Shown: positions 1-64,000 of the stretch, in pieces | Numbering within the stretch: position 1 is the first letter of the stretch | Layout of the letters: each line of letters begins with the position of its first letter | NCBI GenBank assembly: GCA_050273025.1 | Contig: CP158635.1 | Span: 11,842,001-11,906,000, forward strand | Source: Cenococcum geophilum | Taxonomy: Eukaryota | Direction: 5' to 3' | DNA length: 64,000 nucleotides | Notes under the pieces: model-generated | What the model was told of the DNA's origin: nothing | Seen by the model: only the letters and a program-made list of their open reading frames with translations | Databases searched by the model: none | Translations under genes and position numbers: made by a program

Positions 1-1199
1 GCCTAGTTAGACTAAGGCTAGAGCAAAGCTTAAGATAGAAGCAAGCTTAGGATTAAGAATCCTATAGGGCTAAGAATTCGGAGTATAAATAAGGACACCT
101 ATAAATAAGAAGTAAGAGGCTTTCTTATAGATTAGAGAATCTATAGCATAAACAGCAATTAGACTAGAAGATAGATATATAAACCTAGAAGATTTACTAG
201 GAGAATATAGTGTTTAGCCTAAAGATTAAAATATTAATACTAAGATTAAGAAGTAGGAAGACTTTAAAGATCTAAGCGCGAGACGCAAACTAAAAGAAAC
301 TATAAAAGAATTTAGACGAAGAATTATCGCATAGTAAGAACAGAAACTAGATAAGAGATCTAGTATATTAGGACGTATAAGGGATAAAGCGCTAGTATAA
401 AGAATTACTAATAGGCCTAGGGCAGGCATATTAAGAGCTAAGTAGCTTACTAAACTGGAAGACGAAGAGGATTTAGGGATCCCTACTAGGTTCGAAGAAC
501 GATATATAAAAGGCTATTATAACGCAGTAATAAGAAGATACTTCCTTACGGATAAGCCGTATATACTCTAATAGCTATACTAAAAGTGGTATAGGCAGCG
601 ACATAACGACGAGTAGGAAGATTTCTATATATAGTTAGATGAACGAGTTATCTAAAACCACCTAATTATAGAGAAGGCCATAACGTATATTAAAGGAGCC
701 TTAATTATAACATTAAAGGATCTAGAGGAATAATTAGAGGACTAGAGAAGCAAGAGACGTATCTTAGTACCTATAAACAAAGTTATAACGTTTAGATTAG
801 TACAATAAAGGTTTAAACTTAAGGATAAAGATAAGTTAAGAGTTAACCTAAAGCACCTAGTATACTATACGCTATTATAGATTGTATACGTGAATAATAT
901 ATATAAAATGCATAAGAATCTAAAGGAAAAGAATCGGAAATACCTTATAAGGATATATTAGATAATAGATAAACAATAATATAGAAATGCTAAGTATATA
1001 TATAGATAGCATCTAGCAGAAGTTTAAGAGGAAGGAAATTTAATACTTTAACTAGAAAGATTTCTTATAGAAAAATGCTTAGACGGATAATAGTAGTAGG
1101 AATGCCTAAAGAATATATGTCTATAGTATATTAAAGATAAAAAGCGAACTAGGTATTAGCTAAAGAGTAAGCTAAGTATAATAGGATTAAGCAGCTAAT

Positions 1200-4100
1200 A
1201 GTTAGGAAAAGTAGAGGCCTATAGGACTAAAGGGAGCTAGTAGTAGAGCCTTAAACCCTTAAAGGAATTTAAGGATAACACCTAAATTTAAGAGTTAATT
1301 AGTAAGATTAGTAGTTTAAAGCGCTAATAGATAGTAGAGTAACGCGGAACTATATCTTACTAGCAGTAGTTAAGAGAATGGGATTACCTTATAGATAGAA
1401 GGAATAACCTTACCTATTAGTTATAATTTTAGAAGATCTAATAGCCTATAGAGAAGGGATTATTAATATTAAAACAGGACCTATTTAAATAATTATTAAA
1501 GAAAAACGAATTAAGACGTCTTTTAATATCCTACTATTAGAACGGGATAAGGCAGTATTAGGTATGCCTTAGTTATAGAAATACAATCTAAGGATTAATT
1601 AAATTATAGGTTAAGTTAATATTAGAAATACTTAACGCTATAAGATGCAATAGTAAACTAAGTTAGTATAGTACTAAGTTAAAGTAATATATAAAGAGAT
1701 TAAGCGAGGCTTAAGTTATATACTAAAGAGATACTATAAGTATAGCAAGAAACTATAGAGCCTAAAAAGTAAAAAGCTGGTAGATTATATAGTATAGGAC
1801 TATAAGATAGAGTTAGAACTAGGAATAAGTCTAAGGTTCTTCCTAACCTATAAGCTTACTTAAGAGAAGGCGAGCGTACTTAAAGAGTTTGTCTAGGAGA
1901 ACTTATGAAAGAGATACATTAGACTATTATAGTTATTAATAGGTTATCTAGTACTATTTATACTAAAAAAGAATGGAAAGCTTAGGTTATATATTAACTA
2001 TAAATAATTAAATAGCATCACTTAAAAGGATAGGTATCCTTTACCCTTAATTAGCGAAATTTAGGATTGGATAGGTAATGCGTAAATCTTTATAAAGATA
2101 GATCTAAGATAGGCGTACTATTAAATTAGAATTAAGGAAGGTAATAAATAGAAGGCAGCCTTTAGGTTAAGAGAAGGACTATATAAACCATTAGTTATAC
2201 AATTTAGATTAATAAATGCACTAGTAATATTTTAGAAATAAATTAATAGTATATTAGAAGAACACCTTAATAAGTTTATTATAGTATACCTTAATAATAT
2301 TATTATCTATTTAATAACTAAGGAAGAATATAGGGAATACGTTAAATAGGTTTTAAGGAGACTATAGGAAAAACAGATACTAGTAGTAATTAAGAAATGC
2401 AAGTTCTTTACTAGGAAGACCAATTTCGTTAGATTTATTATTAAACTAGGTTATATTAGTATGGACCTAAAGAAGATTAAAGCTATAGTAAGTTGGCAAG
2501 AACTAGAGAATGTGACGCAGTTAAGGTTATTTTTAGGGTTTTGCAATTACTATAGAAGGTTTATAGTATAATAGTTAAAGAATATTAAACTATTTACTAG
2601 GCTTATAAAGAAAGAGGAACTATAGGCATAGGGAGATAAGTAAAAGAAGTTGTTTAAAGAACTTAAGGAGTTATTTACCTAGGAGCTAATCCTTAAGATC
2701 TATTAACTAGGACTAGACACAGTTATAGAAACGGATGTATTAGACTACGTACTAGGAGTATATTTACTATAGAAGCATAAGGACGCATAGCATCTAGTAG
2801 CATACTATAGTAGGAAGATAATACTACTAGAGTTAAACTATAACGTCTATAACAAGGAGTTATTAGGAATAGTTATAGTATTTAAGAAATAAAGAGCATT
2901 CTTATAAGGCGTAGAGAAACTATTTATAGTTAAGATGGATTATAAAAACCTAACAGGGTTCCTAACGATAAAAGAACTTAATTAGAGATAGGTTAGATAG
3001 GCAAAGATGCTTATAGAATACTATTTTAAGATTTAGTATACTAAAGGAACTAAGAATATAAGAGTAAATACACTTAATAGAAAGGCTAAACTATAAAATA
3101 ATAAGAAACTATTAGGAGTAATACTATACAGAGACAAGGATAGATTAATTAGATATAATTACCCTAAACTAATAGTAACTTAAGAAGATAATAAACTAAG
3201 AAGAGTCTATAAGACACTAGAAAGCTTTTAAATATAAAGAATTCTAGAAGTATAGCTAGAAGATCTATAAGTAAATATATATAAGAATTAAGAAGTAAAG
3301 TATATCCTAAGAAATATAGTAGAGCATTTTATAGAAGATTTTTATAGGGGAATAACTTAAGGACACAATAAAGCAATAGGCTTAGTGTTAAGACTTTAGG
3401 AAGAATACATTATTAACGGGATCTAGAATATTATAAGAAAAGTAATAAAAGAGTATCTAAATTACTAGAGGAATAAACTAATAAGGCATAAGCTATATAG
3501 AGGGCTATAACCTATTAAAATACTAGAGAGACTATAGAAGGTTATATTATAGGACTTTATTATTAAGTTACTAAAGTTAAGAGATCCTATTACTGGATAA
3601 GATTATAAGGTAATCTTAGTAATAATAGATAAGTTAACTAAATAGGGCTACTTTATAGCATATATAGAAGAAATCTTAGCGGAAGATATTGCTAGAATCT
3701 ATATTAAAGAAGTATTTGTAAGATATAGAGCATTAAGTAAGATTATATTGGACAGAGATCTAAGATTTATAGTAGTATTTTAGGAGGTATTCTTAGTGGA
3801 GTAAGGAGTTTAAGCAGTAACTTCTACCGCATATTATTTATAGACAGACGGTTAAACAGAAAGATTAAATTAGACGCTAGAGCAGTATTTAAGATATTAT
3901 ATTAATTATATATAGAATAATTAGGTATTGCTATTACCAGTTATATAGTTTATATACAATATAATACTATAGGAAGGAATAGGCACATTACTATTTAAGG
4001 CAAATTATAAATATAAGCTAAGGAAATTATTATTACTATAATAAGCTAAGGACATTATTATTACTATAATAAGTAAAGAAGACAAGTAGCATAGCTAAAG

Positions 4101-4647
4101 AAAGAATAAAGATATTAATAAATCTTTATATAGACCTTATAGAATTAGTAAAGAAAGTATAAAAAAAAATAAAAAAGTACTATAATGCTAAGAGATTTAA
4201 GGGACTAGATCTTAAGGAGGGAAATAAAGTATGGCTACTATATAAAAATTTTAAGAGTAGATAACTAAGTAAGAAGTTGGACTATATTAGACTAGGACCT
4301 TTTAAAATTATATAAAGGATTTTACTAGTTATATTTAAGTTAAACTTACTAGCTAAAATAAAGATCTACCTTATATAGTATATTATAATGCTAGAGCTAG
4401 TATATAGGAATATTAAGCTACTAGTTTACGAAGTAGATATATATAGAGGATAAGAAGAAAACAAATAGTAAGTTTTAAAGATTATTAGTTATAAGGATAT
4501 TAATAATAAAATATAGTATAAGATTAAGTAGATAGGCTATAATAAGACTACCTAGAAACTATTAAAAAATTTAAAAAACGCTATAGGAAAAGTATAGGAA
4601 TATCGGAAAAGATTAGGTTAGGTAGTATTAATAAAGAAGAATTACTA
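1200..4647 (+). pseudogene. pol: pol polyprotein (PR-RT-RH-IN-chromo) of A1, many RIP stops; ends approximate
   Basis: Domain order PR-RT-RH-IN; stops are TAA/TAG at positions expected for CAA/CAG/TGG. Confidence 0.9.
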
Positions 4648-4656
4648 AAAAATAAA

Positions 4657-5271
4657 TTACTTAAGGGGGACCTAAGAAGAGCAGTTGCCAAACTACTTAG
4701 ATTTATTTCCTTTTCGGTTAAAAAAGAATCTATTCTTTTACTGCTAAGTTCCTATAAATCTTATTTTATAAGTTTCTACTTCTTAAAATAAACCTTCTTA
4801 TAAACCTTTTTAAGACGGAGTAACTAAGTAGACGCCGTAATACGGGCCTTAAAAGCCTTCTACTCTACATTATAAGAACGTTTTAGTTTAGTAAGGGCTT
4901 AAGATAGTTTACTATCTAGCCGCGTAGTAGTAGATTAAATATAAGACCCTAAGATAAATTAGTTAAGGAACTAGACAATTATTAAGAGTAATAAGTTATA
5001 TATATTTAGTATTAGAGATAGAGTAAACATTATAGAATAAATAAATATTCGCTTTAGTATACTCTAAGTAAGAGGACGGTTATCGCGAAGATGGACTTGC
5101 TAATATAATATAAACTAACCCCTCTTTTAAATAATAAGAATATGGAGACGGTATAATCTTACTAAAAGATAATATCGCAGTAATAGTATAAGTACGACGT
5201 TACGCCTATAAAGAGGAAGGAGCCTTAGGTATAATAAGTAATAATATTAACTAAATTAATTAAACGGACAT
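4657..5271 (-). pseudogene. Antisense accessory ORF of family A: Zn2Cys6-like cluster plus coiled coil; 3' end approximate
   Basis: ATG at 5271 (minus). Raw PYSYYLKEGLVY-x13-YLEYTKANIYLFY gives C-x2-C-x6-C-x13-C-x2-C-x8-C after TAY->TGY. Copy A2 retains TCT TGT TGT (S-C-C) here. Confidence 0.65.
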
Positions 5272-5340
5272 TATACCTTTAGTAAATAACTTAAAGATAT
5301 TTTAAATCTTTAAGAATAAAAATAAAGAGGAGGGAGATAG

Positions 5341-5760
5341 TGTTACGGACGCTTTAAGTATAATATTATAACTACTTAGAGAAAAGTTAGAAGAAGCTAG
5401 TTAGTTAATTTAGGCACGGCCTAGAATAAAGCCAATAGAGCTATATAATGAGGAATAGTAACTAAGATTATATAACGTTGTATATAATATATGTAATATA
5501 TAAAGGGAATGTATATATAATATATATAACACGTACCTTACGTATAAAGAGGATTTCTTAGGAGTATAGTTGTGTATTTAAAGGACCACAGTCCCTACCT
5601 AGATAGTTCTCTCCTTTATAGTAAATCTTAGAATATAATTGGAGCTAATCTATTAGGCAACCACTCCACTAGTTATTATTATATTATTAACTTCTTATTT
5701 ACCTATATACCCAGCCCATTAATAAGTCTACCGTAGTTCCTGCTATAAGGCTTTGTTATA
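5341..5760 (+). repeat. 3' LTR of A1 (420 bp)
   Basis: tgttacggac...gttata; matches LTRs at 45591-45993 and 59109-59324. Confidence 0.95.
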
Positions 5761-8700
5761 ACTATTACCTAACTAAAGCTAACTAACTCTATTATACCCT
5801 AAGTTAACTAGGAGGAGAGGTAGCTAACCTTATTAAACCTCTTTAGCTAACCTTAGTATAAAGCCTTATATAGTAACCTAAACCGCTAAACTACTACCTA
5901 AAGAAAGATAAACTATATAGCTTAAGGAACGAAAAGTTTCCTAGTATACTTCTCTAAATTTAACCGTTACGTAAGGGAAATAGGCTAGAACGACTCCGCA
6001 CTAATTAACAGCCTTATTAAATCTTTAAGCCCTAAACTAAAAACCTCCCTAATAGGCGTAGACCTACCGGGAGCCCTTAATGCCTACGTAAACGTTATTA
6101 ATAAACGGTATAATAATATACTACGCCTAATACCGAAGTCCGCCCCCTAGTATAATATAGTAACCCTATAAACGTTTACTAAGTTATTATCTTAGCCTAA
6201 GCACCCTAACGCTATAGATATTAACCCTAGAACCCTAGAGTACGCCCTACTAGGGTCCCCTAAATAAGAAAGACGTATTAAGCTAGGCCTCTACTTTAAG
6301 TACGGAAGTAAGGACTATATCTTAAAATACTATTTCGTCCCCTTACCTACGCCCTAAAACGATTTATAAACGGCTAATACTAGTAACTATTTACCGCATT
6401 AATCTTCCGGTTACCGCCCCTAGTTTTTACCTAGTTTTAGCCCTATATCTAATAAGCACCACTTATAAGGGCGAAGCTATAACTAATGTTTTATAGGAAC
6501 CCCTTCCCGCTTACCACTAAAAGGCATATTTTAAAGTTAAGTCACTCTCCGGAACAGCTCTGCCTTAGGATCTCGTTAAATGCTTTAGATATTATAAACT
6601 TTAACTCTTAGGATTATAGCATAACCGTTAACTGTTATCTTTAGCAGAATAGTTAATAGGCTAATACTTAAATTCTAATTAATACAGGAGCTAGCGGCAT
6701 AGGATTTATTAATAAGATCTTTATATAAGATAATAGTTTTACCCTAACCCCCTTTAACCGGCATATTAATATATTTAGATTTAATAGTAAACGTACTGTC
6801 TTAGGCCGTATTACCTATATAGTAGCCCTAAGACTCTAATGCCTAAACCACGAAGAACTAATTAAGCTTTTTATTACTACCTTAGGTCACCTAGTAATCC
6901 TTAGATAGCCCTAGATAAAGCTATATAAGGTAACTATTAATTAGGACAACCTTAAGCTTCTATTTACCGCCTTCTGTTACAAGTAGAAGTGCCTTATTAC
7001 TTGCTGCTTAGATCTAGAACTAAAATCTAAAAAATCTACCAGGATCTACTAGTCTAAAATTTCTATAACTGTCCACCCTATACCTAAGGAATCTACTAGA
7101 TTCTACTAACCTAGGAATTCTATTAAATTCTACTAATATAAAAATTCCACCAATATCCACCAAGGATCCGAAAACTCTACTAAATTCCATAAGCTATTAC
7201 TAAGCACTATACCGCCCCGAACTAAGTAGAAGCTTAAGCTTAATACGCGAAAATACTAGAAGGACTGGTATTCTACTATAAAAAGGATTCTTAAAGAACC
7301 CGAACCTAAATCTAACACTAACTCTATACCTAATACTAAACTTAAACCTAAATAAGAAACTATGGACAATCTAAGCAAGCTCGGCACCTTAGATATCCGC
7401 ATAATTAGAGCTACTCCGTTAGTATAACTTGCTAAGAAACCTAAACATACGATCTTTACTATCACTATGGCTAATATTAAGAAGGCCTTAGCACTAAAAA
7501 AGCACACCAACCCTACTACAAAGGTACTAGTAGAGTACTATAACCGCCTAAAGGTATTCTTATAAAAGGAAGCTAATAAGCTACCGGAATACTAATTATA
7601 CAACTATAAGATTGTACTTAAAGACGGAAAGCAGCCTAGATTTAGACCCCTATACGGGATGTCTTAAAATAAACTCTAAGTGCTATGGAAGTATCTAGAT
7701 AAGAACCTAAGTAAAGGATTTATTAGAGCGAGCTTATCGCCTATAGCCGTACTAGTGATCTTTGTTAAGAAACCTGGCGGCAGTCTGCACTTCTATATAG
7801 ACTACTAAGCTCTTAACGCCGTTACTATTAAGAACTAATATCCGATCCCATTAATATAGGAAATACTAAACTAACTAAGTAAGGCTCGCTACTATACAAA
7901 GCTTAATATTATCTCTGCATTTAACCGCCTCTATATAGCAAAAGGAGATAAATGGCTTACTGCATTCCGTACTTAGTATAGATTATTTAAATATTTAGTA
8001 ACGCCATTCGGCCTCGTAAATGCCTTAAGCTCGTTTTAATATTATATAAATAATACCCTACGTCCCTACCTAGACATCTTCTATACTGCTTATATTAACG
8101 ACATCCTAATATATAGTAATAACCTAACCGAATATCGGAAACACGTTAATCTTGTCCTATAAGCCCTATATAGAGCTAGTCTATAATTAGATATAGATAA
8201 ATACAAGTTTTATAAAATAGAAGTCCTATACCTTAGACTCCTTATTTCTATAAACGGTATATAAATAGACCTAAAGAAAGTTAAAGTAATTATAAACTAG
8301 TAGGAACCTAAGAATGTTAAGGATATAAAAGCCTTTATAGGATTTACTAATTTCTACTAACGGTTTATTAATAACTTCTTCGCCCTAGTTTTACCCCTTA
8401 TTACTCTAACCTAAAAGGATAAAACCTTTATCTTTAATAAAGAATGTAAGAAGGCCTTTGCTTATCTAAAGGTTATATTTACTACTATACCTATACTTTA
8501 ACACTTCGACCTAAAGCGAATAAGTGTTATAAAAGCCGACTTATCCGATTACGTTACTAGAGGCATTCTATCTTAATATAATAAAGAAGGAGTATTACAC
8601 CCTATAGTATACTTCTTAAAGCGACTAAGCCCTGCTAAATGTAATTACGAGATCTATAATAAAGAATTGCTAGCTATTATTAGATGCTTTAAGCAATGGC

Positions 8701-10749
8701 GACCTAAACTAAAAGGCGCCAAATTTCTAATTAGGGTCCTTAGCGACTATAAGAACCTATAGTACTTTATAACCACAAAATAGTTAAGTTATTATTAGGC
8801 TCGCTAGTTAGAATATCTATTACGCTTCTAATTCTTAATTACGTACCGCCTAGGCGTCTAAGGTTAGAAGCCTAATGCCCTAACCTAATACTTACAAGAC
8901 GTGCCAGCCCTAGAAGAAGCGCGCTCTTACCGAAATTAAACCCTACTTTACCTTAAACTATTTAACCCTTTTACTAAAGATCTTATAGTATATGTCCTTA
9001 AAATAACTAATTAATTAATTAAATAGATTATAGTTAATAAATACCTAAATAATGAGTTTATTTAAGAGACGCTTGAACTAATACAAAATGGCATTAAACG
9101 CTCTAGAAAGATTTCTCTAAGTAAATATAAAGCCTATAGAAACCGCCTGTATTACTAAAACCGTCTAATTATTCCTAATTACGATAAGCTTAAGCTTAAG
9201 CTCCTTAAACATGTATACGATCTACTAGTAGCCGGCTACTTAGGCTAAGGAAAAACCCTAGAACTGCTCTAACGAGAATACTATTAGCCGAATATATATA
9301 ATATAACATAAAGGTACGTCTCTAGCTACTATATCTGCTAACGAGCTAAAGCTTTATATAAGACGTACAACGGCCTTCTAAAGCTACTGCCTACTCTAGA
9401 CTAAAGATAGAAGGATATCTCAATCGACTTCGTTGTTAATCTCCCTATAAGTAAAGGCTGCACGAATATTATAGTAGTTATAAACCAACTGTCCAAAATA
9501 AGACACTTAACAGCCTACCCTAATATATTAACACCTGCTATTGCCTAACTATTCCTAGATTATATATAAAAACTCTATAGACTCCCTAAAACGATTATCT
9601 CTAATAAAAGCAGCTAGTTTATCTCTATATTCTAGGAAAAACTAACTACCTAACTCCACATTAAAGCACTATTATCTATAGCATACTACCTAGAAACGGA
9701 TGGTTAAATAGAACGTATAAATGCTATAATAGAGCAGTATATTTAGATATACACGTCGTACTTATAAAATAACTAGATTAACTAGCTTGCATTTACCGAG
9801 TTTACGGCAAATAATTCCGTTTTAGAAACTATAAAAGTCTCCCCGTTTCTAGCTAACTACGGCTAGTATCCATAAATGGGTTTTAAACCCTTCAGCAACG
9901 TTCCTTGCCCCGCTTATTAAGCCTTATAAGTTATAAAAGCAAACAAATTTATAGAAAAGATGGAAGAACTATAACAGTTCCTTGCTAACGAAATAATATA
10001 GGCCCAATCTATCTATAAAGCCGCAGCGAATAAGAAACGGACCCTAGTACTGGCCTATTAAATTAGTAACTTTATCTAGCTAGATATAAGAAATCTAAAT
10101 ATAAAACAACCTACTAAAAAACTTAATTAAAAGAACGCTGGCCCTTATAAGGTTAAGAAGGTTATCTCCTCTTACTCTTACTAATTAAAGCTCCCTAATA
10201 CGGTTAAAATCCACCCCATACTCTATACGTCAGTCCTCTATCCTACTGCCCCTATATTAGACGCCCTACCTAAACAGATACAGGACCCTCCCCTACTAGT
10301 TAAAGTAGATGGTAAGAACGAGTACTTTATTAAAAGAATTAATAACATTAAGTATAATAAACGAAAACGCTAATATATATATCTTATAAAATGGAAAGGC
10401 TTTACTAAGTCCTTATAGGAACCTATTAACTCTATAGGACTTATATAAGCCGTAAAAGACTTTTACAAACTCTACCCAGAACTACTACAGCCCCATCTTG
10501 CAAAAGCTTAAGTTTAAAGGGGGGGTACTATTACGGGACACCCTCGTAACACCTTATACACGTCTACCTATTTCTACCGACTTAGTAATTAGAGACTAAC
10601 TACGAAATAGTAATTTAATAGCAATCTAATAGCAATCTAACGGCAATCTACGGCATTCTGCTATATTTTGCCAAGTTCTACTAAATTCTGCTAAGTTTTA
10701 CTAGGACTATAACCTAAACCCTATTCTACCATATATATATATTAACCAA

Positions 10750-12869
10750 CCTTTCACCACACATGCAACCTTACCAAAAGGTAGCGCCGCGCTTCAAAAC
10801 TTACGCATACCCATCTTACCACCAAAAACAATCAATTTTCCAACTTTCAAGACCCAATTCCTACTGCTTAGCGAGCTATAGGCGGATTTAATTGTCGTTT
10901 TACCCCCTTTCCCCCAACAGAAAATTCTTCTTAGGGGTAGTCCTAGCTTGTAAGCGAGGCACGGACAGGAACACTAAAACTACTACTACTACTACTACCA
11001 CCACCAATACTAGGGGTCTAGTATTACTACTACCTTTAAACCTAATCTCCCCAGAAATCCTCTAGTAGGATTAGTAAGGAAAAAGGGTATAAGGATAGTA
11101 AAAACTAGAAAACTCCCCCTATAAGATGCCAAGGCCTACTAGGCCTAAAAAGAAACCTCCTATAGAGACAAGTGACGACAACGAGTCTATAGGCGAAACC
11201 CCTATAGAAAGAAATGATAATAGGTTTCTATTTTTATCTTCTTTTCTTTCTCCTCCTAGCTTGTCTAAGAAGGGAGAGAAAAGAGAACATCCTTAAACTT
11301 CTCCTAAAAAAGAAAACTAAAAACCTGTAAAAAAGAAACCAATAACTACTACGGATGGCACACCTAGTACACCTATACCTTTTCCTCCCTTTTCTCCAGA
11401 ACAACACCTATAAAAAGCTCTAGAAAGCCTAACCTAGGCATATAAAGGGCTAGAAAAAGAAGAAGAAAAAGAATAAGTTAAATAGCTAGAGGACTATACA
11501 AGGAGTATCCTAGTAGGAGAAAACCCCTTTATAAAAGAAAAAGAAAAAGAAAAGATAAAAGATGTCCTAAAAGGACTAGTTAAAGAAGTAAGAGCTCTCT
11601 ATAAGGAGGTAGCCCCTACTAAAGAAACCTACGCAGAGAGGCTAAAGAAGGACCTCCCTACTTCGTCCTCTCTACCCTCCTTATTACTACCATTTCCTAC
11701 TTCTTCTACTTCTACTAGAAGTAAGAAAAAGCAGCTATAAGAAAGAAAGCTAGTCCTAATTATAGACCAAAAGGACCAACCTCTAGATACCTTCTCTATA
11801 CGAAATAAAGTTAATTAACTATTTGCATTAAAACTGCAAGTAGAAAAACCTGTTTTAGCATCTATAGCTAGAACTAAGGGAAAACAAAATATCCTCCTTA
11901 CGACTACGGAAGAGTATAATGCGGATTTTCTAGTTAAATATAAGGAAATCTGGCATAACTGCTTTACCTTTTAAAGAGAACAAAAACTAGAACTATGGGT
12001 TTAAATTATAGCCCATGGGGTTCCTACCCTACCTTTCCTAGGAGAAGGAGGCTCTAAGCTTCTAAAAGAAGAAATTAAGACCTTTAATCCTATAAGGTTA
12101 CAAGGATTACCTAGATGGATCTCATCTAGTGTAAAAAGACACGATCTATAGACCAGATTTGGCTCTATAGTTTTTACTATAGAGAACAAAGAAAAAAGAC
12201 AAGAAATCCTTAAGCAAAAAGAGATATCAATTGCAGGTACAGCTACTAAGGTAGTAAAATACCTCGAAGTCTCTCCTACTACGCAGTATACAAGCTGCCA
12301 AAAATTTGGCCATATAGGAGATAGGTGCTCTACTAGGGCCTACAGATACTATGCAGCTGCACATTTATCTAAAGACCATTCCTGTTCTACCTGTATAATA
12401 ACAGGCAGGCCTTGCTAGCATACCACCCCTCTTTGCATTAATTGTAAAGAAAAACACTTTGCTAATAGTAAAGACTGCAAGACTCTTAAAGCTGCTAAAC
12501 TAGTACGCGAAGAAGGTTCTATGGAAGAATAAATTAGATAGGATTCTAGAAGGGGGTAACTCCTACTAGGCTCTTAAAATGATATTAGAGAGCAAAAGGA
12601 CAGAAATAAATTGCAAAAGGACAGGGACAGGGGTTAGGATTTCTTATAGTTTTTTTTACCATTTTCTCATTCCCTAGTAGTTGTAGTATCTTAGTATTTT
12701 ACTAGGAAACTATAAACTCCTAATTTAGGAGTTTATAAACTACTAGGACATAGCTACTAGTATATATTAAGCTGCCTAGAAAGGATTTATGTATATAGAA
12801 CTATAGCGCCATAGCCCAAGGCTGCATGCGCAGTATTGTACGTAGTATAATACAATGGATAAAATATAT
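10750..12869 (+). mobile_element. ORF1-only non-LTR retroposon ('half-LINE') inserted in the LTR of B
   Basis: Flanked by the duplication atatatatatattaaccaa (10731-10749 and 12870-12888). Single gag-like ORF, no endonuclease/RT, ends in a (TA)n tail. Confidence 0.85.
11126..12532 (+). pseudogene. LINE ORF1/gag-like protein (468 codons) with three Cys/His knuckles
   Basis: One frame from ATG 11126 to TAA 12532; internal stops are TAA/TAG, consistent with RIPed Gln codons. Motifs WV(Q)IIAHGVP, EEIKTFNP, PRW, GSIVF and (C)TSCQKFGHIGDRC...CINCKEKHFANSKDC. Confidence 0.85.
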
Positions 12870-13038
12870 ATATATATATATTAACCAAGCAACCAAGTCA
12901 ACGATATATACCCTTTCTTCCCGTTTTCCTACCTTCTTTCTTTACGTAACGTCTTAACCTCCTTACACAGTTTATATATATAGCTTAATAATATCTACCT
13001 TGCTATATATTATCGCCGCTTATACTTACTCCGTGACA

Positions 13039-15547
13039 GGAACCTTAATACAGTTAGTTATTAAAAGTTTAGGTCGCTTGGTCAATGCACTACTAAAAAC
13101 CAATAAAACTCTTAATCTTTATAAGTAAGTAAAGTCACTTCTATATAATAAAAATCTATAAAAGTTTTAAATAAGATAAATTATTACCTTTTCTATTAGC
13201 TTACCTAAAAAATTCCTTATTAATAAATTTTTTTACCATCTAATAGAGCTGGAAGGTAGGGCCTCCCTACGCCTTATTGGATTTATTAGTAAATTTACCA
13301 AAATCTTACTAAAGTTTGATGAAAACCAAAAAGCTCCAGCGCCGCACCCCATTTAATTAATATATACTTTTTAATAAATAGCGAAAATAATATAGAATAT
13401 ATTTTTATGTATAGTTTTATTTAATTATTAAGTTTTTTTACTTATTTAAAATATTTATTGTTGAGCTTTTTAAACCAAGAGGTGGTGAGTTTAGTGGTTT
13501 TTGGTGGGGAATTAGGTAGGCGACCCAAACTTTTAACGTAGTACTATACCTATATACTAGGTATTAACTCGGTATATAACACCTTAGTAGCTCTTAAGAA
13601 GAGGGTTGCCCCTACTAATATAGCACGTTAGCTGTACCTATCTACTTAATATATAAAGGTTAAAAAGGGCCTAAAAAACTAGAACTTTAAGGCCTAGCTA
13701 TAGCAGTAGGAGAAGATATATAACGACTATAAAAAGATTAAATTACCAAACGTGGACGGCGACCAAGAAATTAGAGATTTTTTAATAGCAGTAGAGCCAG
13801 TATTACCAAATTAGGCCTTAATATAAAGGGTTAGATTTAATAAATACAACTAGGCTAGTAACTATATAATATCTATATATTAACTAGTCAAAATATATTA
13901 GAACTATTAATAACTAGAGACTACCTAAAAGAGAAGGGATTAGCTTAGTGCTAATATAGTAGGCTTTTAGGGTAAGTCGATTAACGGAGCTTCTAAGGAC
14001 GAAGCTTTTAAAGCTCCTAAGACTATACCATTTAAGACATTACAGAAGAAAAACGCCCTAACGTACTACTATGGAGCTATTTACTAGTTTTAGGACTGTC
14101 CCTATATTAACAAATTAGTTTAATTAAAGGATTGGAAATTAGATAAAGTTATAGCTATAAAAGTTAAGGAAAGAATTATAAGCATATTAGATTAGACTAA
14201 GTTAAAAATTAAGAAAATAAGAAAGAAGGCTTTAGGTAAAGAAGCTATATAGAGCCCAAACAGAAGCTAAAAGGAAGATAATAGTACCTTTGCTATATAC
14301 TAAATAGGCGTTTATAAAGTAGGCACTAACTATAAGCTACGCGATAGTATAATTCTTAATAACGGAACTACTATATACGTTATTAACGATTAATCGAGGG
14401 TTGTTAACGAGCTTTAACTAAGTAATAACTTTATATATACTGGAACGGGTATAAATCTAATTAAAGGTATAGGGACAATAGTAATTACTATTTAGACGCT
14501 ATTAGGCCCTAGGAAGATCTTCTTAGCTAACGCAGTATATATACTAGCTTTTTATATAAATTTAGCCTACTTAAAGAAGTTTAACTAGAAGAACGTATAG
14601 TAGGATAATAAAAAGAACCTACTATGCAATAAAGACAATTATAAGACGTTCGCCTATTATAAGTACTATTATAACCAATTAATCCTTAAGTATAATAAGC
14701 TAAAAGCCTTATTTGCAATCTAGTCGCGAAACCCCCTTTCTAATTAGGAAATAGTAGGAAGGTTTTAGTATAAAAAAACTAGGTTATACAGGACCCAGCG
14801 CAATTAAGCATCTACCCTAAAAGGTTGGTAGTGCGAAGCTTTAAGGACTAGCGACAATTAACTATAAACCCTATATTATTAGCAAGGCTTATAAAATTAT
14901 ATTAAGAAGAGCACCTACTAATAAGGCAATAAGGCCCTTCTACTAAGTATATATTAACTTATTTTTAGAAATCGTGGCGTATAACGGTTATATTTAGATA
15001 ATATATATATATTTTTAAATAAATTCTTATAAATAAATAAGGTAGAGATCTTTACCTATAAGTTATTATTAATATAAGCAATTATCTAATATTTAAATAA
15101 GGTAAAGCGTTAATATAATTAGAAGATTAGGGTAATCTAAGTTAATAGCAAGACCTCCCTTAACGGCGACTTTTATAGTTAAATAAACTAAGAAGAAATT
15201 ACGGTAAAGCAATTGGCCCTATATATAAAGTATTAGAACAGTTCTACTAAACGTTTTAGGGGGGTAATTATTATTAAGTCTTATTATATACGAATTAAAG
15301 CTTAATTACTAGAAAAGCTCTAGCTAGAGATTATTAGAGATATAGCGTACTTAATTAATCGGACACTAAACGCCTAGCTTAATTAGATAACACCTTTTAA
15401 AAAGCTTTAGTTAGTACTAGGGCTCTTACTATTAAAGCCAAATATAGCTTATTTATAGGTATATGGCTATAGAGCTTACCTACTTAAATATAACCTCCCT
15501 TATACTTAAAAACTTAAGCTAAGAGCTTATATTAAATACCTAGTTAA
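13039..15547 (+). mobile_element. Ty1/Copia fragment C (gag-PR-IN); cut by B upstream and D1 downstream
   Basis: Gag ALKKRVAPT, Cys/His knuckle ~14060, protease DSIIL(D)NGTT(IH)V ~14345, integrase APY...(Q)N(G)S(AE)R(SG)G ~15215, KL(EP)RA(H)I(G)YLV ~15510. PR-IN order is Copia-type. Confidence 0.85.
13051..13546. mobile_element. Tc1/mariner-type MITE (496 bp), TA target duplication
   Basis: Imperfect 27 bp TIRs (cagttagttattaaaagtttaggtcgc / gcgacccaaacttttaacgtagtacta), TA on both sides. Removing it restores the Copia gag frame. Confidence 0.8.
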
Positions 15548-17194
15548 TATAAGAGGCTAGCCTAATTAGCAGTATAGAATAAGAGTTACTAGGAAGTAGA
15601 AGGCAAGTTAAAGGTAAAATAAGTTATATATATTAAAGGGCAAATAATTTTTAACCTCTTCTATTCAAAGACTAATTACTAGTTCTTTTCTAGAGGAGAA
15701 CTAGCTCCCTATATAATCCTTTTAAGACGCTAGTAAAACCCTTCGCCCCTTATTTATCTAACTATATCTTTTAGGATATAGATAAAATATAAATAGAATA
15801 TAAATAAAACCTTTTACTATCTTATCTAATATATACTTTCTAGGGGATTCCGTTACAATTGCCTCTCTTTTAAGGGTTTTAGTCCTTTAAGACTTCGCCT
15901 CTACTAAGCTTTTATAAAGTTCCGGCTAAAACTACTAGGGAAAATTCTTAGTAAAAAGGTACTCTATAATACGGCTTATAGCTAATTCTTTACTAGTATA
16001 AAACCTTACTTTATCTTTAATTCCTCTACTTTTTTTCTACTATAGCTCCTTATAATACCTTTATAATAGAACTATAATAATAAAAATAAAAATTAGATAA
16101 GATTTACCTTTTTTATTATAAGAGTTTGTTATAAGTTAATCTAGAGGTTGTTCTATATAACGCGTCTACTAGCTACTATCCCTATTTACCTAAAATAGGT
16201 TCTAATAATAACGTCTTAATTTTAATTTTCTTCTAGTTTATAAGCTATCGCCTCTTATACGTCTTTTTATTAATAATACTATTTATTTTATCTTTTAGCA
16301 GACTATTTTTTACTATATCTTAGCTTTTAGCTTCCGTATCTCTAGCTATTCTTTTATAACTACTTTATTCTCTTCTTATAATATATCTATAAGTAATAGG
16401 ATTTCTATTTTATCTCTATTAATAATACTAACTTCTTAAAGTATTCTCTTATAATGGCTTATAGTTATACTATATATCCCTAAACTAGCGGCAGTATTAT
16501 TTTAGTACCACCTTATACTACCTCTATTACTCCTATAGTAATTTTTCTAAAGTACTACCGTTATTGCGTTTACGCACTTAAGCTAGACCTATCCTACGCC
16601 TATAAGATACTTTACTCCAGTAAAAATAAATCTAAGTATTCCTATTGCCGTAGTAGAAAAAAGACCTATATTTTAGTATTTTCCATTCTATTCTATTCTA
16701 AATTTTACTAATTATATTAGATCCCCGCTATTTATACATATAAGACTTATAAGCTCTAGCGCACTATTTAGGATTTCCACCTATATCTAAATAGCGATAA
16801 ATAGAGATAGAAGGTATCTACCCTTACTTATAGGCTCTTTAATTTAGTAAGGGTTTCTACTATTATAGAGACGTAATAATCTTAGATATATAGTGTCTAA
16901 GAGCGTATATACGAGTAGCTTACCCTTATAAATAATAATATTTGCACTCTTATATAGGCCTTTTTAGCTAGGTAAGTTTCTCTAATAATATATTTAGGAA
17001 CTATACTAATTCTCTTAATTAACGGCTTTTGGATCCCTATTTAAATACTAATTTAGAGCCTAGGGATAATACTAAGTATAGTAATAAAAGTTAAGATAAA
17101 TATTTTTCTTGCCAGTTTCCTGTCCATACTAGTTCTTTTAATTTCCGTTATTTTAAAAAGAATATTAGTAGAAGTGCTAATACTTTTAAGAATA
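15548..17194 (-). mobile_element. LTR element family D copy 1: 3' LTR (15548-15857), PPT and 3' internal region; cut by D2
   Basis: tataagaggc...ccgttaca is followed by a reverse-complement PPT (attgcctctctttt). Colinear with D2. No pol domain visible, so the superfamily is unassigned. Confidence 0.8.
16454..17194 (+). pseudogene. Antisense accessory ORF of family D with a Zn2Cys6-like cluster and a short intron
   Basis: ATG 16454. C-x2-C-x11-C-x11-C-x2-C-x6-C at 16556-16669; TGC survives at Cys2 and Cys5 here and at Cys1 and Cys2 in D2. GT...tactaat...AG intron at 16676-16720. Confidence 0.6.
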
Positions 17195-17694
17195 TGTAAG
17201 AGGCCAGTCTAACTAGAACGTATAATTATCTAATTAATAGTGTAGAATAAGAGTTATAGGTAAGTAGAAGATAAGTTAAGATAAAACAATCTTTATAAAT
17301 AAAGGACAAATGCCTTCTAACTTCTTCTATTTAGAGACTAATCGCTAGCTCTTCTCTAGAGGAGAACTAGCTCCCTATATAATCCTTTTAAGATACTAAT
17401 AAAACCCTTTACCCTTTATCTATCTAACTATGTCTTCTAGGACGTAGATAAAATATAAATGGAACCTTATATTATTTTATCTAATATATACCTCTCGGGG
17501 GATTCCGTTATAATTGCCTCCCCTTTAAGGGTTTTAGTTCTTTAAGACTTTACCTTTACTAAGCTTTTATAGAGTTTCGGCTAAAACTACTACGTTAGGA
17601 AAAAATTTACCAGCATTTTTACAGCATTTGGCAGCATTTGGCGGCTAAATGCGCATTCCGCGCACTATAACGTATAGCGTATAGTATTAACTAA

Positions 17695-17950
17695 GGTGCG
17701 GCATACTGCTGTATTTAACAATGTAGTGCGGCATACTGCTATATTTAATAATGCAGTGCGGCATACTGCTGTATTTAATAATATAGTGCAGCTAATTACG
17801 CATTTTGCGCATTCTGTATATAATGCCCTTTTTACGCATTCTGTACATAATGCCCTTCTCACACATTCTGTATATAATGCCCTTCTTACGCATTCTGTAT
17901 ATAATGCCCTTTTTACACATTCTGTACATAATACCCTTCTTGCGCATTCT
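17695..17950. repeat. Two adjacent 30-bp minisatellites
   Basis: gtgcggcatactgctgtatttaacaatgta x3, then gcattctgtatataatgcccttyttac-type units x5. Confidence 0.9.
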
Positions 17951-18060
17951 ATATATCTTGCTTACTTTAAGCAATAAATAAGTATTACTCTTCCTACGCA
18001 GTTGGTGCAAAATAAATTATATTTTAGATAATTTAATATAATATAGCGACGGTTCTTTTC

Positions 18061-18086
18061 TACCTGCCTACCTACCGATTTACCTA

Positions 18087-18141
<55 letters not shown>

Positions 18142-18188
18142 ACCTGCCTACCTGCCTGCCTGCCTGCCTGCCTACCTACCTACCTACC

Positions 18189-18227
<39 letters not shown>

Positions 18228-18230
18228 ACC
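18061..18230. repeat. Compound tetranucleotide microsatellite (CCTG/CCTA/TCTG)n
   Basis: Directly visible; RIPed counterpart at ~35700-35920. Confidence 0.95.
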
Positions 18231-18565
18231 TACCCATCTATGCCTACCTGTCTGTGCCTACCTATCTATGTCACCTTGATTCGATCGATCGATCGAATCG
18301 TTTATCGTGTTCGCTGGCTGGTCGTTCGAACGGTTGTCGTGTGGCTCTGGCGACGGTCGTGTGACGATGACGACGGTCGTCTAGCTCTGGCGACGGTCAT
18401 CTGGCTCCGGCGACGGTCGTCTGCTGGCTGTCGTTCTGGTGTCTTCCTAGGTAGGGAGGATGTAAGGAAGGGTAAAAAATGAGGTGGCTACCTAGGTGTA
18501 TATAGGGGGTATACTTGGCAGAGGCACGTGTAGAGGCTATCGGGAATATAGTGGGGACCCGATGC

Positions 18566-18740
18566 GGAGCTTCGTGTAGAGCCTCGTGTAGAGCTTCGTG
18601 TAGAGCTTCGTGCAGAGCTTCGTGTAGAGCTTCGTGCAGAGCTTCGTGCAGAACTTCGTGTAGAGCTTTGCGCAGAACTTCGTGCAGAGCTTTGTGTAGA
18701 GCTTCGCGCAGAGCTTCAGAACTTTAAACTTTATGTAGAA
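18566..18740. repeat. 12-bp minisatellite (agagcttcgtgy)n
   Basis: Directly visible; longer RIPed counterpart at ~36345-36825. Confidence 0.95.
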
Positions 18741-19268
18741 CTTTAGGAAAAAATTACTAGCATCTAATTTTACTTTTCTGCCATTTTAGCATTTTCTAGC
18801 ATTTAGCAGCTAAATGCTAATACTTAATTATAAATGCGGCATTTGGCGCTAAATGCTAGAAAATGCTAGAAATGCTAGAAAATGCTAAAATGGCAGAAAA
18901 GTAAAATTAGATGCTAGTAAATTTTTTCCTAACGTAAAGAAGATTTTTAGTAGAAAGGTACTTTATAATGCGGCTTATAGCTAGTTCTTTACTAGCGTAG
19001 AACCTTACTTTATCTTTAGTTCCTCCGCTCTTCTTCCACTATAGCTTTTTATAATACCTTTATAATAGAACTAAAATAATAATAATAAAAATTAAATAGG
19101 ATTTACCTTTCTTATTATAAGAGTTTGTTATAAGTTAATCTAGAGGTTATCTTATATAACGCGTTTATAAGCCACTATCCCTATTACCTAAAATAGGTTC
19201 TAATAATAATGTCTTTATTTTAATTTCTTCTAGTTTATAAGCTATTGTCTCTTATATATCTTTTTATT

Positions 19269-19354
19269 GGCCGTCAAAAACGGACTCTATACCTGTATGT
19301 GGTAACGGCTACAAACCTAAGTCTTCGAAGTTTAGACTCAGAGCTAACGCAGAG
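19269..19354 (+). ncRNA. HDV-like (delta-like) self-cleaving ribozyme at the retroposon 5' end
   Basis: P1 GGCCGTC/(G)ACGGCT with G1-U wobble; P2 CTCT(GC)/GCAGAG; P3 ACC/GGT; 7-nt L3 TGTATGT; P1.1 GT/AC; P4 CT(G)AGTCT/AGACTCAG; J4/2 AGCTAAC. All four mismatches are RIP-type transitions. Confidence 0.85.
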
Positions 19355-20277
19355 ACGTTGCACAGCATGCGATACGACCTAGTAGTGGTGGTTATAGGTA
19401 TTGTAGGCGGTGGTAAAAAGTTTTTATATAGGATAGTAAGATCTTAAAAATAACCACTAAGTGCCCCTTACAGCAATAATAATAACACTATTCTCCTATT
19501 AAGGCACCTATACAATCTAATATAGATGCGCGGCATTCAATAACATCCCCTAACCCCTAGTAGAGAGTATTAACGACCTCTTATATTAACAAACGAGCGA
19601 TTATAAACGAGCAACGAGCAAATATACGGCCCCTCTTAACCCCTAGGGCAATCGCCCGCGGAGTATGCGGTTACTTACCATTAACTATTAAATACTACCT
19701 AGCAGCTTAGATAACACCGTATAGTTTTCCTATCTCCTCTTAAGGAGTAGTAACCCTTGGCGAGGGCCTAGTGACTAGGGCCTAGGCATAAAAGATACTC
19801 AGGCACACACATCCCGCTCGCCTTTTAGTATAGTGGTTTATAGATAAATCCCCCTTACGCCTTTAATAGGCCTTAGGGGGGGGGGAGGCATGGTATATAT
19901 AGTAATAGTTAACAAGAGATAGTATATAGGGGGTGGTTAAAATACGGAATATAACTATAAGTATACAGCAATCAAACGGCAAGGCCTAGCTAGGACGTAG
20001 TGAACCCTAGCTAGAATAAGCTAGAGAAGGAAGTAGTGGTTCCTAAGGAGTTTAAACATTTAAGGAGGACAGGACGTAGCCGTAGGCCCGTAGGGCCGCC
20101 GCTACGGACAAATATAGCAAACCAGGGTTTTTCATCCTACTGAGGTGGCTTATAGGGTTTTTCCTCCCCCAAACTGCAGGGGTTTCTTCCTGTAAATTAT
20201 AAGTTTTCCCCCTATGACGGAGTAGTCTGCGTGGGCCTAGATAGGATCCGTATCAGACGTTAATTAAGAATTACTAC
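19269..20277 (+). mobile_element. Non-coding non-LTR retroposon (SINE/SIDE-like, 1009 bp)
   Basis: 14 bp TSD tatatctttttatt (19255-19268 and 20278-20291); D1 shows the empty site. 3' end ...ccgtatcagacgttaattaagaattactac has a TAC tail like fungal Tad1-clade LINEs. No ORF. Confidence 0.88.
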
Positions 20278-21398
20278 TATATCTTTTTATTAATAACACT
20301 ATTCGTCTTATCTCTTAGCAGACTGTTTTTACTATATCTTAGCTTTTAGCTTCCGTATCTCTAGCTATTCTTTTATAGCTGCTTTATTCTTATTTTATAA
20401 TACGTTTATAAGTAATAGGATTCCTATTTTATCTCCATTAATAATGCTAACTTCCCGTAATATTCTCTTATAATATTTTATAGTTGTACTACATATCCCC
20501 TAACCAGCGGCGGTGTTATTTTAGTACCACTTTAGACCACCTCTATTGCTCCTACGGTAATCTCTCTAAAGTACTGCCGTTATTGCGTTTACGCGCTTAT
20601 ACTAGACCTGTCCTACGCTTATAAGATATCTTATTCCAATAAAAATAAATCTAAGTATTGTGGTGGTGTGATTTGGCCCCTAGATTTAATATCTAGATTA
20701 GGTATAGCTTTGGGAGAGCCTAGGCCCTCCATAAGTTATATAGATCGGTCTAGAGCCTATAGAGTCTTTAACAACTCGAACAGGCTTAAGGGACACAGAA
20801 TATACTCTTTTCTTCTCTTCTTACTAACTGCTTTCCTACTAATTTCCACTAACTAACTACGACTAACCGACCGACCTAATAGCACTATAACTTCCTTTCT
20901 AAGAGAGACTGCGTATACTACTATATATAGTATTCCACATAGGGACGACGGCAAGCTCTTTAGATTAGAAGTCTAGCGCTATATATATAAAAAACGTATA
21001 GGAACGTGTTACAACTACAGAAGGACTAAAAACTATTAAGTCACCATTACCGGAAGCCGTTAAGTCACTAATAGGTGCGGAAATTAAGCATAGAACTACT
21101 AGCAACGTACGCGTAGGCACTACTATTATTAAGATAAGTTAATAATACTTTTGGAGATTGTTATTTAAGACCTATAGTAGACGGAATAAATAACTAGGAG
21201 TGGGAATGTAAGTATGGGGTACGGCAGGACGGAGGATAAAAGAGAGGGTTATAATACATTAGGACTAGTAGAAAGAAGTCTTAAATTTTTTATTTACTAT
21301 ATTTATAATAGTCTATATAATTCTTCTAGCATTTATATAAGCCTCCCTTAAATTTATAAGAGTAATAGCAATAGGACCAATAAAGGGAATACTAGGGA

Positions 21399-24300
21399 TG
21401 CTAGGCCCATTCTATAATAACGGCGGAGAAAAAAGTAGGCAGCTTATTAACCTACAAAGTTTTCCTAACCTAGAGGATGCGGTACTAAACCTAACTTCTA
21501 TAACATCTAGAACTAATAACCTTTAGTAAAAAAAGGACAAGAACTAGGAGGTTAACTTACCTATTTTAAAAGAAACTGCTAGTCTATTACCTTATAATAA
21601 ACCACTAATAGAACAAGATAAGGTATATATTATAGCCTAACCTATACTAGCTCTAAAAACTCTAGGGACTCCTTACTTTACGGGATAAAAATATATTATA
21701 ATTTATTGAATAGTATAAGTAACTATATATTTAACACCGTGTTATAAACGATAAGAAGTATTAAGAACTTCCGGAATATTATAACTATTAAATAGGGACC
21801 TAGATCCGAAGTCTGCCTAAGTTTATTATTAGTAAATAGATAGAACTTATAGGAAAGCTTTAGACAAACTACTAAGGAAGTGACTACTTTTAACAAGTTA
21901 AGACGGTAAAATTCTTAGAAGCGTATATACTATAGTATAGAAATAACCCACTTAGTAGTATACGTAAGTACTACAGACAATTTATACTAATTTCCTAGAA
22001 GGTTACTAAAGCTAGTAATTTAGAAAACCGTAAATAAGAATACTGGTTTATAAAAGGACTCCCATTTAAATATTAAAAATATACTATAACTAAGACAGGA
22101 GCTAACCCGGATAGACGAAAGTCTTTTAACTTCTACCTGCTAAGAAGGGCTATAGAAAACAGGCTTAATTCGTATAAGGGCGTAGACCGCTTATTAATAA
22201 TAAACCCTAAGGAGCAAGGTCTCCGTTAGCTGGTTAGACAATTCTATAAGTAGCAGCCGGCCATATTAAACCAGAGAGATGCTACCCTTTGGCCACTTAT
22301 AGTCTCTTAGCTAAATAAGTCGGTAAGTACCTATTAAATAACCTAAGAGACGGACCCTAAGCTAGAGAACCTTACTAGTTAACTCTAGAAGCTTAATCTT
22401 AAGATAGTTAAATTAGCAAGCGTTATATCTTTAATACTATTCCTTAATAGGATTTAATAAGACCTAATATGGTATATGCAGCTCCTAAATAAGGCATCAG
22501 TGCGTTAAGAATAAGTAGGTCTATAACTGGTAATAAATAACAATAGACTGCTGCCGTCCTATAAGGGGGCGCTATAAGAGCAATATAAGCCAGGCCTAAA
22601 AAGGTATAGAGGACTAAGAAACTTTAGTATATACTAGGCATAAGCTAAGACATATTATAGATATAGAGGCCCTTATTATTTTATTAACTAATACCTAAAG
22701 CTCTAAGAACTAGTCAGCCAGGGGTTCCTATATATAAATAAGAATAACCAAATCTATACTAAAACACGTTAGCGCCTAGGAAATCCACTCCCGTATTTAC
22801 CAAGCAATAATTAAATTTAGTTCCTTAAAGACTAGCTAAGGCAGAATGCGAATATTAATCCTAATATAATAGTAATAGGCATCTAACTAAATACGTCCTT
22901 AGTAGAGCTTATAGAAAGCAATGGCGCTAAAAGTAAAGAAAAGCTCGGCGAGTCCTAGAAAGATATATATTAAGTGGAGTCGGTATATATTAATCTAGTA
23001 GGAGTAGCAACTTAGTTATAGCCTATAACACGGTTATATAATCTTAGAAAGCTAAGAGGAGATATAAGGGTGACGAAACCACCTCTAAAACCAACTAGTT
23101 TATAACCGGCAATAGTTTAAAATATATAACTAGAAGGATATATCTAAATTACACTATAATTATAGTAGCAGGCTCCCTAATTACTAGTAAGTAATAAGGA
23201 GACTAATAAAATAAACTATGCTAAATAGCTAAAAAGAGAAGTAGAGTAAGGAATAGAAGTAACTGTAACCGCTAAAGCACCGCGACTAAAGCCGGTTAGG
23301 ATAATAAATATACTAAAAGAAAACGTCCTAAGCTTAACCGTAATAGCGGACAAGATCTTATTAAAAACTATTAAAGTTACTATTAGTAACTGCCTTATAT
23401 ATATACCTAAAGTTATAAGGTTATTCTTTAAGCCTCTTTTACTACCTCTTATAGAGCCTTACTAATAAAAGTTAGAGGGCGTTAAGGTATCTATATCGTT
23501 AGTATACCTAACGTTTTATACTAATTAAGCTAGCCTAATAACTGTAAAGGTAGACTAAATTAAACGGGAAGCAGAATTTACCTAATTTTAATAATAATAT
23601 CTAAAGGTAGAAGCATAGATAGGAGATAAAAGGGTTAAGTGCTTAATTAACTCTAGAGCGGAGCTTAACCTTATTAAGGAAAGTATGGCTCTATAACACA
23701 GCTTACTAATATTAAGTCTGCCCCTATAGTTATAGGGTATATATCTAACGTCTATAAATAGGACTTAGTCTAAGTTTATTAGATTAGTATATATAGCCCC
23801 TATAGTTATAAGGGACGTCTTAATATCTATAACTTTTATTACTATAGGAGAAATGTTATATAAGGTAATACTTAGTAAGCTATAGTTAGTAAGGGTTAAA
23901 CTAGCAACGCAGCGAACCGCAATAGGCTAGGTATTTTACATTATTTAATTAAAAGATAGCGGAGTTAAAATAAGGTTCTTAATATCCTATAAGAATATAA
24001 TGTTCCTTAGACTAGATAAAGGAATTAATATAGGTAGTAGTTTAGGAAACGCATAATTAGTGTAACCGCTAAAATCATATCTAGGGTTACTTATAACCCG
24101 GCGTATTAAAATAAGGAGGATACTAAGGATAGAGAGGTAGGAAATAAGGTGCGACTTTAATAAGGATATTTACTATTTTAGATATCCGCTAAATAGGGCC
24201 ATTAATAAAAAGAAGAGCATAACGCTAAATAGAGAGAGCTTAACAGTAAAATGTTAAAGGAAGTCCTAAAAAAGTACTTAGGAGGAAGGTAGAAGCTAGT

Positions 24301-27300
24301 GTTTAAAGTAAAGGCTAGATCCCTTATATATTAAATATTAAAGATAATAGATCTATTTATAATGTAAATAAAAGGCTATAGGAGTAAGGCCTAATAGAAC
24401 ACTATAAGTATAGTAACTATATATAAATAAAAGGCAGAGAAAGTCCACCTAGTTAATTTATTAGCACTAAATAGAACGGTTATAGAAGGAATAATAGAGT
24501 GGTAAGAAGTGGCCTTATGTTGGCAAAAGGCGTCTATTTAAGGATTACCCCTTAGTCTATATAATCATTTCCTTAAGCCGCGGTATACTAAGCTAGCCTA
24601 TAGTACACGGCTAAAGCTAAAATAATTAGAGCGTATAATTATAGGGGACCTCTAGCTAAGAAAACAAGAAATCTTTAAGGCTATATTATTTAACTAAGAA
24701 GACGCTCTAGTATAAAAGTTCTCTAAAATAGGTCGTATTAGTAGAGACATAACTCCGCTATTAAAGATTAAGACTATACTATATAAAGTATAGCAAATGA
24801 CGAACTTCCCTATACCAAGGGCCCTATAAGGGGAAGTGATAAATATATTATAAAAACGACTAGCTTAAGGGACTCTAAAATATTGCGAAAGCCTATATAG
24901 GAATCTATAGTTTCTTATAAGCAAAAAGGAACACAAAAAGTACTAGCTAATTAACGCGGCAATAAATATTAACTGAGTAACTATTAGGGACGCAAATCTA
25001 CTACTATATGCTAATAAGTTTTCTAAGGAGTTTGTAGGGTGTAAGGTTATATCTCTAATAGACTTCTTTTTTAGGTATAACTAATTAGAGCTAGATATAG
25101 AAAGTAGGAACCTAATAGCCTTTATAACACCTCTGGGACTTCTATAATAAATAATGGTACCTATAAAAGAAATAAATTCGGTAGCCTAGTTTATAAGAAT
25201 AATTACTAAAATTCTAGAGCGATATATCCTATACTATGCCTTACCATTTCTAGATAATATTATAGTAAAAGGACTATAGATAATGTATAATAGAGAAGAG
25301 AGCCTTTTAGGCGTACGCAGATATATTCTAGAATATATTATATAGCTAAACGGAGTACTTATAGATTTAGAACGAGCTAAGAGTATAATCTTAGGCGTAA
25401 AGTCTCATTTCTACAAGGACAAGATTGTAGTAGTTAGTTACCACTATAATAAAAAGGGGCGATATTCGGAAGAGTTGAAAGTTATAAAAATTATTTACTA
25501 GAGAGACTGTAAAGATATTACGTCTACCTAAGTATTCCTAGAAGTTGTTATATATTACTAAATATGGGTAAAAGACTTCGTAATAAAGGCAGAGCTAATC
25601 TTCCAACTGCTATAAGTAAATATTCCATTTGTATAGGGTATAGAGCAGATAACTACTATAAAGACTTTAAAGTATGCAATTACTACTATACCCGCATTAG
25701 TTTAACTGGATTATAGTAAGGGGGCTAGGCTAATTATTCTTGCCGTTAACGGATATAAGAATAGGTAGGGATGCGGTCTTATACAACTGGACATATAAGG
25801 TTATTACTACCTATATTAATATAAGAGCGGCATCTAGTCTTAAGCGGAGCAGAAGCATAATTTAGGAAAGCTTAAATATCGGGCATTACTATATATATTA
25901 AAGAAGTGTTAAGTATACCTATACAGCGTCCGCTTTACGGTTAAAACGGATATAAATACCTTAGTCGCGCAATTAAATCGTGCTACTACTAATTTACTAG
26001 GAGCCTTAATGACATAATAGCTAGCATAGATTTAGTTATAGGACTTCAATATTAGGTATATTCTAGAAAAGAAGAATAGCTTAGCTAATAGACTATTATA
26101 ATAACTACTAGATAGCAAACGACCTAATAAGCCGACTAAGAATATTAAAGAGTTTATTAACTGCGAACTAAGTGCTTTAGAATACATAGCTAGCCTAGTT
26201 AAAATAGAGGTAGATTTACTACTAGAAGACTTATATTTAAGGGAGTCTTAAAAGATTATAAAATAGCTAGTAACCTTATAACGTCTAGAAAAAAATAAAT
26301 ACTAAAGAATTTAAAAAGTTTAAATGATATACGCTAAAATTCCTAGTGCGTAATTAATAGCTCTTCCGCTAATAGTTAAAAAATATACTAATGCGAAGGG
26401 TAGTTAATAATAAGGACGCTTAGTAGGAGATTATTAAAAGCCTTTATAATTAAAGCGGACATTATAAATAAGAGGAAACGTATTAAAGGATCTTAAATTA
26501 ATACTAGTAGCTAGGGCTATAGGATTAGATATTATAGTATATTAAGTTATATCTATAATACTAGAAGCAATAGCCGGGATAAAAAGAAGAACTAATATAC
26601 CCTATATAGGAGTCCACCTTATAGCAATAAGTAGTAGTAGACATTACGTTTATACCTTTGAGCTGTCTTAGATTTTAGTACCTAGCTATTACTTAAGAAT
26701 ATATATCTAGATAGGTAGAAGGTTAGGCCCTTTAAAATAAGGATGTAAAAAGTATAGTAAAGCTCCTCTATAAAGATGTTATCTGCTAATAGGGAGCATT
26801 TAAACAGCTCTTTGTAGATAGTAAAGAAGAGAATACTAACGTTACCGCTATACTCGTAAAGCTCTATAATATTAAGAGGGTTATAGCTCCCGCTTACTAC
26901 GCTTAGGCATAAGGCTTTATAAAGCGAGGCTACGAACCTATAATAGACGCTTTAGTAAAGATAGATAGCTTATAGCTAGATAATCTTTATACCATTTTAT
27001 AGGCAAATAGGATAACTATTAAGCAGCCTACGGGAATAACACTAGTAAGAGTTATATGCGGATATAAGTATGTCCTTCCTATTAAACTCTACATACCCAC
27101 TTAGTAGTTGCTGCCTTAGTAAACAGTCTAGACTACTATAAAGCTACTAGCATTTTATATAAAGTAGTTTAACCAAAGAGACGTAAATATAAAAAAGGCT
27201 ATTGCGCGTATAAGATAACTAAGGGTAGCAAATAAGGAGTACTTTAATAACACCCACTATATTCGCTAGGATAGATTTAAGGTTAAAGATATAGTTATAC

Positions 27301-27670
27301 TTTATAATACGTAGCTTAAGTAAGACTATTTTAGTAGTTATAAGTTAGATCTAAAATAGCTAGGCCCGTTCCACGTATGTAAGAGTTACCCTTATAAAGG
27401 ATAGTACTTAATTAAAGATCTTAACGGCATGCTATTCCGTAATTAAACTTTAGGGAATAGATTAAAGAAGTTCTATTAATAATAGATATCTAAGGTCCGC
27501 TAGGAAGACTAGCTTAACCAATTAGGTAAAACTATACTATAAGAAATAACAGTAGAGCTAGAACCTAAGGAAGATGCTATATAAAATCCACTAATATCGC
27601 AACGCCGTATAATTTAAGAAGTGCGTATTTTAGAAAGATTGTTTAATAAAACTAAGTATAAAACATTTAA
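21399..27670 (+). pseudogene. gag-pol of E, RIP-inactivated; ends approximate
   Basis: Gag (P)GTPYFTG ~21665, protease CLI(D)S(G)AELN ~23640, RT PFLD(D)I ~25245, RNase H AV(D)G ~25742, integrase FVD(GG)EEN ~26812. Confidence 0.9.
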
Positions 27671-27872
27671 CTAGGGAACAGTTAAGTTCTAAGGTAGGGG
27701 AGGAGATATAGATAACAACCGTATAATCCATCCGTTTATTTACCGTATTTCCTAAAGCTCTTTCTATTACACTTTCTTATTTGCTTTTTTTAGTTATAGA
27801 AATCTAATGCGTATTAATAGTAAGGTAAGGACAGAAGAATATTTATATATAACTATCTAGTATTATTTACTA

Positions 27873-27998
27873 CAAAGATATTAGTTCCGCTTACTACCTT
27901 TACTAAGCTAATAGCGATATTCTATCCTGGGGATAGAAAATTATAATTAGTCTATTTAACAATTAGAGCTAGTAGAACACTATGCCGCTACCTAAATT
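27873..27998 (+). promoter_or_regulatory. Conserved non-coding hairpin/CCAAT module, copy in Gypsy E; function unknown
   Basis: First 22 nt identical to 52679-52700 and colinear over ~125 bp. Sits ~100 bp upstream of the extra ORF. Confidence 0.55.
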
Positions 27999-28096
27999 AG
28001 GAAACCCTATTTAAAACTTTACCTTTTTGCCCTTAATAAACCTTAAACATAGCCGTAATTAGTTAAAGTTATAAATTAAACAGAATTAACAATAGT

Positions 28097-30951
28097 ATAT
28101 TTATTATATATTTATTTAGTAGACCTCTAGTACTATATAGGGGGGCTAAGTAATAGATTAGTAACATCCTTACAGAAGTTAGAGGCTTCGCAGTTAATTA
28201 GTATTAGGCAGTGCTCCTCTAAATCTATAATAAAATTCTACTCTCTTAAGAAAACTATGTAGATGCTGCTAATATAGTATTTAATTTTATTAACTAGGAT
28301 AATAGGCTATAAGCATCTCTAGGAAGAAACACGTTCTTATTAATCTTTAAGGACATCTCTAACATTAGTAAGATAGTAAAAGATTAAAGAAATTAGTATA
28401 ATAAAGCTAGAAAAACCATCCGAAAGTCCTAGGGATAAGGTATTCTTAACGGTCTACTTAAATACGTAGTCTTCTACTACTTCCTTTCTACCGCCTAAAA
28501 GCTTACCGTTTACTTACTTTATAAAGCAACGGCACAAGTTAATAAGGCCCTAATTAATAGGCTTAAACATCTAGGACGCGACATTAAGAACACTACTTAA
28601 CTATAGCTAACTAATTTCGCGCTCGCGCTAAAGATACTAAAAAGGGTAGTATTAGACCAGGTGGTAAATAAGTATGGCTTAGGAAGACACTTAACTGGCT
28701 TCCTTATTTTAAATAAGGACCTACCGCTAAGAAGTAAAAGACTAACTACCGTAAGACTAGAGGTTATTAATATCGGAATTAAATAAGTAGGAGAGAGCTT
28801 AGCTCTTATACTGCGAATATATTTATAATATACTTCTAACGTAATAAATCCTTTAGCCTTTTAGCCATTAATATTTGTTTAAGGAGGAGGCGTTAGTATT
28901 ATGCTAAGTCCGTCCCAATAAGAATTACCTATATTAGTTAACTTGCCTTTATTATCTATAAATAAAAGCATTCTCGCAGCTAGAACGCCTGTTAGCTCGC
29001 CCCCGCGGCTACTAGTATCTTTATTAATAAGAAATCCAAGAAGAGGGCTAACGATTGCTTACCCAGAAGTAGAAGGGCTAGGAGTAGAATTAATGTTTAA
29101 TAAAAACGTTATTAAGCTAGGAGATAATATAGAGTATATTAGGGAGGCTGTAGATACTATAGCGGTACTCCGTATAAAATGAGGATATAACTATAAGGAT
29201 AATATACCTACTTATCTTAAGGCGTCCCTAAACTAAACTACTAAAATTAAACCAACTAAGGTAATAAAGCTCCTGCGTAGTTGGCATAGGGCGGCTAGTT
29301 TAGATCTAGAGATATATAAGGTCTGCTAGATATATAAATAAGCAATAGGAGGACGTATAGGTTTAGCAATAAAGGGTTTAAACTACGCTGCACTATGTTG
29401 CAAACTCTGCTTAACATATTATACTTATAACCACCTAAACACTATAAAGATAGACCCTACTACGTACTCTTAGTTTAAAAAGGCTTATAAACCTCTAGTT
29501 CCGTCTAATTCCTTAGGACTATATAAGTTTATTTATAACTTAGCGCTACGGGTTTTATATAATAGAGAGGCTTTACTTAATTAGATAATATTACTAAAAG
29601 ACTAAAAAGTATAGCAGCGAGAAGGATCTGTAATTTTAAACGTATTTAAATAGTAGTAGGATTCTAATATCTTGGCGATAATTAATAAGGAAATATGTAT
29701 ATACCGCCACCATTAGCGTCTAATTAATAGGCGGCTAAATTATAGCTAGTTAAAAATAATGGTCTATAGTCTCTACCAACAGCTAATAAGATAAGACCCT
29801 TAATATTATCGTCTCTATTACGCTCTTAGATCTAATAGCTAGTAGTAACTTATTTCCTACCCTTATTATATAAAATTTGCAGTTAAAGGAAACTCTACAG
29901 CTTTCCGCTATATTAACGTTAATATTCCCTCGCTCCTTAAAAGTGGACATAGTGCCGATATAATTTAAGGGGGCGTTTCTCTAAATAATAAGACTAAGGA
30001 TAACTGCATAATTATCCTACTTAGCATATATTACTACCTAGAATTATAGTAAAAGGATCTTAAGGCGTAAGGATTAACTAAGGGCGATGGATTTATTTAT
30101 AAGATCTTTAACTAAGACTAGATTACTAAAGACGTAGAAAAGTATATAACTAATTAGGTAGCTTAGCCATATAAGAAAGGAGATATGCGTATAACTATAC
30201 CTTACCTTCCTTATAGAGCAATAGGACCTTTAACTAGAACCCAGCGAATAATACTACTATAGTTCGTTAGTATTTAGGATAATTATAATAACCTTAAGGT
30301 TACTAAAGGAGGTACTTAGGTAGAGTTAGTAGATACGCACTAAGACTTAAAAGCGCCGCCCTATACGCCGTCTGGATATGCTAATCTCTATAACGCAATT
30401 TTATATCGCTTCTCTATAGTAGTTAAGCTTATAGCTGCCAGCGCTCTATTAACGCCCTTCTCGGTAAATAATAATAGGATTCTCTAGCGGTAATTTAGGA
30501 TTATAACCTTTCTCTTAATGGTAATAGAAATAAAGTTAGGAAATAGATATATTTTTACTATTTTAGGGCCGTTAAGAATTATAAAGATGCGTTTAAGCTA
30601 ATACGTATAACTAAGATAGAACGCTTTAATAGCCGCTCTTACTTCTACTGCATTAATAATAAAATTAATCCTTTAGCTGTTATAGTAGATCTAAGTAGAG
30701 TGCCCCTAGTTATTATAAAAGGATAGAGTTATATAAAGTTACCTAAAGAATTATAGGACAGAACTAAGCAGATAAAAGGGCGCGAAAGAGCTATATTATC
30801 TAAAAGCGGCCAGTCTAAAGTCTCTTATACTACTTAGCCAAGTAGACGAAAACGGTTTTATTTAACTAGAATAGAGTCTCCTTATTTACTATCTTGGGTT
30901 TATAGTAAGGGTAAGGAACGCATACAATTACTTACCACGCCTTTGTTTTAA
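28097..30951 (+). pseudogene. Accessory ORF of E with a C-terminal 2OG-Fe(II) dioxygenase-like (PhyH/DSBH-type) domain; ends approximate
   Basis: One frame from ~28100 to 30450, then a 1-nt frameshift. De-RIP motifs FR(H)I(D)VN 29903-29923, I(Q)GGVSL(DDE), DNC(T)IIL(PGMH), KKGD(V)RIT(M)P(H)LP(HG)A with the distal His at 30212, and R at 30245. Confidence 0.65.
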
Positions 30952-32050
30952 AGATAAGAAGTTTTAGAGTTTTAGAAGTCGTTAGAGGACAACAACTTAC
31001 GTAGAAGAGGTATATAGTAGTGTAATTTAGCCCCTAGATTTAACATCTAGATTAGGCATAGCTTTAGGAGAGCCTAGGCCTTCTATAAGTTATATAGATC
31101 GGTCTAAAGCCTACAGAGTCTTTAATAACTTAGACAGGCTCAAGGGATACAGAATATACTCTTTTCTTCTCTTCTTACTAACTGCTTTCCTACTGATTTC
31201 CACTAACTAACTACGACCGACCGACCGACCTAATAGCACTATAACTTCCTTTCTAAGAGAGACCGCGTACATCACTACAGTATTCCTATTACTGTAGTAG
31301 GAGAAAGACCTACGTTCTAGTATTTTAAATTTTACTAATTATATTAGATCCCCGCTATTTATACGCGTAAGACTTATAAGCTCTATCGCGCTATTTAGGA
31401 TTTCCACCTATATTTAAATAGCGATAGATAGGAATAGAAGGTATCTACCCTTACTTATAGGCTCTTTAATTTAATAAGGGTTTCTACTATTATAGAGACG
31501 TAATAATCTCGGATATATAGTGTCTAAGAGCGTATATATAAGCAGCTTACCCTTATAAATAATAATATTCGCACCCTTACGCGGGCCTTTTTAGCTAGGT
31601 AAGTTTCTCTAGTAATACGTTTAGGAATTATACTAATTTTCTTAGCTAACGGCTTTTAGATCCCTGCTTAGATACTAATTTAGAACCTAGGGATACTAAG
31701 AATAGTAACAAAAGTTAAAATAAACGTTCTCCTCGCTAGTTTCCCGCCCGTGCTAGGTCTTCTAGCTCCCGTTATAGTAAGAAGAATATTAGTAGAAGTG
31801 CTAATACTTTTAGGGATAAAAGTCCTAATAATACCATTAAAGATAACGTTAAGATAGAAGAGGAGGCTCCTATTACTGCTGCTAGTATTTAAGTTATTAT
31901 CTAGTTCTTCCCTTCTTCTTATAAAATAGCTTTATATAGTGCTTCTTAGGTGCCTCTAAGATGCCCTATTATTAGGAATTAACTTTATATTTTAGGGATG
32001 CCTTTATTCTAAGCTTTGGTAGCAATTTATATAAAGGTAGTGCACTACTA

Positions 32051-32306
32051 TCCCTTGCAACGGCAGGGTCCTGCGCGTAGATGGCCCGTGCGCGAACAAC
32101 AGTTTTCAAAACAACGCGTATGTCAATCCACCACTACTATGCCTTTTAATCGTGCCAAAGTTGATGGTGACCTTGTTCGGAAGACTTAATATAAGGTTCC
32201 TCCTAACCATATTGCCAAAAAAGGCCCCCCGAAGCCCTTAGTCCTATTGATCCAATTGGCTAGCCCTTATCGATAACGGTAGGGCCCATTTTGCCGTTGC
32301 AAGGGA
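32051..32306. mobile_element. MITE (256 bp), perfect 15 bp TIRs, TA target duplication
   Basis: ta|tcccttgcaacggca...tgccgttgcaaggga|ta; retains many CpA/TpG. Confidence 0.9.
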
Positions 32307-32338
32307 TAATCCCTATATATAATAAACGGGTAGTGTTC

Positions 32339-35300
32339 TGGCTTATTTTAGTACCGTATAGGTTTAATAAAGTGCTTTAGGGTGCTTATATAATAGCGGC
32401 GCGCAACTTAAAACGCGAATATCTTTATTAACCTATAGTCGATTCTTACCATTCTAGTATAAGTAGAAAGCGCTTAGTAGGCTCTACGCATAGCGCTTAA
32501 CGGGTATTAAGAGCGCGGTATTATAGGTAATTAAAAATCGACTATGGATATAGGGTAATATTTATAGTCGCTAAACGCACGGACCTCCTCGCCCGCGTAA
32601 TTATAACTTAGCTGCTAAATCAGCTATATAAATATACCTATAGATATACTATTAGTATTAACTACCCGGCTAATCGTCGGTTAGCTAAAAAATTACGTGT
32701 TTAGCTAGCTACCTAGGTTAGATTTAAGAATCTCTATAGCGCCACTAGCGCTAAGCTAAGGAGATTCGCGTATCTAGGGCCACCTACTAATTAAGCCGCT
32801 AATTAACCCCAACTATAGGGTAATTAGGGGTATTGGGGCCCTAAGTATATATAAAAAAGTCCTCCCTACCTAATCCTTAATCGCGGCAGTATATCTACTA
32901 TTATACCTACTATATAAAATGGCGCTAACCAACCGCGTAGAGATTAATATTGCTGGTAATGCCAAATTATACGCTAACGCGTAGTATATTCTTGTTCTTA
33001 CGCGTATTATAAGGCCTAAAAATATATCTTTAATATACAATCCAAAGCAGAAGGAGTTTAAGGTAATATCCCCCCTCTCCTAAAAGTATCGCGGCCCGCG
33101 GTTAACGCGTTATCTAGCTTTAGGCCTTCTATAAACGGAAGCAGTACTATAACAGTAATACCATTACGGAGGATAAGCTACTTTTTTTCCTTATTAAGGA
33201 GGTTGCAAGCCGGCCCTTAAAAGGGAAGAGCTGTAAAGCCAATATTAACGTACCCTAAGAGGAGATACGGCTCTCGTAGCGGTTAGTTTATAGCTATATT
33301 ACCACTCTAATAGACCTTTATTAAATATAGAAAGCTATAGAAATAAACAGCCACCTATTTTCGTAAGAGGATAGTATTAGGGAGTACCTAAAGACGCTAC
33401 AGTAGAGGGACGCGCAGCGTAAGAAAGAGCAGTTTGCTAATAAGGGTAGAGATACCCTCCTTAATGGCTATACTAAGGACGAGTTCTAAAGCGTTTACTA
33501 TAAGCTTTAAGCTAGGGGCGCCGCCTTATCCTTAGAGTGCTACTTCCGCACGCTTATTAATATCATACTAGGCCACTATATACTTACCCGCGGCGGTAAT
33601 AAACGCTCTACTAAGATCTTAGATCTATTTACCTTTAAGTTTAAGGGTAAAAGCCCTACACGCTATATGCCCTTAATATTTACTATACGCGTAGGTAAGT
33701 AGAACTAGTATAGCCGCCTTAAAACTATTAAGGCCCTATAGAACAGAAAGCCGCTTATTTATATATTTAGCAGGCTAGCTTTCTATCTCTTATACTACTA
33801 GGATTTTAGTACAGAGCCGTTTCTAGACTTTAGTAGGCGCTTAGTATAGTATAATATACGCCTAATTAAGAGTGGTAGGGACTGTAAGGCGGCCTTTTTA
33901 TATAACTTATAGCGAGATTAGGTCGTAAAGGCCTTCTAGTATATTAGCGTCTTCTTAGAGAAGAAGACGTATATTAGGCGGAGCGCTAACGCTAAGACAG
34001 CGGAGCTAAAGGGGGTTAACGAGGACTAGATTCGGCATGCTAGGAGGTAAAACTAAGAGCAGATAGTAGGCTATTACTTAAACTATCTCCTATAAGAGTT
34101 TATAAGGTTAATAGTAGGGCACCCCTTATAGATAGGCTGCTTTAAAATCCGCCGTACGGGTATTACGCCGCCTAATGTACTGCTATTAACAATATAGCCT
34201 AAACTAGATAAATAGAAGAGCCGTTTTAGCCCGCAGCTATATTAGATTAATAACCTTGCCGCTACAGGGGTTATAAACCTTCTCTTTTACCTCCGTAAGG
34301 TTATTTTATAAAATTTAGTAGCCCTCTATAAGATATTCCTAAGCTATCTAGTATAGAGCTACCCTATTTTTTAGTATAAGGCGTATAAGGCCTTCGCGTA
34401 GGATCTAAAGCCCTACCTATAGGAAGAGGGGAGCCTAAATTAGCTGTTAATTTTCTACTAGGCTATACTACTCCTTATTAACTAACTAAAGGCTTTACGC
34501 GCTAAATATAAGCAGATAGCTAGCAAGGTTAAGGGCTTATTAGATTATCTAGATAAGTCCTAGTAGGCCTAGTCTTTATAGCTTTAATTACTAACGTCTA
34601 GAGGCCTTACATTTTAACTAAAAGCCCCTTTAGCTATAGCTATAGCTACGGCTATAATATAGCCTTAGGGCTGGTCTACTAACCCCCTATATCTACCTAT
34701 AGAAGCGGCCCCTTTAGCTCTATTTATTACGGAATCTAGTAGATATACATCCGCCTAGGTAAGCGCTATAGGCTCTCCTTCTCATATAGCTTCGCCACCG
34801 CTACTACCGCCACCACTACCGCCACTACTACCGCTATAGCCGCTGCTATAGCCGTAGCTAAAGCCTAGGTCTAGGTCTCCACCTATATACTATATAAGCC
34901 GCGTGGTAAACTCTATATAGGCCCTTTAGCGTAAGTAGACTAAAGGGCTAGGAGGCAATCCTTTTATAGTAGCGCTAGATTCTAAATAGGGTAGTAAATA
35001 GCGGGCCGGCCAATAAAAGGAGGTTTAATAGTACTCCCTATAACTTAAGGTTATTAAGGAGATTAAGCGGATTATATAGGTCTAGAAGGTTAACGAGGAA
35101 GCGGCTATATAGTAGGTTAATCTACGGTAGGAGTAAATGCAGTGCTTACTAAATTAGCTTTATAAATAGCTTTAAGCAGGTAAAAAAGCTTTAAAATAGT
35201 TATATATATTATCTATATCTAACTTCTAATAAGATACTAAGAGGTCCTCTATTAAAACCTTTATCTATAGCCCTCTAGTGGCTTATTTTAGTGCCGTATA

Positions 35301-35594
35301 AGTTTAATAGGGTGCTTTAGGGTGCTTATATAATAGTAGCGCGCAACTTAAAACGCGAATATCTTTATTAACCTATGGTTAATTCTTACCATTCTAGTAT
35401 AAATAGAAAGCGCTCAGTAGGCTCTACGCATAGCGCTTAATGGGTATTAAGAGCGCGGTATCGCAGGCGATTAAAAATCGACTGTAAATATAGGGTAATA
35501 TCTATAGTCGCTAAACGCACGGACCTCCTCGCCCGCGTAATTGTGACTTAGCCGCTGAATCAGCCATATAAATGTACCTGTGGATATGCTATTA
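32339..35594 (+). mobile_element. Crypton (tyrosine-recombinase DNA transposon) unit bracketed by 316 bp direct repeats
   Basis: Repeats at 32339-32654 and 35279-35594 (offset 2940, ungapped, differences are transitions) enclose the recombinase gene. No TSD. Confidence 0.85.
32919..35199 (+). pseudogene. CryptonF-type tyrosine recombinase (NDC10-II-like) with C-terminal GCR1_C domain; intron 33063-33123
   Basis: RPKN..YNPKQKEFK, TEDKLL, LGHY(M)LTRGG (R 33589), GK(Q)N(QHG)R, KKT(H)I(G)R (33970-33981), (GRW)N..G(C)YL (Y 34075). GCR1_C-like (M)SRVVNS..L(W)R(EW)T(E)GLGGNP..LDSK(W)GSK(W)R from ~34890. Confidence 0.9.
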
Positions 35595-36830
35595 CTTACT
35601 TTAAGTCAAAAGTATTGCTCTTCCTACGCAGTTAGTGTAAAATAAATTATATTATTTTAGATAATTTAATATAATATAGCGATGGTTCTTTTTTACTTAC
35701 CTACCTATTAACCTACTCACCCACCTACCTACCTACCTACTTACCTATCTACCTACCTACCTATCTACCTACCTACCTACCTATCTGCCTACCTACCTAT
35801 CTATTTATCTATCTGTCTGTTTATACCTACCTATACCTACCTATTTATAACTACTATCTATACCTACCTATCTGTACCTTCTGTCTATACCTACTGTCTA
35901 TATTTACCTATTTATGCCTACCTATTTATAATTTAGGGGAAGGGCCGGCCTAATTAAAGGCTCTGCCTAATTTAATTAATTAATTAATTATTTTAATTTA
36001 AATCGTTCTCTACGGCCGTTTGCTAGCTGTATATTTAAACGGTAGTTATCTAGGGTGCCTCCCTAGGAGGCCTTAATTTGATTTAGTGATAGGCTAATAT
36101 TAAAGCTCTAGCTTAATTCAATTAATCGATTAATTGGGTCGTTCGCGGCGTTCGCTAGCTGGTTATTTAAACGGTAATCGTCTAGTTCTAGTAATAGTCC
36201 TCTACTAGCTGCCGTTCTAGTACCTTTTTAGGTAGGGAGGATGTAAGGAAAGAAGGAAGGGTAAAAAATAAGGTGGCTATATAGGGGTATACTTAGTAGA
36301 GGTATATGTAGAGGCTATTAGGAATATAGTAGGGACCTAATACGGAGCTTCGTGTAGAGCCTCCGTACGTAGAGCTTTGTATAGAGCCTCCATATATAAA
36401 GCTTTGCGTAAAGCCTTATACAGAGCCTTTGTACGTAGAGCTTTATATAAAGCCTTATATAGAGCCTTATATAGAGCTTTATATAAGAGCTTTATATAGA
36501 GCTTTATATAGAGCTTCGTATAGAGCTTTATGCAGAGCTTTATATAGAGCTTCGTATAAAACTTTGTACAGAACTTTATATAGAACTTCGTGCGAAGCTT
36601 CGTGTAGAGCTTTGTATAGAACTTCGTGTAGAACTTTATGCGGAGCTTTGTGTAGAGCTTTGTGTAAAACTTTATATAGAACTTCGTATAGAGCTTTGTG
36701 TAGAGCTTTGTGTAAAACTTTATATAAAACTTCGTGTAGAGTTTTATGTAGAGCTTTGTGTAGAACTTCGTGCAGAACTTTGTGTAGAACTTTATATAGA
36801 GCTTTATATAGAGCTTTATACGGAACTAGC
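35595..36830. repeat. Repeat block (unique linker, CCTA microsatellite, 12-bp minisatellite) homologous to the cargo of the TIR element at 17961-18745
   Basis: agtattrctcttcctacgcagtt...ggtagggaggatgtaaggaa...ggagcttcgtgtagagcc occur in the same order at both loci. Confidence 0.9.
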
Positions 36831-37433
36831 CTAGTTATAGTAAGAATATCTTAGTAAAATACTTAATAGATAAATTCTGCCAAGTTCTACTAACTTAATT
36901 AAACTTTACTAAATTCTACCAAAACGAACGCTTTAGTAAAATTAACGCTTAACTAAATTCTGCCGAATTCTGCTAGCTTAATTAACTCCTACTAAGTTTT
37001 ATTAAGTTCTGCCAGATTTTACCAAAGTTTATTAAGGACTATGTGCGTATATATATACGCATGCTATAAGGTAAGGATATAGATAGGGAGTCCAATAATA
37101 GAATAATAGGTATATTGTATAGATAAAGACAAATCCTTAGGGGAAAAGGAGGAGTCTATATGCGAGGTAGAAAGGGTTTTCCCTAGGTATATATAAAGCA
37201 CGTACCTTATAGGTAAGTCACCCCTAGGGTTGCCTATACCTTACGGCTATATAACTATCTACTTAGGTTTTACCTAATAATGCTCTCCTTTTTAAAAAGG
37301 GTCGTCCCTAATCCTTTTTATGCTTAAGCCTTAATAAAACCCTATAAAAAACCTTAGTAAGGAAAAAATTTAAAGGGAAAAGAGTGTTTTAATTTTGTAT
37401 ATAGAGAGATGGGTAGTATATATACGTGGCGCG

Positions 37434-37609
37434 AAGATATTAAGGAACTTTAACTGGTAGTTAAAGTTATTTAATTAGTTAGATTTGCCTTACTAAGACT
37501 CCCCCGTATTTAACTAAGGTAATAGCGATTTTATATACCTAGTATAGAAAATCCTAATTGGTTTATTTAATAGGTAGAGCTAGTAGAGCTTAATACCGTC
37601 GCTTAAATT
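37434..37609 (+). promoter_or_regulatory. Conserved non-coding module, copy in Gypsy F (second palindromic sub-module 37434-37499; core 37510-37609)
   Basis: atagaaaatcctaattgg is identical to 52740-52757, with colinear flanks. Confidence 0.55.
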
Positions 37610-39891
37610 TAATAGACTAGAAATATTCTAAAAGCTTACTTATATAGGTAGGTCACTAGTACCTTATAGGTTAGTTATAGGTTATTTATATATAGCCAGA
37701 TTTATAAATAGTAAGGTTATATACCTATTAAATCCGCCACTAACCCTACTTTAGCCTTACGCTATACTGGCGTAGCGCTATATATACTTCGTAGGTAGGT
37801 TATAGGTTACTTATATATAGCTAGGTTTAGGACAGTAAGGCTATATACCTGTTAAATCTACCGCTAACCCATACTTTAGCCTTATGCATTATTTATATAG
37901 CATATACCTGGAATAGTATAAGTTATTAGTATAGGTTACTACTAGTGGGTTACTAGTAGGTTATAAACTCTAGTTAAATAGACCCTAGTTATAAACGGGC
38001 CTATTCTTTAATATATAAATAATCTGCTTAGCTAGTATAGAGTAATAGACTAGGTTTAGAAAAGGTGCTTTTTAGATTAAGCTTTATTGCTAGTATACGC
38101 CGTAGCCTCGCCTATAAGCCACCAGCATTACTAGGTTATATTAGAGTGTAGCTTATATAGAATATTAATAAATTAAAACTTTACCCTATATATACGCCGC
38201 AGTTCTTATAATAATCGTTACTTATTCTCTAATCCCTTAGGATATCCTCTACTCTACTTTAATATAGGTTATATTTTAACAGCGGCGCTTACTTTTCGCC
38301 TACGCTTTAGCTATAAGGCTAGGGTATCCTACTTACGGTACTTATCTAATAGTTATTAACAATTCTTAAGTTCTGTCTCATATTTCTATTTATTATACTT
38401 ATTTAGCTATCCTAGCTATTTAATAAGGTACTACGGTTATCTAGTACAATTTTAGTGGGTAATAATTACTTCTACTTCCTAGCTACCTTCCTTAAGCTCT
38501 TTTACTACTAAGGGTTAAAACCTAGGGCGTAACCTATAAGGCTCTAGTAGGGAGATATAAAAGACTAGGTAGAGCTATACTATAGTAAATAGGAGCTCTA
38601 GCTTATATACTTACTGCCCTATACACTCTAGGATCTAAAACAGTTCTATAAACTTATAGTTAAGCTTTTTAAAAGGACGTTTTATGTGGATATTCTTAGA
38701 GGAGAGTAGAACTCGTTTACTAACGGTAAAATACTTAGCCAGATAGTGACGATTATAGTATTTTACCTAAAGCTATTAGGCGTACATTATTAACGCCGTC
38801 GCTACCTTATATATAAGGCGCAGGCGTTATAGATATATCTCTATAAGTTTAACATTTGTTAACTTAGACCCCTCCCTACCTTACTAGGCGTCTTAAACGC
38901 CGTCTGGGACTCTATCTAGGACGTTTGTAGCTAGCTATAGGCGAGCTTAATAGGGGAACGCTTTATTATGGTATAGACCTTAGAGTTATAGGCGAAGGCT
39001 ATTTCTTTAAGTAGGGAGGCCTAATTAGACTGTTCCTAGTTTGTAAATATATATAGGTATACCTTAAGCTCCTAGTTTTAACACTCTGTTTAACTATTTA
39101 TTTATAGGTAGAATATAATACTAAGTTTACGTTAAACGCGGAGATAGTAGTATATAGTGCTTTAGTACTCGCTTGTAAATATACTACCCCTATTAAAGAT
39201 AATATTATTTAGAGGCCCTATTTACATAAAGACTCTAAATAAGAGTTTTATAAGTTGCGTAGCATTAATTATCTTATATACTAGATAATAGCGTACTAGC
39301 TTTATAAAACGGTCTATAAGGATAAAAACGGAGTTATACTTTACGCTATTAGGAGTCTTAGACTCCAGGAGATCTATAATAAAGTTAAGTAAATAATGCT
39401 GTTAGGCTTAGGTGGGGACCTAGAAAGGCTATAGCTCGCTATAAGGTTTATAACGGCGCAATTTAGAGCGTTAGTAGGCATTATAATTATCTAGGTATTT
39501 ACGGAGGTCCTAGGTAAGGCCATTTTAAGTATACTTTTACGCAATTACCTTAAAAGTATGGTTAAAACTATAGTGGCCGCCTACAGGATTATTATAATTC
39601 CGCTTAAGGATCTCCTATTATAGTAATATATAATTTAGCACCTAGACCTTATTATTTTACCTTAAGAGTCCTTAATTATTAAGGGTATAGTCCTTATTAC
39701 TAGTAGGAACTTATCCTTAAGTTAACTAATTATATATAAAGCGTATAAAGGCGTCCCTTTTTTATACTTTATAAATAAAATTAACTAGTAACTTAGGGGG
39801 TTATTCCATAAACGCCGTTTTAGTTAAAGTAGCTACTACTACCTCTTACCGTGGCACAAGACTCTATATAAAGTTAGTGCTAGCAAAGTAA

Positions 39892-41686
39892 TATCACGGG
39901 ACTCACACGCTCTCACGTCCCTGCGCGTTTTAACATTCTTAACCCGTGCTTACATTCGTCCCAAGATACCTACGCACGTTCCCCTATAACCCCTATTTAT
40001 ACCCGACCTGGTATATAAAGAATCTTCTTCTTTATCCAAATGTCTTTATATCAACCACGCATAGTTACGCGTACGTAGCCTTCTTTAATTACTACCCTGT
40101 TTAGTACATTGTATTCCAGCTTATACCCACTTCCGTAACACTATATTTAGATCCCTTTTTAACGTACCTAGCGGGCCTGTGGGCTACTAGTCGCGGAGCA
40201 TGCCTTTTTACGCCTATGGGGTAGATACAGGAGCTGCTGGCTACGGGTAGACTAGGACGCTAGGGTTCTGAACTGGTACGACAAGTCTCCGCGCCAATTT
40301 GCATACGGACCCGATAACAAGACACCACGCCAATACGCCTGCGACCTCGATGGCTTGCACCCTACTACTACCGCTTACAAACAGGCACGTTACTACCCCT
40401 CAGTTTAACCTAATAGCTCGCATCCTACTGCTACACAAACACAAACACGAACACGGAAGCTAGTATCTTACTACTGTCCTACCGACCTGCACGCACTACC
40501 CTACGTACCGACAAGACTTTGCGCTGCTACGCCTGCAAAATAAACCTAATAACCTATTATGCCGATAAGCCTACAACCTAACCCGAATACGACTAGGTAG
40601 AGCCTCGCTCCCTAGACCCCCGAACCCGTCGCTTATATTATACTACTGCCTAAACCAACAAGCCTCGTGCCGATACGCCTACGAGCCGAACACAACTAGG
40701 TAGAGCCTCGCTCCCTAGACCCCTAAACCCGTCGCTTGCATCGTACTACTACCTAAACCAACAAGCCTCGTGCCGATACGCCTACAAGATGCCCCATTGC
40801 TGGCACCGTACTACTACCATATAAACTAATAAGCTCCGTGCCGATTCGCCTACGGAACCTAAACACGTCGCTAGCACCGTACTGCTACCCAAATCTAATA
40901 AGATCCTGTGCCGATATGCCTACGGAACCTACGCTGGCACTATACTACCACCGACAAGAACCTACCTATAATACGAATACTGCACTATACTAATAAGAAC
41001 CTGCCAAGAATATGCCTTACTACGACCACAAACACCGTACTAACCGTACTATACTGCCGTTTAGGCCGATAAATACTACCTAAAACGCCCATTTTGGACC
41101 AAAAATTAGGGTAATTTTTTAGGGGGACCTAGAGTATAGGAAGGGAAGGCTATAGAGCTGCTAGAAGTAAGAAAGGGACTATATAAGCTTTAGCAATGCG
41201 TCTCTAAGCGGCGAGGATAGGAGTATAGCTGGCGATAGAAGCTGGGCTATGCTTTAGGCCTAACAAGTTAGTGGCCTAACGATTAAATATAGAAGGACCG
41301 AACTAGAGGAGCCTGTATAACGGAGGACGTAAAAGGGCGAAGAAGGCTAACAAATTTTTTTTTTCCCGTATTAGGTTTTTTTCTGGTATATATAACACGA
41401 CATGCCTCGCAGGAGCTCGGAAGTAAGGGGGGGGTACTGTCACGGGACTCACACGCTCTTACGTCCCTGCGTATTTTAACGTTCTTAACCCATACTTACG
41501 TTCGTCCCGAGACACCTACGCACGTTCCCCTATAACCTCTATTTATACCCGACCTGGCACATAAAGAATCTTCTTCTTTATCCAAATGTCTTTATATTAA
41601 CCACGCATAGTTACGCGTACATAGCCTTCTTCAATTACTACCCTATTTAGTACATTGTATTCCAGCTCGTGCCTACTTCCGTAACA
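39892..41686 (+). mobile_element. Non-autonomous LTR element H (TRIM/LARD-like, 1795 bp) inserted in F pol
   Basis: 249 bp LTRs at 39892-40140 and 41438-41686, TSD agtaa, G-rich PPT ending ggggtac. Non-coding interior with tandem repeats. Confidence 0.92.
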
Positions 41687-44600
41687 AGTAATATATAATA
41701 TATAGGTAACTTACTAGGTTATTATAGGGGACTATAGCCTAGGCTAAGGGGTCTTCCCTAGGGTTAAGCGCTATTAGGTTAATTAAAGTAGTTTTAAAAA
41801 GAATAATAGGATGCTCTAGTCCGCCAGCGCTAAGTTTATAAAAGTCGCTTATATACTACACGCATGCTACTCGCTAGTTTAGTATAGTAGCACTAGGGCC
41901 GCCTATAAGGCCTATAACCCGCAACTTTTACTATAATATAGGCAGTATAGTATTAAGGACCATCCTTTTACTGCTATTTTTAAAGCCTTTAGTATAATCC
42001 GGGCGCCAGGATAGTATATTAGCAGGATTTATCTTACCTAGCTTATATTTAATCTTAAAATTAAATTTAGCTAGTTTTTTAGCGTATTGGGCTTAGTAAG
42101 TAAATAAGCTCTTAGTGGTTATAAAGTACCTAAGATTATTATAATCGCAGAGCACACGCGTTATATACGCGGCGTGTTTAAGGTAATAGCGCTATATTTT
42201 AAAGCATTACACTAAAGCGAGTAGCTTTTTGTTATACGTATTATACTATACTTCTAGGATAGTAAGCTTTTAACTATAATAAGCAATCGGGTACTAGTAA
42301 AGTTAATCTTCCTACCCTAAAGGCTATAGAAGTATACCGCCATAGGCATAATTAAAAGCGTTAGTAATTACTATTAGGGGTAAATTAGGGTTAAAATGGC
42401 GAAGTAGAGGAGCCTATATAAATATAGCGCGTAGCTTATAGAACGCCTACTATACGTTATCAAGCTAGGACCAAGGCTAATACCATTTAGTAGGCCCTTT
42501 TAACTTACGCTTCTTCTTCTTCTCCCTATCTAACGTTAGGTCGCGATATACCTATATAAGAGATATATATAGGGGGTATATAGTATCTAAGTAGTTCTAG
42601 ATAAATCGCCTATAAAAGTTAGCAAAGCTAAGGAAGACCTAGATGTCCCTATAGAACTTAGGCTTAGGCTATTCCTTAATAGCTTTTACGCGGTTAGGGT
42701 CTATTATAATACCCCTAGGAGTAATAATAAAGCCTAGGAACTCAACATTGTTAGTATAAAAGATGCATTTTAATAGTTTGGCGTATAGGCCCTAAGCGCG
42801 AAGCTGTTACAGTACCTGCTTAACGTGCTTAACGTACTTATCCTTATCATTTAAGTAAATAAAATATTATCTAGGTAAACTATATAGATAGTATCTACTA
42901 GGGTTTCTAAAGCTTTATAAATATAACTCTAGAAAGTTATAGGGGCGTTAGTAAGACTAAAGGGTATTACTAGGTACTTAAAGTAACTATAGCGTGTTTT
43001 AAATGCAGTCTTCTATTTATCTCCCTTTTTAATATAAATCCTATAGTACGTATTATAAAGATCTAGCTTTATAAATATCTTTATATAGCTAAGCCTATTA
43101 AAAAGCTCGCCGACTAGCGGTAAGGGGTACCGATTTTTAGTTATAATCTTATTTAGGCGTCTATAGTCAATATATAGCCGTATTATACTATCTGCTTTTA
43201 GTATAAAGAGGATAGGCGCTTTAGTAGGCGACTTACTAGGCCTAATTTAGCCCCTTTTAAGAGCACTATCTAGGTACTCTTATAAGATCTATAACTCTTT
43301 CTATAAGAGGTTATAGAGGGGCATTTACGGTAGCGTTTTACCTTCTTTTAAGTTAATCGCATGGTTATACTTAGAGTTCTATAGTAGTATACTTACTAGC
43401 TTATTAAAGAAAACATTAATTTCCTTTTTATATACCTTTAGTAGGCTAGGGGCCATAGAGGTTAAAGTAACTATTATATAGTAGTGTGCTTCCGGGAGCT
43501 AGTAGAGAAAAGGGTATAGCCGGCATACGTTTTATAGGTATGCTTATACTAAAAGTGTATATAGCTCTACTATAGTATACTTAATAGTTTTAGGGTTTTA
43601 ATTACCTCCCCCTTGCGTATAGGTAATCTGCGTTAGCACTAAAGGGTCTCTATAAATACTCGCTGCTAGTAACGGTAGGTCCTCTACTATATTTATAACC
43701 GGTGTCTCTACGTCCGGAGGGTCTATATAGGTACTAACTACTAGTAATAATAGGTCCTCTATTATATTTATAACCGGCGTAAAAAAGAAGTCTTTTAGCT
43801 ATAGCGAATAAACTATTTCGCTAGCCTTAATATCTGCTAGGAAAGTATTAAGGGGAACTATCTAGAGGCGTTTAGGGTCTAAAGTACCCTAGATAAACTA
43901 TCTAGAACGGAAGCTAATTAATAGATCTACTTTCGCGAGCTAATCCTATGTAAAAACTATATTATAACTATTAAATAAGCCGCCCTAAAAGGTCTGCGGA
44001 CTAATAGTATAAGAGGTACCCTAGGAGTTGCTAGTAGTAACTATTAGATTATAAGCATCCCAGATTATTATCTAGTTATTATTAAGGAAATATATAATAG
44101 GTTTACGTAAATATAGCGCGTAGCGTATAGGCAGGTTAAACCTATAGATAATATCTTAATTAATAAGGTTAATTTAGTACCTATTATTATATAAAGTATA
44201 TAGGCGGACTTTACCCTAGGGCGTATCTATTACAACGTATACTATAATATATTCCTTTTCTCCCTCTATATTAGGCCCTAGTTACAGTTAAAAGAGATAC
44301 GCTACTAGGGCTTTAGGTTTTCTAAAGCCCGAGCTAACTTCTCCTTATTAGCCTACTTCTAGTATTCCTTATAGTGGCCACCTATAGTCCTTTAACTCGC
44401 CTATATAGTACTGGCGTTTAGGGGGTCCCCTAAGCTATCTAGCTTTTAGGTAATCTTCCTAAGAGTTTACTTAAAAAAGCGTTGCCCTTTTTAGGTTCTA
44501 TTCCCTAAGCCTAACTCTATAAAGCCTATACTGCGACCGCGCTTTATATACAATAATTTTCCGCTACTACTTACGCGATCTTCCGCGAGCTTTATAGTAT

Positions 44601-47600
44601 TAAGTAATTACTCTATATAGCGGATTTCGTTAAAGAGGTCTTTAGCAGTTTTTACTCGTTAGGCGAAGTTCTGGCAGAAGAGCTCTACTTATAGGTAGAC
44701 TAGAAGATATAAGAACTAAAAGTCTACCTATTATTTAGGATTGACAAAAGGGGTATATAAGAAGAGGTCCTCTAAGCTATATATACGGGCTAGGAAGACG
44801 TTAAACCTCTAGTTCTCCTTTATAATAGCTATATAGTATATTATAGCGTTATTAAAGCGTCTTACTATAGGGTTTCTAATCTAGTCTTAGACTATAGTCT
44901 TAAATTCGTCCTATAGTAAAGGACCTTTATCCTTAGTACCTAACCGGCTATAAACTAGTTAGCTAATTGTCTTCTCTTTTATAAGACCTTTAATAGCCTA
45001 GCGCGTGCGTCGTTTATAGTTATAGTTAGCGTTATTAACCTTAAATTGGTTCTTAACTGCAGCAATCCACTAGTTAAGATGCTGTTAAGTAGTACTGCTA
45101 ATATTAGGTAGTGACTTCTTAACTAGGGCGTTAAGATTTGTTTAGCGTATACGTTTACTATATAACTTATACTCTTTACTAAAAAGGCAACAGGAGGGCT
45201 TTATTAAATCAATAATGCTCTATAAGTTGGCTATTTTCTTAGCTAGCTCATTTAGCTCCTTTATATTAGCAGTATTAGGTAAAACACTAGTAACCTTACT
45301 AAGCTTCTATTGAGCCTAGGTATATAAGTTAAACTAGTCTTTAGTATTTATAGATGTCTAATCATTTTAAGGTTTAGAAGGTGGCTTAAATTCTACTAAT
45401 ATACTTCTAACGGTTTCGTCTACACTAAATCTTAAGGCGTTTTGCAGTCGCATCGCTAGCGTATTACCGTTAGGTGTAGGCATCGGTTTTCTTTTTAGAG
45501 GCATTATAGAAAAATTAAACCGGCTATCCTCTTAAGGGGATTAGTAAGGATTTAAATATAAGGTAAGGATGTAGATAGGGAGTCTAATAATGTTACGGAC
45601 GCTTTAAGTACAATGTTACGACTACTTAGAGAGGAGTCGGAAGAAGCTAGTTAGTTAATTTAGGCATGGTCCAGAATAGAGCCGATAGAGCCATATAACA
45701 AGGAATGGTAGCTAAAGTCATATAATATAATCTATATAATCCGTAATAGAGTAGATAAAACGTATATACCTTACGTATAAAGGGGATTTCTTAGGAGTAC
45801 GGTTGTGTATTTAAAGGACTATAGTCCCTACCTAGATAGTTCTCTCCTTTGTAGTAAATCTTAGAATATAATTGGAGTTAATCTGTTAGGTAACCACTCT
45901 ACTAGTTATTATTACGTTGTTGACTTCTTATTTGCCTATATACCCAGCCTATTAATAAGTCCACCGTAGTTCCTACTACAAGGCTTCGTTATATATTTAC
46001 TACTAAGGTTATAGTATTAACAAAGTCAAATAATATGCCACTAAAAGCACTAGCTATAACGCCATCGACGGCGGCAACTACTTTAAGATTAGGTAACGAC
46101 ACTAGTATAGTAGATACTAACTTATAGTAACCTATAACGGTTAGACAACTATAAGAGATAGTTAACTAGTTAACATAAAATAATGCGATATTAGAAAATA
46201 GGATTAATAGGATAAGAGTAGTAAAAATTAAGCTACTATTAATTAAAAGGTACTTAGGGGAAAGGTTAAAACTTAAAGGATTCCTTATATAAATGTACTT
46301 TAAAGTTACGCAAGAAGGAGTAAAGCTGCTAACACCTATAGATTAAATAGCATATGTGGGACTATTCCTATTAGAAAGGGCACTTAAGTAGTTTAAACTT
46401 TACCTTACGGAAATATAAGTGAATGGTATAATAACCACTAATTAAGAAGTATGGTTTATATTTATAAGCTAGGAAGGGTTTATAGAATAACTAATATAGA
46501 TATTTAGAGACCCGGAGGCAGTAACTACAGTAAAAAGAAAACTCTAAAATATTATATAACGAACCTTAGTAATTAAGTATATAACGCAGTTCTAAATATT
46601 AGTGATATAAGTAGAGTAGAATAATAAGGCGCTTATAGCATAGTATAAACAGGGACTTAAGGCTAAAGTCTAGGACGCGATTATCCTAATAGAAGATATA
46701 AACACCCTAAGGGAACTAATAAATTAGGCGATTAAGGTTAATAATTGGATCTACTAAAGGGAATAGGCTAAGAGAGGCTAGGATAGAGTTCTATAGTTAT
46801 ATAAGGCGTAAAGCACGCAACAACTAAAGCTAAGTTAAAAACTATAGTATAGCGCAGAGTTAATAGACCTAAGTAGTACTAAAGAATCTAAGAAATAAAA
46901 TAAAAAATTATAGAAACCTAAAGGATAAGGATTAAGTAATTAGAGGTCTAAGGAGTAGAGGCTAAACCAGGAATCTTAATAGCAGAAGACGTTTAGGCGG
47001 ACTTTATAGCAAGAAAAATGGTTTAAAGAAGGAGCTTATATAAATTACGGAAAATAGGGTTACTATATTAGAGACTATAGAAGTAGGCAGAGTTACTATA
47101 TAATAAAGGGCATAAGACTAGTAGACAATATACACGTATAAAGGGATAATAATATACTATAAGGAATAAAAGAATGTTTAATTAAAATCTTTGCGTTTTA
47201 TTATAATAACGCTAAGTATAGCGTAAGCTATTAGCTATAAGAGCTAGCACCTATAGGATATAGAGGAACTAATAAACTAGTTCGCAGATTGGATATTAAG
47301 GATAATAACTTTAACGTAGGCAAAATATTTTATAACAATAAGGCGATAAAGGCCGCTTACTAGAAGTAAGTAGACCTTAAAAATATTATATAAGAGGTAG
47401 AGGATAATTCCACTATAAAATAGGGAACATTAGTAGGGATTAAGACCCCACTAGATATAATATCTATCGCTTTATAAGACGTAAGAGAAGTAGGATAGCG
47501 AACTACTTTGGCACTTAATAAAAGCAAAAGGCTATAAGCTTAAGATTCTTAAGACAAGATAAGGTAAGCTTAAGGACCTATAATAGACAATAACCGATAG

Positions 47601-50600
47601 AGCAGAGCAACGGCTTAGTCTAGTAATATATAAATAAGCTCAGAACGAAGTTTCTTAAAGGTATAAGACTTTTAAGACTTTTAAGATAAGATAAAAACAC
47701 CAAGTAAGCCTAGTTAGACTAAGGCTAAAGTAAAGCTTAAGATAAATAAGAACACCTATAAATAAGAGGTAAGAGGCTTCTTTATAGATTAGAGAATCTA
47801 TAGTATAAATAGTAGTTAGACTAGGAGACAGGTATATAAACCTAGAAGACTTACTAGGAGAATATAGTATTCGGCCTAAAGATTGGAATATTAATACTAA
47901 GATTAAGAAGTAAGAAGACTTTAAGGATCTATCTATAAGACGTAAACTAAAGGAAACCATAGAAGAATTTAAATAAAGAATTATTGTATAGTAAGAACAG
48001 AAACTAAATAAGAGATTTAGCATATTAGGACATATAAGGGATAGAGCGCTAGTATAAAGAATTACTAATAGGCCTAGAATAGGCACCCTAAGAGCTAAGT
48101 AGCTTACTAAACTAGAAGATAAAGAGGATCTAGGGATCCTTACTAGGTTTAAAAAACGATATATAAAAGGCTATTACAATATAGTAATAAGAAGATACTT
48201 CCTTACGGATAAGCTATATATACTCTAGCAGCTATACTAAAAGTAGTATAGGCAGAGGCATAATAATAAGTAGGAAGATTTCTATATGTGGTTAGATAAG
48301 CAAGTTATTTAGGACCACCCTATTATAGAAAAGGCTATAACTTATATTAAAGGAGCCTTAATTATAACATTAAAGGATCTAAAGGAACGATTAGAGAACT
48401 AGAGGAGCGAGAGACGCATCTTAGTACTTATAAACGAAGTTGTAACGTTTAGATTAGCATGGTAAAGGTTTAAACTTAAAGATAAAGATAAGTTAAGAGT
48501 TAACCTAAAGCACCTAGCATACTATACGCTATTATAGATTATATATATAGACGATATATATAAAATATATAAAAATCCAAAGGAAAAGAATTAGAAATAC
48601 CCTATAAGGATATACTAGATAATAGAGGAGTAATAGTATAAAAATGCTAAATATATATATAAATGGCATCTAGTAGAAGTCTAAGAGGAAGGAAGTTTAA
48701 TACTTTAACTAGAAAGATTCCTTACGGAAGAATACTTAGATAGATAATAGTAGTGGGAATGCCTAGAAAATATATATCTATAGTATATTAAAGATAAAAA
48801 GTAAACTAGGTATTAGCTAAAGAGTAAGCTAAGTATATAACGATTAAGCAGCTAATAGTTAGGAAAAGTGGAGGCCTATAGAACTAAAGGGAGCTAGTGG
48901 TAGAGCCTTAGACCCTTAAAGGAATTTAAAAACAACATCTAAATTTATAAGTTAATTAGTAAGATTAGCAGTTTAAAGCACTAATAGATAGTAGAGCAAT
49001 ACGGAACTATATCTTACTAATAATAGTTAAGAGAATGGAATTACCTTATAGATAAAAGGAGCAACCTTACCTATTAGTTATAATTTTAGAAGATCTAATA
49101 GCCTATAGAGAAGGGATTATTAATCTTAAAATAGGACCTATTTAGATAACCATTAAAGGAAGACGAATTAAGATATCTTTTAATATCCTACTATTAGGAC
49201 GGGATAAGGCTGTATTAGGTATACCTTAGTTACAGAAATATAATCTAAAGATTAATTAGATTATAGGGCAGGTTAATATTAAAAATACTTAACGCCGTAA
49301 AATATAATAGCAAATTAAGCTAGTATAGTACTAAGTTGGAGCAATATATAAAGAGACTAAGTAAGGCTTAAGTTATATACTAAAAAGATACTATAAGTAT
49401 AGTAAGAAGCTATAAAGCCTAAAAAGTAAAAAGCTAGCAGATTATATAGCATAGGACTATAAAATAGAGTTAGAACTAGAAATAAGTTTAAGGTTCTTTC
49501 TAACCTATAAGCTTACTTAAGAAGAGTTAGGTATACTTAAAGAGTTTATCTAAAAAAAACTTATAAAATGGATATATTAGACCATTGTAGTTATTAGTAG
49601 GATATCCAGTACTATTCGTACCAAAGAAAAATAAAAAACTTAGGTTATATATTAACTACAGGCAGTTAAACAGCATTACTAAAAAGGATAGGTATTCTTT
49701 ACCCTTAATTAGCGAAATTTAGGATTAGATAGGTAACGCGTAAATCTTTATAAAGATAGATCTAAGATAGGCGTACTATTAGATCAGAATTAAGGAAGGC
49801 AATAAATAAAAGGCAGCCTTTAGGTTAAGAAAAGGACTATATAAACTATTAGTTATATAATTCGGATTAATAAATACACCGGCAACGTTTCAGAAACGAA
49901 TTAATAGCGTATTAGGAGAACACCTTAATAAGTTTGTTATAGTATACCTTAACGATATTATTATCCACTTAATAACTAAGGAAGAACATGGGGAACATGT
50001 TAAATGGGTCTTAAAGAGACTATAAGAAGAATAGATGCTAGTAGCAATTAAGAAATGCGAGTTCTTTATAAGGAAGACCGATTTTATTAGATTTATTATT
50101 AAACTAGGTTATACTAGTATGGACCTAAAGAAGATTAAAGCTATAGTAAGTTAGTAAGAACTAGAGAATATAATACAGTTAAGGTTATTCTTAGGGTTTT
50201 ATAATTACTATAGAAGGTTTATAGCATAATAGTTAAAGAATATTAAACTATTTACTAGGCTTATAAAGAAAGAGGAACTATAGGTATAGGGAGATAAATA
50301 AAAGAAGTTATTTAAGGAACTTAAGGAGTTATTTACCTAGGAGCTAATCCTTAAAATCTATTAACTAGGACTAGATACGGTTATAGAAACGGACGTATTA
50401 GACTACGTACTAGGAGTATATTTATTATAAAAGCACAAGGACGCATAACATTTAGTAGTATACCATAGTAGAAAGATAATATTACTAGAGTTAAACTATA
50501 ACGTCTACAATAAAGAGTTATTAGGTATAGTTACAGTATTTAAGGAATAGAGAGCATTCTTATAAGGCGCAGAAAAACTATTTATAGTTAAGACGGATTA

Positions 50601-52372
50601 TAAAAACCTAACGGGGTTCCTAATAATAAAAGAACTTAATTATAGACAAGTTAGATAGGCAGAGATGCTTATAGAATACCATTTTAAAATTTAGTATACT
50701 AAGGGAACTAAGAATGCAAGAGCAAACGCACTTAGTAAAAAGGCTAAACTATAAAATAATAAGAAACTATTAGGAGTAATACTACGCAGAAATAAGGACG
50801 GATTAATTAGATATAATTACCCTAAACTAGCAGCAACTTAAGAGAATAATAAATTAAGAAAAGTCTATAAGACACTAGAAAGCTTTTAGGTATAAAGAAT
50901 TCTAGAAGTATAGCTAGAAGATTTATAGATAGATATATATAAGAATAGAAAAGTAAAGTATATCCTAAGGAGTATAGCAGAGCATTTTATAGAAGATTTC
51001 TATAAGGGAATAACTTAAGGACACAATGGAGTAATAGGCTTAGTATTAAGACTTTAGGAAGAATACATTATTAATAAAATCTAAAATATTATGAGAAAAG
51101 TAATAAAAGAGTATCTAAATTACTAAAGAAATAAACTAATAAGGCATAAGCTATATAGAGGGCTATAACCTATTAAAATACTAGAGAGACCATAGGAGGT
51201 TATATTATAGGACTTTATTATTAAGTTACTAAAGTTAAGAGATCCTATTACCGGATAAGATTATAATATAATCTTAGTAATAGTAGACAAGTTAACTAAA
51301 TAGGGCTATTTTATAGCATACATAAAAGAAATCTTAGTAGAAGATGTCGCTAGAATCTATATTAAAGAAGTATTTATAAGATATAGAGTACTAAGTAAGA
51401 TTATATTAGATAGAGATTTAAGATTTATAGCAGTATTCTAGGAGGCATTTTTAGCGGAGTAAGGAGTTTAAGTAGTAACTTCCACCGTATATTATTTATA
51501 GACAGACGGTTAAACGGAAAGATTAAATTAGACGCTAAAGCAGTATCTAAGGCATTATATTAATTATATATAAAACAATTAGGTATTACTATTACTAGTT
51601 ATATAGTTTGCATATAATATAACACTATAAAAAGGAATAGGTATATTACTATTTAAGGCAAATTACGGATATAAGCTAAGAATATCGTTATTACCATAGT
51701 AAGCGAAGAAGATAAGTAGCACAGCTAAAGAAAGAATAAAGATATTAATAAGTCTTTATATAGACCTTATAAAATTAGTAAAGAAAGTATAAGAGAGAAT
51801 AAAAAAGTATTATAATATTAAATGATCTAAGGGACCAGATCTTAAGGAGGGAGATAAAGTATAGCTACTATACAAAAATTTTAAGAGTTAACGACTAAGT
51901 AAGAAGTTAAACTACGTTAGACTAGGACCTTTTAAAATTATTTAGAGGATTTTACTAGTTACGTTTAAGTTAAACCTACTAGCTAAAATAAAGATCTACC
52001 CTATACAGTATATTATAATACTAGAGCTAGTATACGGGAATATTAAGCCACTAGTTTATAAAGTAGACACGTATAAAGAATAAGAAAAAGATAAATAGTA
52101 AGTTTTAAAGATTATTAGTTATAAAAACGTTAATAATAAAATATAGTATAAGGTTAAGTAGATAAGCTATAATAAGACTACCTAGGAACTACTAAAGAAT
52201 TTAAAGAACGCTATAAGAAAGGTATAAAAGTATTAGAAGAGATTAGGTCAGGCAGCATTAATAAAAAAATCGCTAAAAAATAAACTACTTAAGGGGGACC
52301 TAAGAAGAGCAGTTACCGAACTACTTAAATCTATTTCCTTCTTAATTAAAAGAGAATCTATTCTTTTATTAC

Positions 52373-55300
52373 TATTAGTGTTATAGGGTAACTTACCAAT
52401 ACTACTTGAATAGACATAGTAAATGTTGGTTGCAAAGCTTGTTGTTTAAAATTAGGGGGTAGGTGAGGAACCTAAGGTTCCTTACCACGCTAGTGCCGCG
52501 GCGACACGTAACAACACATGACAACCACTTGCCTCATTCCCAACACTAGCAACTCTTCTTTTGTAGTTGCCATCTATATACACTTATAGATTACTACTAT
52601 ATAAAGATATAAAGCTAAGGAAAAGAAGAAGAAGAAATAAAGGGGAAAAGGTAGCGTAGGTAGATGTACGGGTTCGTGCAAAGATATTAGTTCCGCTTAC
52701 CGCTCTTAGCCGAGCCAATAGCAATTTTTTATCCTAGGGATAGAAAATCCTAATTGGCTAGCTCAATAAATAGCGTTGGCAGAACTCCACACCGCTACCC
52801 GAATTAATTAGGCGTAGCGCTCTTGGCAAGAATCTAACCAATTAAACAACTTTAACCGGTGGTTAAAGTTCCATAAAATCTTAACTTCTCTAAATTTCCC
52901 TCTTAACCTAACCTTTAACTCGTATATATAGAGTATTTATATTAACAAACGTCTCTAGTGCCTTATTTAGGTTTGCCTTTGTTATTACATCTACTAGGTT
53001 ATCTTGGCCATTAATTTATTAGATCTTAAAGAGTTCTTAATACTTATAGGACTGCTAAAGTGCTATAATATCGATTATAAGGCGCTTTTCCTTTATAGTA
53101 CTAAGCTTAATTAAATACTTATAGAGGGAATATAAGTTAGTGCACACGATTATAGGGATAATAGGAAGTTTAAGTCAATCTATAATTATCTTAAGGGTAG
53201 TTCCAATTACAATTGCTATATTAACTCCACTAACTATTCTATATATCTCTAACGCTAGAACGCTTTAAGTAACGCGTTTACTCTTAATTAAGCTCTAATA
53301 GATAAGATTACCGTAGATTATAAAATCATTCTCTTTAGTAAATTCGTTCGCTATAATAATTTTATATCCTAGCTGGGAGCTAAAATCTTTATTATTTGCA
53401 AACGATCTATTAACAAATACAAATAGCTTGGCGGTAGGAAGATTAATAGGCACGTAGAGTAGTCCCTAATTAAGATAGTTTATTTGCTAGAAAAGACACT
53501 TATTCAGGTTAAAAACATTATCCTTAGTTAGTTCCTGGTATTAGGCAGTAATAGAGAGATTAAAGGAAGCTTTAGGTTAACAGATAGAAGCCACATAAGC
53601 TCTATAAGCGCGTTGCTCCACATATCCTTGCTTTAGAGAATTAACATTAATAATATTAATCTTCTTGCCTTAACCTTTCTGGCGTAGGGCAATAGAATCC
53701 TTATTTAGGGAAATAATGCATCTATTAAAGAGTAATGGTGTTATTAAATCAAGTCTTTCCTTTGGCTTTGCCATAAGGTTTACCTTTACTAGCTCATCTT
53801 CTTTAAGAGCTGAGAATTGGTCGTCTCCTAAGATAATTATATTATCTATTTATATGCCAACGATTCCAAATAGAGTTCCTGTGGCTGTAATAAGGAAGTA
53901 GGGATTAAATATAGAAGTAGTTATCAAAAGCTTCTCTTTGTAGTGCTTGCTGTAAATAGCCCACTAATGAGTTCCTGCCTCTATAATTCTATATAGTGGC
54001 TTAAGCATAACTATAATTGTATCTTCGGGATATTAGTGGCGAATTTGCTCTGGAAGGTATACTAGTATTAAGCGCTAAAGGCGTATCTTTAATTGGGTAT
54101 AGGCCTAGGTAATATCTTATAAATAAACTACTATTCTACTCTTTATTAAGGAGGGAGCTAGCGTAATAATAACTCGCTAACTAGCTCATTAAATTGTGGG
54201 AGATTGCGTAAGAATTACCTCCTTACTATTATCGTTATAACCTTAGATAATAAGCCTTAATTTCTTAAATAGGGCGTTAGTAGCTTTGCCCTTAATCTCG
54301 TTAACTATTTTTAACTTAAAGATGCGAACTCTATTAAACTTAGTAGGGTTATATTTCTTAAATTTAAAGACTCCTCTTATAATAAGACCGTTAATCTTCT
54401 GTTTATTAGATGCTTGGAAAGGAGCTCCTAGAGTTATAATACGGCCTTCTTTTTGGAGCTGTTTTGCGAGCTTAAAGTTATCCTTCTCTTTAGCTGTTAT
54501 AAAAGCTATTAATAACTCGTCTTCACTCTTAATAGCAGTAATAAATTGCTCTTTAAAATCTATAAGATATTAGCGATTCTATAATCCCTTCGGGCGACCT
54601 CTACCACGTCGTAATTACGGCACGTCTACTACAATTATATTAGAATCGTTATCACCTTCTAAAGCACGTTGATCGTAGTTCTCCTTTAGGGTATTCTCTA
54701 GGGCATCCTATAAAGGCTCGGAGCTATTATTTTTATAGTAGGGCTTAACAACAGTTAAGCGGAATTAAGTGGGTCTATGGGGCATCTAGAGAGTGTAGGT
54801 TTGACTATTAATTATAATAAGTTTATATAGGCCTAACCATCCTCCCTTTTTACGCTATACGCGTACCTCAGATTAGAGCGGTAGATTAAGCGTAGTTAAG
54901 GTGTTTGGGCCATTTCTTATTCCTAGTACGTTGTTGACCTAGCGCGTAGCGTAGAGACGTCACACCTCCTTTATTACTTTACGGATAGCCTTAGCTTATT
55001 ACACAATAGAGGGAGATAGTAGAGAATTATTAGTTATTTAAGGGTAGGCGCCAAAGACTAGCAACGTGGGTACGAGCCTATTTGGACTAGCGGAATCGTT
55101 AACAGCCTTAACAGCCATCTATAAGATAAGCTCTTCGCTAGCGTCCTCTAGTTCTAAAGAAATAATCTTATATACTCGGCGTAATAGTATATAGTATCGT
55201 TTTACTTTTCTAACGCTATTATATGCCTTAATAAGGACTTCCTTAACCTTAATTTCTATTGCCTTTACCTATTACCAAAACTCTGCAGATAAGAAGTTCC

Positions 55301-58300
55301 TTTCTACGTTATAAATAATTCAATTAGGGGGTCCTAGGTAGATATTAATCTAGCATAATTAGAGAGTATCCTATACGTTCCTAGCTAATATATCCTTTAG
55401 GAAGCGTGCGGCTTAGAAGGATATTAAGAAGTTAACAACTTAAAGTACTAGCTTGCCGCTAAGATATATAATGTTAATAATAATACAGAAGTTAAAGTTA
55501 TAGTTATCTTTAAGGGTAAACTTAAATCGGCTAGGGGACTTCTAGTTTATTTAGTAGTAATAGCAGTACTTTATAAGATGCTCAATTATCTTAACCTTAA
55601 CTTTATAACCTACTCGCTAAAAAACCCTAAGCAGTTAGTAAATAGATAGGTAGCCAAAACGACGGTGTAGTTAACGTAGCTCTAACTCGGTTAAGTAGCT
55701 TTAAGTAATACTCCTTTCTAGCTGTTAAAGGAGCAACTAAGGGTGACCCCACTTACGTATAACGGGCACCTAATTATCTCCCTAAATAAGTATATTCTTA
55801 AGGTTATTAAGCTTAACGCCTAATTTATCTATATTTTGGATACAGAATAGAAACGGGGTGTTCGCGGAAATAATGTAGAAAATAATATATCCTAATGGGG
55901 TTTAGACCTTAATTGTGCCAAGAGAGATTATAGTACCCTTACTAAAGCGAATTGTATATTAGCCTGCCGTTAATTAGTTAATCTAAACAGAGCTATTAAG
56001 CTGCTAAAGAGCTCGTACTTAAGGTTCTCCTGCTATAGATACTCCTGCGGCTTTAGTATCTAGTATAATACTATAGAAGACGTTTACTAAGTATCTGTCA
56101 TTAAATAAGAACACGGAACTCTCCCTTAGCTTATTAAAAATATCTAACTTTGTAATAGAATAAAGTGTAGATTAGTCGTTAAGAATAGCAATAGTTTATG
56201 TGCCATCTACCTTACCAAACTCGGTAAAGTATTGGTTGGAAGGGTAGTCCTTAATTTCCATATCTATAAGGAGTTGTTTGGCCTTATTAACCTTACCCTT
56301 AAGATCTTTTACACCTTTATATTAAACCAGGAAGCTTTAGAAGTAGGCCGTAGTAACCTTATAGTTTCTAACATTTCTTACACTCTGGCGAAACTTATTA
56401 TATGCCTCTTTTTATCTGTTAAAAGGGTGCCTAGTTAACTAGCAATTTAGCTTCTTACAAATGTAATACTTCTTCTAGCGATTACTTTGAAATAAACCTC
56501 TATAAGGACCTCCACAATTACTTTATAGTCGGCGTTAATCGTACCCTTTACCGTATCCCCTACCACAATATATTTAATCAGTCCAGTTATAGTTATGTTA
56601 ATTATTTAGGTTAATTAAAGTAGGTTAGGGTTAGGCGTTAAATTACTGCACTTTTTAAGAACGTAGAGCGGTGCTAATAAAGGATCTTAATTAAGCATAT
56701 ACTCCTTTGTAAGTATTTATAGGATTAAAAAGAGTAAGGTTGCATTCTTTAACACCTTAGCATACGCTAATAACTTAATCGTGTAGGCTAAAGTCCTCTT
56801 AATATAATTCGGATAAACCACGCTAAATCGTCTAAAGTTAATTAAAGAGCTTTTAAAGACAATCAAGCTAAGAAACACCTAGGTTTATAGCAATAATCCT
56901 TAGGAAGATAGTCTCTCTCTATTCCGACATATACTATTACTTATTCTCTTCTATTTTAAAGTAGTATCTTAACTCATATATCATACGGTTAAAATTATAC
57001 CCTTTTCCTACTAAACGATTATAGTAAAAGGTGCTAGCGCGGCCTTTAAGCATAACGGAATAGGCGTTATAATATTGGTTAGGTTCTAGTCCTACCTTCT
57101 AGTAACAGTTATAAAAGATACGTAGCTTTAAATTAAGGATATTATACAGCTCCCCGCCAAACTTCTTTTCCTAGTCTGAATAGAGCTTTATAAGATCTAT
57201 AAGCAACTTTAAGATGCCTCCAAGTGGCGCTAAGTTGGGTTAAGATTGCATTATAGGCTGTAGTAGGGATGTAGAGCTTAATGGAACAGAGTATGGTACT
57301 TAATCTTACTGTAGAAGAGTTTAAAGGTTATTAAGTCGCGAAGTAGGGGGTTCTAAAGCAATAGAACTAGAGCACGTCTCTAGTAGCATATTGCTTGGAT
57401 TCCATCATAAGTTAAGCTTCTTCATAATACGTAGTTAGTACTTAATCTCTTATAGAGTCTATTTATGTTCTTCTTTTACTTCAATAATATGCTCCTAAAT
57501 ATTATCTCCAATACCTCCCCCATCTATAGGGATAAATACTCTATACTCCTAAAGGAAGTTACGGAAGTCCCGCACGAGATCTTTATATATAGGAACCTAT
57601 ATTTCCTTTATCTATTTAACAAAGTCCTCCTTTATACAATACCATAGCATAGTGTTATTGTATTTGCTGTCTTTATAGTATGCTATGCGGTATAATAAGA
57701 ATCTATTTAGCTCCTTTTACTCAGCAGTTATAAAGTCGGTTATAGGTCTATCCTATATCTCCGGGTTAATATCTTTCTTATACTTCTTTAGATAGGTCAA
57801 CGCTATAATAACAGTTGTTTAATATATAGAGAGTGTTAAGAATATAGGGATAGCATACTAGCAGAACTTTAATAGTCTGGCAAAGCTAAAATTATTATAA
57901 AGTAAGGGCGCGCTAATACTACCTTAGATGCTAATAGAGGAGTATAAGGGCTAGAGAGCGCGTTATTAACGTAATTTTAACGTGGTAGGGCCGCTAGGAA
58001 CGTGGCAGAGTGTTAAGAGTATTATTTTTAACGCGTTTCAGACGTTAACTTAGGACCTTAGGTTTAGTGACACTTCTAACCTAAAGTACTCGACTAAATC
58101 TTCGTAAATATAGTTATTCTGCGTAATAGACGCAACTTAGTATCTCCTAGTACTTAGTAACACTTCTATTACTAGTTTTCCGCAAGTCTAAGGTAGCACA
58201 GTATTACCGGGATCCATTCCATATAAGCGTATATGGCACCCCTATATAAGACTGTCTCTTCTGTTAAAAACCTTACTATTCTATAGTTAACTGTATATTT

Positions 58301-58486
58301 AACCACTGATTAGTGTTAGTGTCATAGGGTAACTCACCAATGCTACTCGAGTAGACATAGTGAATGTTGGTTGTAAAGCTTATTGTTTAGAATTAGGGGG
58401 TGTGTAAGGAACCTAAGGTTCCTCACTACGCTAGTGCCGCGGCGACACGTGACGACACGTGACGACCGCTTGCCTCATTCCCGACA
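52373..58486 (-). mobile_element. Full-length Ty1/Copia element G (6114 bp)
   Basis: 173 bp LTRs at 52373-52545 and 58314-58486, TSD attac, empty site in A1. Protease (MP)DT(G)AA ~56060, integrase ~55200-55500, RT VG(MQT)D(DT) ~53850, RNase H FV(DG)SFANNKDFSSQLG ~53400. Confidence 0.95.
52679..52882 (+). promoter_or_regulatory. Conserved non-coding module, least-mutated copy in Copia G (core 52679-52805; sub-module 52820-52882)
   Basis: Homologous to the copies in E and F. Contains agccaat...attggct inverted arms and the palindrome aactttaacc-ggt-ggttaaagtt. Confidence 0.55.
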
Positions 58487-59324
58487 ATTACTAAGTTCCT
58501 ATAAACCTTATTCTATAAGTTTTTACTTTTTAAAATAGACCTTCTTATAAACCTTCTTAAGACGGATTAGTTAAGTAAACGCCATAAGATAAGAATTAAG
58601 GGCTCTTTACTAAGCTTTAGCAGCCTCTTATTTAGTATTATAAGAATAATATAATTCTGTAAAAGTAATAGATAGTTTATTATTTAGCCGCGTAATAATA
58701 GATTAAATATAAAACCCTAAGATAAATTAATTAAGAAACTAGATAACTATTAAGAGTAATAGGTTATATATATTTAGCATTAGAGATAGAGTAAATATTA
58801 TAGGATAAATAAATATTTGCTTTAGTGTACTTTAAGTAAGAGGACGGTTATTATAAAAATAGACTCGCTAACGTAATATAAACTAACCCTTCTTTTAAAC
58901 AACAAGAATATAGAGATAGTATAATCTTACTAAGAGATAATATTATAGCAATAGTATAAGACCGACGAGCTATAAACGAAGAAGAAGAAGCTTTAGGTAT
59001 AATAAGTAATAATATTAACTAAATTAATTAGATAGATATTATACCTCTAGTAAATAACTTAGAGATATTTAAAATCTTTAAGGATAAAGATAAAAAGGAG
59101 GGAGATAGTGTTATAGACGCTTTAAGTATAATATTATAACTACTTAGAGAGAAGTTAAAAGAAGCTAGTTAATTAATTTAAATATAGTCTAGGATAAAGC
59201 CGATAGAGCTATATAACGAGGAATAGTAGCTAAAGTTATATAATATAATCTATATAATCTAGATAATCTATATAATTTATAATAAAGTAAATAGAGCGCA
59301 CGTACCTTATATATAAAGGGAATT

Positions 59325-62300
59325 AATAATATTCGCTTTAAAAAGCCGCTATAGCAGCAGAACACGCCTACTACCTACCCAATAAAGAAATAACCATCTC
59401 CAATTAAATCTACGGCATATTATGCCCTAGAACTAATGTATATAGCACAGCCAGAAAGCCTACGCGACCTTAGGGGGTCATAGCAGACTTAAAGGGGAGG
59501 CGCCGTATAGGAAAACGCGATATAACAATAAACATAATAAAGGGCGATATAACTACAACAACTAAAGGACACCGACTAGAAATGGCAGAAACTCGTAGAC
59601 ATTTTAAAAGACATTAAGGAAAATCTAGGGAAGGGAGAAGATAAACACCTATACGTAGGGGTAGCGCGTGCGGCTTAAGAAGTAGGCTAAATCGCCTAGG
59701 AACTCTAGATAAAGTATAATAGGAACTAGAATATAGTAGAGAATAGACTTAGGCGCATTAAAGACGCTATAAAAGAGTAGAAACTACTAATAACGCAAGT
59801 AGTAAAACTATTATAGGCTAATATCGCAGTAGGCGCCTAACTGGCGACCCTCCCTCGCCTACCTAGTGTAGCACTAGTAAGAGCCATAGTTAGGGTTTAT
59901 ATACTAATAGCAGTAGGAACGGACCCGGAATAGATCCTTATATTAATTAAAGTATATATACTAAAGGCAGTAGCGGTAAGGATTTTATATAGCGGTAATA
60001 TAGAGGTTATGCTCCCTAACTAGAAGGTAAAGGACTAGACCCTTACCTAAGGAGACACCCCTAAGTATAAAATTCTCCGCTAGGATTTCCCAGTTAAAAT
60101 AATTAGGGTACCTCTTACTATATAAGTGGAAAGTGGGAAAGGCGCTATAAATATATAGATTATTTAAAGGATTACGGAGGCTACTAAAAAACTAGTCCTA
60201 GGGATTACTATAACCAGAATCGTATAGCTATATAAAAAAGAGCGTATAATATATATAGGGGAGACACTAGGGCCTTAAAGGATTAAAACACGCGGCACCT
60301 TAATAATTAACCTACTAACCTAAGAAATGTAGGCTATAGTAGCCCGTAAAGGAGTAGTTATAGATAGCCTCTAGTATAAAGCCTAACTATACTACTACGC
60401 GGTAGAAGTTTAATAATACTTTAGATGCTAATAGTAGGGGTATACCTAAAGCGGATATAGGAAGGACGCAAGGTGCGGGATATACGCCGATATACACGAC
60501 ACTAAGGACTGCTGTAAGGATAAGGGAGATAGATATATAAACTACGGAAAAGGACATAAAGTATAGCAGAAGACGGCGTATAAAACCTACTAGGTATACT
60601 TAAAAGCTACTATAATAAGACGTATTAAACTATACTAAAATATAGCTATAGTATAGGGAAATGCTTATGAGGAGAAGGAGATAAGTAGGGTAAATAACGC
60701 AAACGACGGAACCTGGTTAATCGTACAGTAAAAGAAATTTAGGTTACCTACTCTAATGGGAGCACCCTCTACCTAACTAGTAGTAAAACGGGCTATAGGA
60801 TGCCTATAAGGCAGCACTAACGCCACTAAAGACCCGTCCTAGTAGAGAATCCTAATTATAATGATCCTAGATAGGACGCCCTAGATATAAAGGGAAGGCG
60901 CTAGTAAGTCACTAGACTAATTACCACTATAAAATTAATAATAATAGTTTAATATAACTGCGGATACTTAAACTATAGAGCTATGCGCCCTTTATTTAAT
61001 AGTCTAGACCTAAAGAAATACTAAATAATTGCAATATAGAAACTAGTATTTAATAAGCAAACCTAAAAAACGTACCAACTAAAAGGATACTACCTCCTAT
61101 ATAAACCAGACCCGGCTACCTACGCGTGCTTCCTAATTAGTAAATATATTAATATATAGACATAGAGCTACCGCTCTATTAGCCCTAATATAACTAAACT
61201 ATAAATAGCTATAGAGAGGGGCCAAATTAGTATAATTAATGTTTATAACCTAAGTAACAATAGACCCTAGATAACTACGTAGGGCCTACTCTAATAAACT
61301 ATTGACTTAGTAGAAGGCAAGATAATAGTCCTAGGGGACTTTAATATATACTATACGGTATAGGGAGGACTATAGGCTATAGTGGAAGCATAAGCGACTT
61401 ACCTACTTAACGAACTAGTAATATAAGACATTATCTTAACTACCTTAACTAGTAAACCTATATGGAAAAGAGGAACCTAAGAGAGTATAATCAACCTCAT
61501 ATTTATACAAGAAGCGCTCGCAGACTAACTAGGATTCTGTAAACTAGAAGATATATAGGCACTAACCGCAGACTATATACCTATATAGATAGCTCTTAAC
61601 GTTACTATCCCAGCGCTATAAACTCACTAGAGATACGCCATTAAAAAACTTAATTAGGAAAAATACTCCTAGGAAATTAATAATAGACTAGCAGCAACCC
61701 CTAAAGTAACGCTAAAGAATATCTAGAGGACTATAAGTAACTACCTAGAGGAATACTGCCTAAAGGCTAGGCTTAACAAATATGCTCGGCGCAAGTAGTT
61801 ACTAGAGGCAGTATAGCTACTTATAGGCTTAAGGAGGGCGAGGCGATAGTATAGTATAATAGGCGAGGCCTACTACTAATAGAGCCACAAGGCCCTAAAG
61901 AATAGGCTTAAGAAGATAATGCGGAAGGAAAGTAGAAATAGCTAGCGTTAATTCCTAGAGGAAATCACCTTAGATATTACTAAACTATATAACTAAGGCC
62001 TCTAGCGCATATCAAAGTGGAGTAGAAAAATAGTTGGTGAAACGCTAGGAGACCCCTATCTACCTATACTCTATAGGACAGAACAGGATCAATACACAAA
62101 CAAAAATAGGGAAAAAATGAAAATACTAGTAAAGAGGTTCTTCCCTGGCGTAGTCCAAGCGGACCTATAGGACACTAGCAGTTAAGAAGACCCTATACCT
62201 CTAGAGATAAGCTAGATAGTTATAATAAAGGAGATAAAGGACGCTATATAGAAGCTCCCTAATAGGAAAGTAGTAGGACCAGATAGGATCCTAAATAAGG

Positions 62301-64000
62301 CAATTAAAGCTATATTAGAAGCTTTAATAATACTACTAGCCAATATTGCAACTACCTACCTATACAAAGGCAAGCTACTAGAATGCTATAAAGCAACAAC
62401 TACAGTTATCCTACGAAAGGTAAATAAAAAGGACTACTCTCTACTAGGAAGCTACCGACTAATCGCCCTTAAAAACACGTTAGGAAAGCTCCTAGAAAAA
62501 ATAGTTATAGAGCGTATATAAGAAACCGTAGAAGTATATAAGCTACTACTATAGATATAAATAGGCGCAAGGAAGAAGCGATTAACCCTATTAGCCATCT
62601 CCCTAATTACTTTTAGCGTCCAGGCAGCGTGGCAAGCTAGGCCAGGCTATATAGTATCTATACTAAGCCTAGACATAAGCGGAGCCTTTAACCATATATC
62701 GCACGAGAGGCTCCTATAAATCCTAAGAAAGAAGGGCCTCCTAAAATAGATAATTAAGTTTACCTAATCCTTCTTAATAGGGCGCAATACTAAAATGGTA
62801 TTCGGGGGATATAAAAGTGAAACAATACCAATATACACAGGAATTCTATAGGGATCACCCCTATCGCTAATCCTGTTCCTATTCTTTATATCTAAGCTAC
62901 TAAAGACATTTAACAACGACCAGAAAATAGTAGCCCTAGGCTTTATAGACGACACAAACCTTATTATATAGGGAAACACAGTAGTAGAAAACTGCACTAG
63001 GCTAAATCAGGCATATAATAGGTGCGTTATATAGGCAAAACGACATAGTGCCAAATTTGCACCAGATAAATACTAGCTTATCTATTTTATAAGGAAAAGG
63101 AGGGTAAACGATAACCTAGTGTTAACGGTAAGTATCTAGGGATGCGAAGCAAAGCTAAAAGCCACACTTAAGGTCCTAAGGGTCTAGGTGGATACTAAAC
63201 TAAACTAGAATATACATATTATAAAGACGACCACTAGGGGTGCAGTAGCATTCGCAGTAGCATTATGAATTACAGCCTTAACCTAGGGACTATTATTTAG
63301 ACGTACACGACTACTATACACAGTAGTAGTAAGACTAACAATGCTATACGGAGCCTAGATTTGGGGCCTCGGACTAAACGGCAAGCTAATAGTAAAAAGC
63401 TCCCTAGCGCCACTAGAAAAACTATAGAACTAATGCCTACGTAAAATTATAGGAGCCTATAAGCGGATACCATATGCCGCAATAGAACGCGAAGCAGCAG
63501 TACTACTACTTAATGTCTATATAGATATAACTGCTATATAAAGAGCAGCCACAGTATAAGGACACCTAGTAGAGAAAGATATATACTAAGTACTAAAACG
63601 TATACGCGAAGTAAGGCCTTACTAGAGAGGAGTAAGGTCCTACTAGAGGCGTAACGCGCCTAAGTATATAAGCTAGGAGGCCCTACGCCTATAAGCAGTA
63701 GAGAGAGAATAAGAAATATGGGAGCTACTATAACACCAAGTAGAGACCCAGCGCCACGCTGGTAGAGTACTACTACGGCAATAGAGGATAGGAGGCTACT
63801 AATATAGGTGGAGATTAACTATATATATCGCAAGATAGGCAAATATAGAGTAGAAGCGACGCTAGAAGAAGGCGGTAAAGACATAAAGAGCAGCCACGTA
63901 GAACACCCTATAGATAATACTGACTCTCCCCCTATATAAAGGATAGACGAAGGCAGAATCTACGGCTGGCTTTCTATTACGGATAGAGGTAATAGGGCTA
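59325..64000 (+). mobile_element. Tad1-type LINE (ORF1 ~59436-60932, ORF2 ~60929 to window end), RIP-inactivated
   Basis: ORF1 with three Cys/His knuckles ~60410-60580. ORF2 APE endonuclease V(Q)YNCG, LGDFN ~61331; RT LDISGAF(D) ~62670, GI(PQ)GSPLS, F(V)DD ~62942. Confidence 0.95.

Follow-up and report, generated by a model that had tools for sequence, protein, structure and literature searches.

The window analysed here, that is, the whole 64-kb stretch of DNA, is AT-rich overall and made up of RIP-like repeat debris. On its + strand it holds a 1009-bp insert (19269–20277, read from the sequence of 18900–20700) that is flanked by a perfect direct repeat, tatatctttttatt, and has a G+C content of 43% vs. 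27–35% in its surroundings. The features of this element, including the parts of a predicted HDV-like ribozyme fold at its 5′ end, are as follows.

19255–19268, no strand: left target-site duplication (TSD), 14 bp, tatatctttttatt, identical to 20278–20291 at 14/14 positions
19269–20277, + strand: non-coding, non-autonomous non-LTR retroposon, a RIP-mutated copy, colinear with nine complete metagenome copies
19269–19354, + strand: predicted HDV-like ribozyme fold, element nt 1–86, degraded here
19269–19275, + strand: P1 5′ strand, pairing with 19304–19310; predicted cleavage immediately 5′ of G19269
19276–19284, + strand: J1/2, 9 nt; in MFE folds an alternative 4-bp hairpin is possible between nt 3–6 (P1) and nt 12–15
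19285–19290, + strand: P2 5′ strand; RIP has turned G and C into A19289 and T19290
19291–19293, + strand: P3 5′ strand, pairing with 19301–19303; 97.2% of cells paired
19294–19300, + strand: L3, tgtatgt here and TGTACGT in the family consensus; includes the P1.1 5′ strand (19295–96)
19301–19303, + strand: P3 3′ strand, pairing with 19291–19293
19304–19310, + strand: P1 3′ strand; A19304 derives from G by RIP
19311–19312, + strand: P1.1 3′ strand (A-C); U-A kept in 12/12 copies, G-C in 9/12
19317–19341, + strand: P4 hairpin, 8 positions and a 9-nt loop; A19319 and C19339 unpaired
19342–19348, + strand: J4/2 with candidate catalytic C19344; agctaac here, AGCCAAC in the consensus
19349–19354, + strand: P2 3′ strand, pairing with 19285–19290
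19421–19425, + strand: T5 run in the sense strand, ~nt 153; T5–T7 in 8/10 copies
20128–20132 and 20158–20162, + strand: T5 runs in the sense strand, ~nt 860 and 890; T5–T7 in 10/10 copies
20272–20277, + strand: 3′ tail TACTAC, just before the right TSD
20278–20291, no strand: right TSD, matching the left TSD at 14/14 positions

The element ends at 20277 with ...GAATTACTAC (...gaatTACTAC). The preliminary description of this DNA had proposed a 1-kb non-coding retroposon with a TAC-tailed 3′ end, and this agrees with the length of 1009 bp, the TSDs, the TACTAC terminus and the lack of any frame longer than 117 aa. The longest open frame does not exceed 95 aa in each of ten copies, whereas a script-built de-RIPed consensus has longest frames of 117 aa (antisense) and 108 aa (sense), and a Pfam search with three real frames of the element returned no match. 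Because the frames are short and Pfam matches are absent, the element is non-autonomous and effectively non-coding, though a small ORF is possible. Its boundaries are confirmed by contigs of paralogous empty sites, which run from 19268 directly to sequence beyond the right TSD (run X5, 19268 to 20326). The joints 19256 to 20289 and 19268 to 20326 represent paralogous copies of the flank without the insert, and the flanks themselves (18769–19268 and 20292–20777) belong to a high-copy RIP-mutated repeat to which thousands of contig pieces align. The element, too, is RIP-mutated, with a TpA/ApT index of 1.79 and a (CpA+TpG)/(ApC+GpT) index of 0.59. TpA/ApT ranges from 1.56 to 1.80 across copies and the RIP signature is found in every one of them, and the host is apparently a RIP-competent filamentous fungus, a view based on this dinucleotide bias and on the labels of the sequencing runs. 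A blastn search of the window with the element returned no further copy, even in part; the best other match was 21 nt long.

The first base after the left TSD, G19269, is at the same time base 1 of the predicted fold, as can be read straight from the sequence. The order of strands is that of the HDV nested double pseudoknot, with zero-length connectors between P2 and P3, P3 and P1, and P1 and P1.1, and the pairings proposed in the preliminary description are present at these coordinates with the exception of three non-pairs and one wobble. P1 forms six of its seven pairs, with the G19269.T19310 wobble at its base and C19275 and A19304 unpaired; P2 has four Watson-Crick pairs and a T19290.G19349 wobble, with A19289 opposite C19350 unpaired; all three pairs of P3 are present; and P4 (19317–24/19334–41) forms seven of eight. 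P1.1 consists of G19295-C19312 and T19296-A19311, L3 carries U as its first and G as its sixth nucleotide, and C19344 lies 5 nt upstream of the P2 3′ strand. Three of the seven transitions in these 86 nt break or weaken P1 and P2, and the copy in the window is therefore probably catalytically dead.

Taken alone, the window copy is weak evidence for a ribozyme. A search of the whole window against Rfam at gathering thresholds gave nothing relevant, and a search of 19150–19500 down to an E value of 10 gave no HDV-type match; weak matches to Dicty_Class_I (E 0.44), TMV_UPD-PK1, SIB_RNA and TB6Cs1H1 were judged to be noise. The nested minimum free energy structure of 19269–19354 leaves P1 unused and is unexceptional (z −0.17, with 72 of 200 shuffles equal or better). 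We described the fold by a strict descriptor (P1 of 7 bp, P2 of 6 bp, P3 of 3 bp, L3 of 6–9 nt, two Watson-Crick P1.1 pairs, an 8-position P4, and a C located 4–6 nt before P2), which at the stringency of the window copy, i.e., with one mismatch each allowed in P1, P2, and P4, finds ~15 starts on the + strand and ~20 on the − strand of the 64-kb window. With ~35 starts in 128 kb, or ~3 × 10−4 per position, folds of this quality are not rare in the window, and the one notable point is that this fold starts at the first base after the TSD. These observations would all be expected if the fold were a chance look-alike drawn by eye on the 5′ end of an ordinary retroposon. Minisatellites lie just upstream of the element (17696–18717) and comprise (CCTG)35, 13 units of the 12-mer TGCAGAGCTTCG, and 27–30-mers. 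A RIP-like version of the 12-mer, TAGAGCTTTGTA, is repeated 37 times at 36370–36817, in a region (35694–36817) where spurious matches to the descriptor cluster.

Other copies of the element bear directly on whether the fold is accidental. Parts of the element occur in 20 of 24 public runs listed, which come from 14 studies, and pieces with at least 80% likeness to 18769–20777 were aligned from two sets of DNA contigs, one set of RNA-seq reads, and one set of metatranscriptome contigs (5543, 4452, 10250, and 696 pieces, respectively, counts that include the repeat flanks). A>G and T>C predominate among the differences; at such sites the window copy has A or T and other copies have G or C, as RIP would produce. 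Scanning metagenome contigs with a RIP-resistant 25-mer from P4 yielded 12 loci on 11 contigs. The preliminary description had held that copies extending upstream, or failing to preserve the pairings, would speak against a ribozyme. Neither was observed: in 12/12 metagenome loci similarity sets in precisely at G1, preceded by mutually unrelated sequences that represent different sites, and 95.5% of 312 pair cells are paired, vs. 27–42% when the partners are slid. Including the window copy, a full-length start at G1 is thus found in 13/13 copies. One of them, L002, has A at position 1; it ends at a contig edge and was left out of alignment A1.

Nine complete metagenome copies are colinear with the window element, measure 1007–1019 bp, and share 84–92% identity with it. 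In all nine, and in the window copy, TSDs of 13–18 bp abut G1 without extra bases; the duplications are perfect in nine of these ten copies, with one mismatch in L009. The tail comprises one to three TAC units before the TSD in 9/9 complete metagenome copies, namely a single unit in L006 (..GAATTAC) and two or three in the rest. Right after the ...TAC tail, 8/10 TSDs of the window copy and L001–L011 start in TA and the remaining two in CTA, pointing to microhomology of the RNA tail with a TA-rich nick site. We interpret the insert as one RIP-mutated copy of a high-copy, transcribed, ~1.0-kb non-coding non-LTR retroposon.

Where the window copy is damaged, the fold in the family is intact. The majority consensus of nt 1–86 forms P1 with 7/7 pairs including G1.U42, P2 with 6/6, P3 with 3/3, and P1.1 with G27-C44 and U28-A43, and it carries UGUACGU in L3 and AGCCAAC in J4/2; the eight positions of P4, which include A51/C71, form 7–8/8 pairs. 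The window copy differs from this consensus at seven positions (19276, 19289, 19290, 19298, 19304, 19313, and 19345), all of them transitions. From the window copy alone, its four mismatches had been attributed to transitions in a RIP context, and this attribution proved right for three. In alignment A1, position 19289 is G in 11/12 rows, 19290 is C in 10/12, and 19304 is G in 9/12, and RNA reads of run X22 agree almost without exception (G in 381/382, C in 381/382, and G in 417/419, respectively), so that transcribed copies carry the helix-restoring bases. Each of the three restores a Watson-Crick pair in P2 or P1, and they are the three in-fold sites among the 40 of 410 difference rows listed. 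The fourth mismatch is not what had been claimed: A19319 is invariant in 12/12 copies, and its partner at 19339 is C in six copies and T in six, giving an A-U pair in 6/12 copies and an unpaired A/C in the other six. Hallmarks of the HDV-like class are present. A purine at +1 closes P1 through G1.U42 in 12/12 aligned copies, the U and G of L3 are accompanied by a P1.1 of one or two base pairs (U28-A43 in 12/12, G27-C44 in 9/12), and the candidate catalytic C76 (19344) is invariant in 12/12.

The strict descriptor is satisfied without any mismatch by L001, L006, L011, and L012 and with one mismatch by L004. Applied to Markov-1 random sequence modelled on the copies (46% G+C; 6 Mb), it finds 1, 13, 122, and 350 starts with 0, 1, 2, and 3 mismatches, respectively. 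As a positive control, bacterial loci were fetched with a motif from the consensus line of Rfam family RF02682, and all 20 Clostridia loci tested are members of that family (50.9–87.2 bits). The start assigned by Rfam was recovered in 18/20 of these without a P4 term, in 17/20 with a 5-bp P4, and in 1/20 with an 8-bp P4; the two controls missed by the relaxed forms lack a G at +1. Since an 8-bp P4 is evidently too strict for the class, looser P4 terms were used to estimate chance matches again; with perfect P1 and P2 the relaxed descriptor finds 76 starts (no P4) or 41 starts (5-bp P4) in 6 Mb of random sequence. This corresponds to a chance of ~1 × 10−5 per position, at a position that the TSD determines beforehand. 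For the 22-letter core motif of RF02682, the number of matching stretches is at least 124; they come from Clostridia (Faecalibacterium, Blautia, Coprococcus, Dorea, and others) and also from Actinomycetota, Gemmatimonadota, and archaeal MAGs.

The search with HDV models that the preliminary description had recommended gave a mixed outcome, with nothing on the window copy and a leading but sub-threshold match on an intact one. For L006 the best of 4227 Rfam families is RF02682, the Faecalibacterium prausnitzii HDV ribozyme, with 14.7 bits (E 2.3 for 321 nt and 0.69 for 96 nt), which is far short of the gathering score of 44 and by itself would carry no weight; the HDV-like Rfam families other than RF02682 did not match L006. 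The covariance model leaves the pseudoknotted P2 and P1.1 unscored. The full model, positions 1–74, aligns to exactly nt 1–86 of L006, and the core CACCUGUACGUGGUGA agrees with the RF02682 consensus at 15/16 positions. The core differs only by C to G in L3, and since this is offset by a change of G to C after P1, P1.1 is kept. The compensatory change previously proposed for P1.1 needs qualifying: measured against the RF02682 consensus CU/AG, one pair is flipped and the other is not. We consider the match informative despite its score because the ends coincide, the core agrees at 15/16 positions, and the P1.1 change is compensated.

A chance look-alike would gain some support from the sub-threshold Rfam score and from the covariation analysis, in which only one pair of alignment A1 changed on both sides and 426 of 500 shuffles reached the observed score. 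The copies are ~90% identical, and covariation beyond shuffles is lacking, as expected for copies that are this alike and whose changes stem mainly from RIP after insertion. An accidental fold does not explain, however, why unmutated copies fit perfectly, why three of four blind predictions of ancestral bases were borne out, or why a fold with a chance of ~1 × 10−5 falls on a pre-fixed base and shares 15/16 core positions with RF02682. We therefore regard a coincidental resemblance as very unlikely.

A better signal of constraint than covariation comes from comparing subfamilies, which presumably reflects the master copies. L004 and L009 differ from the eight other complete copies by 95 fixed differences, only one of which falls within nt 1–86, where ~8 would be expected, and this one, C3>U, leaves the position paired as U.G. 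The region 19613–19784 (nt 345–516) is a further quiet block, with 4 fixed differences in 172 nt vs. ~16 expected, and may be another functional module of the element RNA, e.g., a promoter or protein-binding site. Folding energies are less distinctive. The nested MFE of an intact copy is −27.8 kcal/mol (z −2.1, with 7 of 200 shuffles equally good), a structure that contains P2 and P4 plus two alternative hairpins in place of P1 and P3, and the combination of P1, P3, and P4 evaluates to −20.8 kcal/mol. According to these models, the pseudoknot is plausible but would compete with alternative hairpins.

Low divergence between subfamilies would also be expected if nt 1–86 formed a structured but non-catalytic 5′ module, such as an internal promoter or a binding site for a partner protein, with initiation at G1. 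A uniform start at G1 fits any essential 5′ module, an internal promoter can likewise give a precise start, and the quiet block at nt 345–516 indicates that sequence outside the fold is conserved as well. For L1Tc, a single stretch of 77 nt (Pr77) is described as both promoter and ribozyme (PMC3383444). A module of this kind leaves unexplained why the complete HDV topology and its core nucleotides appear at a rate of ~1 × 10−5 per position and why the top Rfam family is an HDV ribozyme with matching ends, and a dual role as promoter and ribozyme would not exclude catalysis. We consider a purely non-catalytic module unlikely, though somewhat less so than a chance resemblance, and prefer the interpretation of nt 1–86 as a ribozyme.

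The family is transcribed. RNA-seq depth over bins of the element is 160–2100 with the first mate on the − strand and 3–99 on the + strand, and is zero in the adjacent flanks. By the usual library convention, which we assume for this library, the element RNA is apparently the sense strand. Ends of RNA fragments cluster at 19278, 19279, and 19280 (127, 87, and 79 molecules, with a depth beside them of 357–380), that is, 9–11 nt inside G1 and not at G1 itself. Random-primed libraries lose the last few 5′ bases, and an RNA whose 5′ end lies at G1 or close to it could give this cluster. Among the few loose-end rows listed, no read bridges from the upstream flank into G1.

If this element were a Pol III SINE, its 5′ end would simply be the Pol III start site; it is short and non-coding, and a TTCGA motif at ~nt 56–60 occupies the usual place of a B box. 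Nothing matching the A-box consensus is seen at nt 8–19, Rfam gives no match to tRNA, 5S, or 7SL, and the element is 1 kb long with sense-strand T5–T7 runs at ~nt 153 (8/10 copies) and at ~860 and 890 (10/10). The conservation of these runs, together with the absence of a tRNA, 5S, or 7SL match, argues against full-length transcription by Pol III, and we regard this explanation as the most improbable of those considered.

Two features of sequencing depth concern the relation of the element to others. In DNA runs, its 3′ quarter (19975–20242) has 5–30 times the summed contig depth of the 5′ part, and some contigs hold only ~20117–20264 inside longer unrelated sequence. This fits either many 5′-truncated copies or a 3′ module common to another element, e.g., a partner LINE. 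In X1, X5, and X15, contig depth in the bin 19305–19371, which covers most of the ribozyme, is 2–4 times that in the two bins that follow, a hint that the ribozyme module may also head other elements.

An autonomous partner, which the preliminary description takes to be of Tad1 type, was sought within the window itself. Tails of the form (TAC)n are associated with Tad1-type fungal LINEs. TACTACTAC sites are overrepresented in the window (15 vs. 4.2 expected, with 0 of 100 shuffles reaching 15) and include those at 10981–10998, 40363–40817, and 63501–63776, those near 40.6–40.9 kb lying inside 68- and 103-bp tandem repeats. No TAC-tailed LINE was found at these 15 sites; 10981–10998 was considered as a TAC tail and rejected as an internal (TAC)6(CAC)3 run. 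Likewise, a Pfam search of the 44 stop-to-stop frames of at least 70 aa in the window identified no LINE that could be paired with the element. The sole trace of a reverse transcriptase in the window is a 77-aa frame at 43016–43246 on the − strand with a weak match to RVT_1 (E 0.0015; 18.7 bits, under the cutoff of 29.6). A search of the literature on TAC-tailed fungal LINEs or SINEs found nothing relevant.

The uniform start at G1, the intact fold in other copies, and a chance of ~1 × 10−5 uphold the central proposal of the preliminary description, namely that an HDV-like ribozyme fold forms the exact 5′ end of a retroposon family. We estimate a probability of roughly 80% that a canonical HDV-like ribozyme defines the 5′ end of this non-autonomous non-LTR retroposon. 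Transcription would proceed either by read-through from upstream or from a promoter of the element's own, and would involve a polymerase that reads through runs of T5–7, hence presumably not Pol III. Judging from its fold, the nested double pseudoknot would then cut immediately 5′ of G1, removing the upstream sequence while the complete ribozyme stays with the element RNA. This RNA would be copied by a reverse transcriptase acting in trans, through target-primed reverse transcription starting from the (TAC)n tail at TA-rich nicks and giving rise to the duplications of 13–18 bp that are observed as insertion signatures. Each full-length new copy would therefore begin at G1 and carry its own ribozyme, a pattern seen in 13/13 copies.

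We propose more tentatively that this is the first documented fungal retroposon family with a canonical HDV-like 5′ end, and that the module is common to, or derived from, the autonomous LINE that mobilises it, possibly a member of the Tad1 clade; this extended proposal is possible but has somewhat less than even odds. If this is true, a major fungal LINE lineage would use ribozyme processing and not a promoter-defined start. The principle of a ribozyme-headed retroposon is already known and is not new here. The family is currently expressed and occurs in samples of soil and roots. An expressed high-copy retroposon that starts at a cleavage site would offer a concrete biological role for fungal HDV-like ribozymes. 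A ribozyme-defined start would also explain the uniform 5′ end of a promoter-less 1-kb element. Furthermore, RIP has mutated dozens of copies of one ribozyme and has thereby provided a ready mutational series.

LINEs headed by ribozymes, together with their non-autonomous derivatives, are established in insects, other metazoans, and trypanosomatids, and include R2 and its SIDEs, L1Tc and NARTc, RTE, and Baggins (PMC3414825, PMC3185411, PMC6765202). The accounts given in PMC13725137 and PMC6765202 describe such elements in metazoans, plants, and trypanosomatids only, and the introduction of the former, a 2026 paper, names plant and metazoan genomes only. For fungi, 230 variant and 11 canonical examples of HDV-class ribozymes are listed in PMC5640933, where their 'widely variable gene associations' are mentioned and a link to mobile elements is not stated in that account. 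Our literature search found no link between an HDV-like ribozyme and a fungal retroposon, which means that none was found rather than that none is in print.

The element resembles SIDEs and NARTc in that the first base of the ribozyme is the first base of the element, the upstream sequence differs from copy to copy, TSDs are present, and a reverse transcriptase gene is lacking. More fully, it combines TSDs, a defined 3′ tail, the lack of any RT/EN gene, and many dispersed copies (13 different sites), as is characteristic of such derivatives. It differs from the known ribozyme-headed elements in its apparently RIP-bearing fungal host and in its (TAC)n tail, as opposed to poly(A), and it differs from R2 in that its insertion is not site-specific.

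With respect to the ribozyme itself, the best Rfam match is RF02682. Both share an alignment over the full length of nt 1–86, a P3/L3/P1 core that agrees at 15/16 positions, and a U-A pair in P1.1; C76 aligns to the C of GC in the 'GCUAAG' of the model, and a C located 5 nt before P2 is found in 14 of the 18 recovered controls. The conserved U and G of L3, which form a reverse wobble, and P1.1 are general features of HDV-like ribozymes (PMC3774820, PMC3185411). Unlike RF02682, the element has a G.U pair at the cleavage site, compared with G-C in the 18 controls that start with G; its second P1.1 pair is G-C (G27-C44), compared with the usual C-G; its P4 has 8 bp, compared with ~5; and it is a eukaryotic mobile element, compared with a bacterial intergenic RNA. 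The fungal HDV variants described by Li and Breaker in 2017 (PMC5640933) share with it a fungal host and an HDV-class fold. According to that paper, the cleavage-site pair of the variants is C-G, their P4 contains a loop E, and one additional nucleotide separates P2 from P3; the element has G.U, a plain P4 (loop E as judged by eye), and contiguous P2 and P3. Since all three features of the fungal variants are absent, the fold is of the canonical type.

Follow-up and report, generated by a model that had tools for sequence, protein, structure and literature searches.

Why should three LTR retrotransposons that appear to have nothing else in common, two of them Gypsy and one Copia, carry the same non-coding stretch between pol and the 3' LTR? 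LTR families are usually regarded as distinct lineages, sequence exchange being confined to close kin, and the question is raised by a 64,000-nucleotide stretch of DNA (G000:C1:11842001-11906000, hereafter the window) from a genome of 178 Mb in 7 contigs. The window is made of nested repeats, with a strong RIP signature throughout. Element G (52373-58486) has 173-bp LTRs and a 5-bp target duplication; its pol is Copia-type and lies on the minus strand, with a RIP-broken RT/RNase H region (52896..55358, minus strand; 70% to P0104, RVT_2), and the module lies outside its 3' LTR (52373..52545, minus strand, 173 bp). G is itself inserted within a copy of another Gypsy element (the nesting stretches are 85-5555, 47742-59324, 39888-41686 and 45587-45993 of the window). 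The pol of F is Gypsy and also on the minus strand, the module again lying outside the 3' LTR (37065..37280, minus strand, about 220 bp); an LTR insertion of 1.8 kb lies within F, whose 5' LTR is interrupted at 45591 by a further element. The LTRs of E lie near 20663-20923 and 31017-31277. Its pol, on the plus strand, was recognised by eye from translations and gave no Pfam match and no tblastn match to the Gypsy reference P0018; we take E to be Gypsy, partly on motifs assumed to be characteristic of that superfamily. Beyond the module, E has an extra broken ORF region (28200-30500, plus strand), previously labelled dioxygenase-like, which has no Pfam match and to which the sequence of a low-RIP relative of E (L115) is unrelated. 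Elsewhere in the window are tandem arrays of an unrelated repeat family (36850-37000, 36340-36830 and 18416-18935) and, at 33202-34401 on the plus strand, a RIP-broken gene with an NDC10_II match (Pfam PF16787, E 7.6e-43), presumably part of a Crypton-like recombinase element.

The three colinear copies are real. Self-blastn of the window recovers the E/G match (27873-27999 versus 52679-52806; 76%, E 6e-16) and the E/F match (27899-27976 versus 37510-37587; 79%, E 4e-12), and the longest exact words are those reported by the first-pass annotation, 22 nt for E/G (27873/52679) and 18 nt for F/G (37544/52740). The module does run in the same sense as pol in E (pol on plus) and opposite to it in F and G (pol on minus), and the three elements are otherwise unrelated, in that whole-element blastn and tblastx, the latter with its sensitivity among E, F and G lowered by RIP, match in the module region only. 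Where we part from that annotation is in the extent of what is shared. The length of ~125 bp given for all three holds for E and G, F sharing only about 80–100 bp, and what was described as one 125-bp module of three families is instead a 43-bp core with interchangeable flanks, found in about ten lineages. A RIP-tolerant pattern for this core matches the window at exactly the three sites and gives 0.8 matches per shuffled window; many LTR families of the window are without it.

The unit common to all carriers is a 43-bp dyad in which two inverted CCAAT boxes, 33 bp apart, enclose a palindrome, the order being CCAAT box, 13-bp arm, centre, 13-bp arm, inverted CCAAT box. The inverted repeat with opposed CCAAT boxes had been deduced by undoing RIP on paper, and un-RIPed copies bear it out, with perfect 13-bp arms around one base; a natural example is CCAATAGCGATTTTCCATCCCGGGGATGGAAAATCCTGATTGG at G000:C1:8754857. 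In E the dyad is RIP-damaged and lies at 27908..27950 (plus strand), with what we call the A side first on the sense strand of the element; in F (37519..37561, minus strand, about 240 bp inside the 3' LTR boundary) and in G (52715..52757, minus strand) the B side comes first on the sense strand. A GGCAG/CTGCC hairpin, also attributed to the module, does not survive comparison: it is a 4-of-5 match, and CTGCC stands there in none of 60 E and G copies (CTGCT in 1, with 3 unparsed). The inner 27-bp palindrome is intact at 198 places and the CCAAT frame is found at 361, with 0 for the reversed control in both cases, and the centre of the frame is 15 bases long at all 50 of 50 places among the matches listed.

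The alignment behind the following counts comprises 111 oriented loci, namely 79 from metagenomes (of 80 with long flanks, L159 having been dropped as a chance match in which the inner palindrome is missing), 29 from the source genome and the 3 window copies; 10 of the own-genome loci repeat counted places, so that about 101 sites stand behind the 111 loci. The inner 15 bases, which the search pattern leaves free, are near-invariant apart from RIP. The symmetric pair 19/25 exists in two states, in 59 and 52 loci, and is discordant in 0 of 111; this is the only compensated pair and represents a single two-allele event, not independent covariation. One-arm changes not due to RIP are found at position 29 in 8 of the 111 loci and at positions 17 and 27 in 1 locus each, and the centre base flips among loci. 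The dyad folds into a long stem or hairpin on either strand. Around it the flanks are modular: a crude clustering gives 19 types on one side, and the other side has two main types. At the two positions preceding the B-side CCAAT box, which are outside the search pattern, purines stand in 109 of the 111 loci and in 18 of the 19 flank types, types that may share descent and hence do not amount to 19 independent tests. A small hairpin in the B flank has a G-U closing pair only on the B-first strand. The tandem array at 36850-37000 contains 10-bp TTCTGCC direct repeats similar to ones that lineages K and M have in their B flanks, and such repeats are possibly another shared factor site.

Far from being absent from other copies of its families, the core is fixed among copies chosen by pol sequence alone, being present in 20/20 for E (the first 20 of 39 non-self matches), 23/29 for F and 28/29 for G; the 7 misses are insertions, truncations or large deletions, and 0 are clean empty sites. 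It is carried by about ten pol lineages, five Copia and five Gypsy. The Copia carriers G, I, N and J are 40–61% identical in RT/RNase H, and the Gypsy carriers H/K, P, Q and F 26–38% identical in integrase; E and a Copia lineage M are further carriers, M having an SH3_retrovirus match and being assigned partly on what we take to be RNase H motifs. Lineages N and Q are, among the matches listed, found only in metagenome loci. Beside one core-carrying M insertion lies a fragment (L116:3742-3945) that lacks a Pfam match and that we take from its motif to be a hAT-like transposase; a hAT context for this core was considered and rejected, the core belonging to the Copia element, whose RNase H ends beside it. 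Two low-RIP, pol-less relatives of E (L114:1902-8412 and L115:1853-8334) keep the module, and relatives of theirs are present in RNA runs. A separate GC-rich LTR element (L120:4582-8416) shows little RIP; its LTRs are 97% identical, its interior has tandem repeats, and the minus strand holds an open frame of 428 aa. The metagenome scan yielded at least 125 loci, all but one of which, among the matches listed, look like RIP-marked relatives of the same families; in the few that were compared, long stretches that align with own-genome families do so at 67–89%. The CCAAT frame had 0 matches among viral contigs, as did the inner palindrome among prokaryote genomes, and the range so far is one fungal lineage.

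In most loci with a pol match on that side, the core lies 26–250 bp past the end of the reference pol match (tblastn). Three lineages, E, Copia J and Copia M, have the cassette in inverted orientation with respect to pol. The core is outside the LTR in E, F, G and the other lineages apart from Gypsy H and K. In Gypsy H the core occupies positions 38-80 inside both 229-bp LTRs, that is, U3, in elements with LTR pairs at 93% and 97%, 5-bp target duplications and a PPT before the 3' copy; Gypsy K likewise has it in U3 of both LTRs. The core of H and K stands upstream of a CT-rich stretch in an LTR with no clear TATA box. Relative to the PPT, the core comes before it in F, G, I and P and after it in H and K.

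Which sequences share more than the core is informative as to how it came to be so widely distributed. The cassette of E (27873..27999, plus strand), consisting of a type-2 A flank, the core and a B flank, is common to E, G and Gypsy P. Between G and P the common block extends to 219 bp (52678..52896, minus strand), with second palindrome, B flank, core and type-2 A flank in the same order; it starts where the match of G to the reference pol ends, and outside these coordinates G/P similarity drops to background. Compared in a RIP-blind fashion, the central 127 bp of G are 98% identical to Gypsy P, whether the comparison is with metagenome copies or with a P-like copy of the source genome (L111:5222), versus 93–94% to the E types, 75–80% to the sister subfamilies of G, whose pol is 80–82% identical to that of G, and 67% for random pairs. 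Because 15 of 17 G-lineage loci have the other flank type, we infer transfer from a P-like Gypsy to G as the simpler direction. Both alleles of the 19/25 pair co-occur in 8 of 10 lineages, E included, with Q and F having one each, and this argues for repeated exchange. The proposal that a portable element is exchanged across superfamilies is thus upheld, in that the cassette of a Copia element is nearer to a Gypsy than to its own sisters and both alleles recur across lineages. The 125-bp E/G match is apparently one recent cassette swap within a larger shuffling system, the shared extent varying by pair (127 bp for E/G, 219 bp for G/P and about 47 bp for G/H). At one locus (L173) the dyad axis is the junction between a type-1 flank and a type-2 flank in reverse complement, and at two others (L277 and L285) the CCAAT box is where the A flank is fused to the second block described below. 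G also has a CT-rich stretch (52583..52636, minus strand), lying between the module and its 3' LTR, with 82% similarity to the Gypsy H LTR at positions 142-195, as though its own LTR were preceded by a piece of a foreign one. The LTR of Gypsy P (L200 and L204, after the module) has a type-1 flank motif next to an inverted CCAAT-like box.

The second block, absent from the earlier description, is a further combination of CCAAT box and palindrome common to F and G, lying on opposite sides of the module in the two and inverted between them. It is found in G at 52831..52882 (plus strand), with a CCAAT box (52838-52842) and a 23-bp palindrome (52848-52870), and in F at 37434..37485 (minus strand), with the palindrome at 37446-37468 and a CCAAT box, the block as a whole being inverted relative to G. 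In F, G and P the block is found together with the core, and at other places by itself. Its palindrome is unrelated to that of the core; with the first C of CCAAT taken as base 1, the dyad centre falls on base 22 in both blocks. A 182-bp LTR family, R, also has the block in U3, about 20 nt ahead of a TATA box. The family R LTR (L270:1429-1610 and L271:1429-1610) contains a CACGTG box, a GCCAAG-type motif, the CCAAT box, the 23-bp palindrome and the TATA box, and the centre of its palindrome varies among G, C, T and TG.

The reading that we favour, and hold to be somewhat more probable than its negation, is that the core would be a DNA enhancer or promoter cassette for the CCAAT complex and a putative dimer, traded among families by recombination. 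The two inverted CCAAT boxes would bind two CCAAT-binding complexes (HapB/C/E, the fungal NF-Y), and a predicted homodimer would bind the palindrome between them. From its place after pol the cassette could act as an orientation-independent 3' enhancer, a chromatin opener or an internal promoter. Families would gain and reshuffle it by recombination or gene conversion through short shared homology, a molecular route suggested by the flank swaps, the inversions and the transfer between Gypsy P and Copia G. We favour this reading because Gypsy H and K have the core in the U3 region of each LTR, because family R has the second block in U3 with a TATA box downstream and the same dyad-centre spacing, and because the type-1 flank motif recurs in the Gypsy P LTR. 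It is favoured as well by the purines that precede the B-side box in nearly all loci, by the inversion of the cassette relative to pol in three lineages, by the near-invariance of the inner 15 bases across lineages whose pol is 26–61% identical, and by the toleration of two non-RIP one-arm changes. The fit of the CCAAT boxes to the fungal consensus, given as CCAATVR in the available text of PMC7144946, argues in the same direction, and all three boxes, two in the core and one in the second block, fit it when CA-to-TA RIP is allowed for. Of the DNA-level promoter or enhancer put forward at the outset, then, the U3 position, the consensus fit and the inversions make it the favoured option, its function being a prediction. 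PacC, velvet and Zn2Cys6 sites are what we take to be look-alikes for the palindrome or the GCCAAG motif.

Several observations weigh against this favoured reading. Enhancers 5–6 kb downstream of a promoter are unusual in fungi, the core folds into a hairpin on either strand, the H/K LTR has no clear TATA box, the core is missing from many LTR families of the window, and its high identity could stem from recent conversion and not from selection. The core itself is also present in RNA reads, on the sense strand and without a sharp start site. In L115 the core at 4990 is covered by 24 sense-strand raw RNA reads with 13 starts, and in the one raw-read run sense depth is 0.4–2.1 before the module and 11–16.5 from the module onwards; these reads come from relatives (504 of 541 fit partly and 476 of 541 are only 90–95% alike), and no start site is seen. 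Such a step in depth suits an internal promoter near the module, relatives sharing only the 3' half, or a role at the level of RNA. Three contigs from RNA runs (X1, X4 and X8) cross the core and show its presence, as distinct from starts or strand.

In the last of these roles the genomic RNA would carry the hairpin in its 3' UTR, where a host protein acting in export, stability or packaging would bind it, a reading modelled on the 3' transport elements of retroviruses. Every position of the core, whether after pol or in U3 of the 3' LTR, falls in the 3' part of the genomic RNA, and the long stem on either strand, the always compensated state of the single variable pair, the sense reads and RNA-run contigs that cross the core, and the G-U closure of the B-flank hairpin only on the B-first strand would all fit such a role. 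We nonetheless judge it decidedly improbable: the inversion in three lineages alters the loop and bulge sequences, the compensated pair counts as one event, one-arm changes give A-C or C-C mismatches on the sense strand (L143, L234 and the H subfamily), the purines before CCAAT are kept though unpaired in several folds, and there is no Rfam match. A structural signal acting on the cDNA or in reverse transcription, as a pause, in strand transfer or in plus-strand processing near the PPT, would account for the core never being more than a few hundred bases from the PPT/3' LTR junction, and Sireviruses, in the available text of PMC2829016, have an inverted repeat at that same junction. This we regard as very improbable, given that the core precedes the PPT in four lineages and follows it in H and K, that its distance and orientation vary, and that enzymes as far apart as those of Copia and Gypsy would not require an identical 43-mer. 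Least credible, and largely refuted, is the idea that each family acquired a SINE, MITE or small RNA gene by an insertion of its own. The recurrence of one sequence with an internal palindrome in unrelated host elements might suggest it, but the differing extents of the pairwise matches leave no common ends, family alignments show no terminal repeats or target duplication around the module, and clean empty sites are lacking among the pol-picked misses. Nor does the small RNA gene suggested earlier find support, Rfam giving 3 chance matches far below gathering on 52300-53200 (a RIPed copy) and ARAGORN 0 tRNAs in 5 loci; a ribozyme or other known RNA was rejected on the same Rfam result.

A different challenge to the control cassette comes from supposing that the module benefits its carriers little and spreads on its own account, the palindrome extruding, or stalling replication or reverse transcription, and being repaired from another copy, so that it homogenises and spreads while the CCAAT boxes survive from the single LTR in which it arose. 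The presence of both 19/25 alleles in most lineages with no discordant locus, the switching of flanks at the core (across the axis in L173, at the CCAAT box in L277 and L285) and the flipping of the centre base are all as this would predict. Against it, conversion needs prior homology, which leaves unexplained both the first gain in each lineage and the regular position of the core right behind pol or in U3; for extrusion, 13-bp arms are on the short side, and there is a second, unrelated palindrome with identical CCAAT geometry. We consider it unlikely, if worth keeping in view. The control cassette and self-driven spread could also be combined: Copia and Gypsy families of one fungal lineage might depend on one host-factor cassette whose palindrome drives its own conversion, in effect a homing enhancer evolving apart from its carriers, an idea that we offer tentatively and think doubtful.

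The module, then, is real, non-random and broader than first described. If a control cassette does move between Copia and Gypsy, one host signal could switch on unrelated families together, and such joint switching could help to explain a large, repeat-driven genome; the defined 43-bp sequence is usable for finding the host factor. If the module is instead a passenger, it still records repeated recombination across superfamilies.

The searched literature, in which subscription papers are mostly outside coverage, described neither this module nor any cis-cassette that Copia and Gypsy trade with each other; several known systems do bear comparison. The bipartite CBC:HapX site, CSAAT-N12-RWT in the available text of PMC7144946, resembles the cassette in joining a CCAAT box to a partner site at fixed distance in a filamentous fungus; the core was rejected as such a site, the three bases after CCAAT-N12 being TCC or TGC on both sides and not RWT. 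The conserved non-coding hairpin (CHS) of GalEa elements is common to distant families within one species, but differs, in what is available of the 2017 account (PMC5445492), in standing directly after the 5' LTR, in its 9-bp arms (CHSeq1/CHSeq2) and in replacing the PBS. The module, by contrast, is at the 3' end and also in Gypsy and was rejected as a CHS; G has a separate CHSeq1-like 9-mer (58305..58313, minus strand) directly after its 5' LTR, which apparently marks it as a GalEa-type Copia. Also comparable are the RM boxes of Sireviruses (Bousios et al. 2010, PMC2829016), which the available text describes as palindromic non-coding sequences kept among very divergent LTR retrotransposons, with a proposed regulatory role. 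They share with the module their symmetry and a place upstream of the LTR promoter, and are also found before an extra ORF after pol; the same text has them as multi-copy, with a CGG-CCG core, and confined to one plant Copia genus, whereas the module is a single 43-bp twin-CCAAT dyad, spans Copia and Gypsy and lies mostly outside the LTR. With one copy per site and centres of CC-N-GG and CCG-N-CGG, it was rejected as an RM box. In the proposed manner of its working, the cassette would resemble ERV-9/LTR12 and other mammalian LTRs, in which, according to the available text of PMC12065363, NF-Y-bound CCAAT boxes with a partner site at fixed geometry form enhancers also in closed chromatin. Those modules are mammalian, their partner sites vary per family and their binding is shown, whereas binding of the CCAAT complex to the fungal cassette is a prediction, and that text does not report them as one cassette traded between superfamilies. 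The kind of element found here is already known, namely the LTR control module; what is unusual is its repeated crossing of superfamilies.
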